From positions 1 through 27,857 of the forward strand of contig CAXMSI010000002.1 of assembly GCA_964196085.1 (NCBI GenBank): DNA of 27,857 bases, given 5' to 3'. The translations under genes and the position numbers were made by a program. The stretch comes from an uncultured Acidimicrobiia bacterium (lineage in GTDB: Bacteria > Actinomycetota > Acidimicrobiia > Spongiisociales > JAENVV01). Positions within the stretch are counted from its first letter, which is position 1. The number at the start of each line of letters is the position of its first letter. Shown here piece after piece: positions 1 through 27,857 of this stretch. The notes below the pieces were generated by a model, which made no database searches, had not been told where the DNA came from, and worked only from the letters and a program-made list of their open reading frames with translations.

Positions 1-2
1 GG

Positions 3-317
3 CAGGGACGAGTTGTGTTCTACGACTACGACGAAGTGAAACTTCTCGGAGAATGCCGTTTTCGAGCCATCCCGGTTGCTGCGCATCCCGACGATGAGAT
101 GTCCGCAGCACCGTGGTTTTCCACCGGTCCTGGAGATGTGTTTCCAGAAGAGTTCGTCAACTTCCTCGGACTCCAGCCGGCCCTGCGAGAAATCTTTACT
201 AGCGTTCACGGCGACCTATTCTCACCCGACGGATGGGTAGCGGCTCAGGCTTCGATCGCGGCTGGAAAGCCCACTCCTGTCTACCCGTACCGACCCCAGT
301 CAAAGGTAAGCCCCTAG
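3..317 (+). CDS. aceK: Isocitrate dehydrogenase kinase/phosphatase, C-terminal fragment (5' truncated by window edge)
   Basis: The frame is open from base 3 (QGRVVFYDYDEV...PWFSTGPGDVFPEEF). This matches the AceK C-terminal signature RVVFYDYDE...PWxSxxPGDVFPEEF. Confidence 0.9.
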   Translation, partial: QGRVVFYDYDEVKLLGECRFRAIPVAAHPDDEMSAAPWFSTGPGDVFPEEFVNFLGLQPALREIFTSVHGDLFSPDGWVAAQASIAAGKPTPVYPYRPQSKVSP

Positions 318-359
318 ATAATCACGTCACCGGCGAATCGAATCGGTTAAACAGTGCAC

Positions 360-1559
360 ATGACAGGCCTCACTATCAATCCGCACATCTCAGGTCTCTC
401 GTGCTCAAAGACAGGCGACGAAGTGGACCCCCAGGGTTGGAGTCGCCCAATCGGGTTGTCCACTGCAGGGTTCCCTATCACCATCGAGTACGACCTCGAC
501 ACCATCGCCGACCTAAAACCCGGAGCGGAAGCCGGCCTCTGGCGGCATCGAAATCTTCTGCCAGTGTGGGGCGTTCCAGACGACTACGCCGCAGACGTCG
601 GCAACACACCAACCTTCCGCTCGGGGCCGCTAAGCAAGCGGTACGGAGTCGACGTTTGGGTAAAGAACGAAGGGTCCAATCCTTCTGGTTCATTCAAGGA
701 TCGCGGGCTTGCTGTCGGAGTAGCGCTCGGGGCTGCGGCAGGAGCCGAAGGGTTCTTTCTGCCCACGCAGGGCAATGCTGGCGTTTCGGCTGCGCTCTTC
801 TCCACCCGCCTCGGGCTCAGCCCTTGCGAAGTAACCATGCCCGACGGCTATCAGGGTGGCATGTACCACCGGGCTGTAACGCACTACGGCGGGAACGTGA
901 CCTTCCACGGCAGCAACATCGCTGCCGCCGGAAAGCATGCCCGAGCCGCTTCGGCCAAGGAGGTCAAGGCCGGTACCCGGGTAGACCTCTCGACCTTCTT
1001 CGAACCTGGCAGGCTTGAAGGCAAAAAGACCATGGGGATTGAGATTGTCGAGCATTTCGGTGACCGTCTTCCTGATTGGATCATCTACCCCACTGGTGGA
1101 GGGACCGGGTTGGTTGGTATCTGGAAAGCCATTATGGAACTGGGCTATCTGGGCGAGCTCGACGAAGGTCAGGAACTCCCTCGGATGGTCGCAGTCCAGT
1201 CCAAAGCGTGCGCTCCCGTTGTCCGGTCATTCGAGCGTGGCGAAGATACCGTTACCCCGGTGCAATCCAACGGCACGGTGGCCGACGGACTTGACGTGCC
1301 CGGGGCGCTCATGGGTCACGCCATCTTGCAGGCTCTCCGCGACTCTGAGGGCACTGCTGTTGCAGTGCCAGAAAAGGCCATCAAGAAGAAATACGCTGAG
1401 TTCGCAGCTGCCGGGATCCCAGCGGGATACGAGGCTGCAGCCGCTCTTGCTGCCTTGAACCAACTCAAAGAGGCGGGCACAATCACAAAGGGCCAGCGAG
1501 TACTACTACTCAACACCGGCGGCCCCTTCGTTGCACTTTCGAAAGAGGTATCTCAATGA
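360..1559 (+). CDS. thrC: Threonine synthase-like PLP enzyme (fold type II)
   Basis: Motifs KNEGSNPSGSFKDRG (PLP Lys), TQGNAG, GRLEGKKT, YPTGGGTGLVG and LLNTG. ATG at 360 (GTG at 354 is an alternative). Substrate not proven. Confidence 0.75.
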   Translation: MTGLTINPHISGLSCSKTGDEVDPQGWSRPIGLSTAGFPITIEYDLDTIADLKPGAEAGLWRHRNLLPVWGVPDDYAADVGNTPTFRSGPLSKRYGVDVWVKNEGSNPSGSFKDRGLAVGVALGAAAGAEGFFLPTQGNAGVSAALFSTRLGLSPCEVTMPDGYQGGMYHRAVTHYGGNVTFHGSNIAAAGKHARAASAKEVKAGTRVDLSTFFEPGRLEGKKTMGIEIVEHFGDRLPDWIIYPTGGGTGLVGIWKAIMELGYLGELDEGQELPRMVAVQSKACAPVVRSFERGEDTVTPVQSNGTVADGLDVPGALMGHAILQALRDSEGTAVAVPEKAIKKKYAEFAAAGIPAGYEAAAALAALNQLKEAGTITKGQRVLLLNTGGPFVALSKEVSQ

Positions 1560-2347
1560 AGTACGAAACCATCACGCTCATGGTCGAGAACAACGTTGGA
1601 TGGCTCCGGTTGAACCGTCCCGAAGCAGCGAACGTCTTCACACTGCAGATGACAAAGGACCTAGCGGCAGCGGCCATTGCTTGTGCCACGAATGCGGAGG
1701 TTCGAGCGGTGGTGATCACCGGCGAGGGACGCTTCTTCTGCGCAGGAGGCGACCTTGAGACCTTCCACTCGGCAGGAGATGATGTCAGTGCAGTTGTTCT
1801 TGAAATGACCATGCACCTCCACGCAGCCGTGTCGAGGTTCGCCAGGATGGATGCGCCAGTGATTGCTGCCGTAAACGGTGTCGCTGCAGGCGGCGGGTTC
1901 TCTCTGGCCATCGGCTGTGACTTGATCTACGCGTCACATAACGCTTCATTTGTCTCGGCCTACACCGCAGCGGGCCTTTCGCCCGACGGTAGCTCGACCT
2001 ACTTCCTGGGGAGAGCTGTTGGCGATCGCCGGGCAATGGAACTCTTCCTCACCAACCGGAAGCTGTCAGCTGACGAAGCACTCGATTGGGGTCTCATCAA
2101 CGCCACCGTGTCAGCTGATGACCTCGAGTCCACGGTGAGAAAGCTTGCAGAAGAGTTGGCAGCAGGGCCGACCAAGGCGTTCGGGTCGGTAAAGCAATTG
2201 GTGCGTTCCAGCTCCACCGAGACGCTAGAAAGCCAAATGGAACTCGAGGCTCAGCTGGTTTCAAGAAACGCCGCAGGTAACGACGGCCGCAAAGGTATCA
2301 ACGCCTTCCTGAACAAGCAACGGCCAGAGTTCACTGGGGAGCAGTAG
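1556..2347 (+). CDS. Enoyl-CoA hydratase/isomerase family protein (PaaG-like)
   Basis: Crotonase motifs LNRPEAAN, FCAGGDL, AAVNGVAAGGG and GLSPDGSST. ATGA overlap with the upstream gene. Confidence 0.9.
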   Translation: MKYETITLMVENNVGWLRLNRPEAANVFTLQMTKDLAAAAIACATNAEVRAVVITGEGRFFCAGGDLETFHSAGDDVSAVVLEMTMHLHAAVSRFARMDAPVIAAVNGVAAGGGFSLAIGCDLIYASHNASFVSAYTAAGLSPDGSSTYFLGRAVGDRRAMELFLTNRKLSADEALDWGLINATVSADDLESTVRKLAEELAAGPTKAFGSVKQLVRSSSTETLESQMELEAQLVSRNAAGNDGRKGINAFLNKQRPEFTGEQ

Positions 2348-2424
2348 CCGCTCTCAGTTGAACCGTCTGGGGTTCTATCTCGCCACGGTCCGTCTCCGGC
2401 CCTCGGATCGTTCTCAGCCGCGAC

Positions 2425-2979
2425 TCAATGGGCTCGTACTTCGCTACCCGTTCGCCAGAAACGAGCAATCAAGAGTGCTACCAGCGACCCTGTTGTATTC
2501 GCGATGAGGTCCTGCATGTTGTTGTCGTAACCGCCGACGTTCGTGTCCAGCAGTTTGGTACCAACGAACTCGAAGATTTCTACGAACGCTCCACCTCCAG
2601 CTCCCATCATCAGAGCCACAAGGAATCGGCCTCGGGAGAGGCCCCATCCGCCAACCACCTGCCAGCTGGCCCACGAGGCCACACCGGTGGCAGCGGCGTG
2701 AAAAACTTTGTCGTACTGGAGGCCGCCGACCACATGCATGAGATAGAGAATCTCGCCTTTGACCTCCAGCACGCCGCCCGCGAGGTTTCCTACGATCGCC
2801 AATGCCAAGGCAAACAACAGTCCCTGAGAAAACCCGACCCGGCGGTGAAAAAGAGCAACCACTCCGGCGAAAAATAGACTGAGCGGCGCGTAGACCCAGA
2901 TCCACTTACTATCCACAGCCAATCCGTACACGATGAATCCGGCAACCGCTACGAGGACGACAAGCAAATGTTGTTTCAT
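2425..2979 (-). CDS. Integral membrane protein, DUF2238/YjdF-like
   Basis: Several hydrophobic helices; YDKVFH, EIFEF and GGYDNNMQDL resemble DUF2238 motifs. The ATG at 2979 is preceded by a TAGCCT -10 element. Confidence 0.65.
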   Translation of the reverse strand: MKQHLLVVLVAVAGFIVYGLAVDSKWIWVYAPLSLFFAGVVALFHRRVGFSQGLLFALALAIVGNLAGGVLEVKGEILYLMHVVGGLQYDKVFHAAATGVASWASWQVVGGWGLSRGRFLVALMMGAGGGAFVEIFEFVGTKLLDTNVGGYDNNMQDLIANTTGSLVALLIARFWRTGSEVRAH

Positions 2980-2985
2980 TCTCAA

Positions 2986-2991
2986 AGGCTA
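2986..2991 (-). promoter_or_regulatory. -10 element (TAGCCT), leaderless promoter
   Basis: TAnnnT hexamer exactly 6 nt before the ATG at 2979; no SD sequence. Confidence 0.55.
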
Positions 2992-3002
2992 GCCAACCTT
3001 CT

Positions 3003-3008
3003 TAGGAT
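3003..3008 (+). promoter_or_regulatory. -10 element (TAGGAT), leaderless promoter
   Basis: TAGGAT-N6-ATG(3015). Confidence 0.6.
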
Positions 3009-3014
3009 GCACCC

Positions 3015-3965
3015 ATGAAGGTTTTGGCCTTGAGCGAAGATGACATCAGGTCGGTCACCTCAATGAGGGGGGCGATCACTGCTATGCGAACTGCGATGCT
3101 CGACCTCCACGAGGGGCGGGTGCTCGCACCCCTGCGAACAGCAGTGGCCCAGCCCGACGGTGTCTCGCTGTTCATGCCAGCAGGCAGCACGACGGCGACT
3201 GGAGTCAAGATCGTTTCGGTCTTTGACAGCAACCCTTCTAGAGGCCTGCCGGCAATCGCGGGAATGTACATCCTCCTCGACCCAACCACTGGCCAGCCTC
3301 TGTCCATCATGAGTGCCGGATTCCTCACCGCCCTGCGAACCGGGGCCACCTGCGGACTCGCCACGGACCTTCTCGCATCTCCTGATGCATCCGTGCTCAC
3401 CGTTTTCGGGGCCGGCGGTCAGGCTCAAGCATTGATTGACGCTACTCGAGCAGTGCGTCCAATATCTGAGATCCGAATTCTTTCAGCAAGCGGGACTACA
3501 GCCCAAGATCTCGCCGCGAGGCAGCGCCCCGCTGCGAGGGCATTCAACGATATCGAAGATGCTCTCGACGGAGCCGACATCGTGATCACCGCTACCACTT
3601 CGTCGACCCCCCTCTTCTTGAAGGAGATGCTTCCAGAGCGCGTCCACATTGGGGCCATCGGTTCGTTCGATCACTCAATGTCCGAGCTCCCACCTGACTG
3701 CCTAGCTGAGGCTGACGTTGTGGTTGAACACGCCGCTACGGCGCTCGAGGAGTCAGGCGAACTTGTGGCCGCGGTGCGGGGTGGTTTCCTTGATCCAAAC
3801 TCACTCATCGAGCTAGGCGCCCTAATTGCTGGCAACGCCGAACTTGCAAACAAGCCTAGGTCGGTCTTCAAGTCGGTTGGGAACGCCGCAGAAGACATAA
3901 CCATTGCCGCTGGGATATACCGAGCAGCAGTTGCTCGAAACCTCGGCCAGACAGTAATTCTCTAA
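3015..3965 (+). CDS. Ornithine cyclodeaminase / mu-crystallin family protein
   Basis: Motifs LFMPA, GVKIVSVF, LTALRTGA, Rossmann FGAGGQA, ADIVITAT and VFKSVGNAAED. Confidence 0.9.
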   Translation: MKVLALSEDDIRSVTSMRGAITAMRTAMLDLHEGRVLAPLRTAVAQPDGVSLFMPAGSTTATGVKIVSVFDSNPSRGLPAIAGMYILLDPTTGQPLSIMSAGFLTALRTGATCGLATDLLASPDASVLTVFGAGGQAQALIDATRAVRPISEIRILSASGTTAQDLAARQRPAARAFNDIEDALDGADIVITATTSSTPLFLKEMLPERVHIGAIGSFDHSMSELPPDCLAEADVVVEHAATALEESGELVAAVRGGFLDPNSLIELGALIAGNAELANKPRSVFKSVGNAAEDITIAAGIYRAAVARNLGQTVIL

Positions 3966-4007
3966 CAAGTACTCGGGATGTCTCACCTGTTAGCTACCGT
4001 CTTGTCA

Positions 4008-5411
4008 ATGTACGGCGATGGACCCCAGAAACTCAATATCAGCCACGCCGAGCTGTCCGCCCTTTGCCCAGGCTCCTACGGCACGGGTACCAAACGCCCG
4101 GCAGGTGCACTGACCCGCTGGATTGCTGTACGGGATGCCATCGTGCAGTGGTATCAAGACAAACAACCCGACGACGCCTCCGGCATCGAGGCCGATCTTT
4201 TTGGATTCCTCGATCAGCTTCAACAGAACGAATGTGCTGCTCGGTTCAAATCATGGCGGACGATCTTTCCCGAACGCCCGCAGTCATTTGAGTTCGACCC
4301 ACCGGGCGCTTCAATCGTTTCAGACGACGGCCAACGGTACCTTGATGTCCCGTTCCACGTTGAACTCACCAATAGCAACGGCCAAGTTGAGCGGCTAAGG
4401 ATCAAACTTTCTACACCATCATCACCCGTCGAGCAGTTCATCGTCACCGAGTACGGCGACTCGGACGTGGAGTACTCAGATGTGCTGCTCAGCTTCGGGC
4501 AAATGGAACCTATTGAGGCACCCGAGTTTGTAGAGCGGACAATCGAGGACCTGTTCAATCTCGGGGAGGAAATGGGGACTGATAAGTCTCTCAACCCTGG
4601 GTTCCACTGCTGGATGTGTAACCGGTTTGCCCGCTGCGGCCAATACCCAACACCAGATCGGACAGAACCCCCGGCCAACACCCTCTCAGTAATGCTTCCC
4701 AAGAGTCGACTCAAGAACCTGGAAGTGTGTGAACGTCGAGTGGCTTGGAAGACGATCTATCAAGTACCGGTTCCACCTAGTGACGAAGAGCTCGGCTCAG
4801 CCCACCGCGTTGGGCTCACCTTCCACGGCGCCATTGCAGCCGCGGTTCTATCGCCCGATCCCGACGACGCTATGGCCGGGTTTCGATCGAACCTCCCAGG
4901 CTCAGAGCAAGGAGACTTCGACCTACTGTGGGAAGCACACAAACAACTCGTCGCCACCGAACCGCACCCTGTGACGATCAGTAGCGTCGAATTCCCATTT
5001 GGAGTGACCCTGCCTGCCGATGGAGGTCGGAGATCCGTGACCCTATCGGCAGTGGTAGACGCAGTGGGCCGCGAGGCAACTGGCATAGCAGCAGTAATCG
5101 AGCACCGAACCACCGTCCGGTCTGATATTCCCTTTCTTGAACAAGAACTCTATGCAGTCGCCACCTGGCTTTCCACCGGAGCTACCGAGGTGGCAGTGCA
5201 CCACCATCATCTGCGGGCCGGGCCGGATGACCGCTGCACTCGCCGACTGTTCTGCGCCGACGACCTGGACCGGGCTCTCGATCGCCTACGCGACGCTGGT
5301 GAAGTCGTTGCAGCCTGGGACTACGAGGACGCCTTGCAGCCCAGTTTCTCAGTTGGGCCACACTGCCAGTACTGCGAGTTCAAACCGACGTGTGAGAACT
5401 ACCGAACATAA
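4008..5411 (+). CDS. Protein with two tandem PD-(D/E)XK (RecB/AddB/Cas4-like) domains, each with a four-Cys Fe-S pattern
   Basis: Domain 1: ISHAELSALCP...PGFHCWMCNRFARC. Domain 2: LPKSRLKNLEVCERR...GLTFHGAI...SAVVDAV...VIEHRT...GPHCQYCEFKPTC. The start could be ATG 3978; ATG 4008 is preceded by TACCGT-N7. Confidence 0.7.
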   Translation: MYGDGPQKLNISHAELSALCPGSYGTGTKRPAGALTRWIAVRDAIVQWYQDKQPDDASGIEADLFGFLDQLQQNECAARFKSWRTIFPERPQSFEFDPPGASIVSDDGQRYLDVPFHVELTNSNGQVERLRIKLSTPSSPVEQFIVTEYGDSDVEYSDVLLSFGQMEPIEAPEFVERTIEDLFNLGEEMGTDKSLNPGFHCWMCNRFARCGQYPTPDRTEPPANTLSVMLPKSRLKNLEVCERRVAWKTIYQVPVPPSDEELGSAHRVGLTFHGAIAAAVLSPDPDDAMAGFRSNLPGSEQGDFDLLWEAHKQLVATEPHPVTISSVEFPFGVTLPADGGRRSVTLSAVVDAVGREATGIAAVIEHRTTVRSDIPFLEQELYAVATWLSTGATEVAVHHHHLRAGPDDRCTRRLFCADDLDRALDRLRDAGEVVAAWDYEDALQPSFSVGPHCQYCEFKPTCENYRT

Positions 5412-5439
5412 GTGATAACAGAGTCAGGCTCCGGGTCCA

Positions 5440-6180
5440 TCACGAAACAAGCGTGATGCCGCCGTCAACCACCAGCACCTGCCCAGTGACATAGGTTGAC
5501 CTCGTGAGCCCAAGACACGCCTCTGCAACGTCATCGGGTAAGCCCGAGCGTTGTAGCGGGGCAGAGGTCACAACCCCCGATCGAAGCTCATCCCAAGATT
5601 CGGTCCACGGTGTGTCGATGAGCCCGGGGGCAACAGCGTTCACGCGTACTTCAGGGCCAACAACCTTCGCGAGGAGAACCGTGAGATGATTGATCGCTGC
5701 CTTGGATACTGAGTACGGAATCGATGATCCCATTGGTCGGACTCCTGCGACAGATGAGATGTTGATGATCGATCCGTTGACCGCCTTCAGAGCGGGCATC
5801 GCAAGCTTGGACATCCTCCACGTCCCCATGACGTTCACGTCCAGAATGCGATGCCAGAGTTCATCCGTTACCGATTCGAGATCCGCGTGCGGGATCACTT
5901 CGGTGGTACCGGCGTTGTTGATGAGTACATCGAGACGACCGAACTGCGAGACGGTCTGAGCGATGATGCGCTCGCAATCGTCTGCGTCAGAAATGTCCCC
6001 CTGCACGTAGGTCGCTCCCGGCAACGAATCTGCTACAGCTTCGCCAGCTTCGACTGAGCGGGCGGAGTTGACCACGACCGAAGCTCCATCTTGAGCGAAG
6101 CGTCGTGCCACAGCCTCGCCAATGCCACTAGAAGAACCAGTAACCAGCACCGTCTTGCCCGTGATTGTCTTGTTCTGCAT
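5440..6180 (-). CDS. SDR family oxidoreductase
   Basis: Motifs TGSSSGIG, NNAG, catalytic YSVSK and VRVNAVAPG. Confidence 0.95.
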   Translation of the reverse strand: MQNKTITGKTVLVTGSSSGIGEAVARRFAQDGASVVVNSARSVEAGEAVADSLPGATYVQGDISDADDCERIIAQTVSQFGRLDVLINNAGTTEVIPHADLESVTDELWHRILDVNVMGTWRMSKLAMPALKAVNGSIINISSVAGVRPMGSSIPYSVSKAAINHLTVLLAKVVGPEVRVNAVAPGLIDTPWTESWDELRSGVVTSAPLQRSGLPDDVAEACLGLTRSTYVTGQVLVVDGGITLVS

Positions 6181-6186
6181 CCTCCG

Positions 6187-6192
6187 ATCATA
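6187..6192 (-). promoter_or_regulatory. -10 element (TATGAT), leaderless promoter
   Basis: TATGAT-N6-ATG(6180). Confidence 0.6.
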
Positions 6193-6237
6193 CCGGCGGT
6201 GTGCAGAGCCCGCTTTGGGGAACTCTAGATTCGCTCC

Positions 6238-7479
6238 CTAACGGACAAGCAATCTACCAGGGGCCATACGCACCAGTCGCTCGAGCATGAAGTAGGCATG
6301 CTCGGCTGTCTTCTTCTCTTCTTCTTCCAACAGGTTGGCCATGACCTTGAGCACCCACTCCATGAGAGGCTTCGACCGGAGTCCTGTTTTGGTGAGTGTC
6401 GACATCACCCACGGCTGCCCGATGGCCTTCACGAAGAGCCGGGCGAACCGGTAGTAGTCGCCATAGACCTCGTCGAGATAGTTCGGGTACGCCATCAGAT
6501 GCGACGGATCGTTGTTCTTCAAGGCATCTGCGATGAACCCCGCAGCAATTCGGCCGGTCTCGTACCCATAGGAGATGCCTTCGCCGTTCCACGGATTGAT
6601 GGCCCCAGCTGCGTCACCCACGGTGATCCAGTTGGGCCCAGCTTTCGGGCCTACAGAGAGTGCCATTGACAGCTTGCCACCACGGTGGGCTGTTGGGTTT
6701 GAGAGGTCCCAGCCCGCAGGTGCCCCGGCCGAGTAGGCGTGCATCATATCGGTTGTGTTTACATCTTTCCAGCGCTTGAAAGTCGAAAGCAAGCCAACCC
6801 CAACATTGACTGTGCCATCACCAAGCGGGAATATCCAACCGTATCCCGGCATTGCAGCGCCAGTCGAGTCCGTGATGTACAACTGTGATTCCATAAATGG
6901 GTCGGCAGATTTTGGCGAGTCAAAATACCCCCGAGCGGCGAGGCCCATGGGGTAATCGCGTCTCCTAGAAGTGCCAAGGGCCCGGCCGAACCTGCTTAAG
7001 GATCCGTCGGCGACGATTACATAATCGGCTGGAATTCGTTCTCGCTCGCCACCTCTGATGAGATCTACGTGAGTCACTCGGCCTGCTTCAACCACCGGCT
7101 CAGCAGTAGTGTTTTCAAACAGCGTGGCACCAGCAGCAACCGCGAGATTTACCACGTCGTGATCGAGGTCTGCCCTACGGATGATGGCTCCCCAGTTGGG
7201 GAACTTAGAGTGATCGGGCCACTGCATCTCCAACTTGAGCTCGGGGCCTCCGTAGCTGCGCAATCCGGTGATTCGATGCAGGCCAGACCTCGTGAAATCA
7301 AAATTGAACCCCATTCGCTGAAGCTCATGGATGGCCCTGGGGGTAAGCCCATCTCCACAGGTCTTCTCCCTAGGGAACGACTTCTTCTCGACCAGAGTGA
7401 CCTCAATACCCGCCTTGGCAAGCCAAAAAGCGGCAGCGGATCCGGCGGGACCAGCTCCCACAACAATGACGTTCGACAT
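6238..7479 (-). CDS. menJ: Geranylgeranyl reductase family FAD enzyme, probable menaquinone side-chain reductase (MenJ-like)
   Basis: Motifs VGAGPAGSAAA, FPREKTCGDGLTPRA, GYGWIFPLGDG and VGDAAGAINPWNGEGISY; located near a menaquinol-type bc complex. The symbol is a best guess. Confidence 0.75.
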   Translation of the reverse strand: MSNVIVVGAGPAGSAAAFWLAKAGIEVTLVEKKSFPREKTCGDGLTPRAIHELQRMGFNFDFTRSGLHRITGLRSYGGPELKLEMQWPDHSKFPNWGAIIRRADLDHDVVNLAVAAGATLFENTTAEPVVEAGRVTHVDLIRGGERERIPADYVIVADGSLSRFGRALGTSRRRDYPMGLAARGYFDSPKSADPFMESQLYITDSTGAAMPGYGWIFPLGDGTVNVGVGLLSTFKRWKDVNTTDMMHAYSAGAPAGWDLSNPTAHRGGKLSMALSVGPKAGPNWITVGDAAGAINPWNGEGISYGYETGRIAAGFIADALKNNDPSHLMAYPNYLDEVYGDYYRFARLFVKAIGQPWVMSTLTKTGLRSKPLMEWVLKVMANLLEEEEKKTAEHAYFMLERLVRMAPGRLLVR

Positions 7480-7485
7480 GGAGTA

Positions 7486-7491
7486 ATCCTA
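7486..7491 (-). promoter_or_regulatory. -10 element (TAGGAT), leaderless promoter
   Basis: TAGGAT-N6-ATG(7479). Confidence 0.6.
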
Positions 7492-7544
7492 CTCGGGTTT
7501 TGCTGTTCTGAGACAACCTCAACTTGGAAGACTCGGCGGAACAC

Positions 7545-7550
7545 TAGGGT
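7545..7550 (+). promoter_or_regulatory. -10 element (TAGGGT), leaderless promoter of rex
   Basis: TAGGGT-N6-ATG(7557). Confidence 0.55.
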
Positions 7551-7556
7551 TTTGCC

Positions 7557-8171
7557 ATGAGCAAGAATACAGACATCCCCCGAGCGACCGTGAATCGCCT
7601 CCCCCGCTATCTCGCCGCTCTTGGGGCACTACCTAGGACCACAGTGACCCTGCGGTCGGCTGAGCTTTCTGCTGTCACCAACTTCTCGGACTCTTCGATC
7701 CGCAAGGATCTCTCACTGCTGAAGGTGTCAGGAACCCGAGGCGTTGGGTACGACGTTGTCCATCTTCAGGAAGCGATTAGGAAGACACTCGGTCTGGAAA
7801 AGGAACGCAATATCGCTCTCATCGGCGCGGGCAACCTCGGTTCAGCTTTGGCAAACTACCGGGGGCTTCTAGACGCGGGTTTTCTACTCACCAACATCTT
7901 TGATGCTGGCGCACACACTATTGGTTCGATCGTCGGCGGACTCGTCGTGCAACCCATGGAGGAACTGCACTCAATGGAGAACGTCTCCATCGCGATTCTG
8001 GCAGTCCCTCAGCGAGCCGCACAGGGAGTGGCCGATCGGCTGCTTGAAGCGGGGATCACGTCAATCTTGAACTTCGCGCCCAAGATGCTGAACCTTCCGA
8101 CGGGAGTCATCTCAAGAAACGTTGATCTCTCTACAGAACTCCAGGTCTTGGCGTACTTCGATCAGGGATGA
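7557..8171 (+). CDS. rex: Redox-sensing transcriptional repressor Rex
   Basis: wHTH motifs IPRATVNRLPRY and IRKDLS...GTRGVGYDV; Rossmann IGAGNLGSAL; ILNFAP...RNVDLSTEL. Confidence 0.95.
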   Translation: MSKNTDIPRATVNRLPRYLAALGALPRTTVTLRSAELSAVTNFSDSSIRKDLSLLKVSGTRGVGYDVVHLQEAIRKTLGLEKERNIALIGAGNLGSALANYRGLLDAGFLLTNIFDAGAHTIGSIVGGLVVQPMEELHSMENVSIAILAVPQRAAQGVADRLLEAGITSILNFAPKMLNLPTGVISRNVDLSTELQVLAYFDQG

Positions 8172-8234
8172 GGGCGCCGCAGCGCTAGGCACTAGAATCA
8201 TCTTACGTGCGCGCCTGCACGTAAGTCGGTTTTG

Positions 8235-8816
8235 TCATTCGCTGTCCCAAACCATCGTCATTTCAATGATCGACGCTTCTATCTGGTCGGTCGACGCACG
8301 ATATCGGTCCATCTCGTCCCCGCCCAGCGCGGCAAACGCTTCCTCGACCAGCCGCACGTATCCTGCCGAAACGAAGTCAGTACCCGCTTCTCGACTCTGC
8401 GCACCTAGCCGGACAGCACTGTCCCTTGGGAGGTAGGTAATGATGCTCCCAGCCACAGCAGCTTCTACATCGACCAGACCAGTGATCTCTATCCTTTTGT
8501 ACCGTCGTTCGCGTAGATCGAAACCCGGCAGGTCACTGGCATCCACGGCGAAGACTGCACCATTTACCTGATCCAGCTCGGACCGATAGATACCAAGCGC
8601 TGAGGCCGTCCCAAAGAAGCGGTGCCCGTCACTGTCGAGAAAATACTTGTCTGTTGGATCGTCGTGAATATTGGGCATCGTTGCATTCCAACCCCGCCTA
8701 AACCCCTGCAAGGTAGCTTTGGAAAAGCCAGCCAAAGGGCGACCCAATGTTCGCTCAACCGAAGCCGGTGAAACGAGCGAGCCGTAGCCGAAGAGCCAAA
8801 GATTGGGAACGTCCAT
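8235..8816 (-). CDS. Gamma-glutamylcyclotransferase (GGCT/ChaC-like) family protein
   Basis: N-terminal FGYGSLV motif, plus VNGAVF and FDLRERRY. Confidence 0.8.
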   Translation of the reverse strand: MDVPNLWLFGYGSLVSPASVERTLGRPLAGFSKATLQGFRRGWNATMPNIHDDPTDKYFLDSDGHRFFGTASALGIYRSELDQVNGAVFAVDASDLPGFDLRERRYKRIEITGLVDVEAAVAGSIITYLPRDSAVRLGAQSREAGTDFVSAGYVRLVEEAFAALGGDEMDRYRASTDQIEASIIEMTMVWDSE

Positions 8817-8822
8817 CGGCGA

Positions 8823-8828
8823 AGGCTA
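8823..8828 (-). promoter_or_regulatory. -10 element (TAGCCT), leaderless promoter
   Basis: TAGCCT-N6-ATG(8816). Confidence 0.55.
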
Positions 8829-8892
8829 ACAAGTAGCCATAGAATCACGGCCCCTGTTGGAGTCTCTCTTTGTATCCAACCAAGGAGAACCC

Positions 8893-9357
8893 ATGCGAAA
8901 CAAGCTGATGGCAGTCCTCGTAGCGGCACTGGCGATCATGATGGTCATCCCGGCCGCAGCGATGGCCGATGACGCCCAACCGAGACAACGGTCTGAACCT
9001 CCGGTATCACGAGACACCTCTGTTACACCCGCCGACAGGGATGTGTCGGTATACGTCGAGGTTCCGGTTGCCACAGACCGCCCTGAGGTGCGTCCTCACG
9101 ACCGGATGCCGGCCCCGCCATCCGACCGTCTTCGCCCACATGATCGACCAACCGACCGTCCAAGCGACCACCCCAGCTATCGGCGTCGACTGGCTGCCGC
9201 TGGCTGCGTGGCCCAGCTCGAGAACGGCACATGGGAGTGGACTGGTGAGTGTGGCGAGGACGATCCACCACACAACATTCGGGCACTCATCAACCGCCTT
9301 GTGTACAGCCACCTTTGGAAGCAGCTCTACAGACTGCTCAACTGGCTCTACGGATAG
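8893..9357 (+). CDS. Secreted hypothetical protein (signal peptide, Pro/Asp/Arg-rich repeats, small C-terminal two-Cys domain)
   Basis: AAGGAG SD before ATG 8893 and TAGAAT at 8840-8845. Signal peptide MRNKLMAVLVAALAIMMVIPAAAMA. RPHDR occurs twice. Confidence 0.7.
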   Translation: MRNKLMAVLVAALAIMMVIPAAAMADDAQPRQRSEPPVSRDTSVTPADRDVSVYVEVPVATDRPEVRPHDRMPAPPSDRLRPHDRPTDRPSDHPSYRRRLAAAGCVAQLENGTWEWTGECGEDDPPHNIRALINRLVYSHLWKQLYRLLNWLYG

Positions 9358-9365
9358 AGAACAGA

Positions 9366-9399
9366 CACGTGAGAGTCGGCTAGCGTCGGCTCTCACGTG
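9366..9399. repeat. Inverted repeat / RNA hairpin between the secreted-protein gene and the ECF sigma gene
   Basis: CACGTGAGAG (9366-9375) pairs perfectly with CTCTCACGTG (9390-9399). The stem extends 5 bp inward with G-U pairs around a TAGC loop. Confidence 0.8.
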
Positions 9400-9972
9400 G
9401 ATCTAATGGCAGATGAACTCGACGAGTTGGTGGCTGGCATCGTTGCGGGAAGCAACGAGGCCTTTCACCGCGTGTATCACCTCCTCGCAGGCCAACTCGC
9501 CGGCTTTGCTTTCCGTCAGCTCCGAGACCGAGGAGCAGCCGAGGACACTGTGCAACAGGCGTTCCTTGAGTTGGCCCGAACATCAGACGATTTCCGGGGC
9601 GACGGCCGAGGCCTTAGATCTTGGCTGTACGCAAGTGTTCGGTTTCGATGTGCCGATGAACATAGGCGCAGAGCACGCCGACAAGAACGCCCCACTGACA
9701 CCGTCCCCGACGCCCCTGCTCTCGAACCAGTCGACAATGAACTCAGTCCCGAACTCGTGTCTGCCCTTCAAACTCTCAACCCCCGCCAACGCGACATGAT
9801 TGAGCTACGCCACATTGATGGGCTGAGCGGACAAGAGATAGCTGACGTGCTGGGGATGCGGCGCCCGGCAGCATATGCTGCCCTCGACCGAGCCGAAGCT
9901 GCCCTACGTAAAGAATTCGGCCATCGACTCGCACCCGGCGTCTCTACCAATAATGAGGAGAGGAGCACCTGA
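9397..9972 (+). CDS. ECF sigma-70 factor
   Basis: Region 2 AEDTVQQAFL...LRSWLY and region 4 LNPRQRDMIELRHIDGLSGQEIADVLG. Start is GTG 9397 or ATG 9406. Confidence 0.92.
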   Translation: MDLMADELDELVAGIVAGSNEAFHRVYHLLAGQLAGFAFRQLRDRGAAEDTVQQAFLELARTSDDFRGDGRGLRSWLYASVRFRCADEHRRRARRQERPTDTVPDAPALEPVDNELSPELVSALQTLNPRQRDMIELRHIDGLSGQEIADVLGMRRPAAYAALDRAEAALRKEFGHRLAPGVSTNNEERST

Positions 9973-10037
9973 TCACACCACGGGACCCATTTGAGGAACT
10001 CACCAACGTCCAAGGCTTCTCCATAGAGCAAGACACC

Positions 10038-10598
10038 ATGGACTCTCACCTTGCCGAGATTGACACTGTTCTCGCTTCACGACGGGCGACACCAGTCAGG
10101 AAGGTGAGGCTGCCGGTAATGCGATGGGTTGCCGCAGCCGTAATCCTGCTCGGCATAGGTGCCCCGACTGTCGTAGTCGCATCAGCCAACAGCCTTCCAG
10201 GGGATCTGCTCTACCCCATAAAGCAGATCGTTGAGCCCATCTTGATTCGTTTCGACCCTGAAGTCGTCGCTCGCCACCGCATCGAGGAGGTCATAGAATT
10301 GCGCGTGCGGAACCTCCCAACTGACGACGTTCTCCGCGAAGCCGAAGAGGCAGTGGACCGCCTGCCATCAGACTCGCCACTCCGTGATGAACTCGCCGAC
10401 CTCGAGACCCGGGATCAACCCAGCGACTCACCACCAACGAGCACCGTGCCACCTACTGACACCACTGGGCGCCCGCCTGAGACCTCGACACGAACCACCC
10501 AAGCGTCAGACATCTCTGGTGCCACAGTCCCAAGAACCACAACCGTCACAACTCCACCAGATAGAACCACAACCACCCCGCCTGAGGGTGACCGCTGA
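10038..10598 (+). CDS. Putative membrane-anchored anti-sigma factor (DUF5667-like domain, Thr/Pro-rich tail)
   Basis: One TM helix followed by ANSLPGDLLYPIKQIVE (DUF5667-like), directly downstream of the ECF sigma. The frame is open upstream to 9957, so the true start may be earlier. Confidence 0.7.
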   Translation: MDSHLAEIDTVLASRRATPVRKVRLPVMRWVAAAVILLGIGAPTVVVASANSLPGDLLYPIKQIVEPILIRFDPEVVARHRIEEVIELRVRNLPTDDVLREAEEAVDRLPSDSPLRDELADLETRDQPSDSPPTSTVPPTDTTGRPPETSTRTTQASDISGATVPRTTTVTTPPDRTTTTPPEGDR

Positions 10599-10705
10599 GG
10601 CAGAGGTCTCGACCTATCGAGAATAGAACGCAGAAAGGCAAGGTCAGCACGCCCTAGACGCCGGCATGAAAGTAACCCCTGGGGGGAATTGAGCAGCCGG
10701 GTCGG

Positions 10706-11068
10706 CTACTCCATTTCCTTGTCTTGTTCGGACTCGTACTTTGACAAGGCCATGAGAAACATGGTCATCAGGATCAACGAAGCGATCATCCAAGTGAGTG
10801 GAATGATTCGAACTTCAAAAGCATTCATGCCATCGATATCTGCTGGACGTGGTCCACGGGGGGCGTAGAGCACAAACAGCAGCGAGTTGATCGATGTCCA
10901 GGCGAATAGCGCTGCCCCAGAGACCAAGAAAGCGAGCTTTTTGCCCAGGTTCGTCGCGTTGAGAAGGTAAGTGGTCCCATAGAACGTGATAACGGCACCA
11001 ATAGTGATCAGAATCCCGGTCACGAAGAGGTTGGCAGAGAGGAGTCCTCTCATGAATTCCCTAATCAT
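10706..11068 (-). CDS. Small membrane protein, last gene of the cytochrome bc operon
   Basis: Three hydrophobic segments and TNLGKKLAFL. ATGA overlap with the cytochrome c stop codon. Confidence 0.75.
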   Translation of the reverse strand: MIREFMRGLLSANLFVTGILITIGAVITFYGTTYLLNATNLGKKLAFLVSGAALFAWTSINSLLFVLYAPRGPRPADIDGMNAFEVRIIPLTWMIASLILMTMFLMALSKYESEQDKEME

Positions 11069-12450
11069 TCGTCACCTCCAACGTCTGGTCCGCCCAGTGT
11101 TGGGCCCCATAGATACTCTGCGATCAGCTCAAGTTCTTCTTGGGTGAGTAGCCCTCCGAAGCCCGGCATGAAGCCTCGGCCAATGCCGTTGATGCCGTAG
11201 GCCACACCCGAATCTGATCCCGAGGAAATGAAACCGGCGAGGTCACCAACCTCAGCGAACTGCACGTGGGCTCGTGGTGGCAGGAGCGAAGGGCCGAAGC
11301 CACCAGACGCTATTGGCAGTACAAACGGGGACCCAGCCGAGTATCCAGCCGTGTGGCATCGGGCGCAGTTACCCGAGAAAAGGTTTATTGCCTGGGTGGC
11401 CTTTTCCGTATCCCCATCAAAAGTTGCATTTGCAACCGCTTGCACATCAACCGTCCAGTAGGCCGTTTCGGCTGAGGCGATGAGATAAGCCAAGCCACCC
11501 TGAAGTTGGGCAATCACCGCATCAGCACTTTCAGAGAACACCTCAACCGTACTTGTAGCCGACGCGACTAGGTCGGCCTGTTTACTAGCCACGACAAGGT
11601 CGGACTCGATTGCATTTGTTACTGGGTTAAAGCTGTCAAGCGTTATTGCGCTCAGGCCACTTTCGTAGTCGGTCAGCCCAGCAATAAGGTTCTGCATTGC
11701 AACGTTGATCCGTTGCGCTTCATCTACCCGCCCTGGAGCGGCGTGGGCTGCAGCTAGCTTGACTTCTTGAGCGGCGATCATGGCCTCGAGGTTCGCCTCA
11801 GCATTGTTTCGGTAGCCGTCAGCGGCTGAAACTTCGGCTGCCATCACTTCGACAGCTTCGTCTTGCGGTAACTGCTGCTCTTGGAGATAGTTGAGGATAT
11901 CTTCAACCTGTTGATCGTTCAAGACCCCGCCACCGGCTGTTCCCCAAGCTGGCATTGGCGTACCAGCTCGGCCAAAGACAATCCAGAACTTGACCTCTTC
12001 GCGGGAGTATCGGTACAAGATGGTGTCGAGACGCGGTGCTCCCCAAGTCGTGGAGACTTCTGATTGCGGGTGGATTGTCCCTGCCGCTCCGCCTACGAAC
12101 CCAGGCCCATGGCACCCCTGACAATCAAAACCGCCTTCTGCGGTGGTCGCAGACAGCGCAGCACCACGCTCAAGCGACTCTTCGGCGAAGGCTTCAATGA
12201 AGTCGCCCTGCCGATCTCGTTCGGTAAGGAAATACAGCGGAAGTGTGACGGCAGCGAACGCAGCGAAGATCAACGACCAGAACAAAGCGCGCTCGAGCCG
12301 AGACGTCTCGAGTTCCTTGTTGGACATTGGGGGAGCGAGGTTGGCTGGCACCTCTTCTTGAGCCTGTGATCGCACGGTGGAAACCATGAGGTAGGCAAGC
12401 CAACCAACGATGGCAATGGCAACAAGAACAACAGCGAGACTGTTGATCAC
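11065..12450 (-). CDS. Membrane-anchored di-heme c-type cytochrome of the bc complex (QcrC-like role)
   Basis: Two N-terminal TM helices; CQGCH with distal MPAWG and CARCH with distal MPGFG; a long helical linker between the two domains. Confidence 0.9.
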   Translation of the reverse strand: MINSLAVVLVAIAIVGWLAYLMVSTVRSQAQEEVPANLAPPMSNKELETSRLERALFWSLIFAAFAAVTLPLYFLTERDRQGDFIEAFAEESLERGAALSATTAEGGFDCQGCHGPGFVGGAAGTIHPQSEVSTTWGAPRLDTILYRYSREEVKFWIVFGRAGTPMPAWGTAGGGVLNDQQVEDILNYLQEQQLPQDEAVEVMAAEVSAADGYRNNAEANLEAMIAAQEVKLAAAHAAPGRVDEAQRINVAMQNLIAGLTDYESGLSAITLDSFNPVTNAIESDLVVASKQADLVASATSTVEVFSESADAVIAQLQGGLAYLIASAETAYWTVDVQAVANATFDGDTEKATQAINLFSGNCARCHTAGYSAGSPFVLPIASGGFGPSLLPPRAHVQFAEVGDLAGFISSGSDSGVAYGINGIGRGFMPGFGGLLTQEELELIAEYLWGPTLGGPDVGGDE

Positions 12451-12466
12451 AACGAAGCCCCAGAAC

Positions 12467-13321
12467 TCAAATACATGACGGACCCTTCGGGTACTTCACG
12501 CTCTTATCCGAAGAGCGGGCAGTATTAACGATGCTTCCGGTCTTTGCGATGAGTCGATTCTTGTCATTGATTTCGACGACGAAACGGTCGAGGTTCCTAG
12601 GTGCCGGCCCTGCTTCGTACTCGCCCAGAGCGTTGTACTTTGAGCCGTGACAACCGCACTCAAACCCCTTAGATGAATCGCACCAAGGGACACGGCAACC
12701 CAGGTGAACACAAGTCATGAACAACGCGGTGAGCCCGCCAACTACGGTGGAGTTCTCCTCGAATTGGGATCCGGTGGCCTCCTCTTCGTTGACCGGCACG
12801 ATCCACGCGCGGGCTTCAGCCCAGAAGAGTGGCGAGACAGACCCGTCAGGAAGCCGGACAGCTGCGAGCAGTTCGTCGGCATCCCCAAGATCGATGTCAG
12901 CACCGAACCCGCCACTTACCACCGGCCACATCATCGCAAGCGTACTGAGGCCGAGCGTTCCCAGATAGGCAAAAAACACCATTGCCATTGCTTTGCCGAA
13001 GAAATGGCGCCGGTTGGCTCCTGCTTCCTCTTCAGAAATCTCTACAACTTTGACAACCTCAACCGACCTAACGACAGGCACACTTGCGTCATCATCTTCG
13101 TCTGCCGCGACCAGTAAATCACCTTCGCCAGCCTCGTCTTCGCCATCAGCAGTAGCCACCACCACCGGATCGATAGCTCCCCGATCAGCCTTCGCCGCTG
13201 CTGGCTGCACTTCGCTGCGCCAGTCAGCCGTCGCGGACGATGAACGCCGAAAAGCTACAGCGAAGAGCCCAATGAGGGCGAGTACAAACAGGGAACCGAG
13301 CCCAACTATCAGACTATCCAT
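12467..13321 (-). CDS. qcrA: Rieske 2Fe-2S subunit of the cytochrome bc complex
   Basis: Rieske boxes CVHLGC and CGCHGSKY; GPAPRNLDRF; internal twin-arginine motif NRRHFF before the second TM. Confidence 0.93.
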   Translation of the reverse strand: MDSLIVGLGSLFVLALIGLFAVAFRRSSSATADWRSEVQPAAAKADRGAIDPVVVATADGEDEAGEGDLLVAADEDDDASVPVVRSVEVVKVVEISEEEAGANRRHFFGKAMAMVFFAYLGTLGLSTLAMMWPVVSGGFGADIDLGDADELLAAVRLPDGSVSPLFWAEARAWIVPVNEEEATGSQFEENSTVVGGLTALFMTCVHLGCRVPWCDSSKGFECGCHGSKYNALGEYEAGPAPRNLDRFVVEINDKNRLIAKTGSIVNTARSSDKSVKYPKGPSCI

Positions 13322-14123
13322 GATGCAGCTCCGGGAAGAAGATCCAGTCCTTCAGGTCGTCAAAGAAGATTCCATCGTTCCAGGGGTACGTGAAGTTAAA
13401 GCCGGGACCCCTGAAGAGCACACCAATGATGGTGAGCGTTGCCGAACCCATCATGAATATGGTGTACATAAAAATTGCAAACTTACGATCAGACGGCTTG
13501 TTTGACGGGTTCTTGTCAACGTACGGAATAGCCATGAACCCAATCATTCCAGTAATAGTTGGTACCGAGACTCCGGCAATCTGTGGGTCGAAGTACGACA
13601 ACAGTTCCTGAAGTCCGAGGAAGTACCACGGGGCCTTCGACGGGTTAGGCGTGGCATTGAAGTTGGCCGCTTCAAGAAGCGGAGCCTGAAGGATGGTCGA
13701 CAGTATTACCAGCAAGGCAAGCATCGCCAAGAGAGCTCCCAACTCAACGACCACGAGATGGGGCCAGGTGTTGACCTTGTCAGTAGGAGTTGACTTGGCA
13801 CCCTGAATGGCCTTGGCTCGGACAACAGTCAGGAGTCGCTGCGTGCGAACACCTTCGGGACCGGTTTGAGCAGGCTGGGTTGGACGGACCAGCGTTGCTT
13901 GGCCAGGAGTCGAAGCAGCCGGCGAGTGTTCAACCGTTGCGGGCTCAGCGGCTACTGGCGCTTGTTCTACCGCCGCTGGCTCGACTGGGGCGGGAGCCAC
14001 TTCGGCGACTGGAGTCGGCGGAGCCTCACCAGTCATTTGAGCCATAGCCTCGGCTACGGACACGCCCAATGCAGCAGCCCTTGCCTCCGCTGAACGTTGA
14101 AGAAGATGGTCTGGAATCTGCAC
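13314..14123 (-). CDS. Cytochrome b C-terminal part (subunit IV / PetD-like) with an N-terminal tag and Pro/Ala linker
   Basis: TPNPSKAPWYFLGLQELL (PEWY-equivalent), IPYVDKNPS and three TM helices. Confidence 0.9.
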   Translation of the reverse strand: MQIPDHLLQRSAEARAAALGVSVAEAMAQMTGEAPPTPVAEVAPAPVEPAAVEQAPVAAEPATVEHSPAASTPGQATLVRPTQPAQTGPEGVRTQRLLTVVRAKAIQGAKSTPTDKVNTWPHLVVVELGALLAMLALLVILSTILQAPLLEAANFNATPNPSKAPWYFLGLQELLSYFDPQIAGVSVPTITGMIGFMAIPYVDKNPSNKPSDRKFAIFMYTIFMMGSATLTIIGVLFRGPGFNFTYPWNDGIFFDDLKDWIFFPELHHG

Positions 14124-14134
14124 GATCGAATCTC

Positions 14135-14896
14135 CTATAGCGGCCCTGAAATACCGCCATCCTTACGAACTCTCCAGAAGTGGACAGCCATAAAGAAGAT
14201 GATGACGAACGGGAAAAAGATCACATGCAGCGTATACCAACGGAGCAACGTGTCAGCTGAAACTGCGTAGGCTCCGAGGAGCAAGAATTGAACCCCGCCG
14301 CCGAAGACCGGGACAAATGAAGCCATGTTGGTTCCGACTGTCACTGCCCACAAAGCAAGCTGATCCCACGGGAGCAGATAGCCAGTGAAGGAAAGCAGCA
14401 ACGTGAGGAGCAAGAGGATGACGCCAACCACCCAGTTGAACTCACGTGGTGGCTTGTAGGCTCCGTGGTAGAACACACGGCTCATGTGCAGGAAGACGGA
14501 AAGCACCATGAGGTGAGCACCCCATCGATGCATGTTTCGTACAAGCGAACCAAATGCGACGTCAGTGGAGAGCTGTTGGATGTCCTCGTAAGCCGCCGCA
14601 GCTGTAGGCGCGTAGTAGAACATCAGGAAAATTCCTGTGATGGTCAGCATGATGAAGAGAAAGAAGCTGATCCCACCAAGGCAGAGGGTGTAGGAGAGCC
14701 GCACCCCGTGACGCTTCACCTTCACTGGGTGGAGGTGATAGAGCACGTTGTTCATGATCACGTACGAGCGGTTTCGCGGGCTGTCCGAGTATCCCTTCTT
14801 GAAAGGGGAGCCAGGACGAAGGATCGAGTCCATGAGGGAGCTGCCGTGAAGGTCTCCGGGGGCACCTTTGAGTTTCTCGATAAGAGTCTTAATCAT
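14135..14896 (-). CDS. qcrB: Cytochrome b N-terminal part (cytochrome b6-like, four TM)
   Basis: Heme His pairs in MHRWGAHLMVLSVFLHM and LHVIFFPFVIIFFMAVH; FTGYLLPWDQ; ends in GISGPL; Cys in YTLCLGG. Confidence 0.95.
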   Translation of the reverse strand: MIKTLIEKLKGAPGDLHGSSLMDSILRPGSPFKKGYSDSPRNRSYVIMNNVLYHLHPVKVKRHGVRLSYTLCLGGISFFLFIMLTITGIFLMFYYAPTAAAAYEDIQQLSTDVAFGSLVRNMHRWGAHLMVLSVFLHMSRVFYHGAYKPPREFNWVVGVILLLLTLLLSFTGYLLPWDQLALWAVTVGTNMASFVPVFGGGVQFLLLGAYAVSADTLLRWYTLHVIFFPFVIIFFMAVHFWRVRKDGGISGPL

Positions 14897-14901
14897 GGTC
14901 C

Positions 14902-15348
14902 TTACATTCCTCGTACGCCATAGACGTATCCGTTCTTATGGTCGCGGGCGCCCGTATCGACTGCCCAAGGGGACGGAAGTTCAGCTTCTGTGGCCTGGGC
15001 GGCGACTGAACCGTCAAACTTTCCAAGCGTGATGACGTTGGTAGGGCACCGATCAATGCACAGCGCGCACCTTGTGCATGTGTCCTCGTCAACCATGAAA
15101 AACCCAAAGTTCTCCATGTCGTCATTGGGGTTTGTTACATCCTTTGCGTCCGCAATAGCGTCTGTTGACAAATAATGAATGCACTTCCACGGGCAGATGT
15201 CAACACACCCTTCGCACAAGATGCACTCGGACTGGTTGATGTGGAGGAACTGCTTCGGCTTGAGATTGTCTGAGAGGTAACCAGTGTCAACAAGGGCAAG
15301 CTGGTAATCATCACGCATTGGCGGAATTTCGAAATAGGTATCTGCCAT
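14902..15348 (-). CDS. 2x[4Fe-4S] dicluster ferredoxin
   Basis: CILCEGCVDICP and CTRCALCIDRCP. The ATG at 15348 overlaps the upstream TAA (TAATG). Confidence 0.92.
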   Translation of the reverse strand: MADTYFEIPPMRDDYQLALVDTGYLSDNLKPKQFLHINQSECILCEGCVDICPWKCIHYLSTDAIADAKDVTNPNDDMENFGFFMVDEDTCTRCALCIDRCPTNVITLGKFDGSVAAQATEAELPSPWAVDTGARDHKNGYVYGVRGM

Positions 15349-15947
15349 TACGAAGAGACCTTCAGCGGACGACCGTACGGTGACGTGGTGTCGCGCTCTG
15401 ATGGTGCGGCAGGAGGCATCTTGCCCCACTTTTGCACCATGACGGCGAAATAAATCACAATCGCAAGCGACCCAAGATGATAGCCACCAGCAATAGCGTC
15501 CTTAACAAACGCTCCATATACGGGGAGATCGAGGCCCGGAATAGTGAACAGCGCATCTTGAGATGTCCACCCGAGCGGACCTTGAGTGAGATTGAGCCAT
15601 TCAGAAGGAACGACGCCCCAGAGCAAGATGAGTTCAAAGAAAGAAATGAACGCAGCAAACCCAGCCCTCGCCCAACTGAGCTTGCGCCCAGCTACATACT
15701 TGAGTGCGATGCCAGCGAGAAGCAGCTGAGAGCCGCCGAAGCCAATGATGTGGCCAGCAGTGAAGACGGGCCATCCCTTGGGGAAGGTTTCGAGGTAGCC
15801 AGCATCAGTGGGAAGTCCACCAGCATGAGCAATGAATACTCCGAGCGCCAAGGCTCCTAGCCCGAGAGCCATAAGCGCAGCGGCAAGTCTTCCCCTTTTG
15901 GAGTCGCTAATACTTGCTAGCCAGATCCACACACGGTTGGGATTCAT
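15348..15947 (-). CDS. Hypothetical membrane protein, first gene of the cytochrome bc operon
   Basis: About four TM helices; motifs VPSEWL and TSPYGRPL. ATG 15947 lies downstream of AAGGA. The 282-aa ORF-track call is over-extended through the promoter region. Confidence 0.75.
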   Translation of the reverse strand: MNPNRVWIWLASISDSKRGRLAAALMALGLGALALGVFIAHAGGLPTDAGYLETFPKGWPVFTAGHIIGFGGSQLLLAGIALKYVAGRKLSWARAGFAAFISFFELILLWGVVPSEWLNLTQGPLGWTSQDALFTIPGLDLPVYGAFVKDAIAGGYHLGSLAIVIYFAVMVQKWGKMPPAAPSERDTTSPYGRPLKVSS

Positions 15948-16036
15948 TCCGCTGATGCGTCCTTTTAACGAGAGAAACTGTCGCCAACGCTCGACGCGCT
16001 GTCGGCTGTATGTAAGCAGATTGCGCGGCTGCTGGG

Positions 16037-16059
16037 GAATCAAAGAGCCGCTTTGACTC
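16037..16059. promoter_or_regulatory. Palindromic candidate operator in the divergent promoter region
   Basis: GAaTCAAAG-agccg-CTTTGAcTC: perfect 6-bp arms (16040-16045 / 16051-16056) with further outer pairing. Confidence 0.45.
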
Positions 16060-16163
16060 AGGCGCCCTGAAACGCAAAAATGACGATGCACCGCCGATAG
16101 GCGCTCAGCGTCCACTCGTGCCAGACTATCGTGTCCTCGACACTCAATTTCAAGGAGCAAAAG

Positions 16164-17579
16164 TTGGTCACTACCAACGCACCCGCCACCACCCAAGTAG
16201 CGGGACGAACCGACGCTACAGCCAAGTGGGCGCTCCTTATTGGGGCCTTCCTCCTGGCGGCGGCCACGGCCATCTTGTTCATGGCCTGGACGGTATTCAC
16301 GGTTCCGTCAGAAGGAGCTGGATTCCTCGGCTTTGGTCGCCTCTTTCCAATGGCTACCACGCTCACTGTCTTTGGAGCCTTCGTAGCCCTGAACCTGGGC
16401 GTATTGCTCTTTCTTCTCCCTCGCCTCACCGGTGCATCCACCAATCGTTCCGGCACCCTTGCCGCCTTGTTCTGGCTCAGCACAGTCTCAGCCGTGGTCG
16501 GAACTGGAGTAGTTGGGTTCGGCGGCACCGATGGAAGGCAAGGATTTGAATTGCCGTGGCTCGCAGAACTGCTCCTAGTTCTGGGTGTCGGCGGGATTGC
16601 AGTTATAGCAATCAAGGCCCTTTTTGATCGCAAGGAGGATTCGATCTATCCAACCACCTGGTTCATGGTGGGAGGCTTGCTCTCTTTCATCACGGCAATC
16701 GCTGTCGCTAATCTCCCGATCGCTCGGGGGCCAGGAGCCGGTATCCCAGTAGCCTTTGGCCGGGGCGTAGTGCTTTGGGTTTGGATTTTAGGATTCGCAA
16801 TTGGTGCCATGCTCTACCTCGTACCCAAGGAAAGCGGCCGGCCGCTTTTTAGCCGTCAGGTCGCAATAGGTACCTTTGTGAGCCTCATGATGGCGGGCAT
16901 GTTCTACGGACTGTCCACCACACTCTTCGGACCGCTGCCTGATTGGGCAGAAACCGTCGGGGTTGCCATGGGACTACTGCTGCTGGTGCCTGCTGTCACG
17001 GTTCCCGTCCTCCTCGTCAAAACCCTCGACGGTGCCTTCGATCAACTGCAAACTTCTGTTCCCTTGCGGTTCGCTGTTGCCGGCGTAGTTGCCTTCAGCC
17101 TCGGCGCTGCTGTCTCGGCGATCAGTGGGCTTCGTTCATTCGCTGAACTCCTCGGCCTAACAACCTTCCGAGACGGCACCGAAACACTCCTTGTGTTCGG
17201 GGCAGGCATCCTGCTGACATCAGCCTTCGTGTATCACGCAATACCTCGGCTAACCGGCCGCACCCTCCACTCTGAGCAACTAGCTAAACGACACCTTCAA
17301 TTCACCGTGGTTGGTGCCGGTGGAATCACCGTCCTCTTATGGCTCTCTGGGATCGCGACAGGAAGCACCTGGTTGGCTGGAATCAAGTCCAGCCTGTTCG
17401 CCGCATCAGGAGAAGGCTTCTCAGCTTCCTTAACTGCTTCAGAATGGGCCCATCCGTGGCTCCTACTTTCGGGATTCATCCTCTTTCTTGGACAGCTGAT
17501 ATTTGTGACCAACCTGTACCGGACGCTTATCTCAGGTGATGTTGCCCCGGTAGAGATCGTCACGGAGGTGTCCGAGTGA
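16164..17579 (+). CDS. cbb3-type heme-copper oxidase subunit I (CcoN) homologue lacking the canonical His ligands
   Basis: About 12 TM helices with CcoN scaffold motifs FGRLFP, QGFELPW, IYPTTWF, YLVPKESGRPLFS, LPDWAETVG and YHAIPRL. TTG at 16164 follows AAGGAG (GTG 16131 is an alternative). Confidence 0.85.
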   Translation: MVTTNAPATTQVAGRTDATAKWALLIGAFLLAAATAILFMAWTVFTVPSEGAGFLGFGRLFPMATTLTVFGAFVALNLGVLLFLLPRLTGASTNRSGTLAALFWLSTVSAVVGTGVVGFGGTDGRQGFELPWLAELLLVLGVGGIAVIAIKALFDRKEDSIYPTTWFMVGGLLSFITAIAVANLPIARGPGAGIPVAFGRGVVLWVWILGFAIGAMLYLVPKESGRPLFSRQVAIGTFVSLMMAGMFYGLSTTLFGPLPDWAETVGVAMGLLLLVPAVTVPVLLVKTLDGAFDQLQTSVPLRFAVAGVVAFSLGAAVSAISGLRSFAELLGLTTFRDGTETLLVFGAGILLTSAFVYHAIPRLTGRTLHSEQLAKRHLQFTVVGAGGITVLLWLSGIATGSTWLAGIKSSLFAASGEGFSASLTASEWAHPWLLLSGFILFLGQLIFVTNLYRTLISGDVAPVEIVTEVSE

Positions 17580-18331
17580 GCGACTTCCTTACCGCAGCCG
17601 CCACCAACATCGGTGCTCCAGAAGATCTCGTCAAGCGATCAGCTGATGCGCGATCAGAGGCATCGGGATCCAGCGTTGACGATATCCTTGCCGCCTGGGC
17701 TGGCGGAGCGGCAGCACCCGTGGCCGCCGAATCCCCTGCACCGGACGCTGCTATCGCCCCAGAAGCCAATCCGGCCGAACCAGCTGTGTCCTCAGCGCCC
17801 TCAGCCGCCCCAACAGCGCGGGTGGTCACGGTCAGAGACCCTGAGGCTGCCCCGATACTCGTTGGCCGAAGAGAGAGCCCAAAAGCCATGATCCTCACGC
17901 TCCTCGGCCTACTGGCGTTCGGCGTGCTTGTAGGCGCATGGCTGCCGGCGGTGGCCGCGTCCCAAGAGGCCTCGAACCACGTCACCGCCCAACCTCTGTA
18001 CTCGGCAGATGCTGAACTGGGCCGAGAAATTTACTTGGCTGAGGGCTGCTCGACTTGCCACACTATGTCGGTGCGCTCCCTTGAGGTTGACGCCGGCCTT
18101 GGCCTGATCACCGAGCCCGAAGATATTGCAAACTTTTTTGAATCCGTCGAAGGTGTCCGTCGAATCGGGCCAGATCTGGCTCATATAGGCGAACGTATGG
18201 AAGCTAAAGACATTAAAGCCTTCGTCTCAAACCCAACCTTCGTGCGAGCTGACGCTCACCACCCGCCATACAAGTACTTGTCTGCAGATGAAATTGATGA
18301 CCTGACCACATTCCTCTCGGAGACGAAGTGA
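17576..18331 (+). CDS. CcoO-like mono-heme cytochrome c (cbb3 subunit II homologue) with an N-terminal tag
   Basis: GREIYLAEGCSTCHTMSVR and RRIGPDLAHIG match CcoO; one TM helix; GTGA overlap with the upstream gene. Confidence 0.85.
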   Translation: MSDFLTAAATNIGAPEDLVKRSADARSEASGSSVDDILAAWAGGAAAPVAAESPAPDAAIAPEANPAEPAVSSAPSAAPTARVVTVRDPEAAPILVGRRESPKAMILTLLGLLAFGVLVGAWLPAVAASQEASNHVTAQPLYSADAELGREIYLAEGCSTCHTMSVRSLEVDAGLGLITEPEDIANFFESVEGVRRIGPDLAHIGERMEAKDIKAFVSNPTFVRADAHHPPYKYLSADEIDDLTTFLSETK

Positions 18332-19638
18332 TGAGCGACTTCCTATCCGCTGCCGCTAACAACATTGGGGCACCAGAAGAGCTCGTGCAGCGCTCAGCTG
18401 AAGCGAGAGCAGAAGCTACCGGAGCGTCGGTCGAAGACATCTTGGCCGAGTGGGCGGGCGGCGCAGCTGCATCCTCTCCCCCACAAGCTAAGGCGCCAGA
18501 AGCCGAAGCATTAGCATCAACTCCTGCACCGCCCGCGGAGACTCAGATAGAGCCTGCAGCACCAGTCATCGACATCCCCACCAGTCCAGCCGGCGGGCAA
18601 GTAGTCAGAGCGTTCCTCCCAACTCCGGCCACGGTCACACGAGCAGAGGCCATGGCATTCGACCAGGTCACCACCGTTGCCGCTGCCGGGCTCAAGGAGC
18701 GGACCTCGGTGAGAGTCCCTCGCTGGCTGGTGGCCATCTTTGCTGCAATCCCGATCCTTGCTGGTGGATACCTCATCGTGAACTCCGGTGGGGTTGAATG
18801 TGGACAGGCCGGACAACTGGGTGTTGACTTTGCTGGGAACCTCCAGACATGTGAGCAACGAGCCTACGACTTCACACCTGGCGCCTCTGGCGGGGGCGAA
18901 GGCATCGACCTCGTTGCCGAACTTCAGGCCGGAGCGGGGCTCTATCTTGCTGAGTGCTCCTCTTGCCACACAACGGACGGGTCAGCAGGCGTTGGCCCTC
19001 AGCTCAACGGCGGGGCAGTGCTTGAGACCTGGCCAGCATGCACCGATCATTTCAACTGGGTAGCAAGCGGTAGTGCTGGATGGAGCGAAGCAACTTACGG
19101 AGCTCAAGGTAAGCCAGTTGGCGGCGGCGGGCAAATGCCAGGATTCATCCCCAAGCTCACTAACGATCAGATCACTCAGATCGTGCTCTACGAACGAGTC
19201 ACATTTGGCGGTCAGGACATCAGCGAGGCCGGAGAAGACTGCGGCTACGAACTAGAAGCCCCCGGTGTCGAAGGTGAACCAGTAGCCAGCGGCGTTGACG
19301 CCATCGCTGAGCTCACCGCCGGCAAAGAGATCTACACGGCGCGCTGCCAGGCATGCCACCTTGAAGATGGAAGCCAAGGCGTTGGCCCGGTCCTCAACGG
19401 CGGGGCAGTGCTCGAGACGTTCCCAGCATGCGATGCTCAAGTTGAGTGGGTCGGGCTCGGAAGCGCTGCTTGGCCTGAAGACACGTATGGGGCTCAAGCA
19501 AAGCCAGTTGGCTCGGGGATGCCGGGATTCTTAAGTCAAATCAGTATCGACGAAATCAAACAGGTCGTCTTCTACGAGCGAGTTGCATTCGGTAATGCCG
19601 ACCTCGAACAAGCAGCAGCCGACTGCTTCGGCGCTTAA
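18331..19638 (+). CDS. Membrane-anchored di-heme cytochrome c with two duplicated domains and an N-terminal tag
   Basis: CSSCH...QMPGF and CQACH...GMPGF; one TM helix; start is GTG 18328 or ATG 18331. Confidence 0.9.
   Translation: MSDFLSAAANNIGAPEELVQRSAEARAEATGASVEDILAEWAGGAAASSPPQAKAPEAEALASTPAPPAETQIEPAAPVIDIPTSPAGGQVVRAFLPTPATVTRAEAMAFDQVTTVAAAGLKERTSVRVPRWLVAIFAAIPILAGGYLIVNSGGVECGQAGQLGVDFAGNLQTCEQRAYDFTPGASGGGEGIDLVAELQAGAGLYLAECSSCHTTDGSAGVGPQLNGGAVLETWPACTDHFNWVASGSAGWSEATYGAQGKPVGGGGQMPGFIPKLTNDQITQIVLYERVTFGGQDISEAGEDCGYELEAPGVEGEPVASGVDAIAELTAGKEIYTARCQACHLEDGSQGVGPVLNGGAVLETFPACDAQVEWVGLGSAAWPEDTYGAQAKPVGSGMPGFLSQISIDEIKQVVFYERVAFGNADLEQAAADCFGA
18991..19431 (+). repeat. Internal domain duplication (390-bp offset)
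   Basis: 18991-19041 and 19381-19431 are near-identical and share the exact 20-mer CTCAACGGCGGGGCAGTGCT. Confidence 0.85.
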
Positions 19639-19653
19639 CCCTCAAGGCATCCA

Positions 19654-20460
19654 ATGACGAACTTCATTTCTTTCTTCTCTGACTTTGGGCAACGCGACGA
19701 GGCTGTTGGAGCATGCCACGGTGTCATGGCCAAGCTGGCTCCCGAGGTTCGAATCATTGACGTGAACCATGAAATCCGCAGCGGACAAGTGCGCAACGGT
19801 GCCCTGTCCATGCTCCGTTCAATCCAGTACCTGCCTGAGGGAGTCGCTCTCACGGTGGTGGATCCTGGAGTCGGGACCAAGCGCGCTGCCATTGCGGTAG
19901 AGACCGCATGGGGTTTCTTTGTCGGACCCGACAACGGTGTGCTCTCTCCGGCTGTCGCCATGGTCGGCGGGGCGACAAAAGCCGTCAGCCTCGACAATCC
20001 CGAGATGCAGCTCCCTTCACCCAGCTCAACATTTCATGGCCGCGACATCTTCTCTCCCGCTGCAGCATTGCTCGCGTCAAGCCAGGCCCAGCTGTTGGAG
20101 CTCGGGACCGAGTTAGACCCCAGCTTGCTCATGCCGCTGTTGCTGCCTCTATCAGAAACAAAAGATAATCTCGTCTCAGGAGTCATTTGGTGGCTCGACG
20201 GGTTTGGAAACTCCCAGACCAATATTTCACCCCAAGAGCTCATGAGCCTTGGGGTGGCGATTGGCGATGAGGTGGTCATACGCTTCGGAATCAATGAGCG
20301 CAGAGTGCGTTGGGTTTCAACCTTTGGCGAAGCCACACATAGCGACGTCGTGCTTTTCACAGACTCCGCAGGGATGCTTTCGGTGGCGGTGGTTGGCGGT
20401 AACGCTGCAACCACGCTTCAGCTCGAGGATGACAAACCTATTCAAATCTTCCCGAGCTGA
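19654..20460 (+). CDS. SAM hydrolase / SAM hydroxide adenosyltransferase (DUF62, chlorinase/fluorinase superfamily)
   Basis: Motifs SDFG, VVDPGVGTKR, GPDNG, TFHGRDIF and DGFGN. The Asp-Arg-His triad typical of the hydrolase branch is present. Confidence 0.9.
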   Translation: MTNFISFFSDFGQRDEAVGACHGVMAKLAPEVRIIDVNHEIRSGQVRNGALSMLRSIQYLPEGVALTVVDPGVGTKRAAIAVETAWGFFVGPDNGVLSPAVAMVGGATKAVSLDNPEMQLPSPSSTFHGRDIFSPAAALLASSQAQLLELGTELDPSLLMPLLLPLSETKDNLVSGVIWWLDGFGNSQTNISPQELMSLGVAIGDEVVIRFGINERRVRWVSTFGEATHSDVVLFTDSAGMLSVAVVGGNAATTLQLEDDKPIQIFPS

Positions 20461-20534
20461 TACATCAGAACTGCAGCAGCCGTTCCCACCAGTAACAGCA
20501 GGAAGATTACGACGAAGGTAGTGCCGGGTCTCAC
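20442..20534 (-). CDS. Putative 30-aa single-TM microprotein (MRPGTTFVVIFLLLLVGTAAAVLMYQLGKI)
   Basis: Translated by hand: TAGAAT(20547-20542)-N7-GTG(20534), stop TGA at 20444-20442. It is below the ORF-track size cutoff. Confidence 0.5.
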   Translation of the reverse strand: MRPGTTFVVIFLLLLVGTAAAVLMYQLGKI

Positions 20535-20641
20535 GCAGTCCATTCTACGCAAGATTACCGCCAACCAGCCTCATGTGACAGCCAGAGTTGCCCACCGCTA
20601 TCGGCCAACCACTCGCTCACGTTAGTAACATCATCATCCTG

Positions 20642-20911
20642 ATGGCGCAGACACTTTCTTACTTCACACGGCCTGGTTGCCAACTCTGCGGTGATGCGCT
20701 GCCCCTCGTGATCGAGGTTGCCAAAAAATACGGCTTCCTCCTCCAAGAGATCAATATCGACCCATCTGATGAATTGACCATGACGTATGGGTTGCGAATC
20801 CCCGTCCTGACTACAGCCGACCGAACCGTTCTCGTAGAGGGCATTATTGCGGAGCGGCCCCTGCGCAAGGCATTGCGGAAGGCGGCACGGGCAGCGGGTC
20901 AACAATCCTAG
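20642..20911 (+). CDS. Glutaredoxin-like protein (DUF836 / thioredoxin fold)
   Basis: FTRPGCQLC (CxxC), EINID and YGLRIPVL. Confidence 0.85.
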   Translation: MAQTLSYFTRPGCQLCGDALPLVIEVAKKYGFLLQEINIDPSDELTMTYGLRIPVLTTADRTVLVEGIIAERPLRKALRKAARAAGQQS

Positions 20912-20917
20912 AGCCGG

Positions 20918-20923
20918 TAACCT
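20918..20923 (+). promoter_or_regulatory. -10 element (TAACCT), leaderless promoter
   Basis: TAACCT-N6-ATG(20930). Confidence 0.5.
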
Positions 20924-20929
20924 CCGAGG

Positions 20930-21814
20930 ATGCTCTCCGTAACAGACGTCTTCAAGTCTCTCGACCTTTCCAGCCCGAAGGTGGTGATGTTGATTGGTGG
21001 GGCCGACACGGGCAAGAGCACTTTCGCCCGCGAGTTGCTTGCCTTGGCGGTTGATAATGGGTTTGTGGGTGGCTACGTTGACGCTGACGTAGCGCTGACC
21101 GGCGTTGCTCCCCCAGCATGTGCCGGCCTGCGAATTGTCGACAGTAGCGCTGCCATTGACGACCTTGCCAACGCCGACACCATTCGGTTCGTCGGAGCTA
21201 CATCGCCCAAGCACCTCGTGCTTCAACTGGTAGTCGCAACCGCGTCGCTCGTACAAGAAGCACGAGAGCAGGCAGACTTGATTGTGATTGATACATCCAG
21301 TGTGATCTCGGGTGTCGTAGGAGAGACGCTCAAGTATCACAAGATGGAACTGTGCAAACCCGACCTCATCCTTGGCATTCAGCGCGGCGGAGAGCTCGAA
21401 CCCATCACAGGCATGCTCAACCGTTTCTTCTCGGTTGACATCAAAACCGGGCACCCTCACCCGTCAGTTTCGGTTCCATCTCCCACAGAGCGGGCGGACT
21501 TGGTCCGACGATCGCTTGCCGAGGCTCTCTCTGCTTCATCAGATCGCTGGAGGGTTCGTTCAACCGTGTTCGCCCCCACACTCCCCGCAGGGTTCGACCT
21601 CGCTCGCCTCCACCATATTCTCGTTGGGATCCACGATGGCGCGGGTCAGTGCATGGGCCTTGGCTACCTCGAACACGATAATGACCAACTCAAAGTCGTA
21701 ACGTCATACGGCGAGGGGATGCAAGGCCTCCGGCTGGGCTCATTGAAGGTGGACCCGGCTACCTTCGAAACCGTCTCAGTGGACTTGCGCGAACTCATGT
21801 TTGGCATCAACTAG
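20930..21814 (+). CDS. Clp1/Grc3/Nol9-like polynucleotide 5'-hydroxyl kinase
   Basis: P-loop GGADTGKST, DAD...PP, IVIDT..VISG and LKYHKMELCKPD. Confidence 0.8.
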   Translation: MLSVTDVFKSLDLSSPKVVMLIGGADTGKSTFARELLALAVDNGFVGGYVDADVALTGVAPPACAGLRIVDSSAAIDDLANADTIRFVGATSPKHLVLQLVVATASLVQEAREQADLIVIDTSSVISGVVGETLKYHKMELCKPDLILGIQRGGELEPITGMLNRFFSVDIKTGHPHPSVSVPSPTERADLVRRSLAEALSASSDRWRVRSTVFAPTLPAGFDLARLHHILVGIHDGAGQCMGLGYLEHDNDQLKVVTSYGEGMQGLRLGSLKVDPATFETVSVDLRELMFGIN

Positions 21815-21930
21815 AAAGCGAACCAAAGTCCAAGTTCCCAGGCTTAGTCAACGCAGGGCGCCAAAGCGAACGTTGGGTTGGGGGTCACAAGCCGAGACCC
21901 GAGGTATGCGCGTAGAAGGTTGTGGGTCGA

Positions 21931-21936
21931 TAGAAT
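21931..21936 (+). promoter_or_regulatory. -10 element (TAGAAT), leaderless promoter
   Basis: TAGAAT-N6-ATG(21943). Confidence 0.6.
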
Positions 21937-21942
21937 CGCCCG

Positions 21943-22500
21943 ATGCCCATTGATCGCACCATCATCGCCATACCCGGCAGCCTCCGGAGAGGCTCACTCG
22001 GTCGAGCCTTACTCAACGCCATTTCTGACTCTTTACCCGAGCACGTCAGCATGACCATTCTTGAAGCGGGCGACCTCCCGGTCTATGACGCCGATGTTGT
22101 TACGGAGTGGTCCGACCGGATCAAAGATATCCAAAACACCGTGCAAGCTGCCGACGGGATCATCGTTTCTACGCCCGAGTACAACGGCAGCTACAGCGGG
22201 TACGTGAAGAACACCATTGATTGGCTGAGCTATGGCACCAACCCGTTCCGGGGTAAGCCGTCGGTTGCTGTTGCCGTCGCTGGAGGAGTTGCTGGAGGAG
22301 CCGACGCGGTGAGTCACCTCCTCCCAGTGCTAATGCGCCTTGAGTCTCCGTACATGCCGTCGCCTCGGTTGAACGTGCCCAGCGCTGGGAGTGCTTTCGA
22401 CGATAGCTTACAGCTGACCGATGAGACGGTGCAACGACGAATCGACAGTTTTGTCCCGGCCTTTCTGGCCTGGGTAGAACGGTTTGCCGGGACCGTCTAG
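21943..22500 (+). CDS. NADPH-dependent FMN reductase
   Basis: Motifs GSLRRGS, ADGIIVSTPEYNGSYSGYVKNTIDWLS and GKP. Confidence 0.93.
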   Translation: MPIDRTIIAIPGSLRRGSLGRALLNAISDSLPEHVSMTILEAGDLPVYDADVVTEWSDRIKDIQNTVQAADGIIVSTPEYNGSYSGYVKNTIDWLSYGTNPFRGKPSVAVAVAGGVAGGADAVSHLLPVLMRLESPYMPSPRLNVPSAGSAFDDSLQLTDETVQRRIDSFVPAFLAWVERFAGTV

Positions 22501-22618
22501 CCCTCAGCCTCCGTCAACCTGCCCTCCTCAGAGGTCGCCTCGGAACCCCAACTTGGATTGACGCTCGGTTGGTTGAAGTTGCCGGTGTAGCCAAAGATCC
22601 CGCTATCCTGCCGTCGTC

Positions 22619-23089
22619 ATGAGCGAACCTACCTTCCTTACGCCCGCCGCCCACAAGAAGCTCTCTGATGAGCTCCACCAGCTTGTAGAGGAATGGCGTC
22701 CATTCATCATCGAACGAATCGCCACGGCTCGTGCGCACGGCGATCTGAAAGAGAATGCCGAGTATCACGCTGCCAAGGACGAGCAGGGCATGTACGAAAA
22801 CCGTATTCGTCAGATTCAGGAATTGCTCAGGACCTCAGAGGTTCGAGATGTTGAGATTACTGACACCGTCGAAATCGGCTCTGTAGCTGTTGTTGACGAC
22901 GACGGTTTCGAGATGGAATTCTTTGTAGCTCCAGCTGAGAACAAAGCTGACGGGTTCCTTTTGGCCTCCCCTGACTCCCCCATGGGCTCAGCATTGCTGG
23001 GAGCCAAAGTTGGCGACACGGTGTCTTATGAGGCACCGGGTGGGACGTTCTCCGTCACCATCAAAGCTGTGCGGGCTTTCGAGGGATAG
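22619..23089 (+). CDS. greA: Transcription elongation factor GreA
   Basis: ARAHGDLKENAEYHAAKDEQ and ASPDSPMGSALLGAKVGD..SYEAPGG. Confidence 0.95.
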   Translation: MSEPTFLTPAAHKKLSDELHQLVEEWRPFIIERIATARAHGDLKENAEYHAAKDEQGMYENRIRQIQELLRTSEVRDVEITDTVEIGSVAVVDDDGFEMEFFVAPAENKADGFLLASPDSPMGSALLGAKVGDTVSYEAPGGTFSVTIKAVRAFEG

Positions 23090-23105
23090 GTTTGCTGGGG
23101 TCGAT

Positions 23106-24521
23106 ATGGCACGATTTCGACTTCGAACATCTCGTCAGGTAGGACGTCGTCTCCGCGAAGAGGCCCGCCAGAATGCCCAGAAGGTAGCCGATGGACTGCT
23201 TGGCGACCCTGATCGTTGGCGCACACTCGCCACTGCCAACCCCCACGACGCCGCCGACATTCTCGAAGAGGTGGGTGCCGACGAGACCGTTGCCAAGTTG
23301 GTCGCTCTCTTAGACACTCGATCTGGCGCACAGGTACTCGATCATCTTCGAGATGACCTTGCGGTTGACATCCTCGAAGATCTTCCAACCGCTCAATCGG
23401 CGTTATTCATCGCAACAATGGATGCTGATGAAGCTGCTGACCTCTGTCAGGGATTTTCTGACGCGTATCGAGACCAGATCTTCGCCGAGATGGATAGCGC
23501 TGCCGCAGCGAACATCCAGAAGCTCCTTCGCCACGCCCCAGACTCTGCTGGTGGGCTCATGACATCGAGGTACGCCTCGCTCCCCGTAGGCATGTCGGCT
23601 GGCGAAGCGATCGATGCAATCCGCGGGTTCCACGAAGGGATCGAGGACCTTTCGTACGTGTATGTGACCGACGAATCGGACGCCCTCGTTGGCGTCATCT
23701 CATTCCGAGATCTGGTGTTCCGGCGTCCCGGGGTGGGGTTGAAGGAAGTCATGGTTCCTGACCCGGTAAGCGTGGCCGCCTCGACTGATCGTGAAGAAGT
23801 TGCCGAACTCAGCCAGCGCTACAACCTCTTCGCCGTGCCAGTTGTCGACACCAGCAAAAGACTGTTGGGGGTGGTAGCCAAGGAGGCCCTCTACGAGGCG
23901 ATCCAGGAAGAAGCTTCTGAAGACTTCGCAGCATCGGTGGGTGCCGGTGCTGAAGAAACGGTCTACACCGACGTCCGACAGTCGGTTCGACAACGCGCTC
24001 CGTGGCTGTTGGTCAACCTCGGTCTGGCTTTTGGCGTTGTGTTGGCCCTCGGATACTTTGAAGAGATTATCGAGAACGCCCCAATCTTGGCAATTCTTAT
24101 GCCAGTGGTAGCACTTCTGGGAGGAAACGCCGGCGCTCAGAGCTTGGCAGTTACCATTCGTGCTCTCTCAACCGACGACGTGCCCCGCTCAGAGATCAAG
24201 GGCATCCTCGGACGACAAGCCAGTATTGGGCTACTCAACGGTGTGCTCATTGGCACGTCCGCTGGGCTGACAGCAGCACTATTCACGCTACTACGGGACA
24301 CTGGCGACTTCGCCCCTGCAACTATCGGCCTCATTGTGGGAGTTGCCGCCTTCGCCAACCTGGTAGTGGCCACGATTTCTGGATCAGCAATTCCGCTCGT
24401 TTTTCGCGCATTCGGCCGCGATCCAGCACTTGCCTCCAACATCTTTTTGACGCTCATCACCGACCTTGTCGGATTCGCAGGATTCTTAGGTGTTGGTGCC
24501 TTGCTGCTCCCCGAGCTGTAG
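23106..24521 (+). CDS. mgtE: Magnesium transporter MgtE
   Basis: N domain, two CBS domains (AGGLMT, LSYVYVTD, YNLFAVPVVD), GGNAGAQS, DPALAS and the Mg-binding Asp in ITDLVGF. Confidence 0.95.
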   Translation: MARFRLRTSRQVGRRLREEARQNAQKVADGLLGDPDRWRTLATANPHDAADILEEVGADETVAKLVALLDTRSGAQVLDHLRDDLAVDILEDLPTAQSALFIATMDADEAADLCQGFSDAYRDQIFAEMDSAAAANIQKLLRHAPDSAGGLMTSRYASLPVGMSAGEAIDAIRGFHEGIEDLSYVYVTDESDALVGVISFRDLVFRRPGVGLKEVMVPDPVSVAASTDREEVAELSQRYNLFAVPVVDTSKRLLGVVAKEALYEAIQEEASEDFAASVGAGAEETVYTDVRQSVRQRAPWLLVNLGLAFGVVLALGYFEEIIENAPILAILMPVVALLGGNAGAQSLAVTIRALSTDDVPRSEIKGILGRQASIGLLNGVLIGTSAGLTAALFTLLRDTGDFAPATIGLIVGVAAFANLVVATISGSAIPLVFRAFGRDPALASNIFLTLITDLVGFAGFLGVGALLLPEL

Positions 24522-24570
24522 CCAAGAAATCCAAGAGTCGGAAGCTACTTCTGAGAGCCTGACCAAGGTT

Positions 24571-25482
24571 TCAATCCAAGGTTGTCAGCACTTCTGGACC
24601 ATCGGGACCAAGGTAAATAGTGTGCTCCGACTGGGCAGTCATCACACCAGCTTCTTCCATCAGCGGTGGGTATCGGACAAGGGAGCCCTTTTTGGTGAGT
24701 TTTTTGAGGGTACGCTCAAGCACTGCCGGGTCGTGATCAGGAAAGTACCGGCGAGCAAAAGGGAGCCCGTTCCATGACATCATGTCTTGCAGCAAGTCTG
24801 AATCGATACCTCGTTCCCACCTGGGGGCGGAAACCATCATGAACACCTCGGCCTTGCCAAGTTCGTGCACAACACCGTCGCCTGTCGACGCAAACGGTTC
24901 AATCGCAAACACCATGCCTTCTCTCAGCAATGGCCCCCCTTCCTGAGCGGTGTTTGGAATAGCGGGAAGCGTGTGCACTTTCCATTGATCCAGGCCATGA
25001 CCAGTGAGATTGCGAATTGGGTTGAATCCTGCTCGGAGGATCTTGTTCTCGATAACCCTGCCAATCACACCGGTTGGTGTTCCATCAGATGCCTGTTTGA
25101 TCGCTGAGGAGAGAGCGTCTTCGGTACTGCCGATCAGTTTTTGCCACCGGCCGTCTGTTGAAAGGTCGACCGTCGCAGCCGTATCCACGACGTACCCGTC
25201 AATGTGAGCACCAATGTCAATCTTGACGCAGTCGCCCTCTTCGTATCGAATGCCATCAGTTGGTGATGTGCAGAAGTGTGCGGCAATCGAATTTCGAGAT
25301 GACTGGGCGGGGAATCCTGGCAAAGCTCCCAGCTCCCGGATCATTTCCTCGACTGATTCAAGAACAAAACGTATTTCAACACCGGGCTCTATGGCCTTCT
25401 TGGCCCAGGCGCGTACTTCGGCAATGATCCTTCCACCGCGGCGGAAGCAATCAACTTCGTAGTCGTTAAACGGAGCGCCCAT
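24571..25482 (-). CDS. map: Type II (archaeal-type) methionyl aminopeptidase
   Basis: Motifs AAH, DIGAHIDGYVVDTA, RNLTGHGL, FAIEPF and AQSEHT, plus the type II helical insertion (PFARRY...LKKL...LVRYPPL). ATG 25482 follows TAGTCT-N8. Confidence 0.9.
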   Translation of the reverse strand: MGAPFNDYEVDCFRRGGRIIAEVRAWAKKAIEPGVEIRFVLESVEEMIRELGALPGFPAQSSRNSIAAHFCTSPTDGIRYEEGDCVKIDIGAHIDGYVVDTAATVDLSTDGRWQKLIGSTEDALSSAIKQASDGTPTGVIGRVIENKILRAGFNPIRNLTGHGLDQWKVHTLPAIPNTAQEGGPLLREGMVFAIEPFASTGDGVVHELGKAEVFMMVSAPRWERGIDSDLLQDMMSWNGLPFARRYFPDHDPAVLERTLKKLTKKGSLVRYPPLMEEAGVMTAQSEHTIYLGPDGPEVLTTLD

Positions 25483-25529
25483 GGGTCGGCAGACTAGTTG
25501 AGAAGACCAGAATGCCGCGCCTTGCGTTG

Positions 25530-26336
25530 CTAGACGCCGACCTCGGCCTTGACCCGCTCGCGATACAGCCCAGCAATGTCCTTCGTTACTGGTCCAGCCA
25601 CCCACTCAACATCGCCCACCTGAATGACTGGGGCCACCTCTTTGACCGTGCTGAGAATGAACGCCTCACTGGCATCTTCTAGAACCGAGAGATCGAAGAT
25701 CCCAGTACGGATCTCAATTCTGGCTTCAGTAACAATCTCTTCCACGTACTGCCGAGTGATTGAATCCAGAACCCCTAGATCGAGCGATGGAAACTCAATG
25801 ACCCCGTCACGGACCCACCCGAAGGCCGAGCGCGGGCATTCCAGGATTACGCCGCCTGCCGACAACAACAACGTGTCATCGAACCCAGCCGAGTTCGCGG
25901 CGTTGAGCGCTGCCATATTTGGCGCGTAGGAGAGGGTTTTTGCTCCGGCAAGTTCCCAGTCAGCTCCCGCTGGATGCCAGTGGGCGACCGTTGTTGAGAG
26001 CCTTAGCTCGAGGGGGGATGGGGGAACCGGGAGCCAGTGCACCACGGTTGTCGGCGTCGAATCGACCCCTTCGTCACCCGGGCTACAAAGCATCCGTACG
26101 AGGCAGTCTCCGCCCTCTGCGGCCATATCTTCTAGCCAGCGGGCAAGAACTTCTCGTGGAGCCAATTCCATCCCCAGAGAACAAGCCGTGTTCTCTAGGC
26201 GGTCTAGGTGTCTCCCCAGTCCGAGGATCTTGCCCCCATAAGCTTTCGCCACTTCGAAGCCGCCAACGCCTCTCGTGAACCCCAGGTCGATTGCAGAGAT
26301 CTTCCCATGTTCGACACGGTCTCCGTTGACAAGCAT
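25530..26336 (-). CDS. Aminotransferase class IV (BCAT / D-amino-acid aminotransferase / ADC lyase family)
   Basis: Motifs DLGFTRGVGGFE, HLDRL, AKTLSY (PLP Lys), LDSITR and EAFILSTVKEVAPV. TGATG coupling to nadE. Confidence 0.88.
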   Translation of the reverse strand: MLVNGDRVEHGKISAIDLGFTRGVGGFEVAKAYGGKILGLGRHLDRLENTACSLGMELAPREVLARWLEDMAAEGGDCLVRMLCSPGDEGVDSTPTTVVHWLPVPPSPLELRLSTTVAHWHPAGADWELAGAKTLSYAPNMAALNAANSAGFDDTLLLSAGGVILECPRSAFGWVRDGVIEFPSLDLGVLDSITRQYVEEIVTEARIEIRTGIFDLSVLEDASEAFILSTVKEVAPVIQVGDVEWVAGPVTKDIAGLYRERVKAEVGV

Positions 26337-27856
26337 CAGACTCCTCCGCGGTAGCGATTCGTGATTGGCAAGCGTCGGTCCTTACCGAAGGCCTTGGCAG
26401 TAATTCGTACTCCAGGGGCTGCCTGTCGCCGCTTGTACTCGTTACGATCCACGAGGCCGCAGATCCGCTTCACGACGTCAATATCGAAGCCCTCTTCGGC
26501 AATCGAAGAAACCGAACGATCGTCCTCGACGTAGCGGCGGAGGATGCCGTCGAGCAGCTCGTACGGAGGAAGACTGTCCGAATCCATTTGATCGGGCCGC
26601 AGCTCAGCCGAAGGAGGCTTGTTGATGGTGCCATTGGGGATCATCTCACCATTTCGGTTCCGCCACCGCGAGAGTCGGTAGACATCCATCTTGAATACGT
26701 CTTTCAAGACTGAAAAGCCGCCCGCCATATCGCCATAGAGAGTGGCATAGCCCACGGCGACCTCAGATTTGTTGCCAGTCGTGACCACCATTGGTCCGAA
26801 CTTGTTAGAGATCGCCATGACGAGCGTTCCTCGGATCCGAGCCTGGAGGTTCTCCTCGGCCACATTGAATTCAGTGCCTGAGAACACGTCAGCCAAGGCC
26901 GCCTCGAACCCTGCATAGAGGCCGGCAATCGCAATCACGTCAAAGCGAATTCCGAAGTTGTCAGCGAGCGCCCTGGCGTCAGACACCGAGTGACCCGACG
27001 AGTAGTGCGATGGCATGCCCACCCCCCAAACAGCATCGGCCCCCAGCGCATCCACAGCGATTGCAGCTGTCAGCGCCGAGTCGATGCCTCCTGAGAGGGC
27101 CACAACCACCTCTTTGAACCCATTTTTGGTCACGTAATCTCGGAGTCCGAGCACCAATGCTGTGTACATCTCTTCTTCATCATCAAGCAGCGGAGCGATC
27201 GAGTTCGAGATCACGGATCCTTGGGCTCTGGACGTAGCTCCCTTGACGGGAACATCTACAAGTAGGAAGTCTTCTTCAAACTGGGGAGACCGGGCTATCA
27301 GGTGCCCCGTCGCGTCGAGGACTATCGAGCATCCATCAAACATCAGTTCGTCTTGTCCTCCAACGAGATTCAGGTACACCATGGGAACCCCAGCGCCCCT
27401 TGCCCTGCTTGCCATGAGTTGTTGACGCTCCACGGCCTTGCCGTGGTGGAAGGGCGAAGCATTAATATTGAGCATCAGCTTCCCACCCGCGTCGGCCTGT
27501 TGGGCTGGCGGGCCGTCCTCAGCCCATCCGTCTTCACAGATCGAGACTCCGACAGAAACTCCGGCGATTTGGACAAGCTGGTCAGGTTTGTCGCCAGCAA
27601 CGAAGTACCGAGACTCGTCAAAGACTCCATAACTGGGCAAAAGTACCTTGTCATAAATCGCAACAATTCGCCCGGCTTGCAATACCGCAGCCGAGTTGTG
27701 CATGGCCCTTTGCACAGCATCCACCGTGTCTGCAGGTTCCACCTCTCGGGGGAAGCCAACAACAACAGCACACTCGCCGCTGGCTGCAGCCAAGCGGTCC
27801 AGCACTCGGGCGGCGTCGGCGACAAAATCTTGTCGGATGAGTAAGTCTTCTGGCGG
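26336..27856 (-). CDS. nadE: Glutamine-dependent NAD+ synthetase (5' truncated by window edge)
   Basis: Nitrilase domain (PPEDLL, YDKVLLPSYGVFDESRYF, ICEDGW) plus synthetase domain (LSGGIDS, ENLQARIRG, TGNKSE, YGDMAGG, PPSAEL, EYKRRQ). Confidence 0.96.
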   Translation of the reverse strand, partial: PPEDLLIRQDFVADAARVLDRLAAASGECAVVVGFPREVEPADTVDAVQRAMHNSAAVLQAGRIVAIYDKVLLPSYGVFDESRYFVAGDKPDQLVQIAGVSVGVSICEDGWAEDGPPAQQADAGGKLMLNINASPFHHGKAVERQQLMASRARGAGVPMVYLNLVGGQDELMFDGCSIVLDATGHLIARSPQFEEDFLLVDVPVKGATSRAQGSVISNSIAPLLDDEEEMYTALVLGLRDYVTKNGFKEVVVALSGGIDSALTAAIAVDALGADAVWGVGMPSHYSSGHSVSDARALADNFGIRFDVIAIAGLYAGFEAALADVFSGTEFNVAEENLQARIRGTLVMAISNKFGPMVVTTGNKSEVAVGYATLYGDMAGGFSVLKDVFKMDVYRLSRWRNRNGEMIPNGTINKPPSAELRPDQMDSDSLPPYELLDGILRRYVEDDRSVSSIAEEGFDIDVVKRICGLVDRNEYKRRQAAPGVRITAKAFGKDRRLPITNRYRGGV

Positions 27857-27857
27857 A

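Follow-up and report, generated by a model that had tools for sequence, protein, structure and literature searches.

Layout and conservation of the locus

The window, that is the whole stretch of 27,857 nucleotides analysed here, comes from an uncultured actinobacterium of marine sediment, of the class Acidimicrobiia. It contains a block of ten genes organised as two tightly packed, divergent operons, seven genes lying on the minus strand (the b6c operon) and three on the plus strand, with junctions that are either overlaps of 1–8 bp or gaps of 5–16 bp. With gene starts placed as called in the closest relative, and the CcoN-like gene starting at a TTG codon at 16164, behind the ribosome-binding site AAGGAG (16152–16157), the operons are separated by a spacer of 216 bp (15948..16163). 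The ten genes, their divergent and coupled arrangement and a spacer of about 215 bp had been anticipated by the original prediction and are all found in place, as are the five CxxCH sites, the Rieske cluster and the two [4Fe-4S] sites of the block. The spacer carries one weak sigma-70-like site per direction, no more than chance gives across the whole 10-kb scan, and a terminator-like hairpin, a consensus match only, lies on the minus strand about 110 bp past the last gene of the b6c operon (10569..10595; 11-pair stem followed by a T-rich tail).

Two further genes, considered as context only, lie 2.5–3.2 kb from the block and thus within the predicted 5 kb: a MenJ-like gene of the FAD-dependent geranylgeranyl-reductase family (6238..7479, minus strand) and a gene for a Rex-type redox repressor (7557..8171, plus strand; Put_DNA-bind_N and CoA_binding domains). 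The rex homologue is often close to the block in relatives; a search of the window found no Rex operator or Rex box. Where a genome does not have the CcoN-like gene, the MenJ-like homologue adjoins the cytochrome c gene that is divergent from the b6c operon.

When loci centred on the CcoN-like gene are compared, the b6c operon is found beside it in the same divergent arrangement in all 20 relatives, whose CcoN-like proteins share 28–45% identity, and five Acidimicrobiia genomes without a copy beside b6c have no CcoN-like gene anywhere. The synteny survey that had been proposed therefore identifies the two operons as a conserved, linked unit. Among the 301 genomes from the window's order with a completeness of 85% or more, 266 have the CcoN-like gene, and the cofactor motifs are conserved over 99 relatives' loci. 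Ilumatobacter, Microthrixaceae, Aquihabitans and other Acidimicrobiia have the b6c operon but no CcoN/CcoO-like pair; as the operon works there without the pair, the module is accessory. In RNA libraries, signal over the region came only from the b6, subunit IV and ferredoxin genes of relatives, the CcoN-like gene being absent because it is too divergent to recruit reads.

The b6-type complex III and its electron acceptor

The b6c operon begins and ends with membrane proteins of no recognised family. The first, of 199 amino acids and three or more helices (15348..15947, minus strand, as for all genes of this operon), has no Pfam match and keeps its position in 20/20 relatives; the last, of 120 amino acids and about three hydrophobic segments (10706..11068), has no Pfam or NCBIfam match and is found at the same position in relatives with 42–66% identity. 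The dN/dS of each is 0.03, a rough value as dS is saturated. The second gene encodes a predicted cytoplasmic 2x[4Fe-4S] ferredoxin of 148 amino acids (14902..15348; Fer4 families, two CxxCxxCxxxCP motifs), devoid of any hydrophobic segment; its start is that of the closest relative's gene call, the reading frame staying open up to 15429. Its gene immediately precedes b6 in 79 of the 80 named loci, and both cluster motifs are kept in 97/98 homologues.

Cytochrome b6 (14135..14896, 253 amino acids; PF00033, 161 bits) has the four haem-b histidines, in pairs with 13 and 14 residues between, and, in LCLGG, the cysteine for covalent haem ci; CxGG and both histidine pairs are kept in 99/99 homologues, and identity across relatives is 72–90%. 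Its best PDB matches are cytochrome b6 chains (e.g., 1Q90_B, 169 bits, versus about 85 bits for QcrB), and it reaches 114 against a cut-off of 500 with the NCBIfam actinobacterial QcrB model, in agreement with the predicted difference from the unsplit QcrB of model Actinobacteria. The NCBIfam ExtP model, by comparison, gives 303 against a cut-off of 290. The PetD-like subunit IV (13314..14123, 269 amino acids; PF00032) carries the Qo motif APWY, found in 90/90 homologues, and has at its N-terminus a cytoplasmic tag borne by a linker rich in Ala and Pro. The Rieske [2Fe-2S] protein (12467..13321, 284 amino acids; PF00355) starts with a helix, followed by an acidic linker and by a second helix that a Tat-like RRHFF precedes; it carries the boxes CVHLGC (87/87 homologues) and CGCHGS (86/87). 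The membrane-anchored dihaem cytochrome c (11065..12450, 461 amino acids; Pfam Cytochrom_C and Cytochrome_CBB3) has its sites at residues 110 (CQGCH) and 362 (CARCH), and two CxxCH are present in 25 of 26 well-covered homologues. From these sequence features, the product predicted for the minus operon is clearly a b6-type menaquinol:cytochrome c oxidoreductase, a complex III in the style of chloroplasts, in which the dihaem cytochrome c is the likely acceptor for the Rieske cluster.

In three of five near-complete relatives (G002, G030 and G033) the only cytochrome b is that of the block, and ActD, the marker of alternative complex III, is found in none of the five. These results show that the lineage has its main complex III in the block, and often no other; on the same grounds, the possibility that it is an auxiliary system was rejected. 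A canonical A-type oxidase is present in 5/5 of these genomes and cytochrome bd in one, and in both operons inspected the caa3 subunit II combines CuA with a CxxCH cytochrome c domain. The acceptor had been predicted to be encoded elsewhere or to be extracellular; the first option is upheld, the acceptor being probably a caa3 oxidase encoded elsewhere, and nothing points to the second.

The locus had also been proposed to be undescribed, which holds only in part and not for its split b6 core. The corresponding core of Ilumatobacter was placed in 2014 in the "APWY clade" of Rieske/cytochrome b complexes (Kao and Hunte, 2014; PMC4122944), among whose members are the split cytochrome b from Ilumatobacter coccineum and Geobacter ExtO/ExtP/ExtQ (PMC5877670); none of the members had been characterised as of 2014 (PMC4122944). 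The core of the window belongs to this clade, with which it shares split b6 and subunit IV, APWY, the CxGG haem-ci motif, a Rieske partner and the ExtP model score given above. The Geobacter Ext cluster differs by its multihaem cytochromes and porin, with no ferredoxin mentioned in PMC5877670, whereas the window has the ferredoxin, the dihaem cytochrome c, the two membrane proteins of no recognised family and, next to them, a dead cbb3 module. For the ferredoxin subunit and the ligand-less CcoN we found no published description.

Other complexes resemble the b6c operon in part. It shares with cytochrome b6f (1Q90, 1VF5) and Firmicute or heliobacterial b6c the b6 match, the 13/14 histidine spacing, the three-helix subunit IV and the haem-ci cysteine, haem ci being the proposed entry point of the ferredoxin; unlike b6f, it has no cytochrome f or PetG/L/M/N, has APWY instead of PEWY and a ferredoxin in the operon, and presumably uses menaquinone. 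Like actinobacterial bcc-aa3 (QcrCAB-CtaCDEF; 6HWH, 7QHO), it would connect menaquinol to O2 without soluble cytochrome c, through an anchored dihaem cytochrome c, and its Rieske protein has additional helices at the N-terminus, with a Tat motif lying internally, but the split b6-like cytochrome b, the caa3-type oxidase, the extra ferredoxin and the dead cbb3 module set it apart. Anammox-type complexes also combine a Rieske/cytochrome b core with an operon-encoded iron-sulfur protein for the cytoplasmic side, n-side FeS/NAD(P) oxidoreductase subunits having been reviewed for them (PMC5600118); in the window the iron-sulfur protein is just a small 2x[4Fe-4S] ferredoxin that lacks an NAD(P) or flavin domain, and multihaem and HAO-like partners are absent.

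A CcoN-like protein without metal ligands

The first gene of the plus operon (16164..17579, plus strand, as for the next two) encodes a CcoN-like protein of 471 amino acids with the 12-helix fold of haem-copper oxidase subunit I (PF00115, 88.8 bits). When it is aligned to Pseudomonas stutzeri CcoN (3MK7_A), H60, H207, Y251, H257, H258, H345 and H347 are replaced by A, R, G, S, T, T and T, respectively; all six metal-binding histidines and the cross-linked tyrosine are thus missing, which bears out the predicted lack of a recognisable active terminal site. The same positions are likewise replaced in 19/19 aligned relatives, all with intact ORFs, and no histidine occurs at the six ligand columns in 91 of the best 150 cluster representatives. 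The AlphaFold model nevertheless has a pLDDT of 86 and superimposes on CcoN of 3MK7, 6XKW and 8SMR with TM values of 0.85–0.88, and dN/dS is about 0.06 (rough, dS being saturated), like that of neighbouring genes.

The second gene (17576..18331) encodes a CcoO/FixO-like monohaem cytochrome c of 251 amino acids with an N-terminal tag (PF02433; 3MK7_B, E 2e-8). Its haem site is CSTCH, CxxCH being kept in 25/25 homologues, and the position of the distal haem ligand has His instead of Met, in a column that has His in 19 homologues, Met in 16 and Gln in 3. The third (18328..19638) encodes a CcoP-like dihaem cytochrome c of 436 amino acids, which has the N-terminal tag and a single membrane helix (two stretches each of PF13442 and PF00034); its sites are CSSCH and CQACH, and the CcoP-like proteins of most relatives carry one haem site only.

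The plus operon is therefore like cbb3 CcoNOP (3MK7) in its N-O-P gene order, its fold and the haem sites of its CcoO and CcoP homologues, but it differs from it by the missing ligands, by a TIGR00780 score of 119 against a cut-off of 583 and by the maturation genes FixS/CcoS and FixH/CcoH, which were not found in the five near-complete relatives. These results show the plus operon to be a cbb3 oxidase in which the catalytic subunit has kept its fold under purifying selection and has no ligands for haem b, haem b3 or CuB, while the partner CcoO-like and CcoP-like proteins keep their haem sites, as judged from their motifs.

A parallel is found in Verrucomicrobiota, where the CcoN gene behind the alternative complex III operon is canonical in most loci and degenerate in others (ligand-less in L115, L117–L120, L123–L127 and others). 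There too, a CcoN/FixO pair is kept beside a quinol:cytochrome c oxidoreductase after loss of the metal ligands, but the partner is alternative complex III and not b6c, the proteins form a separate clade in the tree, and close relatives include both canonical and degenerate forms.

Proposed mechanism and alternatives

Subunit IV and the CcoO-like and CcoP-like proteins, i.e., subunits from both operons, carry an identical N-terminal tag. A fourth copy in the genome is on a membrane protein near a UbiA-family gene, which is probably CtaB (haem-O-synthase), and tagged proteins lie 1.5–2 kb from the caa3 operons of relatives.

The explanation that we favour, and consider reasonably probable as a whole, combines b6c as main complex III, the dead cbb3 module as relay or scaffold towards caa3, the shared tag and a ferredoxin port. 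The dead CcoN would be a membrane platform presenting the c haems of the CcoO-like and CcoP-like proteins at the periplasmic face, and these haems could relay or buffer electrons between the dihaem cytochrome c of b6c and the caa3-type terminal oxidase encoded elsewhere. The arrangement would probably be the remnant of an ancestral complex III-cbb3 assembly, whose pieces are held together physically. The cytoplasmic tag could act as a docking handle among subunit IV, the CcoO-like and CcoP-like proteins and the caa3-proximal membrane protein, and the ferredoxin, placed at the cytoplasmic face near haem bH/ci from gene order alone, might be an extra electron port. Against this explanation, the b6c operon works without the CcoN/CcoO-like pair in other Acidimicrobiia; a c-haem relay is not obviously needed, because b6c contains a dihaem cytochrome c of its own and caa3 a c domain; and the CcoO-like haem ligand varies between His, Met and Gln, so that the haem potential is not fixed. 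Contact between complex III and genuine cbb3 enzymes has a precedent in the bc1-cbb3 supercomplex structures (6XKW, 8SMR).

The three proteins of the plus operon could alternatively form an independent membrane cytochrome c complex serving other periplasmic enzymes (nitrite or N2O reductases, for example) or an electron donor, its adjacency to b6c resulting from shared regulation or inheritance without contact. We regard this as possible but unlikely. The many Acidimicrobiia that have the b6c operon without the module, the separate transcription of the two units from opposite strands and the apparently retuned CcoO-like haem potential would all fit with it. Adjacency is kept in every one of the 20 loci, however, despite the low identity of the CcoN-like proteins, while the positions of the nearby menJ-like, rex and SAM-HAT genes vary between loci; subunits of both units bear the same tag; and in G030 and G033 a single cytochrome b is accompanied by a single canonical A-type oxidase, with no match to bd or ActD.

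It seems rather improbable that the complex performs a ferredoxin-linked reaction instead of a plain Q cycle, with the c-haem module as a high-potential sink. Electrons could then pass from reduced ferredoxin through haem ci to menaquinone, or bifurcation at the APWY Qo site could send a low-potential electron out through the 2x[4Fe-4S] protein, a route that has been proposed for the Rieske/cytochrome b complexes of anammox. The constant place next to b6 of this ferredoxin, which has no membrane segment, and the invariant haem-ci cysteine are in favour, as are the suggestion of Kao and Hunte (2014; PMC4122944) that complexes of the APWY type may work in the reverse direction and the n-side subunits reviewed for related complexes (PMC5600118). 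The operon nevertheless encodes no NAD(P)- or flavin-binding partner, and where the complex is the only complex III alongside caa3, ordinary forward quinol oxidation must be at least one of its jobs.

The CcoN-like protein is an intact, strongly conserved 12-helix protein with R98, Y229, W272 and T344 invariant in the family, which might suggest that it is still catalytic, through haem or metal bound by non-His residues, new chemistry or ion transport. This is very improbable, as the invariant residues are mostly Gly and Pro, no residue has taken over as a ligand across the family at the seven ligand and tyrosine positions, where the residues are small or variable (A, G, S, T, R, Q and others), and CcoS and CcoH were not found in relatives. 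That the plus operon is a decaying, functionless remnant, as the complete loss of the active site and the absence of the module from many related lineages could suggest, has a negligible probability and runs counter to the evidence of selection and conservation: intact ORFs in all aligned relatives, presence across most of the order, a dN/dS like that of neighbours, a confident, compact model and a CxxCH kept in every CcoO-like homologue.

Having no haem or CuB ligands, the CcoN-like protein is unable to reduce O2 by the known mechanism. Its role in this lineage is probably that of a scaffold or an electron relay, and not that of the high-affinity oxidase of its database label.

Gene layout and linkage of the two operons

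The ten genes at 10706-19638 bring known kinds of protein together in a new combination, in which a b6-type complex III has a ferredoxin of its own and is genetically coupled to a cofactor-less cbb3 module. As had been predicted, they form two divergent operons, and the spacer between them, put at about 215 bp, is 216 bp long according to the ORF listing and the Pfam and NCBIfam family scans on which the layout is based (gene starts being taken from the gene calls of an 89%-identical relative). The seven genes of the minus strand, hereafter the b6c operon, encode in order of transcription a 199-aa membrane protein (15947-15348), a ferredoxin with two CxxCxxCxxxCP motifs and without membrane segment (15348-14902), cytochrome b6 (14896-14135), subunit IV (14123-13314), a Rieske protein (13321-12467), a dihaem cytochrome c (12450-11065) and a 120-aa membrane protein (11068-10706). 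The three genes of the plus strand encode a CcoN-like protein of 471 aa, whose TTG start is preceded by AAGGAG (16164-17579), a FixO/CcoO-like protein (17576-18331) and a CcoP-like protein (18328-19638). All five expected CxxCH sites are present in the block, and the MenJ-like and rex genes are found nearby where they had been placed. Neither the 199-aa nor the 120-aa membrane protein matches a Pfam or NCBIfam family.

Several neighbouring genes can be mentioned. A SAM hydroxide adenosyltransferase gene (SAM_HAT_N/C, 19654-20460) begins 15 bp past the CcoP-like gene on the same strand and may be co-transcribed with the plus operon; it adjoins the block in many relatives, on a variable side. 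An ECF sigma factor gene (9397-9972) and then a family-less gene (10038-10598), possibly encoding an anti-sigma factor, sit between rex and the block, and a 477-aa protein with a PD-(D/E)XK nuclease domain is encoded at 3978-5411. A direct link with Rex is unsupported, as the window contains no match to the operator TTGTGAA-N4-TTCACAA with up to 3 mismatches. A promoter and terminator consensus scan gives counts no higher than in shuffled sequence; two promoter-like sites in the spacer are at most suggestive. None of the RNA runs searched contains the DNA of the window itself. Four metatranscriptomes searched at 80% likeness yield reads only for relatives' b6, subunit IV and ferredoxin genes and none on the plus operon, the CcoN-like gene being too divergent to recruit.

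The source of the window is a MAG of 1.8 Mb, 72% complete, and DNA near-identical to the window is contained in marine-sediment metagenomes. Members of the order are often found in marine sediment, sponges and soils, and close homologues of the cytochrome b6 are found in more than 570 genomes, mostly labelled Acidimicrobiia or Acidimicrobiales.

The linkage of the two operons, for which a synteny survey had been proposed, is recovered in all 20 loci retrieved around the CcoN-like gene in several families of the order: the b6c operon is divergent and in the same gene order as far as the contigs reach. The CcoN-like gene itself is present in 266 of 301 genomes of the order (a sample at least 85% complete, including one unpublished genome, G036), spread over 85 of 93 genera and every one of the 12 families. 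Of 80 named loci selected for the similarity of their cytochrome b6, 27 have the CcoN/CcoO-like pair; the remaining ones carry the b6c operon and a divergent cytochrome c only, followed by a MenJ-like gene (Ilumatobacter, Microthrixaceae, Aquihabitans G128, Ca. Poriferisocius and others). Five such module-less genomes contain no CcoN-like gene anywhere, as judged by a whole-genome profile search. Taken with the 20 linked loci, these five negatives mean that the plus-operon module is never seen unlinked from the b6c core, yet is accessory to it.

The two operons also have a sequence feature in common. A cytoplasmic stretch of about 30 residues at the N terminus, with the motif PE(D/E)LVxRSAEARA...G.SV..ILA.WAGG, leads into an Ala/Pro-rich linker in subunit IV (13314-14123) and in both the CcoO-like and CcoP-like proteins; this tag matches no Pfam family. 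A fourth copy in the window's own genome is borne by a multi-helix membrane protein (L113:3614-4480, on contig C35 of G000) without Pfam or NCBIfam family. About 1 kb downstream of it, beyond a thioredoxin-like gene, lies a UbiA-family gene that probably encodes haem O synthase (CtaB). A tagged membrane protein is also encoded 1.5-2 kb from the caa3 oxidase operon in the near-complete genomes of two relatives, G014 and G002 (L191:1720-2808 and L192:9429-10595). The strict gene linkage and the shared tags would lend no more than indirect support to a putative supercomplex of the III-IV type.

One possibility, of rather low probability, is that the ten genes encode a single obligate assembly, in which the cofactor-less CcoN would serve as a membrane adaptor clamping the b6-type complex III to caa3 via the tagged c-type cytochromes, while the operon ferredoxin would let electrons in or out at haem ci on the cytoplasmic side, by driving menaquinone reduction or as a bifurcating low-potential exit. 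Alternatively, and with a lower probability, the plus operon could encode an independent cytochrome c complex, a reading with which the module-less loci are compatible and with which the constant linkage, and a tag common to subunit IV and both partner cytochromes, agree less readily.

The b6-type complex III and its ferredoxin

The original prediction had set the complex apart from the unsplit QcrB of model Actinobacteria, and this stands. When the cytochrome b is compared with PDB structures, the best matches are chloroplast and cyanobacterial cytochromes b6 (169 bits), ahead of bc1 cytochrome b (118) and actinobacterial QcrB (about 85). It is split, PF00033 and PF00032 being on adjacent genes that encode a four-helix b6 and subunit IV, with the four haem-b His, whereas QcrB of the actinobacterial QcrCAB complex is unsplit and has a C-terminal extension. 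The curated NCBIfam models (NF050120/NF050121) also give scores far under their cut-offs (114 against 500 for QcrB, 26 against 275 for QcrA), so that, with the PDB comparison, a canonical actinobacterial QcrB is ruled out.

The motifs of the complex are highly conserved in the relatives' loci. The two His pairs of cytochrome b6, spaced by 13 and 14 residues, are present in 99/99 homologues, as is a CxGG motif, which reads LCLGG in the window. In b6f and Firmicute complexes the Cys of CxGG is the attachment site of haem ci, and the window cytochrome b6 thus has the Cys for a putative covalent haem ci. The Qo motif of subunit IV is APWY (90/90 homologues), the Rieske boxes CxHxGC and CxCHGS are kept in 87/87 and 86/87 homologues, respectively, and both cluster motifs of the ferredoxin in 97/98. 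The complex nevertheless differs from cytochrome b6f proper, in which the Qo motif is PEWY and cytochrome f is present; the family scan detects no cytochrome f (PetA) in the block, and a dihaem class-I cytochrome c is in its place.

An APWY Qo motif, a split cytochrome b and CxGG are, at the level of motifs, the features of the APWY clade (Kao and Hunte, 2014), and the split cytochrome b of Ilumatobacter coccineum has been placed in this clade or its sister clade (PMC4122944). No member of the clade was characterised as of that paper, which considers that some may run in reverse (PMC4122944). Ferredoxin-linked reverse or bifurcating operation of the complex would be in line with this proposal and with the conservation of the ferredoxin clusters; it appears unlikely, since ordinary forward oxidation of quinol must be among its tasks where it is the sole complex III beside a caa3 oxidase (see below). 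In the literature searched, which lies largely outside subscription journals, no paper on a ferredoxin subunit of this kind was found.

The cytochrome b6 gene (14135-14896) also scores 303.1 with NCBIfam NF040969, the 'selenite/tellurite reduction operon b-type cytochrome ExtP' model, just over its equivalog cut-off of 290, and automatic annotation would therefore give it a misleading name. The Geobacter ext cluster is composed of multihaem cytochromes and a porin, with no ferredoxin mentioned (PMC5877670), and the family scan of the block reveals neither an ExtI porin nor multihaem ExtKL, ExtM, ExtN or ExtS. As the operon context differs, a role in selenite or tellurite reduction is rejected.

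A conserved CcoN-like protein without metal ligands

The CcoN-like protein is recognised by the Pfam COX1 model PF00115 (88.8, cut-off 34.8) and can be aligned over about 410 residues with CcoN of P. stutzeri (3MK7_A), yet it remains below the TIGR00780 ccoN equivalog threshold (118.8 bits against 583). Its AlphaFold model (pLDDT 86, pTM 0.87) superimposes on CcoN of 3MK7, 6XKW and 8SMR with TM scores of 0.85-0.88 and rmsd of 2.6-3.1 A, and the protein is thus predicted to have the 12-helix fold of subunit I. The positions that in 3MK7_A hold the six His ligands of haem b, haem b3 and CuB and the cross-linked Tyr are all substituted (H60A, H207R, Y251G, H257S, H258T, H345T and H347T), which bears out the absence of a recognisable terminal site noted at the outset, and 19/19 aligned homologues from the order have no His at the six ligand positions and no Tyr at the seventh. 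FixS/CcoS and FixH/CcoH are found in 0/5 relatives (96-99% complete), under conditions in which a Caulobacter control genome gives matches. Residual catalysis by the CcoN-like protein would be compatible with its preserved fold; the loss of every ligand makes it very improbable. That the plus operon is a functionless relic is hardly credible at all: despite the missing ligands, a pseudogene is argued against by the conservation of the CcoN-like gene and by purifying selection, dN/dS being about 0.06 against the 89%-identical relative, as for the neighbouring genes (a rough value, dS exceeding 1 and being saturated).

Similarity searches with the CcoN-like protein are weak, no related loci being matched, because the family evolves too fast, and a word-based homologue search returning 17 proteins only; profile and genome searches were therefore used. 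Run against 1.84 billion cluster representatives, a profile of CcoN-like sequences retrieves 544 at E <= 1e-30. Of the best 150 among these, 91 lack His throughout the six ligand columns, 28 are fully canonical and the remainder are partly degenerate.

Haem sites are preserved in both partner cytochromes, whose genes follow the CcoN-like gene as in operons of the cbb3 type. The CcoO-like protein (PF02433, FixO) is monohaem, with CSTCH, and CxxCH is found in 25/25 CcoO-like homologues. At its distal-ligand column, where Met is usual, the window (18000-18331) has His; 38 Acidimicrobiia homologues have His (19), Met (16) or Gln (3), which suggests that the potential of this haem may have been retuned in some lineages. 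The CcoP-like protein has two stretches that match PF13442, and its haem sites are CSSCH and CQACH. Most relatives, the more distant ones, have a single CxxCH domain, and the 433-aa protein of the 89%-identical relative probably has two as well, which points to a putatively recent duplication of the haem domain.

A parallel exists outside Acidimicrobiia. One ligand-less representative of a second CcoN clade is encoded directly behind an operon for alternative complex III (ACIII), and its relatives are from Verrucomicrobiota and some Planctomycetota (L115 and L117-L188). In most of these loci a canonical CcoN/FixO pair comes after ACIII; in at least 13, for the most part labelled Chthoniobacterales or other Verrucomicrobiota, the CcoN at this position is degenerate, with most or all of its metal ligands gone. 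Such loci point to an active site that was lost repeatedly with the subunit still attached to its quinol:cytochrome c oxidoreductase, and the reuse of a dead oxidase apparently arose independently on ACIII in Verrucomicrobiota. Pairings of complex III with cbb3 exist, since bc1-cbb3 supercomplexes have been solved (6XKW, 8SMR). Together with the ACIII loci, they support, by analogy, the view that the Acidimicrobiia module could be what is left of an ancestral pairing between complex III and cbb3.

In a 2021 survey of the superfamily, gNOR is described as the first family in which even one active-site His is replaced (bioRxiv 10.1101/2021.10.15.464467). A selected and conserved haem-copper oxidase subunit I without any metal ligand is hence a clear respiratory pseudoenzyme, outside current classifications; no paper on a fully ligand-less CcoN was found in the literature searched, most of it other than subscription journals. 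Close homologues are named cbb3 oxidase subunit I in one public source and, as the COX1 threshold is also passed, high-affinity microaerobic respiration inferred from ccoN matches in Acidimicrobiia and some Verrucomicrobiota is probably wrong.

Place in the respiratory chain and significance

Five near-complete genomes of relatives (G002, G014, G030, G033 and G035) place the block in a respiratory chain. The cytochrome b of the block is the sole one in G002, G030 and G033, and ActD of ACIII is found in 0/5; the block is thus the main quinol:cytochrome c oxidoreductase. A canonical A-type oxidase scores over 430 bits in 5/5, and subunit II in both operons inspected (G014 and G002) has a CuA motif and CxxCH, so that these two oxidases are of the caa3 type. 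Cytochrome bd is found in G002 only. In the window's own genome, the second COX1 is a contig-end fragment only. An extra cytochrome b beside an extra COX1 is seen in G014 (contig C6, 1108241-1110490) and in G035 (contig C1, 775425-777501 and 309608-314883) and is absent from G002, G030 and G033; these sets may be quinol oxidase clusters of a fused or SoxM-like kind.

The original prediction had the acceptor encoded elsewhere or extracellular. Its first half fits, the acceptor being most simply the caa3 oxidase, and nothing points to an extracellular one. Overall, the observation is confirmed and its interpretation partly supported.

In the mechanism judged most likely, electrons from menaquinol would pass via the Rieske cluster to the dihaem cytochrome c, and from there via the haems of the CcoO-like and CcoP-like proteins, for which the dead CcoN would be the platform, to the cytochrome c domain of caa3. 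The N-terminal tag would be the docking handle, and the ferredoxin an n-side port at haem bH/ci.

The combination is widespread in the order, mislabelled as an oxidase and apparently undescribed in the literature searched, chiefly beyond subscription journals. The ACIII parallel suggests a general rule, by which quinol:cytochrome c oxidoreductases would retain a dead oxidase as a scaffold. A single assembly of the ten gene products, if real, would be a respiratory architecture without studied counterpart, and the block is a natural system in which to test whether ferredoxin enters at haem ci, an open question for cytochrome b6f. Where it is the sole complex III, the b6c complex with its ferredoxin is at the centre of energy conversion in a large group of uncultured bacteria.

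What the first reader, a model, noticed from the sequence alone, without database searches (positions are those of the whole stretch)
14019..18468. The same ~30-aa N-terminal tag on three different respiratory subunits from two divergent operons
Seen: subunit IV begins IPDHLLQRSAEARAAALGVSVAEAMAQMTG (about 14019-14123, minus strand). The CcoO-like protein begins APEDLVKRSADARSEASGSSVDDILAAWAGG (17576-17713). The di-heme cytochrome begins APEELVQRSAEARAEATGASVEDILAEWAGG (18331-18468). The consensus is PxxLxxRSA[ED]ARxxAxGxSVx[ED]xxA. The latter two copies are also clearly similar at the DNA level. In all three proteins the tag is followed by a long Pro/Ala/Glu-rich linker and then the first TM helix, so it is probably a tethered cytoplasmic helical module. 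I know of no such tag on canonical PetD, CcoO or CcoP. Inference: a homotypic or heterotypic docking domain that links the bc complex to the pseudo-oxidase module, or a shared handle for an assembly factor, protease or the cytoplasmic ferredoxin.
Basis: partly seen in the sequence, partly recalled or inferred. Interest (0 to 1): 0.86.

Follow-up and report, generated by a model that had tools for sequence, protein, structure and literature searches.

The report
Shared helical handle on respiratory subunits
Three respiratory membrane proteins in this window, and a fourth elsewhere in the genome, begin with the same small uncatalogued helical domain on a long floppy cytoplasmic tether; it is confined to the class Acidimicrobiia and is probably a docking handle, but its partner is unknown.

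Summary
Subunit IV (14016-14123, minus), the CcoO-like cytochrome (17576-17716) and the di-heme cytochrome c (18331-18471) each start with a related 36-47-residue module. A Pro/Ala-rich linker of 60-87 residues and the first membrane helix follow. A profile of the three copies finds only one more hit in the 1.8-Mb genome, on a multi-pass membrane protein. The module is translated: it has SD-spaced starts, and third codon positions vary most. AlphaFold2 predicts a confident three-helix mini-domain. Pfam, NCBIfam, the ESM Atlas and Foldseek against the PDB gave no match. It occurs in 40 of 41 relatives of the same order, in 1-7 tandem copies. Its carriers are bc-operon proteins, cbb3-like module cytochromes and a membrane protein encoded beside the aa3 oxidase genes. 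Its second helix is homologous to a shorter box (consensus TEIPEHLLKRS) found in 113 of 121 genomes of the class and in 0 of 277 other Actinomycetota. The tags come in two flavours, a bc type and an oxidase type. Function is inferred only: most likely a tethered docking handle with an unknown partner. This scan has already found the same module in at least eight other Acidimicrobiia genomes. I found no published description.

The parts
14016..14123 (-). Tag on subunit IV (PetD-like), residues 1-36. This is the bc flavour: helices 2 and 3 only. It starts at GTG 14123, with AGGAG 7 nt upstream.
13758..14015 (-). Pro/Ala-rich cytoplasmic linker of subunit IV (residues 37-122), ending in the conserved GPEGVRTQRLLTVV stretch just before the first TM helix (residues 123-141).
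13314..14123 (-). Subunit IV gene. Its C-terminal part matches Cytochrom_B_C/PetD.
17576..17716 (+). Tag on the CcoO-like mono-haem cytochrome, residues 1-47. This is the oxidase flavour, with three helices. The GTG start overlaps the stop of the CcoN-like gene, and GGAGG lies upstream.
17717..17887 (+). Pro/Ala-rich linker of the CcoO-like protein, up to the TM helix at residues 105-123.
17576..18331 (+). CcoO-like cytochrome gene (FixO domain at residues 104-242).
18331..18471 (+). Tag on the di-haem cytochrome c (oxidase flavour, three helices). The start is ATG 18331 (or GTG 18328).
18472..18723 (+). Pro/Ala-rich linker of the di-haem cytochrome, up to the TM helix at residues 133-151.
18328..19638 (+). 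Di-haem cytochrome c gene (two Cytochrome_CBB3/Cytochrom_C domains).
10706..11068 (-). Small three-TM protein, the last gene of the bc operon. It has no tag here, but homologues elsewhere carry 3-7 tandem bc-flavour tags (P0016, P0007).
14135..15429 (-). Context: the 2x[4Fe-4S] ferredoxin-like gene (14902-15429) and the cytochrome b6 gene (14135-14896), directly upstream of the tagged subunit IV. The ferredoxin-like protein appears soluble and so would be the only cytoplasmic product of the operon, which makes it a candidate partner (untested).

Best explanation
SHOWN. The tag is a translated, independently folding cytoplasmic mini-domain of 36-47 residues. It forms three helices, or two in the subunit IV subtype. 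It belongs to an uncatalogued family that was found only in the class Acidimicrobiia among the genomes searched. Its central helix (P-x-x-L-[LV]-x-R-S-A...) is homologous to an older box of about 18 residues (consensus TEIPEHLLKRS). Across the class, that box sits on subunit IV (often twice) and on the membrane-anchored cytochrome c encoded divergently from the bc operon. In the window's order the box gained flanking helices and spread to four or five membrane-protein families linked to the respiratory chain, in 1-7 tandem copies separated by Pro/Ala-rich linkers. Two flavours exist: a bc type on subunit IV and the small last bc-operon protein, and an oxidase type on the CcoO-like protein, the di-haem cytochrome and the aa3-linked membrane protein.

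INFERRED. The tag works as a tethered protein-protein docking handle. The floppy linker of 60-90 residues lets the handle reach a shared cytoplasmic or n-side receptor, or the other flavour of tag. That would hold the bc complex and the oxidase-side modules together, or recruit a common soluble partner. Tandem copies would add avidity. The partner is unknown.
For: Real and translated:
- SD-spaced starts.
- Codon-position identity of 81/94/49% between the CcoO and di-haem tags.
- Codon-position entropy of 1.03/0.79/1.71 bits over 122 tags.

Fold:
- AF2 on a 52-sequence alignment gives pLDDT 88.4, with helices at 5-12, 16-30 and 34-41.
- The same three helices appear in the full-length model of the fourth carrier, followed by a disordered stretch at residues 51-100.

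Conservation and range:
- The tag is in 40/41 relatives.
- In a phylum sample it was in 7/7 genomes of the order, gave one weak partial match (E 1.9e-5) in one genome of another order of the class, and nothing in the rest.
- It has 457 hits among 1.84 billion representative proteins, with up to 7 copies per protein.
- The box is in 113/121 class genomes and in 0/277 Actinomycetota outside the class.
- Tag helix 2 matches the box: hhalign probability 97%, E 8.7e-11.

Carriers:
- Classified carriers are only subunit IV, CcoO-like, di-haem, the TM4 family and orf120-like.
- TM4 lies next to COX1-COX4-CtaG in most relatives.

Pointers to docking:
- P, L and R stay invariant even in the box that lacks helices 1 and 3. 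That argues for partner contact rather than internal packing.
- The box also sits at the C-terminus of a small soluble Nfu_N-like protein in distant relatives, so it is portable.
- On a tree of 221 tag cores the flavour label changes 6 times, against 62-69 in the first 10 of 200 shuffles.
- Gene conversion keeps the CcoO and di-haem tags identical in some genomes.
Against: - No partner has been identified, and no interaction was modelled or measured here.
- Neither AF2 models nor Foldseek point to a known binding fold.
- The ferredoxin gene co-occurs with the box throughout the class, so it cannot be singled out as partner.
- The fourth carrier has no known function. Its link to respiration rests on synteny in relatives only; in this genome it lies beside lgt.
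- Kin share labels, so the flavour statistic overstates independence, and 30-residue trees are weak.
- One row of alignment A3 and one of the 40/41 genomes come from the unpublished genome G036.
Confidence: 0.5

Rival explanations
1. Biogenesis or quality-control handle. A lineage-specific chaperone, insertase, cofactor-insertion factor or protease recognises the tag or box while these subunits are made or turned over. It is not part of the working complex.
For: - The tags sit at extreme N-termini, the part that emerges first from the ribosome.
- The fourth carrier lies beside the CtaG assembly-factor gene.
- In distant relatives the box is also on an Nfu_N-like protein, and Nfu_N is a domain of Fe-S scaffold proteins. 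That match is weak (E 0.002, below the Pfam cut-off).
Against: - Up to 7 tandem copies, and internal copies far from the N-terminus, are unusual for a targeting or degradation signal.
- The carriers need different cofactors (c haems, or none).
- No candidate factor was identified.
Confidence: 0.2
2. Homotypic or heterotypic tag-tag association. The bc-flavour and oxidase-flavour handles bind each other or themselves, and so zip the bc complex to the cbb3-like and aa3 modules or cluster them in membrane patches.
For: - Two flavours sort cleanly by side of the chain.
- Multivalency of 1-7 copies.
- All carriers are linked to the quinol-to-oxygen chain by homology or synteny.
- Actinobacteria are known to run obligate bcc-aa3 supercomplexes (general knowledge).
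Against: - In the distant Acidimicrobiia examined, the boxes on subunit IV and on the cytochrome c are nearly the same, not complementary.
- Both flavours are net acidic here.
- No structural test was possible, and the tool returns no coordinates.
Confidence: 0.15
3. Binding to something other than a protein, or a regulatory role. Examples are an n-side membrane surface, a polyanion or nucleic acid, or a redox or metabolite sensor that tunes the chain.
For: - The minimal box is strongly basic (K/R-rich) in distant relatives.
- A Rex-like redox repressor gene lies near the locus here (7557-8171), and also beside a tag-only membrane protein in L152.
Against: - The tags in this window are net acidic.
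- The conserved Ala-rich helix is not clearly amphipathic.
- There is no cofactor-binding motif, and the His of PEHLL is not kept in the oxidase flavour.
Confidence: 0.08
4. A largely neutral N-terminal extension, spread among neighbouring genes by gene conversion and without a specific function.
For: Gene conversion between adjacent tags is evident in relatives: 100% DNA identity in L024 and L064. Linkers are low-complexity and variable.
Against: - Purifying selection: 19 synonymous against 11 non-synonymous codon differences, and 94% identity at second positions.
- Invariant P/L/R/G across the class.
- Retention in 113/121 class genomes.
- A confident fold.
Confidence: 0.05

Closest known systems
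Peripheral-subunit-binding domain (PSBD, Pfam E3_binding PF02817) and tandem lipoyl domains on the Ala/Pro-linked arms of 2-oxoacid dehydrogenase E2 chains
   Same: A helical mini-domain of about 35-45 residues, flanked by long Pro/Ala-rich flexible linkers. Copy number varies between lineages. The PSBD's role is to dock partner proteins.
   Different: There is no sequence relationship: hhalign of the tag profile against the PSBDs of these same genomes gives probability 1.4%, and Pfam gives no hit. The tag sits on membrane respiratory subunits, not on an E2 core, and its partner is unknown.
FtsZ C-terminal peptide and similar bacterial tail motifs on disordered linkers
   Same: A short conserved helical peptide with an I/V-P start, hydrophobic pair and basic residues, held on a disordered tether. 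One peptide is shared as a landing pad. The class-wide box resembles this more than it resembles a folded domain.
   Different: The spacing differs: IPxxLLKR against [IV]PxF[LVM]. The FtsZ tails of these genomes read GIPSFVQG or DVPSFLK. The box is mostly N-terminal, and in the window's order it is built into a three-helix domain.
UBA/CUE/TS-N-type three-helix bundles
   Same: Similar size and helix-loop-helix-loop-helix layout, with a G-x-P loop before helix 2. This resemblance is recalled from memory and is only a lead.
   Different: No Pfam hit even at E<=10, and no such hit in Foldseek against the PDB. The best match had E 5, to designed helical repeats.
Supernumerary extensions and subunits of actinobacterial bcc-aa3 supercomplexes, and the small cbb3 subunits CcoQ/CcoM
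   Same: Lineage-specific additions to the core respiratory subunits, thought to stabilise or organise complexes.
   Different: Those are single, subunit-specific elements. Here one portable module is shared by subunits of different complexes and is repeated in tandem.

Membership tests
PSBD / E3_binding (PF02817) | Sequence or profile match to the E3_binding model | tested here: not met
   hmmscan of the three tags at E<=10 gave no family. hhalign of A3 against the PSBD alignment from relatives gave probability 1.4%.
PSBD / E3_binding (PF02817) | Mini-domain flanked by Pro/Ala-rich flexible linkers | tested here: met
   Linkers of 60-87 residues that are 70-80% P/A/E/V/T/S. AF2 pLDDT is below 50 in the linker.
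PSBD / E3_binding (PF02817) | Located in an E2 acyltransferase chain | tested here: not met
   The carriers are PetD-like, FixO-like, di-haem cytochrome c and unknown membrane proteins.
UBA-like three-helix bundle | Sequence or structural match to UBA/CUE/TS-N | tested here: not met
   No Pfam hit. Foldseek against the PDB gave its best match at E 5.3, to designed toroids.
FtsZ C-terminal peptide type motif | D-[IV]-P-x-F-[LM]-[RK] at the extreme C-terminus after a disordered linker | tested here: not met
   The box reads [IV]P[ED]HLL[KR]R and is N-terminal or internal. The FtsZ tails of these genomes read GIPSFVQG or DVPSFLK.
Sec/Tat signal peptide | Basic n-region followed directly by a hydrophobic h-region (plus twin-Arg for Tat) | tested here: not met
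   The tags are net acidic and helical. The first hydrophobic stretch comes 60-87 residues later.
Canonical PetD / CcoO (FixO) / CcoP-type cytochrome c (the carriers) | Match to PF00032, PF02433 or PF13442 in the body of the protein, with the tag outside the model | tested here: met
   Matches at 153-236 (PetD), 104-242 (FixO) and 198-288 plus 330-416 (cytochrome c). None of them covers residues 1-100.
Acidimicrobiia respiratory tag (family defined here, alignment A3) | Profile match plus position on the cytoplasmic end of a membrane protein, ahead of a Pro/Ala linker | tested here: met
   E 7.6e-24, 1.5e-21 and 7.0e-15 for the three window copies and 1.0e-20 for the fourth. Topology.

The most novel reading that the evidence does not exclude
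The two flavours form a modular 'velcro'. bc-flavour handles (subunit IV, small bc subunit) and oxidase-flavour handles (CcoO-like, di-haem cytochrome, aa3-linked protein) would bind each other, or bind one hub protein, on the cytoplasmic side. The cell could then plug alternative terminal modules onto the same bc complex. That would be a cytoplasmic, linker-mediated way of building respiratory supercomplexes, unlike the membrane-embedded contacts known so far.
Probability: 0.15. Interest if true: 0.8.

Novelty: new variant of a known kind. Interest (0 to 1): 0.6.

Why it matters
Acidimicrobiia, including Candidatus Actinomarina, have many uncultured members, and I found no published description of this gene cluster or its tag. 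A portable handle shared by subunits of the bc complex, a cbb3-like module and an aa3-linked protein would be a direct clue to how these complexes are organised or assembled. It also gives a concrete, cheap bait (a 40-residue domain) for finding the missing partner. In addition, it defines a new domain family and a class-specific marker that is absent from Pfam and NCBIfam.

Tried and rejected
- Pfam at E<=10, NCBIfam and ESM Atlas features (best score 0.60, unnamed Actinomycetota clusters) gave no known family for the tag.
- Foldseek against the PDB was not significant for the tag model or for the fourth carrier (only GPCR-like noise at TM about 0.25).
It found nothing with the di-haem protein. 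It worked with a subunit IV alignment.
- Homology to PSBD was rejected.
- FtsZ tail mimicry was rejected on spacing.
- A signal-peptide reading was rejected.
- Two literature searches found no description.
- The small Nfu_N-like box carrier of distant relatives was not found in this genome, which is 72% complete. It was also not found in three of four genomes of the window's order searched with that query (G014, G035, G195); the fourth, G002, gave only a weak partial match (E 7.6e-6).
Full report
OBSERVATION

The window holds two divergent operons.
- The minus strand carries a 2x[4Fe-4S] ferredoxin-like gene (14902-15429), cytochrome b6 (14135-14896), subunit IV/PetD-like (13314-14123), a Rieske protein (12467-13321), a 461-residue cytochrome c (11065-12450) and a small three-TM protein (10706-11068).
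- The plus strand carries a CcoN-like protein (16131-17579), a CcoO-like cytochrome (17576-18331) and a di-haem cytochrome c (18328-19638).

Subunit IV, the CcoO-like protein and the di-haem protein start with a related module.
- BLASTP gives E 2e-25 for CcoO against di-haem (36/47 identical) and E 1e-9 for subunit IV against di-haem.
- An HMM of the three copies finds only four places in the six-frame translation of the 1.8-Mb assembly. They are the three window copies and one on contig C35.
- The C35 copy is the N-terminus of a multi-pass membrane protein.

IS IT TRANSLATED?

- Each copy begins at a start codon with a Shine-Dalgarno sequence 5-8 nt upstream. The two plus-strand starts overlap the preceding stop codons.
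- The CcoO and di-haem tags are 74.5% identical in DNA, against 33% in the following 150 nt. Identity is 81/94/49% at codon positions 1/2/3, with 19 synonymous and 11 non-synonymous codon differences.
- Over 122 tags from relatives, the mean entropy by codon position is 1.03/0.79/1.71 bits.
- This is the signature of a protein under purifying selection, not of an RNA or DNA element.

ANATOMY

- AlphaFold2 on a 52-sequence alignment (A3) predicts three helices (5-12, 16-30, 34-41) with mean pLDDT 88.4.
- The same helices appear in the full-length model of the fourth carrier. There they are followed by a disordered stretch at residues 51-100 and seven TM helices.
- Invariant residues are R21, A25 and G31. 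Nearly invariant are P15, L18, S22, A23, A27, A29, L38 and G43.
- After the tag come 60-87 residues that are 70-80% P/A/E/V/T/S, then basic residues, then the first TM helix.
- The haem c domains of the two cytochromes must lie outside the membrane and follow a single TM helix. By established b6f structures, the PetD N-terminus is on the n-side. The tags are therefore cytoplasmic (inference from topology).

NO KNOWN FAMILY

- Pfam at E<=10, NCBIfam and the ESM Atlas give nothing for the tag.
- Foldseek against the PDB gives nothing significant.
- The Pfam models for PetD, FixO and cytochrome c match only the bodies of the carriers.
- Two literature searches found no description.

DISTRIBUTION

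- Record titles of related loci place the lineage in the class Acidimicrobiia, and the hits include Candidatus Actinomarina.
- The tag profile hits 40 of 41 relatives of the same order, with 1-7 matches per genome. This count includes the unpublished genome G036, which also supplies one row (L029) of alignment A3.
- In a phylum sample of 301 genomes the tag was found in all 7 genomes of the order. It gave one weak match in another order of the class and nothing elsewhere.
- Among 1.84 billion representative proteins there are only 457 hits at E<=1e-3. Most lie at residues 1-47, with up to seven tandem copies per protein.

CARRIERS

Among the best 150 hits, the full-length ones that could be classified fall into five groups:
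- di-haem cytochrome c (22);
- a roughly 390-residue membrane protein with seven predicted TM helices, called TM4 here (14);
- subunit IV (12);
- CcoO-like (9);
- homologues of the small last bc-operon protein (2, with 3 and 7 tags).

The rest are short fragments or tag-repeat proteins. One hit (P0089) is a COX1-like fragment fused in frame to a tag.

- The window's own small bc-operon protein has no tag.
- TM4 has no Pfam or PDB relative.
- In most relatives examined, TM4 lies directly beside the aa3 oxidase cluster COX1-COX4-CtaG. It is on the same strand in three loci, convergent in about nine, and about 2 kb from COX4 in two.
- In this genome the TM4 homologue is shorter (262 residues) and lies beside lgt.
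- So every classified carrier is linked to the quinol-to-oxygen chain, by homology or by synteny.

AN OLDER CORE

- More distant Acidimicrobiia (records titled Microthrixaceae, Iamiaceae, Ilumatobacteraceae, acIV) lack the three-helix tag. They carry a shorter box, consensus TEIPEHLLKRS followed by a basic Ala-rich stretch.
- The box occurs usually twice on subunit IV, and once on the membrane-anchored cytochrome c encoded divergently from the same bc operon.
- hhalign matches this box to helix 2 of the tag (probability 97%, E 8.7e-11).
- The box is found in 113 of 121 genomes of the class. In a phylum sample it is in 22 of 24 class members and 0 of 277 outside the class.
- P, L and R are the invariant or nearly invariant positions of the box. 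They are the same positions that are fixed in the tag. The box lacks helices 1 and 3, so I infer that these residues are kept for contact with something else, not for internal packing.
- In some distant relatives the box also ends a small soluble protein with a weak Nfu_N-like match. The box is therefore portable and not tied to N-termini.

TWO FLAVOURS AND CONCERTED EVOLUTION

- Tags on subunit IV and on the small bc protein lack helix 1. They read ...PEHLL...EM...
- Tags on the CcoO-like protein, the di-haem cytochrome and TM4 have helix 1. They read ...PExLV...AW.GG.
- On a tree of 221 distinct tag cores the flavour label changes 6 times, against 62-69 in the shuffles printed (first 10 of 200). 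The carrier-family label changes 52 times.
- Two cautions apply to that tree: the alignment is short, and kin share labels.
- In several genomes the CcoO and di-haem tags are identical in protein and DNA, yet differ from their orthologues elsewhere (L024, L064). This indicates gene conversion between the adjacent genes. In this window the two have diverged at silent sites.

MECHANISM

What is shown: a conserved, folded, cytoplasmic, tethered, repeatable module confined to respiration-linked membrane proteins of one bacterial class.

What is inferred: it is a docking handle. The architecture is a mini-domain on Pro/Ala linkers with variable copy number. That mirrors the peripheral-subunit-binding and lipoyl domains of E2 chains, but there is no homology to them (probability 1.4%).

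- The partner could be a shared receptor, the other flavour of tag, or a biogenesis factor.
- The ferredoxin-like protein appears soluble and so would be the only cytoplasmic product of the operon. It is an obvious candidate, but it is present in every locus, so co-occurrence cannot discriminate.
- I considered mimicry of the FtsZ C-terminal peptide. The spacing differs, and the FtsZ tails of these genomes read GIPSFVQG or DVPSFLK.
- I put 0.5 on a docking handle of the working complexes, 0.2 on a biogenesis or quality-control handle, 0.15 on the specifically tag-tag version, and the remainder on the other readings.

EARLIER NOTES OF THIS SCAN

A word search made after most of the work above showed that the same module had been reported from at least eight other Acidimicrobiia genomes, with similar verdicts.
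- From those notes I took two leads and tested them here: the two flavours and the small soluble carrier.
- One note's claim about Saccharibacteria was not tested.
- These notes are not independent evidence.

VERDICT

The docking interpretation is plausible but unproven. The thing itself is an undescribed domain family of a familiar general kind (a tethered interaction module) in an unusual context.

Noticed in passing
G000 contig C35:3692-4480 (+) (locus L004:1465-2253): This is the fourth tag copy in this genome, on a 262-residue membrane protein beside an lgt-like gene. It aligns with the roughly 390-residue TM4 family but stops about 100 residues early, so it lacks the last two or three TM helices.
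   Followed up: partly
window 16131-17579 (+): The CcoN-like subunit I matches COX1/ccoN only weakly (118.8 bits against a cut-off of 583). I did not check that.
   Followed up: no
L024 (G010) and L064 (Candidatus Actinomarina MAG): The CcoO-like and di-haem tags are 100% identical in protein and DNA within one genome, while the best same-family match in another genome is lower. This indicates gene conversion between adjacent genes.
   Followed up: yes
L159, L160, L161 (G221, G246, G129; distant Acidimicrobiia): A small soluble protein with a weak Nfu_N-like match (E 0.002, below the Pfam cut-off) ends in the same box (VPAHLLERS...) after a short acidic linker. It was not found in this genome with that query.
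   Followed up: partly
L152:2118-3647 (protein P0008): A 509-residue protein made of five tandem tags plus about three C-terminal TM helices and no redox domain. It lies beside Rex-like and SAM_HAT genes. In the window a SAM_HAT gene sits directly after the di-haem cytochrome.
   Followed up: partly
window 7557-8171 (+), 9397-9972 (+), 10038-10598 (+): A Rex-type redox-sensing repressor, an ECF sigma factor and a following 186-residue ORF without any Pfam match (possibly its anti-sigma factor) lie just upstream of the bc operon.
   Followed up: no
L007, L011, L019, L014 and proteins P0018, P0047, P0054: In some genera of the same family, subunit IV carries two or three tandem tags instead of one.
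   Followed up: partly
proteins P0014, P0105 (representative library): Some library hits end in ...LSLIHI. This looks like translated sequencing-adapter sequence, so their C-terminal parts may be chimeric. P0105's apparent soluble domain should not be counted as a carrier.
   Followed up: no
protein P0089 (representative library): The C-terminal part of a COX1-like protein is followed in frame by a tag at residues 167-212. This is either a real fusion of CcoN-like and CcoO-like genes or a frameshifted gene call.
   Followed up: no

Follow-up and report, generated by a model that had tools for sequence, protein, structure and literature searches.

The locus studied here raises the question of why a gene for a small ferredoxin should stand directly in front of the cytochrome b gene of a respiratory complex, and whether its product belongs to that complex. 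We analysed a stretch of 27,857 nucleotides, referred to as the window, from an uncultured Acidimicrobiia bacterium (contig CAXMSI010000002.1 of assembly GCA_964196085.1), in which an operon on the reverse strand spans positions 10706-15947. A preliminary description of this DNA had proposed that the cytochrome b is split and carries the cysteine of haem ci, and that the ferredoxin is a dedicated cytoplasmic subunit exchanging electrons with the quinone-reduction (Qi) site. The complex encoded by the operon is of the split b6/subunit-IV type and a member of the APWY clade (subfamily G), and it would oxidize menaquinol and reduce cytochrome c. The explanation that we favour as a whole, at somewhat better than even confidence, is that of a split oxidoreductase with a covalent haem ci, in which the ferredoxin would serve as an n-side subunit and electron wire.

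Organization of the operon and the haem-ci cysteine

The first gene of the operon encodes a small membrane protein of 199 aa with about three to four transmembrane (TM) helices, as judged from its open reading frame (ORF) and hydropathy (15348-15947, reverse strand as for all genes of the operon); the protein had no match in Pfam or NCBIfam, and its Atlas matches are Actinomycetota hypothetical proteins only. It is followed by the 2x[4Fe-4S] ferredoxin (148 aa, 14902-15348), recognized by its ORF and the Pfam Fer4 families, and by a cytochrome b6-type subunit with four TM helices (253 aa, 14135-14896), recognized by PF00033 and the b6 chains of the PDB. The next genes encode a subunit IV-like protein, SUIV (269 aa, 13314-14123), assigned by PF00032, the position of its APWY motif and synteny, and a Rieske [2Fe-2S] protein (284 aa, 12467-13321), assigned by PF00355, matches to b6f Rieske models of NCBIfam and its motifs. 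A membrane-anchored dihaem cytochrome c (461 aa, 11065-12450; PF13442 and PF00034, motifs, synteny) and a small membrane protein of 120 aa (10706-11068), an ORF whose position is kept across loci, complete the operon. The stop codon of the 199-aa protein overlaps the ferredoxin ATG as TAATG, and the start of the 120-aa protein overlaps the cytochrome c stop (ATGA). The true ATG of the ferredoxin, at 15348, is M28 of a longer GTG ORF. Its stop codon TAA is followed by GGACC and then by the b6 ATG, so that the distance of 5 bp given in the preliminary description is exact. With an overlap upstream and a 5-bp gap downstream, the ferredoxin gene is translationally coupled.

Cytochrome b is split as had been claimed, with separate b6 and SUIV genes, PF00033 and PF00032 on consecutive genes, and TM segments in agreement. 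SUIV has an Ala/Pro-rich cytoplasmic N-extension of about 115 aa and carries the Qo motif APWY at residues 164-167 (13623-13634). In the Rieske protein, Box I is CVHLGC (12695-12712) and Box II is CGCHGSKY (12635-12658), which is an S-Y or "high potential" signature by the rule given in PMC4122944. The haem-binding motifs of the dihaem cytochrome c are CQGCH (12109-12123) and CARCH (11353-11367).

When the b6-type subunit was compared with PDB chains using HMMER, its residues 69-253 aligned with residues 32-215 of cytochrome b6 (E 2e-48). Cys72 of the sequence YTLCLGG (codon TGC at 14681-14683) fell exactly on b6 Cys35, the haem ci/cn cysteine, which bears out the earlier alignment of YTLCLGGISF with the b6 motif. 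The haem-b ligands H123, H137, H224, and H239 align with H86, H100, H187, and H202 of b6, and both the equivalent of b6 Arg207 and the b6-type C-terminus GISGPL are present. The N-terminal extension of the protein is basic (pI 10-11), and its residues H54, H56, and H63 are invariant in an alignment of 37 sequences. The conservation of the cysteine among orthologues was checked as well: the motif YTxCLGG was read in 87 of the 91 Acidimicrobiia matches, the other four being presumed truncated, so that it is present in every orthologue whose match covered the motif region (87/87), and the haem-ci cysteine motif is invariant in the 37 phylum-wide sequences (37/37). On these sequence grounds, the window b6 most likely carries a third haem, ci, bound covalently to Cys72 at the cytoplasmic quinone-reduction site.

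Conservation of the ferredoxin and its flavoprotein relatives

The ferredoxin contains two CxxCxxCxxxCP cluster motifs, CILCEGCVDICP and CTRCALCIDRCP, at 15193-15225 and 15046-15078, together with an extra invariant Trp54/Cys56 pair (CPWxC) that reaches 15181. All eight cluster cysteines, as well as C56 and W54, are invariant in 52 of 52 ferredoxin sequences. Among the close relatives that were aligned, both the N-tail and the C-tail show no variation, and a C-tail of the Acidimicrobiia type, GYxYGxR, does not occur in other classes. With a pI of 4.3 the protein is acidic, and it has neither a TM helix nor a signal peptide; as a soluble protein of this kind, it is expected on the cytoplasmic (n) side, which is also the side of the Qi site and haem ci. 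An AF2 model has a core with pLDDT values of 74-87 and a C-tail (residues 111-148) with values of 63 falling to 38, and a Foldseek search with this model returned generic dicluster modules only (FwdF, NdhI/NuoI, HdrA; best E 3e-3). Public databases label the protein as a generic 4Fe-4S protein or as "NuoI", the latter names being automatic. A NuoI/NdhI identity was rejected, given a score of 42 bits against the TIGR01971 cut-off of 113 and the place of the gene in a b6 operon.

The order membrane protein-ferredoxin-b6 is kept in 92 of 92 Acidimicrobiia loci, and the order ferredoxin-b6-SUIV-Rieske-cytochrome c in 14 of 14 loci from other families and classes of Actinomycetota, so that the ferredoxin is retained in the operon far beyond the window. 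The small ferredoxin is present in 87 of 201 sampled Actinomycetota genomes and in at least 555 genome contig records. With a median identity of 72% to the window protein (48% for the Rieske protein, 37% for cytochrome c), it is the second most conserved product of the operon. Because gene order and the haem-ci cysteine are conserved in more than 100 genomes, the arrangement is not due to chance. The coupled gene, its fixed place upstream of b6, the high identity, and the predicted n-side location agree with the earlier proposal of a dedicated cytoplasmic component, and the assignment of the ferredoxin as a dedicated subunit of the complex is well supported by these sequence features; we infer that it physically binds there. 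About a dozen longer proteins appeared to be natural ferredoxin::b6 fusions. They were rejected as such, all being singletons and most having Arg/Pro-rich out-of-frame stretches typical of frameshifted calls; only P0007 and P0011 look clean, and these two are not counted as evidence. More distant homologues of the small ferredoxin are P0099, P0118, P0081, and P0132, and the Atlas gave weak leads to homologues in Spirochaetota and Acidobacteriota.

The relatives of the ferredoxin outside its own family would fit a similar position on cytochrome b. The same genome has a paralogous Rieske/cytochrome b operon (contig C25) with an NAD(P)/FAD Fe-S flavoprotein of 598 aa (Fer4_20/Pyr_redox_2), which directly precedes a cytochrome b, and residues 1-113 of the ferredoxin align with residues 465-582 of this flavoprotein (E 3e-15). 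When 1.84 billion proteins were searched with a profile, the ferredoxin family was followed, as the next most similar group, by the C-termini of proteins of 550-700 aa; the nearest relatives are C-terminal ferredoxin domains of NAD(P)/FAD Fe-S flavoproteins of about 600 aa, which occupy in the paralogous operon the position held by the ferredoxin in the window operon. Within the phylum, the haem-ci signature accompanies the small ferredoxin in 9 of 9 cases, and the flavoprotein-linked paralogue is without the ci cysteine in 14 of 14 and has no small ferredoxin. This co-occurrence derives from two old paralogous lineages and hence reflects one or two events in evolution instead of many independent cases; the paralogue also shows that a cytochrome b lacking the ci cysteine can have an Fe-S module beside it.

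The preliminary description had asked whether orthologous operons carry a flavoprotein partner, and the answer is divided: no such partner is found in the window operon or in the 14 loci of other families, but in the paralogous operon the ferredoxin domain is part of an NAD(P)/FAD flavoprotein. A flavoprotein head acting in trans was dropped for four of the five near-complete genomes searched, in which no homologue of the head was found.

Possible roles of the ferredoxin

According to the explanation that we favour, the 148-aa ferredoxin would most likely be a fixed cytoplasmic-side subunit, the stand-alone equivalent of the C-terminal 2x[4Fe-4S] domain by which NAD(P)/FAD flavoprotein subunits presumably attach to cytochrome b in paralogous and anammox-type complexes. 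The basic b6 N-extension and SUIV would provide the docking surface for its acidic dicluster core, the conserved tails would fold only upon binding, and the two clusters would act as a short wire that links a soluble redox partner in the cytoplasm to haems bn and ci on the n-side. Electrons might pass inward, from a low-potential donor through ci to menaquinone, or outward, if the low-potential branch of a quinol bifurcation reduces the clusters; electron exchange between the ferredoxin and the Qi-side haems, its direction included, is what we infer here. Menaquinone is known in Acidimicrobiia from chemotaxonomy. Together with the S-Y signature of the Rieske protein, it would permit haem bp to have a very low potential, if the argument of PMC12954380 is followed. 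AF2 was also run on a read-through ferredoxin-b6-SUIV chain (locus L013; an alignment of 37 rows, with stop codons as Gly serving purely as a tether); the mean pLDDT was 49 and the pTM 0.30, values from which no cluster-to-haem distance is taken. A ferredoxin port built into complex III at haem ci, which would make the enzyme either a ferredoxin (or other low-potential donor):menaquinone reductase or a quinol-bifurcating enzyme that passes the low-potential electron out to Fe-S acceptors, is proposed tentatively, as a possibility that we rate clearly below even.

Several observations limit how much of this can be read from conservation. To our knowledge, the Bacillus-type b6c complex has haem ci, yet no ferredoxin gene in its operon, so ci does not as a rule depend on a ferredoxin. 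The fold itself needs the cluster cysteines, and their conservation is therefore no proof of a catalytic wire. For the same reason it does not discriminate against an alternative that we hold to be doubtful, in which the ferredoxin is bound with its clusters off the catalytic path, as an n-side structural cap, an assembly scaffold, or a redox/oxygen sensor tuning the complex. Such a cap or scaffold might keep together b6, SUIV, the membrane protein encoded upstream, or the ligand-less oxidase module nearby. The invariance of the tails in close relatives would fit this role, as would the low-confidence C-tail of the isolated model, and the restriction of GYxYGxR to one class suggests lineage-specific protein contacts. 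The missing flavoprotein partner in four of five genomes points the same way. So does the finding that in Acidimicrobiales the window-type complex is the only Rieske/cytochrome b complex with a cytochrome c: as the sole complex III it must sustain an ordinary Q cycle, which limits the electron flux that could exit by way of the ferredoxin. However, the homologous flavoprotein domain is evidently an electron wire between FAD/Fe-S centres and cytochrome b (PMC12954380), and a dicluster ferredoxin would be a costly scaffold to retain across a phylum.

It seems improbable that the ferredoxin is instead a maturation factor, providing the cytoplasmic reductant for the thioether between haem ci and Cys72 in place of the CCB system of cyanobacteria and chloroplasts. 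Firmicutes likewise lack CCB1, yet they bind haem ci, and no operon gene of this kind is known for its attachment in them. The homology of the ferredoxin with a subunit domain of paralogous complexes also argues against this role, and in its degree of conservation and its translational coupling it matches a stoichiometric subunit. What speaks for it is that CCB1 (PF12046) was not found in 21 genomes (20 of them at least 90% complete), while a Synechococcus genome used as control matched, and that the ferredoxin goes with the cysteine and is missing beside the Cys-less paralogue; the mechanism of haem ci attachment outside cyanobacteria and plastids is unknown according to PMC5600118. A soluble ferredoxin of the ordinary kind, which serves other enzymes and only shares a transcript with the complex, is about as improbable: the lack of a membrane anchor, the generic or "NuoI" database names, and the generic Foldseek matches would suit it, but not the invariant place directly upstream of b6 across classes, the family-specific invariant residues and tails, which generic ferredoxins do not have, or the kinship with the cytochrome-b-adjacent flavoprotein domain.

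Our literature searches, mostly of open-access papers, returned no description of a stand-alone ferredoxin in Acidimicrobiia or in actinobacterial b6 operons; a split b6 with CxGG in the APWY clade and Fe-S flavoprotein partners are already published. The entry of ferredoxin electrons into haem ci/cn has been debated since the first b6f structures in 2003, and photosynthetic membranes make it difficult to study on its own. The same haem-binding signature occurs here with a ferredoxin-like gene in non-photosynthetic aerobes, so that cultured relatives, which among the Acidimicrobiia include Ilumatobacter, Iamia, and Acidimicrobium, could be used to test electron transfer from ferredoxin to haem ci. 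The paralogous complex, in which a complete flavoprotein head is combined with a cytochrome b that lacks the ci cysteine, offers a natural contrast within the same phylum. If the proposal of a ferredoxin port is true, the complex would perform an activity long proposed but never proven for b6f, that is, ferredoxin:quinone reduction via haem ci, or else quinol bifurcation, and it would do so across deep-branching Actinomycetota and as the sole complex III of abundant aerobic Acidimicrobiia. The analysis also gives a new picture of the respiratory chain in a class that is widespread in the sea and in soil and that lacks the textbook actinobacterial bcc complex, and it flags two likely misannotations, "ExtP" and "NuoI".

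Comparison with known complexes

The cytochrome b6f complexes of cyanobacteria and chloroplasts and the b6c complexes of Firmicutes (Bacillus QcrABC, Heliobacterium) share with the window complex the four-helix b6 and SUIV, Cys35, Arg207, and GISGPL. They differ in the Qo motif, which is PEWY or PDWY there and APWY in the window, and in the cytochrome, which is cytochrome f or a SUIV-cytochrome c fusion there and a separate dihaem c in the window; b6f differs further in its CCB1, which was not found in the 21 genomes searched. We know of no ferredoxin-like subunit encoded in b6f or Firmicute b6c operons. It has long been suggested that haem cn of b6f receives electrons from soluble ferredoxin in cyclic flow.

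The actinobacterial bcc complex QcrCAB of Mycobacterium and Corynebacterium shares with the window complex the phylum, a dihaem c, a Rieske protein with extra N-terminal membrane helices, and the likely menaquinol substrate. In contrast, the cytochrome b of the bcc complex, QcrB, is one long chain that lacks the ci cysteine, and the complex has no ferredoxin. A QcrB identity of the window b6 was rejected (114 bits against a cut-off of 500 bits for bc1_QcrB_actin, NF050120), and neither the window genome nor those sampled from its order gave a QcrB-type match; in several non-Acidimicrobiia families, the b6 and QcrCAB types coexist.

With 303 bits for cytb_ExtP, above the equivalog cut-off of 290 bits, the window b6 is a close cytochrome b relative of ExtP from the Geobacter ExtO/ExtP/ExtQ system of selenite and tellurite reduction (PMC5877670); the b6 model PRK03735 of NCBIfam gave 219 bits. 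However, the rhodanese, porin, and multihaem cytochromes of the Ext cluster are absent from the window, and the Ext cluster has no ferredoxin. An Ext system was rejected on the score of SUIV (55 bits against the ExtQ cut-off of 150 bits) and on the wrong operon context (PMC5877670), and an "ExtP" annotation of the window b6 would be a naming artefact.

The framework to which the window complex belongs is the APWY clade, equivalent to subfamily G of Dibrova et al. 2013/2017 (PMC5600118). The window complex shares with it the split cytochrome b, APWY in SUIV, the CxGG haem-ci motif, and a Rieske protein of the S-Y or S-F type, the window sequence CGCHGSKY being S-Y (Mid+ to high-potential). Kao & Hunte 2014 (PMC4122944) reported the CxGG cysteine in this clade, with one Acidimicrobiia species (Ilumatobacter) among its members, and the usual motif there is WCMGG, which differs from TLCLGG of the window b6. 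A stand-alone 2x[4Fe-4S] ferredoxin gene is not mentioned in the parts consulted of PMC4122944 and PMC5600118, but it is invariant upstream of b6 in the Actinomycetota loci examined.

The Rieske/cytochrome b complexes of anammox bacteria (Kuenenia kuste4569-4574 and kustd1480-1485; PMC12954380) share with the window complex a b6-type core and, as predicted on the window side, haem cn and an n-side Fe-S chain. The window operon differs in having only the dicluster module without an FAD/NAD(P) head, and it encodes a dihaem cytochrome c in the place of a multihaem or HAO-like protein. Its host is an aerobic heterotroph, and the flavoprotein-linked paralogue in its phylum has no ci cysteine; these distinctions are drawn from published descriptions of the Kuenenia complexes. 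According to AlphaFold3 models, the flavoproteins of the anammox complexes are attached at the n-side, and their Fe-S clusters form a path towards haems bn and cn (PMC12954380). An extra n-side haem has also been modelled for Kuenenia. Bifurcation to a low-potential acceptor through such n-side Fe-S chains has been proposed for them (PMC12954380), and the C25 operon of the window genome has the same architecture.

The ferredoxin-cytochrome b6 operon

Seven tightly packed genes were called as ORFs on the minus strand of the window at 10706-15947. In transcriptional order they encode a 199-aa membrane protein without an assigned family (15348-15947), a 148-aa ferredoxin with Fer4 family matches (14902-15348), a 253-aa cytochrome b6-type protein (14135-14896), a 269-aa subunit IV-like protein (13314-14123), a 284-aa Rieske protein (12467-13321), a 461-aa diheme cytochrome c (11065-12450), and a 120-aa small membrane protein (10706-11068). 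The stop codon of the first gene overlaps the ferredoxin start as TAATG, and the ferredoxin stop codon TAA is separated from the b6 ATG by GGACC, the 5-bp gap of the preliminary description; together they indicate translational coupling of the operon genes. The ferredoxin start was taken as the ATG at 15348, the only point from which relatives align, the ORF finder having placed it at a GTG 27 codons further upstream.

The cytochrome b6 assignment was examined using HMMER against all PDB chains, which placed residues 69-253 on positions 32-215 of cytochrome b6 from Chlamydomonas, spinach, Nostoc, and Mastigocladus (E 2e-48 to 5e-47). The segment ytlCLGGIS falls on ifyC[IL]GGIT of the PDB chains, so that Cys72 corresponds to b6 Cys35, the site of the extra heme ci (cn), as had been proposed. 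The protein has all four heme b histidines (H123, H137, H224, and H239), an equivalent of Arg207, and a C-terminus of the b6 type, GISGPL, and the Qo motif APWY lies in the next gene (PF00032 match), which bears out the earlier view of a cytochrome b split into b6-like and subunit IV-like proteins. In a phylum-wide alignment of 37 b6 sequences, the Cys, Leu, and both Gly residues of TxCLGG are invariant, and the invariance extends over a lengthy segment of the basic N-terminal extension. Just before helix A, this extension holds three histidines (H54, H56, and H63 in YHLHPVKVKRH; 14708-14737, minus strand) that are also invariant in the 37 sequences. AlphaFold3 models of the Kuenenia complexes predict an extra heme b on the cytoplasmic side (n-side), for which each cytochrome b monomer would supply a histidine ligand from its N-terminal region (PMC12954380).

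Automatic annotation will mislead for two of these proteins. The b6 protein passes the equivalog cut-off for ExtP (303 bits vs 290), but the context of the Geobacter selenite/tellurite cluster Ext is absent. The ferredoxin, whose frequent automatic cluster name is 'NADH-quinone oxidoreductase subunit I' (NuoI), reaches 42 bits where the cut-off is 113.

Among the other products, the Rieske protein (12467-13321, minus strand) carries one additional TM helix at its N-terminus and, ahead of a Tat-like RRHFF anchor, an acidic linker of ~80 aa. A gene for a protein with 2-4 TM segments precedes the ferredoxin gene directly in the window (15348-15947, minus strand) and in most loci from other classes (L104-L117; crude ORF and hydropathy scan), with conserved C-terminal ends (YGRP in Acidimicrobiia, GGY[RK] elsewhere); this protein is probably one more subunit. 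Ahead of Ala/Pro-rich linkers, the N-termini of the subunit IV, CcoO-like, and CcoP-like proteins have in common a motif of ~30 aa, P[ED].L[VL].RSA.AR..A.G.SV...LA.W (14019-14123, minus strand; 17576-17710 and 18328-18465, plus strand), which may serve all three as a cytoplasmic tag for docking or assembly.

Conservation of the ferredoxin across the phylum

A ferredoxin orthologue with 57-83% identity was found in 37 of 40 genomes of the order, and a pattern scan of genome_contigs returned at least 555 relatives. The order membrane protein-ferredoxin-b6 is kept in all 92 loci of the class, followed by the subunit IV, Rieske, cytochrome c, and small protein genes wherever the contig reaches; at these Acidimicrobiia loci a CcoN-like operon lies upstream in divergent orientation. 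The heme-ci motif YTLCLGG[LIM] is seen in 87 of 91 b6 matches, the remaining four being presumed truncated. Median identity to the window proteins is 80% for b6, 72% for the ferredoxin, 64% for subunit IV, and 59% for the small protein, compared with 48% for the Rieske protein and 37% for both the cytochrome c and the membrane protein; thus, the catalytic Rieske protein is under less constraint than the ferredoxin.

To look past the class, 201 Actinomycetota genomes were sampled evenly and searched with a ferredoxin profile; 87 of them have small homologues, in frames of 116-150 aa (E 1e-20 to 1e-49). In 14 such loci, spread over about nine families and extending to other classes, the ferredoxin gene is always followed by b6, and in 13 also by subunit IV, Rieske, and cytochrome c genes where the stretch is long enough. 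Neither loss of the cysteine from b6 orthologues (37/37 sequences phylum-wide) nor loss of the ferredoxin from the operon, either of which would speak against the preliminary description, was observed. A flavoprotein partner, which that description suggested looking for in orthologous operons, was not found near any of the 14 loci. Genomes flagged as unpublished were counted in the orthologue tally (G025 and G036), in the PF00033 tally of relatives below (G025), and in the 201-genome ferredoxin survey and the QcrB survey (G042, G058, G087, G127, G158, G184, and G210); they supply none of the loci fetched or aligned.

The ferredoxin has two CxxCxxCxxxCP motifs, in agreement with the 2x[4Fe-4S] assignment made earlier, and its eight cluster cysteines are invariant in a 52-sequence alignment. 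Trp54 and a ninth cysteine, Cys56, directly behind the first cluster motif (CPWxC; 15181-15192, minus strand), are likewise invariant in 52/52 family members. Folded alone with this alignment, the dicluster core reached a pLDDT of 74-87, falling from 63 to 38 along the C-terminal tail (residues 111-148). Both tails are invariant among 12 aligned close relatives, a pattern that fits a segment ordering on a partner. Foldseek with this model returned generic dicluster modules only, an AF2 model of the tethered chain was unusable, and ferredoxin 'fusions' in databases were mostly frameshift artefacts.

A paralogous flavoprotein operon and the role of the ferredoxin

The same genome encodes a second Rieske/cytochrome b operon (locus L093:3420-8353, bases 9419-14352 of contig C25), which is conserved at another 14 loci elsewhere in the phylum. 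It encodes two cupredoxins and a flavoprotein of 598 aa, in which Fer4_20 and Pyr_redox_2 domains are joined to a 2x[4Fe-4S] domain at the C-terminus. Next come a cytochrome b that reads WYLGV and lacks the ci cysteine, a subunit IV with APWY, and a Rieske protein of the Tat type (CACHGSTF). Residues 1-113 of the window ferredoxin align with flavoprotein residues 465-582 (29% identity, E 3e-15). When 1.84 billion representative proteins were searched with a profile, the family itself and its fragments were followed by the C-termini of 550-700-aa proteins. The small ferredoxin is thus the counterpart of a flavoprotein domain encoded immediately before cytochrome b. The flavoprotein domain has CPVDV in place of the Trp54/Cys56 segment. 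All 14 flavoprotein-linked paralogues have W[YF]LGV or xRLG[FY] at the CxGG position, with no Cys and no GISGPL end, whereas the nine ferredoxin-linked b6 proteins aligned with them all show YTxCLGG together with KDGGISGPL. The heme-ci signature therefore tracks the stand-alone ferredoxin, not the flavoprotein. This association fits the suggested link between heme ci and the ferredoxin; it reflects two old paralogous lineages rather than many independent events. No homologue of the flavoprotein head was found in four of five genomes with only the ferredoxin-type complex, which argues that the ferredoxin is not simply waiting for that head in trans.

Judging from gene order and conservation, the ferredoxin is very likely a stoichiometric n-side subunit. 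More tentatively, but on balance favored, it would act as a two-cluster wire joining hemes bn/ci to a cytoplasmic partner; its pI of 4.3 may be set beside that of 10-11 for the b6 N-terminal extension. That it is instead a structural or regulatory Fe-S subunit, which the invariant tails would fit and against which the invariant cluster cysteines, needed for the fold, do not tell, seems unlikely. A role in heme-ci maturation is quite improbable. CCB1 (PF12046), from the attachment system of cyanobacteria and chloroplasts, was found in none of 21 genomes, a result that would fit such a role and is consistent with PMC5600118, which leaves ci attachment outside cyanobacteria and plastids unexplained; against the role, the ferredoxin is homologous to a subunit domain of the paralogous complexes. 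The ferredoxin has neither a hydrophobic segment nor a signal sequence. Least probable is a soluble protein merely co-transcribed with the complex: the lack of a membrane anchor would fit it, but the strict retention directly before b6 speaks against it.

Physiological setting and comparison with known complexes

A single PF00033 match was found in 9 of 20 near-complete relatives, and it is always the ferredoxin-linked b6. QcrB, the long single-chain cytochrome b of the actinobacterial bcc complex, was detected in no sampled genome of the order and in only 2 of 14 of the class, and each of five genomes with the ferredoxin-type complex alone encodes an A-family oxidase of canonical type (E about 1e-155). 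In Acidimicrobiales, this is thus the housekeeping complex III of aerobes. In several non-Acidimicrobiia families (G131, G091, G219, G133, and other genomes), the operon occurs together with the canonical QcrB-type complex.

Acidimicrobiia use menaquinone, despite which Rieske box II, CGCHGSKY, has the high-potential S-Y signature, predicted to give a potential above 260 mV by the rule of PMC4122944. By a symmetry argument like that for the anammox enzymes (PMC12954380), this combination leaves room for a very low-potential heme bp, so that electrons could conceivably pass outward to the Fe-S clusters on thermodynamic grounds; the inward direction, from a low-potential donor to menaquinone, runs downhill either way.

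A full-text search, with most subscription papers outside its reach, turned up no account of a ferredoxin standing alone in such operons, of its invariance throughout the phylum, of its homology to the flavoprotein domain next to cytochrome b, or of its association with the ci cysteine; such a search is not proof of absence. The split b6, APWY, CxGG, and a clade member in an Acidimicrobiia species are already described in PMC4122944. Flavoproteins paired with cytochrome b in this way are likewise known, from subfamily G, the APWY clade, and from anammox complexes (PMC5600118; PMC12954380). In the anammox AlphaFold3 models, the reductase sits on the n-side and a chain of Fe-S clusters runs towards hemes bn and cn (PMC12954380); bifurcation towards NAD(P)+ has been proposed for these complexes. 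The L093 operon has this anammox-like architecture, here in an aerobic actinobacterium.

Follow-up and report, generated by a model that had tools for sequence, protein, structure and literature searches.

A ligand-less homologue of the cbb3 oxidase catalytic subunit, encoded beside a cytochrome b6/Rieske operon in Acidimicrobiia

Proteins of the type described here, named pCcoN, are annotated in source databases as "cbb3-type cytochrome c oxidase subunit I". The locus raises the question of what such a protein does once the residues holding the redox centre are gone. The window, i.e. the whole stretch of 27,857 nucleotides that was analysed, comes from an uncultured Acidimicrobiia bacterium, and the sequencing runs containing the locus sequence were of marine-sediment and ice metagenome DNA only. 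A sequence-only reading had proposed an intact subunit I homologue of about 470 amino acids lacking all six His ligands and the cross-linked Tyr, acting as a cofactor-less scaffold for c-type cytochromes rather than as an O2 or NO reductase. No published description of a ligand-less CcoN was found in literature searches.

Identity and fold of pCcoN

16164..17579, plus strand: pCcoN, cbb3 subunit I homologue without haem or CuB ligands, 471 aa (Pfam, HMMER, AF2)

The open reading frame is unbroken and starts with a TTG codon at 16164, 6 nt downstream of an AAGGAG Shine-Dalgarno sequence. Its product belongs to the haem-copper oxidase (HCO) subunit I proteins, as judged by the Pfam COX1 model PF00115 (E 4.6e-25; 88.8 bits, gathering cut-off 34.8), and was aligned by HMMER to Pseudomonas stutzeri CcoN (3mk7_A) with an E-value of 3e-25. 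The CcoN equivalog model TIGR00780 gave 118.8 bits, far below its cut-off of 583.15.

The AlphaFold2 model of pCcoN is a helical bundle (pLDDT 85.8, pTM 0.88). Its closest Foldseek match is CcoN 3MK7, with a TM score of 0.88 and an rmsd of 2.7 Å, as compared with 0.72–0.79 for NorB (0.74–0.78) and A/B-type subunit I. The bc1-cbb3 supercomplex structures 6XKW, 8SMR and 9G83 are also among the structural neighbours. Judged by its sequence and its predicted structure, pCcoN is a genuine CcoN homologue with the full CcoN helical-bundle fold, and the proposal of an intact subunit I homologue holds.

Loss of the ligands and of the proton path

In CcoN, H60 and H347 are the ligands of haem b, H345 is that of haem b3, H207, H257 and H258 are those of CuB, and Y251 is the cross-linked Tyr. 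The corresponding codons in pCcoN are:

16353..16355, plus strand: A64 at the haem b ligand H60, in RLFPMAT (HMMER and further alignments)
16761..16766, plus strand: R200-G201 at the CuB ligand H207, in FGRGV (R200 by HMMER, G201 by MAFFT)
16896..16919, plus strand: G245 to T252, with G245 at Y251 and S251/T252 at H257/H258 (alignments)
17178..17186, plus strand: T339-E340-T341 at H345/H347, where "DGT" replaces "GHxH" (alignments)

All six His ligands are thus replaced (A64, R200/G201, S251, T252, T339, T341), and no conserved Tyr is found near G245. The substitutions read by eye for H60, Y251, H257/H258 and H345/H347 agree with the HMMER alignment. For H207 the loss of the His stands, but the Gly assigned there is given by MAFFT and not by HMMER, a shift of at most one residue. 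As had been counted, exactly four His are present in the 471 residues (H358, H369, H377 and the H431 region); of these, H358 and H377 have conserved counterparts in canonical CcoN that bind no metal there. The pattern of cNOR NorB and qNOR, in which FeB is held by three His and a Glu and haems b and b3 by His, is likewise missing, as the pCcoN columns hold no His.

The proton path has changed as well. Of the residues assigned to it in CcoN (Y223, S240, H243, T215 and Y317 in 3MK7 numbering), Y223 is replaced by L, S240 by A and H243 by T in the HMMER alignment to 3mk7_A, and a T and a Y that are each 100% conserved in canonical CcoN are missing at pCcoN positions 209 and 311.

A site-by-site comparison of 44 ligand-less with 20 canonical sequences revealed that, besides the six His and the Tyr, the ligand-less proteins have lost R61, E126, N107, T209, Y311, S270 and R433, presumably propionate and Ca contacts and the analogue of the K-path, whereas the Gly/Pro/Trp/Arg scaffold residues are kept, as had been claimed for the scaffold motifs. 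Only four conserved residues are specific to the ligand-less clade (G90, F198, L241 and E464), and no plausible metal site was found among them. Nor was any conserved Met, Lys, Cys, Tyr, Asp or His found in these columns that could substitute for the ligands, and haem or metal binding through alternative ligands was rejected on these grounds. The loss in the ligand-less clade is selective, removing ligands, putative propionate and Ca contacts and proton-path residues from a scaffold that is kept.

Partner cytochromes

Two cytochrome c genes follow pCcoN:

17576..18331, plus strand: pCcoO, CcoO/FixO-like monohaem cytochrome c (CSTCH) with one transmembrane helix and a cytoplasmic N-terminal tag
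18328..19638, plus strand: CcoP-like membrane-anchored dihaem cytochrome c (CSSCH, CQACH) with the same N-terminal tag (PF13442, PF00034)

The order is that of cbb3 operons (ccoN, monohaem ccoO, dihaem ccoP), and each start overlaps the preceding stop in a GTGA, at 17576-17579 (pCcoN/pCcoO, the translational coupling noted earlier) and at 18328-18331 (pCcoO/CcoP-like). pCcoO matches PF02433 (E 3.8e-14), and the CcoP-like protein has two stretches matching Pfam families, PF13442 and PF00034. The CxxCH sites of both proteins are kept universally. In pCcoO the distal Met of the haem is replaced by His229 (18260-18262), as seen in an alignment to 3mk7_B and 9g6b_B and in a comparison over relatives. 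For the CcoO-like haem in this order, the predicted ligation is thus His/His in place of His/Met. An N-terminal motif of about 35 aa is common to pCcoO, the CcoP-like protein and subunit IV of the neighbouring bc operon; a Pfam search with this tag gave no match. No ccoGHIS or ccoQ assembly genes were recognisable within the window.

In nature, ligand-less homologues also come joined to a carrier domain, either a FixO haem-c domain or a cupredoxin (type-1, or blue, copper) domain. The site of the latter (H...C-x2-H-x2-M) is intact, and one such fusion is encoded directly upstream of a COX2 gene.

Conservation, selection and spread

Searches at three ranks returned homologues of pCcoN from 37 of 41 order genomes, 66 of 151 class genomes and 32 of 301 phylum genomes. 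Intact orthologues at 26–45% identity occur across the class and beyond, and those of the class include ligand-less copies in streamlined genomes of about 1 Mb, with only one or two His per ~465 aa. The ligand residues and the Tyr are missing in all 17 Acidimicrobiia orthologues that were read, so the loss is no chance feature of a single sequence. Among 166 compared sequences (search hits and query), 129 were without the full ligand set and 37 were canonical. All seven positions have changed at once, with replacements that depend on the lineage.

The dN/dS of pCcoN is 0.05–0.08, in the same range as for adjacent housekeeping genes, and pCcoN is under strong purifying selection. The suspicion of a decaying pseudogene, or of an annotation artefact, finds some ground in the stops within the copy of one ~1 Mb genome (G121) and in the loss of the gene from several families in the search of the 151 class genomes. 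The unbroken reading frame with its Shine-Dalgarno site, the confident AF2 model, the dN/dS well below 1 and the intact orthologues order- and class-wide speak against it, and we reject it.

A contig scan with close relatives as query returned canonical alphaproteobacterial CcoN only. With clade-A sequences, 6 of 80 loci were ligand-less and most were canonical verrucomicrobial CcoN. The genes of another ligand-less clade come immediately after those of Alternative Complex III and are accompanied by FixO and cytochrome c genes. It is independent of the first, as a single origin of the two was rejected by the AU test (p 6e-5).

The divergent bc operon and the terminal oxidase

Upstream of pCcoN, an operon for a quinol-oxidising complex runs in the opposite direction:

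15948..16163, no strand: 216-bp spacer from which the two operons diverge; the layout recurs in relatives
15348..15947, minus strand: 199-aa membrane protein that opens the bc operon and is conserved along with it; no family match
14902..15348, minus strand: 2x[4Fe-4S] ferredoxin subunit, 148 aa from ATG (Fer4 families; 148-aa orthologue in L091)
14135..14896, minus strand: cytochrome b6-type subunit (PF00033, E 2.7e-47)
13314..14123, minus strand: subunit IV-like protein with the shared N-terminal tag (PF00032)
12467..13321, minus strand: Rieske iron-sulfur subunit (PF00355; NCBIfam PetC-like)
11065..12450, minus strand: dihaem cytochrome c of the bc operon (CQGCH, CARCH)
10706..11068, minus strand: 120-aa membrane protein that closes the bc operon and is likewise conserved along with it

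The 199-aa and 120-aa proteins gave no match in a Pfam search. The cytochrome b6-type subunit is present in 148 of 151 class genomes, at 74–89% identity over the class. In every Acidimicrobiia locus read, pCcoN is divergent from this operon (ferredoxin, b6, subunit IV, Rieske, cytochrome c), and the same layout is seen in L079, L091, L097 and L100-L105. Among distant relatives from metagenomes, P0032 and P0044 have the divergent operon too; next to P0035, the contig includes no more of it than the ferredoxin end. Several Acidimicrobiia families have the bc operon and the CcoP-like cytochrome with both pCcoN and pCcoO absent, so the module is dispensable for bc function in some lineages. A search of the divergent promoter for a Rex operator gave no match at three or fewer mismatches; a rex gene lies at 7557-8171.

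The presence of a separate active oxidase had been named as a point to check. In six of eight related genomes checked, an A-type CoxI is the only other HCO, and the A-type enzyme is the only complete oxidase of the superfamily found; the remaining two (G014, G035) hold further COX1 matches. The source MAG itself holds the C-terminal end of an A-type CoxI, and CoxIII.

Comparison with known systems

The nearest known system is the cbb3 oxidase CcoN-CcoO-CcoP (P. stutzeri 3MK7/5DJQ, Rhodobacter capsulatus 6XKW, P. aeruginosa 8SMR), which pCcoN and its partners resemble in fold, gene order and the loop motifs GR..P, YxVPK..RP, PDWA and YHxxPR..GR. The linkage of the locus to a quinol:cytochrome c complex furthermore recalls the bc1-cbb3 supercomplexes. 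Unlike CcoN, pCcoN has neither the ligands of haem b, haem b3 and CuB nor the cross-linked Tyr, the K-path analogue or the putative propionate and Ca contacts, and it fails the CcoN equivalog cut-off; pCcoO differs from CcoO in the distal haem ligand.

More remote parallels exist. The HCOH proteins such as NnrS, reportedly described by Pei, Li, Kinch and Grishin in Protein Sci in 2014, are said to be 12-TM families that keep two His and probably one haem. They are subunit I-homologous membrane proteins with fewer His ligands and non-oxidase roles, like pCcoN, but remote from CcoN, whereas pCcoN derives directly from CcoN, aligns with it readily, has no ligands at all and is partnered by CcoO- and CcoP-like proteins. 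The core 1 and 2 proteins of the mitochondrial bc1 complex are inactive MPP-type peptidases, and, as pCcoN probably does, they exemplify a once-catalytic protein that has stayed on in an electron-transfer complex as a structural part; they differ from it in fold and origin, and in pCcoN the activity lost is the terminal redox reaction itself.

Within the HCO superfamily, cNOR, qNOR, eNOR, sNOR, gNOR, nNOR and NOD are, like pCcoN, members without the active-site Tyr that do not reduce O2 (PMC11214002). These families keep their haem and metal His ligands, whereas in pCcoN all six are replaced. A superfamily survey found the active-site His conserved in all HCO families except one; gNOR, with an Asp for a His, was the first member to replace even one of them, and in eNOR and nNOR the low-spin haem has a Lys or Met as ligand (Murali et al. 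2024, PMC11214002).

Proposed function and alternatives

The strong selection on pCcoN and its position beside the cytochrome b6/Rieske complex make it most likely a platform for electron-carrying cytochromes and not an oxidase. We propose that it descends from the cbb3 catalytic subunit but is catalytically dead and free of cofactors, unable to hold haem b, haem b3 or CuB and with its proton pathway lost, while retaining the CcoN fold and the partnership with a monohaem CcoO-like and a dihaem CcoP-like cytochrome c. It would thereby keep one-electron carriers in place on the outer side of the membrane, beside the ferredoxin/b6/Rieske complex, and electrons from quinol oxidation would be relayed via these carriers to the real terminal oxidase, an A-type aa3/caa3 enzyme. 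To this reading of pCcoN as a dead-enzyme scaffold, whose one-electron carriers bridge quinol-oxidising complex and oxidase, we give a probability of about 0.6. The checks named in the sequence-only reading and made here (ligand loss over the clade, dN/dS, fold, a separate oxidase) all turned out in its favour. It is supported by the ligand loss, by the natural fusions to haem-c and type-1 copper domains and by the constant linkage to the quinol-oxidising complex. It is gene order and the shared tag that suggest a physical contact of pCcoN with the bc complex or with the aa3 enzyme; which way the electrons would run, and where to, is likewise inferred. Two points weigh against the reading. The module is dispensable for bc function in some lineages, and a His/His haem in pCcoO would have a lower potential, which would fit a simple downhill relay to aa3 less well, although the respiratory chain is probably menaquinone-based.

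The same observations may be read differently. The membrane part could have acquired a new function, with the cytochromes being secondary. It might bind menaquinone or lipid in the cavities that once held haem, let ions through, or serve cytochrome maturation by handling haem or copper. The small residues (A, G, S, T) at the ligand positions could leave such cavities, the pCcoN-type gene lies downstream of ResA-ResB-CcsA cytochrome c maturation genes in two distant relatives, and its retention in streamlined ~1 Mb genomes argues for a function worth its cost. The membrane part has, however, no clade-specific conserved polar or metal-binding residues, its proton-path residues are lost, ResB and CcsA genes are absent from the window, and pCcoN and pCcoO are jointly lost in some families, as would be predicted for one structural unit. 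We consider this reading doubtful, and the channel and assembly-factor options raised earlier have gained no support, given the lost proton path and the lack of a new conserved polar site. Somewhat less probable still is that pCcoN is structural glue only, serving assembly or stability of a b6c-aa3 supercomplex much as the inactive core proteins do in mitochondrial bc1, with its cytochromes off the main electron path. This would agree with the divergent operons whose subunits share a tag, with the bc1-cbb3 supercomplexes among the structural neighbours and with the bc operon having a dihaem cytochrome c of its own. Against it stand the universally kept CxxCH sites. Some lineages, moreover, have exchanged the payload for a blue-copper domain that looks functional, which suggests that electron transfer is the selected function.

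That pCcoN might still be a reductase of O2, NO or another substrate, holding haem or metal through non-His ligands, gains some plausibility from the ligand changes tolerated in gNOR, eNOR and nNOR (PMC11214002). Since seven positions changed together and differently by lineage, with no conserved Met, Lys, Cys, Tyr or Asp in their place and the putative propionate and Ca contacts lost as well, we find this highly improbable.

Taking the carrier-platform reading further, one may speculate that the aerobic chain of Acidimicrobiia is an obligate supercomplex, a ferredoxin-bearing b6-type Rieske complex bolted to aa3 by a hollowed-out cbb3 oxidase, in which the empty CcoN cavities or the interface bind menaquinone or control the partition of electrons between the oxidase and another acceptor, with a parallel conversion behind Alternative Complex III in Verrucomicrobiota. 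We consider this extension unlikely as a whole. The Acidimicrobiia concerned include very abundant marine Actinomarinales-like lineages with genomes of about 1 Mb.

Implications

The database label "cbb3 oxidase" is most likely misleading for pCcoN, a probable membrane platform. Published MAG surveys have attributed cbb3 oxidases to Acidimicrobiales, in one case to nine MAGs (PMC8357290). If calls of this kind rest on the pCcoN gene, the high-affinity, low-oxygen respiration inferred for a widespread class would be wrong. The whole redox centre of an HCO has been discarded at least two times while the protein was retained, and the platform provides a natural example of haem-c and blue-copper payloads being interchanged on one membrane protein. 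Furthermore, the locus points to an undescribed architecture, which would connect a ferredoxin/b6-type Rieske complex with the terminal oxidase in bacteria that have no soluble periplasmic carriers.

Residues lost and retained in pCcoN

The gene encoding the ligand-less CcoN homologue pCcoN (16164-17579, + strand, 471 aa) begins with a TTG start 6 nt after AAGGAG. The protein belongs to the haem-copper oxidase superfamily, with a Pfam COX1 match of 88.8 bits (gathering score 34.8), and is far under the NCBI CcoN equivalog cut-off (TIGR00780, 118.8 bits vs 583). The top phmmer match among all PDB chains was CcoN of P. stutzeri (3mk7_A, E 3e-25). An AlphaFold2 model, built with 20 ligand-less homologues as input, was confident (pLDDT 85.8, pTM 0.88) and superposed on CcoN of structure 3MK7 with a TM score of 0.88 and an rmsd of 2.7 Å, followed by NorB and A/B-type subunits (TM 0.7-0.8). 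The predicted fold, together with the COX1 match and the alignment to 3mk7_A, supports the intact cbb3 subunit I scaffold proposed in the sequence-only reading.

That reading also described an apparent loss of all six His ligands and the cross-linked Tyr, which was confirmed by alignment to 3mk7_A and by MAFFT.

Residues of pCcoN at the ligand positions of 3mk7_A (phmmer alignment)
A64, at haem ligand H60
R200, at H207 (G201 in MAFFT)
G245, at cross-linked Y251
S251/T252, at H257/H258
T339/T341, at H345/H347

The proposed replacement of H207 by Gly holds to within one residue, with R200 aligned by phmmer and G201 by MAFFT, and neither alignment places a His there. Four His are present in pCcoN; at two of these positions, H358 and H377, canonical CcoN has a conserved His as well, which is not a metal ligand. 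In the 3mk7_A alignment Y223, S240 and H243, residues of the cbb3 proton pathway (numbering of the 3MK7 literature), are replaced by L, A and T, respectively.

A column-by-column comparison was made between 44 ligand-less sequences of the same clade and 20 canonical CcoN, regarding a column as lost when its conservation was ≥90% among the canonical sequences but <50% in the clade of pCcoN. The lost columns are the six His, the Tyr, R61 (the second Arg in GRLRP), E126, N107, T209, S270, Y311, Q317, G318, R433 and G437, presumably including haem-propionate/Ca contacts and proton-path residues of the 3MK7 structure. Gly, Pro, Trp and Arg at loops and helix ends are kept in both sets, the conserved columns being G58, R59, G71, R87, G120, Y218, F238, W239, P257, W261, G307, T333, G346, P361, G384, G396 and G400. 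Thus selection has been maintained on the architecture and relaxed on exactly those parts that serve cofactor binding and proton transfer. Only four positions (G90, F198, L241 and E464) are conserved in the ligand-less clade alone, and they suggest no new metal or substrate site.

Selection and distribution

The dN/dS of the pCcoN gene is 0.05-0.08 against two metagenomic orthologues (L090 and L093; 89% and 76% identical), much as for three genes nearby, those of the SAM hydrolase, the CLP1-like protein and cytochrome b6, whose values span the same range; these ratios are rough because dS is close to saturation, but their direction is clear. Homologues with intact frames were found within the order in 37 of 41 genomes (including G036, an unpublished genome counted only in this tally), in 66 of the 151 sampled from the class and in 32 of 301 sampled from the phylum, some in families beyond the class. 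pCcoN is no pseudogene, and the ligand loss is clade-wide, a point that the sequence-only reading had proposed to test: the same seven residues are absent in all 17 Acidimicrobiia copies translated and aligned. Copies from streamlined ~1 Mb genomes contain 1-2 His per ~465 residues. One single-contig genome of ~1 Mb has a pCcoN match (G121:C1:1003026-1003850) with one TGA and three TAA stops and an open frame of 250 aa, which reflects either a true, ongoing loss of the gene or errors in the long-read assembly.

The window derives from a MAG of 1.8 Mb (72% complete) whose nearest named relatives are Acidimicrobiia MAGs, and the DNA runs containing its sequence are marine-sediment metagenomes.

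Gene neighbourhood

Downstream of pCcoN are two cytochrome genes, and upstream, across a spacer of 216 bp, lies a divergent seven-gene operon.

Features of the pCcoN locus
17576-18331, +: pCcoO, CcoO/FixO-like monohaem cytochrome c (CSTCH), GTGA stop/start overlap with pCcoN
18260-18262, +: His229 of pCcoO, aligned with the distal Met ligand of CcoO haem c (AHHPPY vs SKMPSY)
18328-19638, +: CcoP counterpart, membrane-anchored dihaem cytochrome c, GTGA stop/start overlap with pCcoO
Upstream operon, -: 199-aa membrane protein, 2x[4Fe-4S] ferredoxin, cytochrome b6-type, subunit IV-like, Rieske, dihaem cytochrome c and 120-aa membrane protein
13944-14123, -; 17576-17700, +; 18328-18460, +: N-terminal motif ahead of the TM helices (sequence comparison)

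The complete ten-gene layout recurs in relatives of several families (L079, L091, L100-L105), including two ~1 Mb genomes. Cytochrome b6 is encoded in 148 of the 151 class genomes (74-89% identity) and is the sole cytochrome b found in genome G002. A second cytochrome b gene is present on another contig of the window's MAG (G000:C25:12753-13280; PF00033, 163 bits). The cytochrome b6-type gene (Cys in YTLCLGG) is directly preceded by the 2x[4Fe-4S] ferredoxin gene, and this pair (14135-15348, - strand) is conserved class-wide and in distant metagenomic relatives (L094, L097).

In the Acidimicrobiia families f13, f14 and f18 (genomes G051, G042, G046, G140 and G100) the complete ferredoxin-b6-subunit IV-Rieske-cytochrome c operon is present without pCcoN and pCcoO in all five loci read (L121-L125), four of which carry a divergent CcoP-like cytochrome c beside a MenJ-like FAD reductase. 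The two genes are thus acquired or lost together, and the bc complex can do without them.

Less than 9 kb from the locus are genes for a Rex-type redox-sensing regulator (7557-8171, + strand) and a geranylgeranyl-reductase-like (MenJ-like) FAD protein (6238-7479, - strand). L097 has both gene types close to its own copy of the locus; the FAD protein is also found in L094, L120, L121, L122 and L125. Despite the nearby rex gene, no match to a Rex operator was found in the window, including the divergent promoter, which we count as a misfit.

A ~35-aa N-terminal motif, P-E/D-x-L-V/L-x-RSA-E/D-AR...G-x-SV, occurs in both cytochromes encoded with pCcoN and in the subunit IV-like protein of the bc operon. 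It matched no Pfam family and gave cross-hits in relatives L100, L101, L104 and L105. The change of the distal Met of pCcoO to His is found in this order and the ~1 Mb lineages, with the same His in relatives L079, L090, L093, L100, L101 and L105; the Met is retained in other ligand-less systems (L102-L104, the distant metagenomic relatives P0032 and P0044, and clade A, the second ligand-less group).

The genuine oxidase

A PF00115 search of eight related genomes, four fairly complete relatives and four further members of the class, detected A-type subunit I in all eight (517-530 bits). It is the only full-ligand candidate found in six, including three ~1 Mb genomes with exactly one A-type subunit I plus pCcoN; G014 and G035 hold further COX1 matches (215-322 bits). 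In the window's MAG, contig C123 opens within the C-terminal end of an A-type CoxI gene and continues with CoxIII. Searches of this assembly, which is 72% complete, yielded neither COX2 nor cytochrome bd. These matches point to a separate oxidase, the presence of which the earlier reading had proposed to check.

Ligand-less CcoN in other lineages

HMMER, run in full against 1.8 billion representatives, returned 751 matches at E ≤1e-3. Among 166 sequences compared (HMMER hits, earlier word-search hits and the query), 37 have the canonical HHYHHHH pattern and 129 lack it, the latter including a few fragments or partial ligand sets. The long homologues are fusions, several with a C-terminal FixO haem-c domain. 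In P0035 and P0076 extra TM helices link a ligand-less CcoN to a cupredoxin whose type-1 copper motif (H ... C-x2-H-x2-M) is intact.

Contigs were identified for three distant members (28-30% identity) of the clade to which pCcoN belongs. Two adjoin the full ferredoxin-b6-subunit IV-Rieske-cytochrome c operon; the third, the cupredoxin fusion at L096 5020-7104, is on a 9-kb contig with only the ferredoxin end of that operon. It lies between ResA-ResB-CcsA and a COX2 gene encoding CuA and cytochrome c domains, of which it is the immediate upstream neighbour. A fourth member, P0028, adjoins a FixO gene near nuo genes, with no bc operon in view.

In trees the ligand-less proteins form two groups, each nested among canonical CcoN, and IQ-TREE recovered the window's clade as one branch (SH-aLRT 98). 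An AU test rejected the tree uniting both groups (delta lnL 142, p 6e-5), the groups having been named only after the first tree was seen. The second clade is independently derived, so at least twice the redox centre was lost and the protein kept. In the second clade, the gene for P0016 (L118 8001-9482) comes immediately after an Alternative Complex III operon (ActB, NrfD-type ActC, ActD, ActE and ActF), with genes for FixO and cytochrome c next in line. The nearest genomes are Verrucomicrobiota, whose CcoN genes are mostly canonical (ligand-less in 6 of 80 loci read: L126, L156, L177, L191, L192 and L198). Ligand-less CcoN thus adjoins Rieske/b6 in the window's clade and Alternative Complex III in the second, where one contig was traced.

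Possible role of pCcoN

Reduction of O2 or NO cannot be the role of pCcoN. The data best support a dead-enzyme scaffold: a CcoNOP-like cytochrome module, attached to the b6-type Rieske complex, would have the surviving CcoN body as its membrane platform. This is based on the constancy across lineages of a platform with a one-electron carrier, whether haem c (in a separate CcoO-like subunit or by fusion) or a blue-copper domain joined by fusion, and on the proximity of the platform, in both clades, to a quinol:cytochrome c oxidoreductase. Electrons would pass from the dihaem cytochrome of the bc complex via the carriers of the pCcoN module to the A-type oxidase. Actinobacteria are not known to have soluble carriers in the periplasm, and a relay held in the membrane is therefore plausible. 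However, several Acidimicrobiia families do without the module, and the Met to His change in pCcoO, predicted to lower the haem potential, would be awkward for a relay.

Among four rival explanations we rank first a neofunctionalised pCcoN body handling quinone, lipid, ion or haem, followed by a purely structural role as glue for a supercomplex. The other two, an enzyme with unorthodox ligands and a pseudogene, are effectively excluded by the low dN/dS and the column-by-column comparison.

The latest superfamily survey (PMC11214002) distinguishes twelve families. Full-text literature searches turned up no account of a CcoN without ligands. The closest published concept known to us is that of the HCO-homology families (Pei et al. 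2014), which are reportedly remote from CcoN and retain two His. The proteins described here are a cofactor-less pseudo-enzyme branch of the C-family. MAG studies have reported cbb3 oxidases in Acidimicrobiales (PMC8357290), calls that may rest on pCcoN. The practical consequence concerns annotation, as these ligand-less proteins carry the label of cbb3 oxidase subunit I in their source records.
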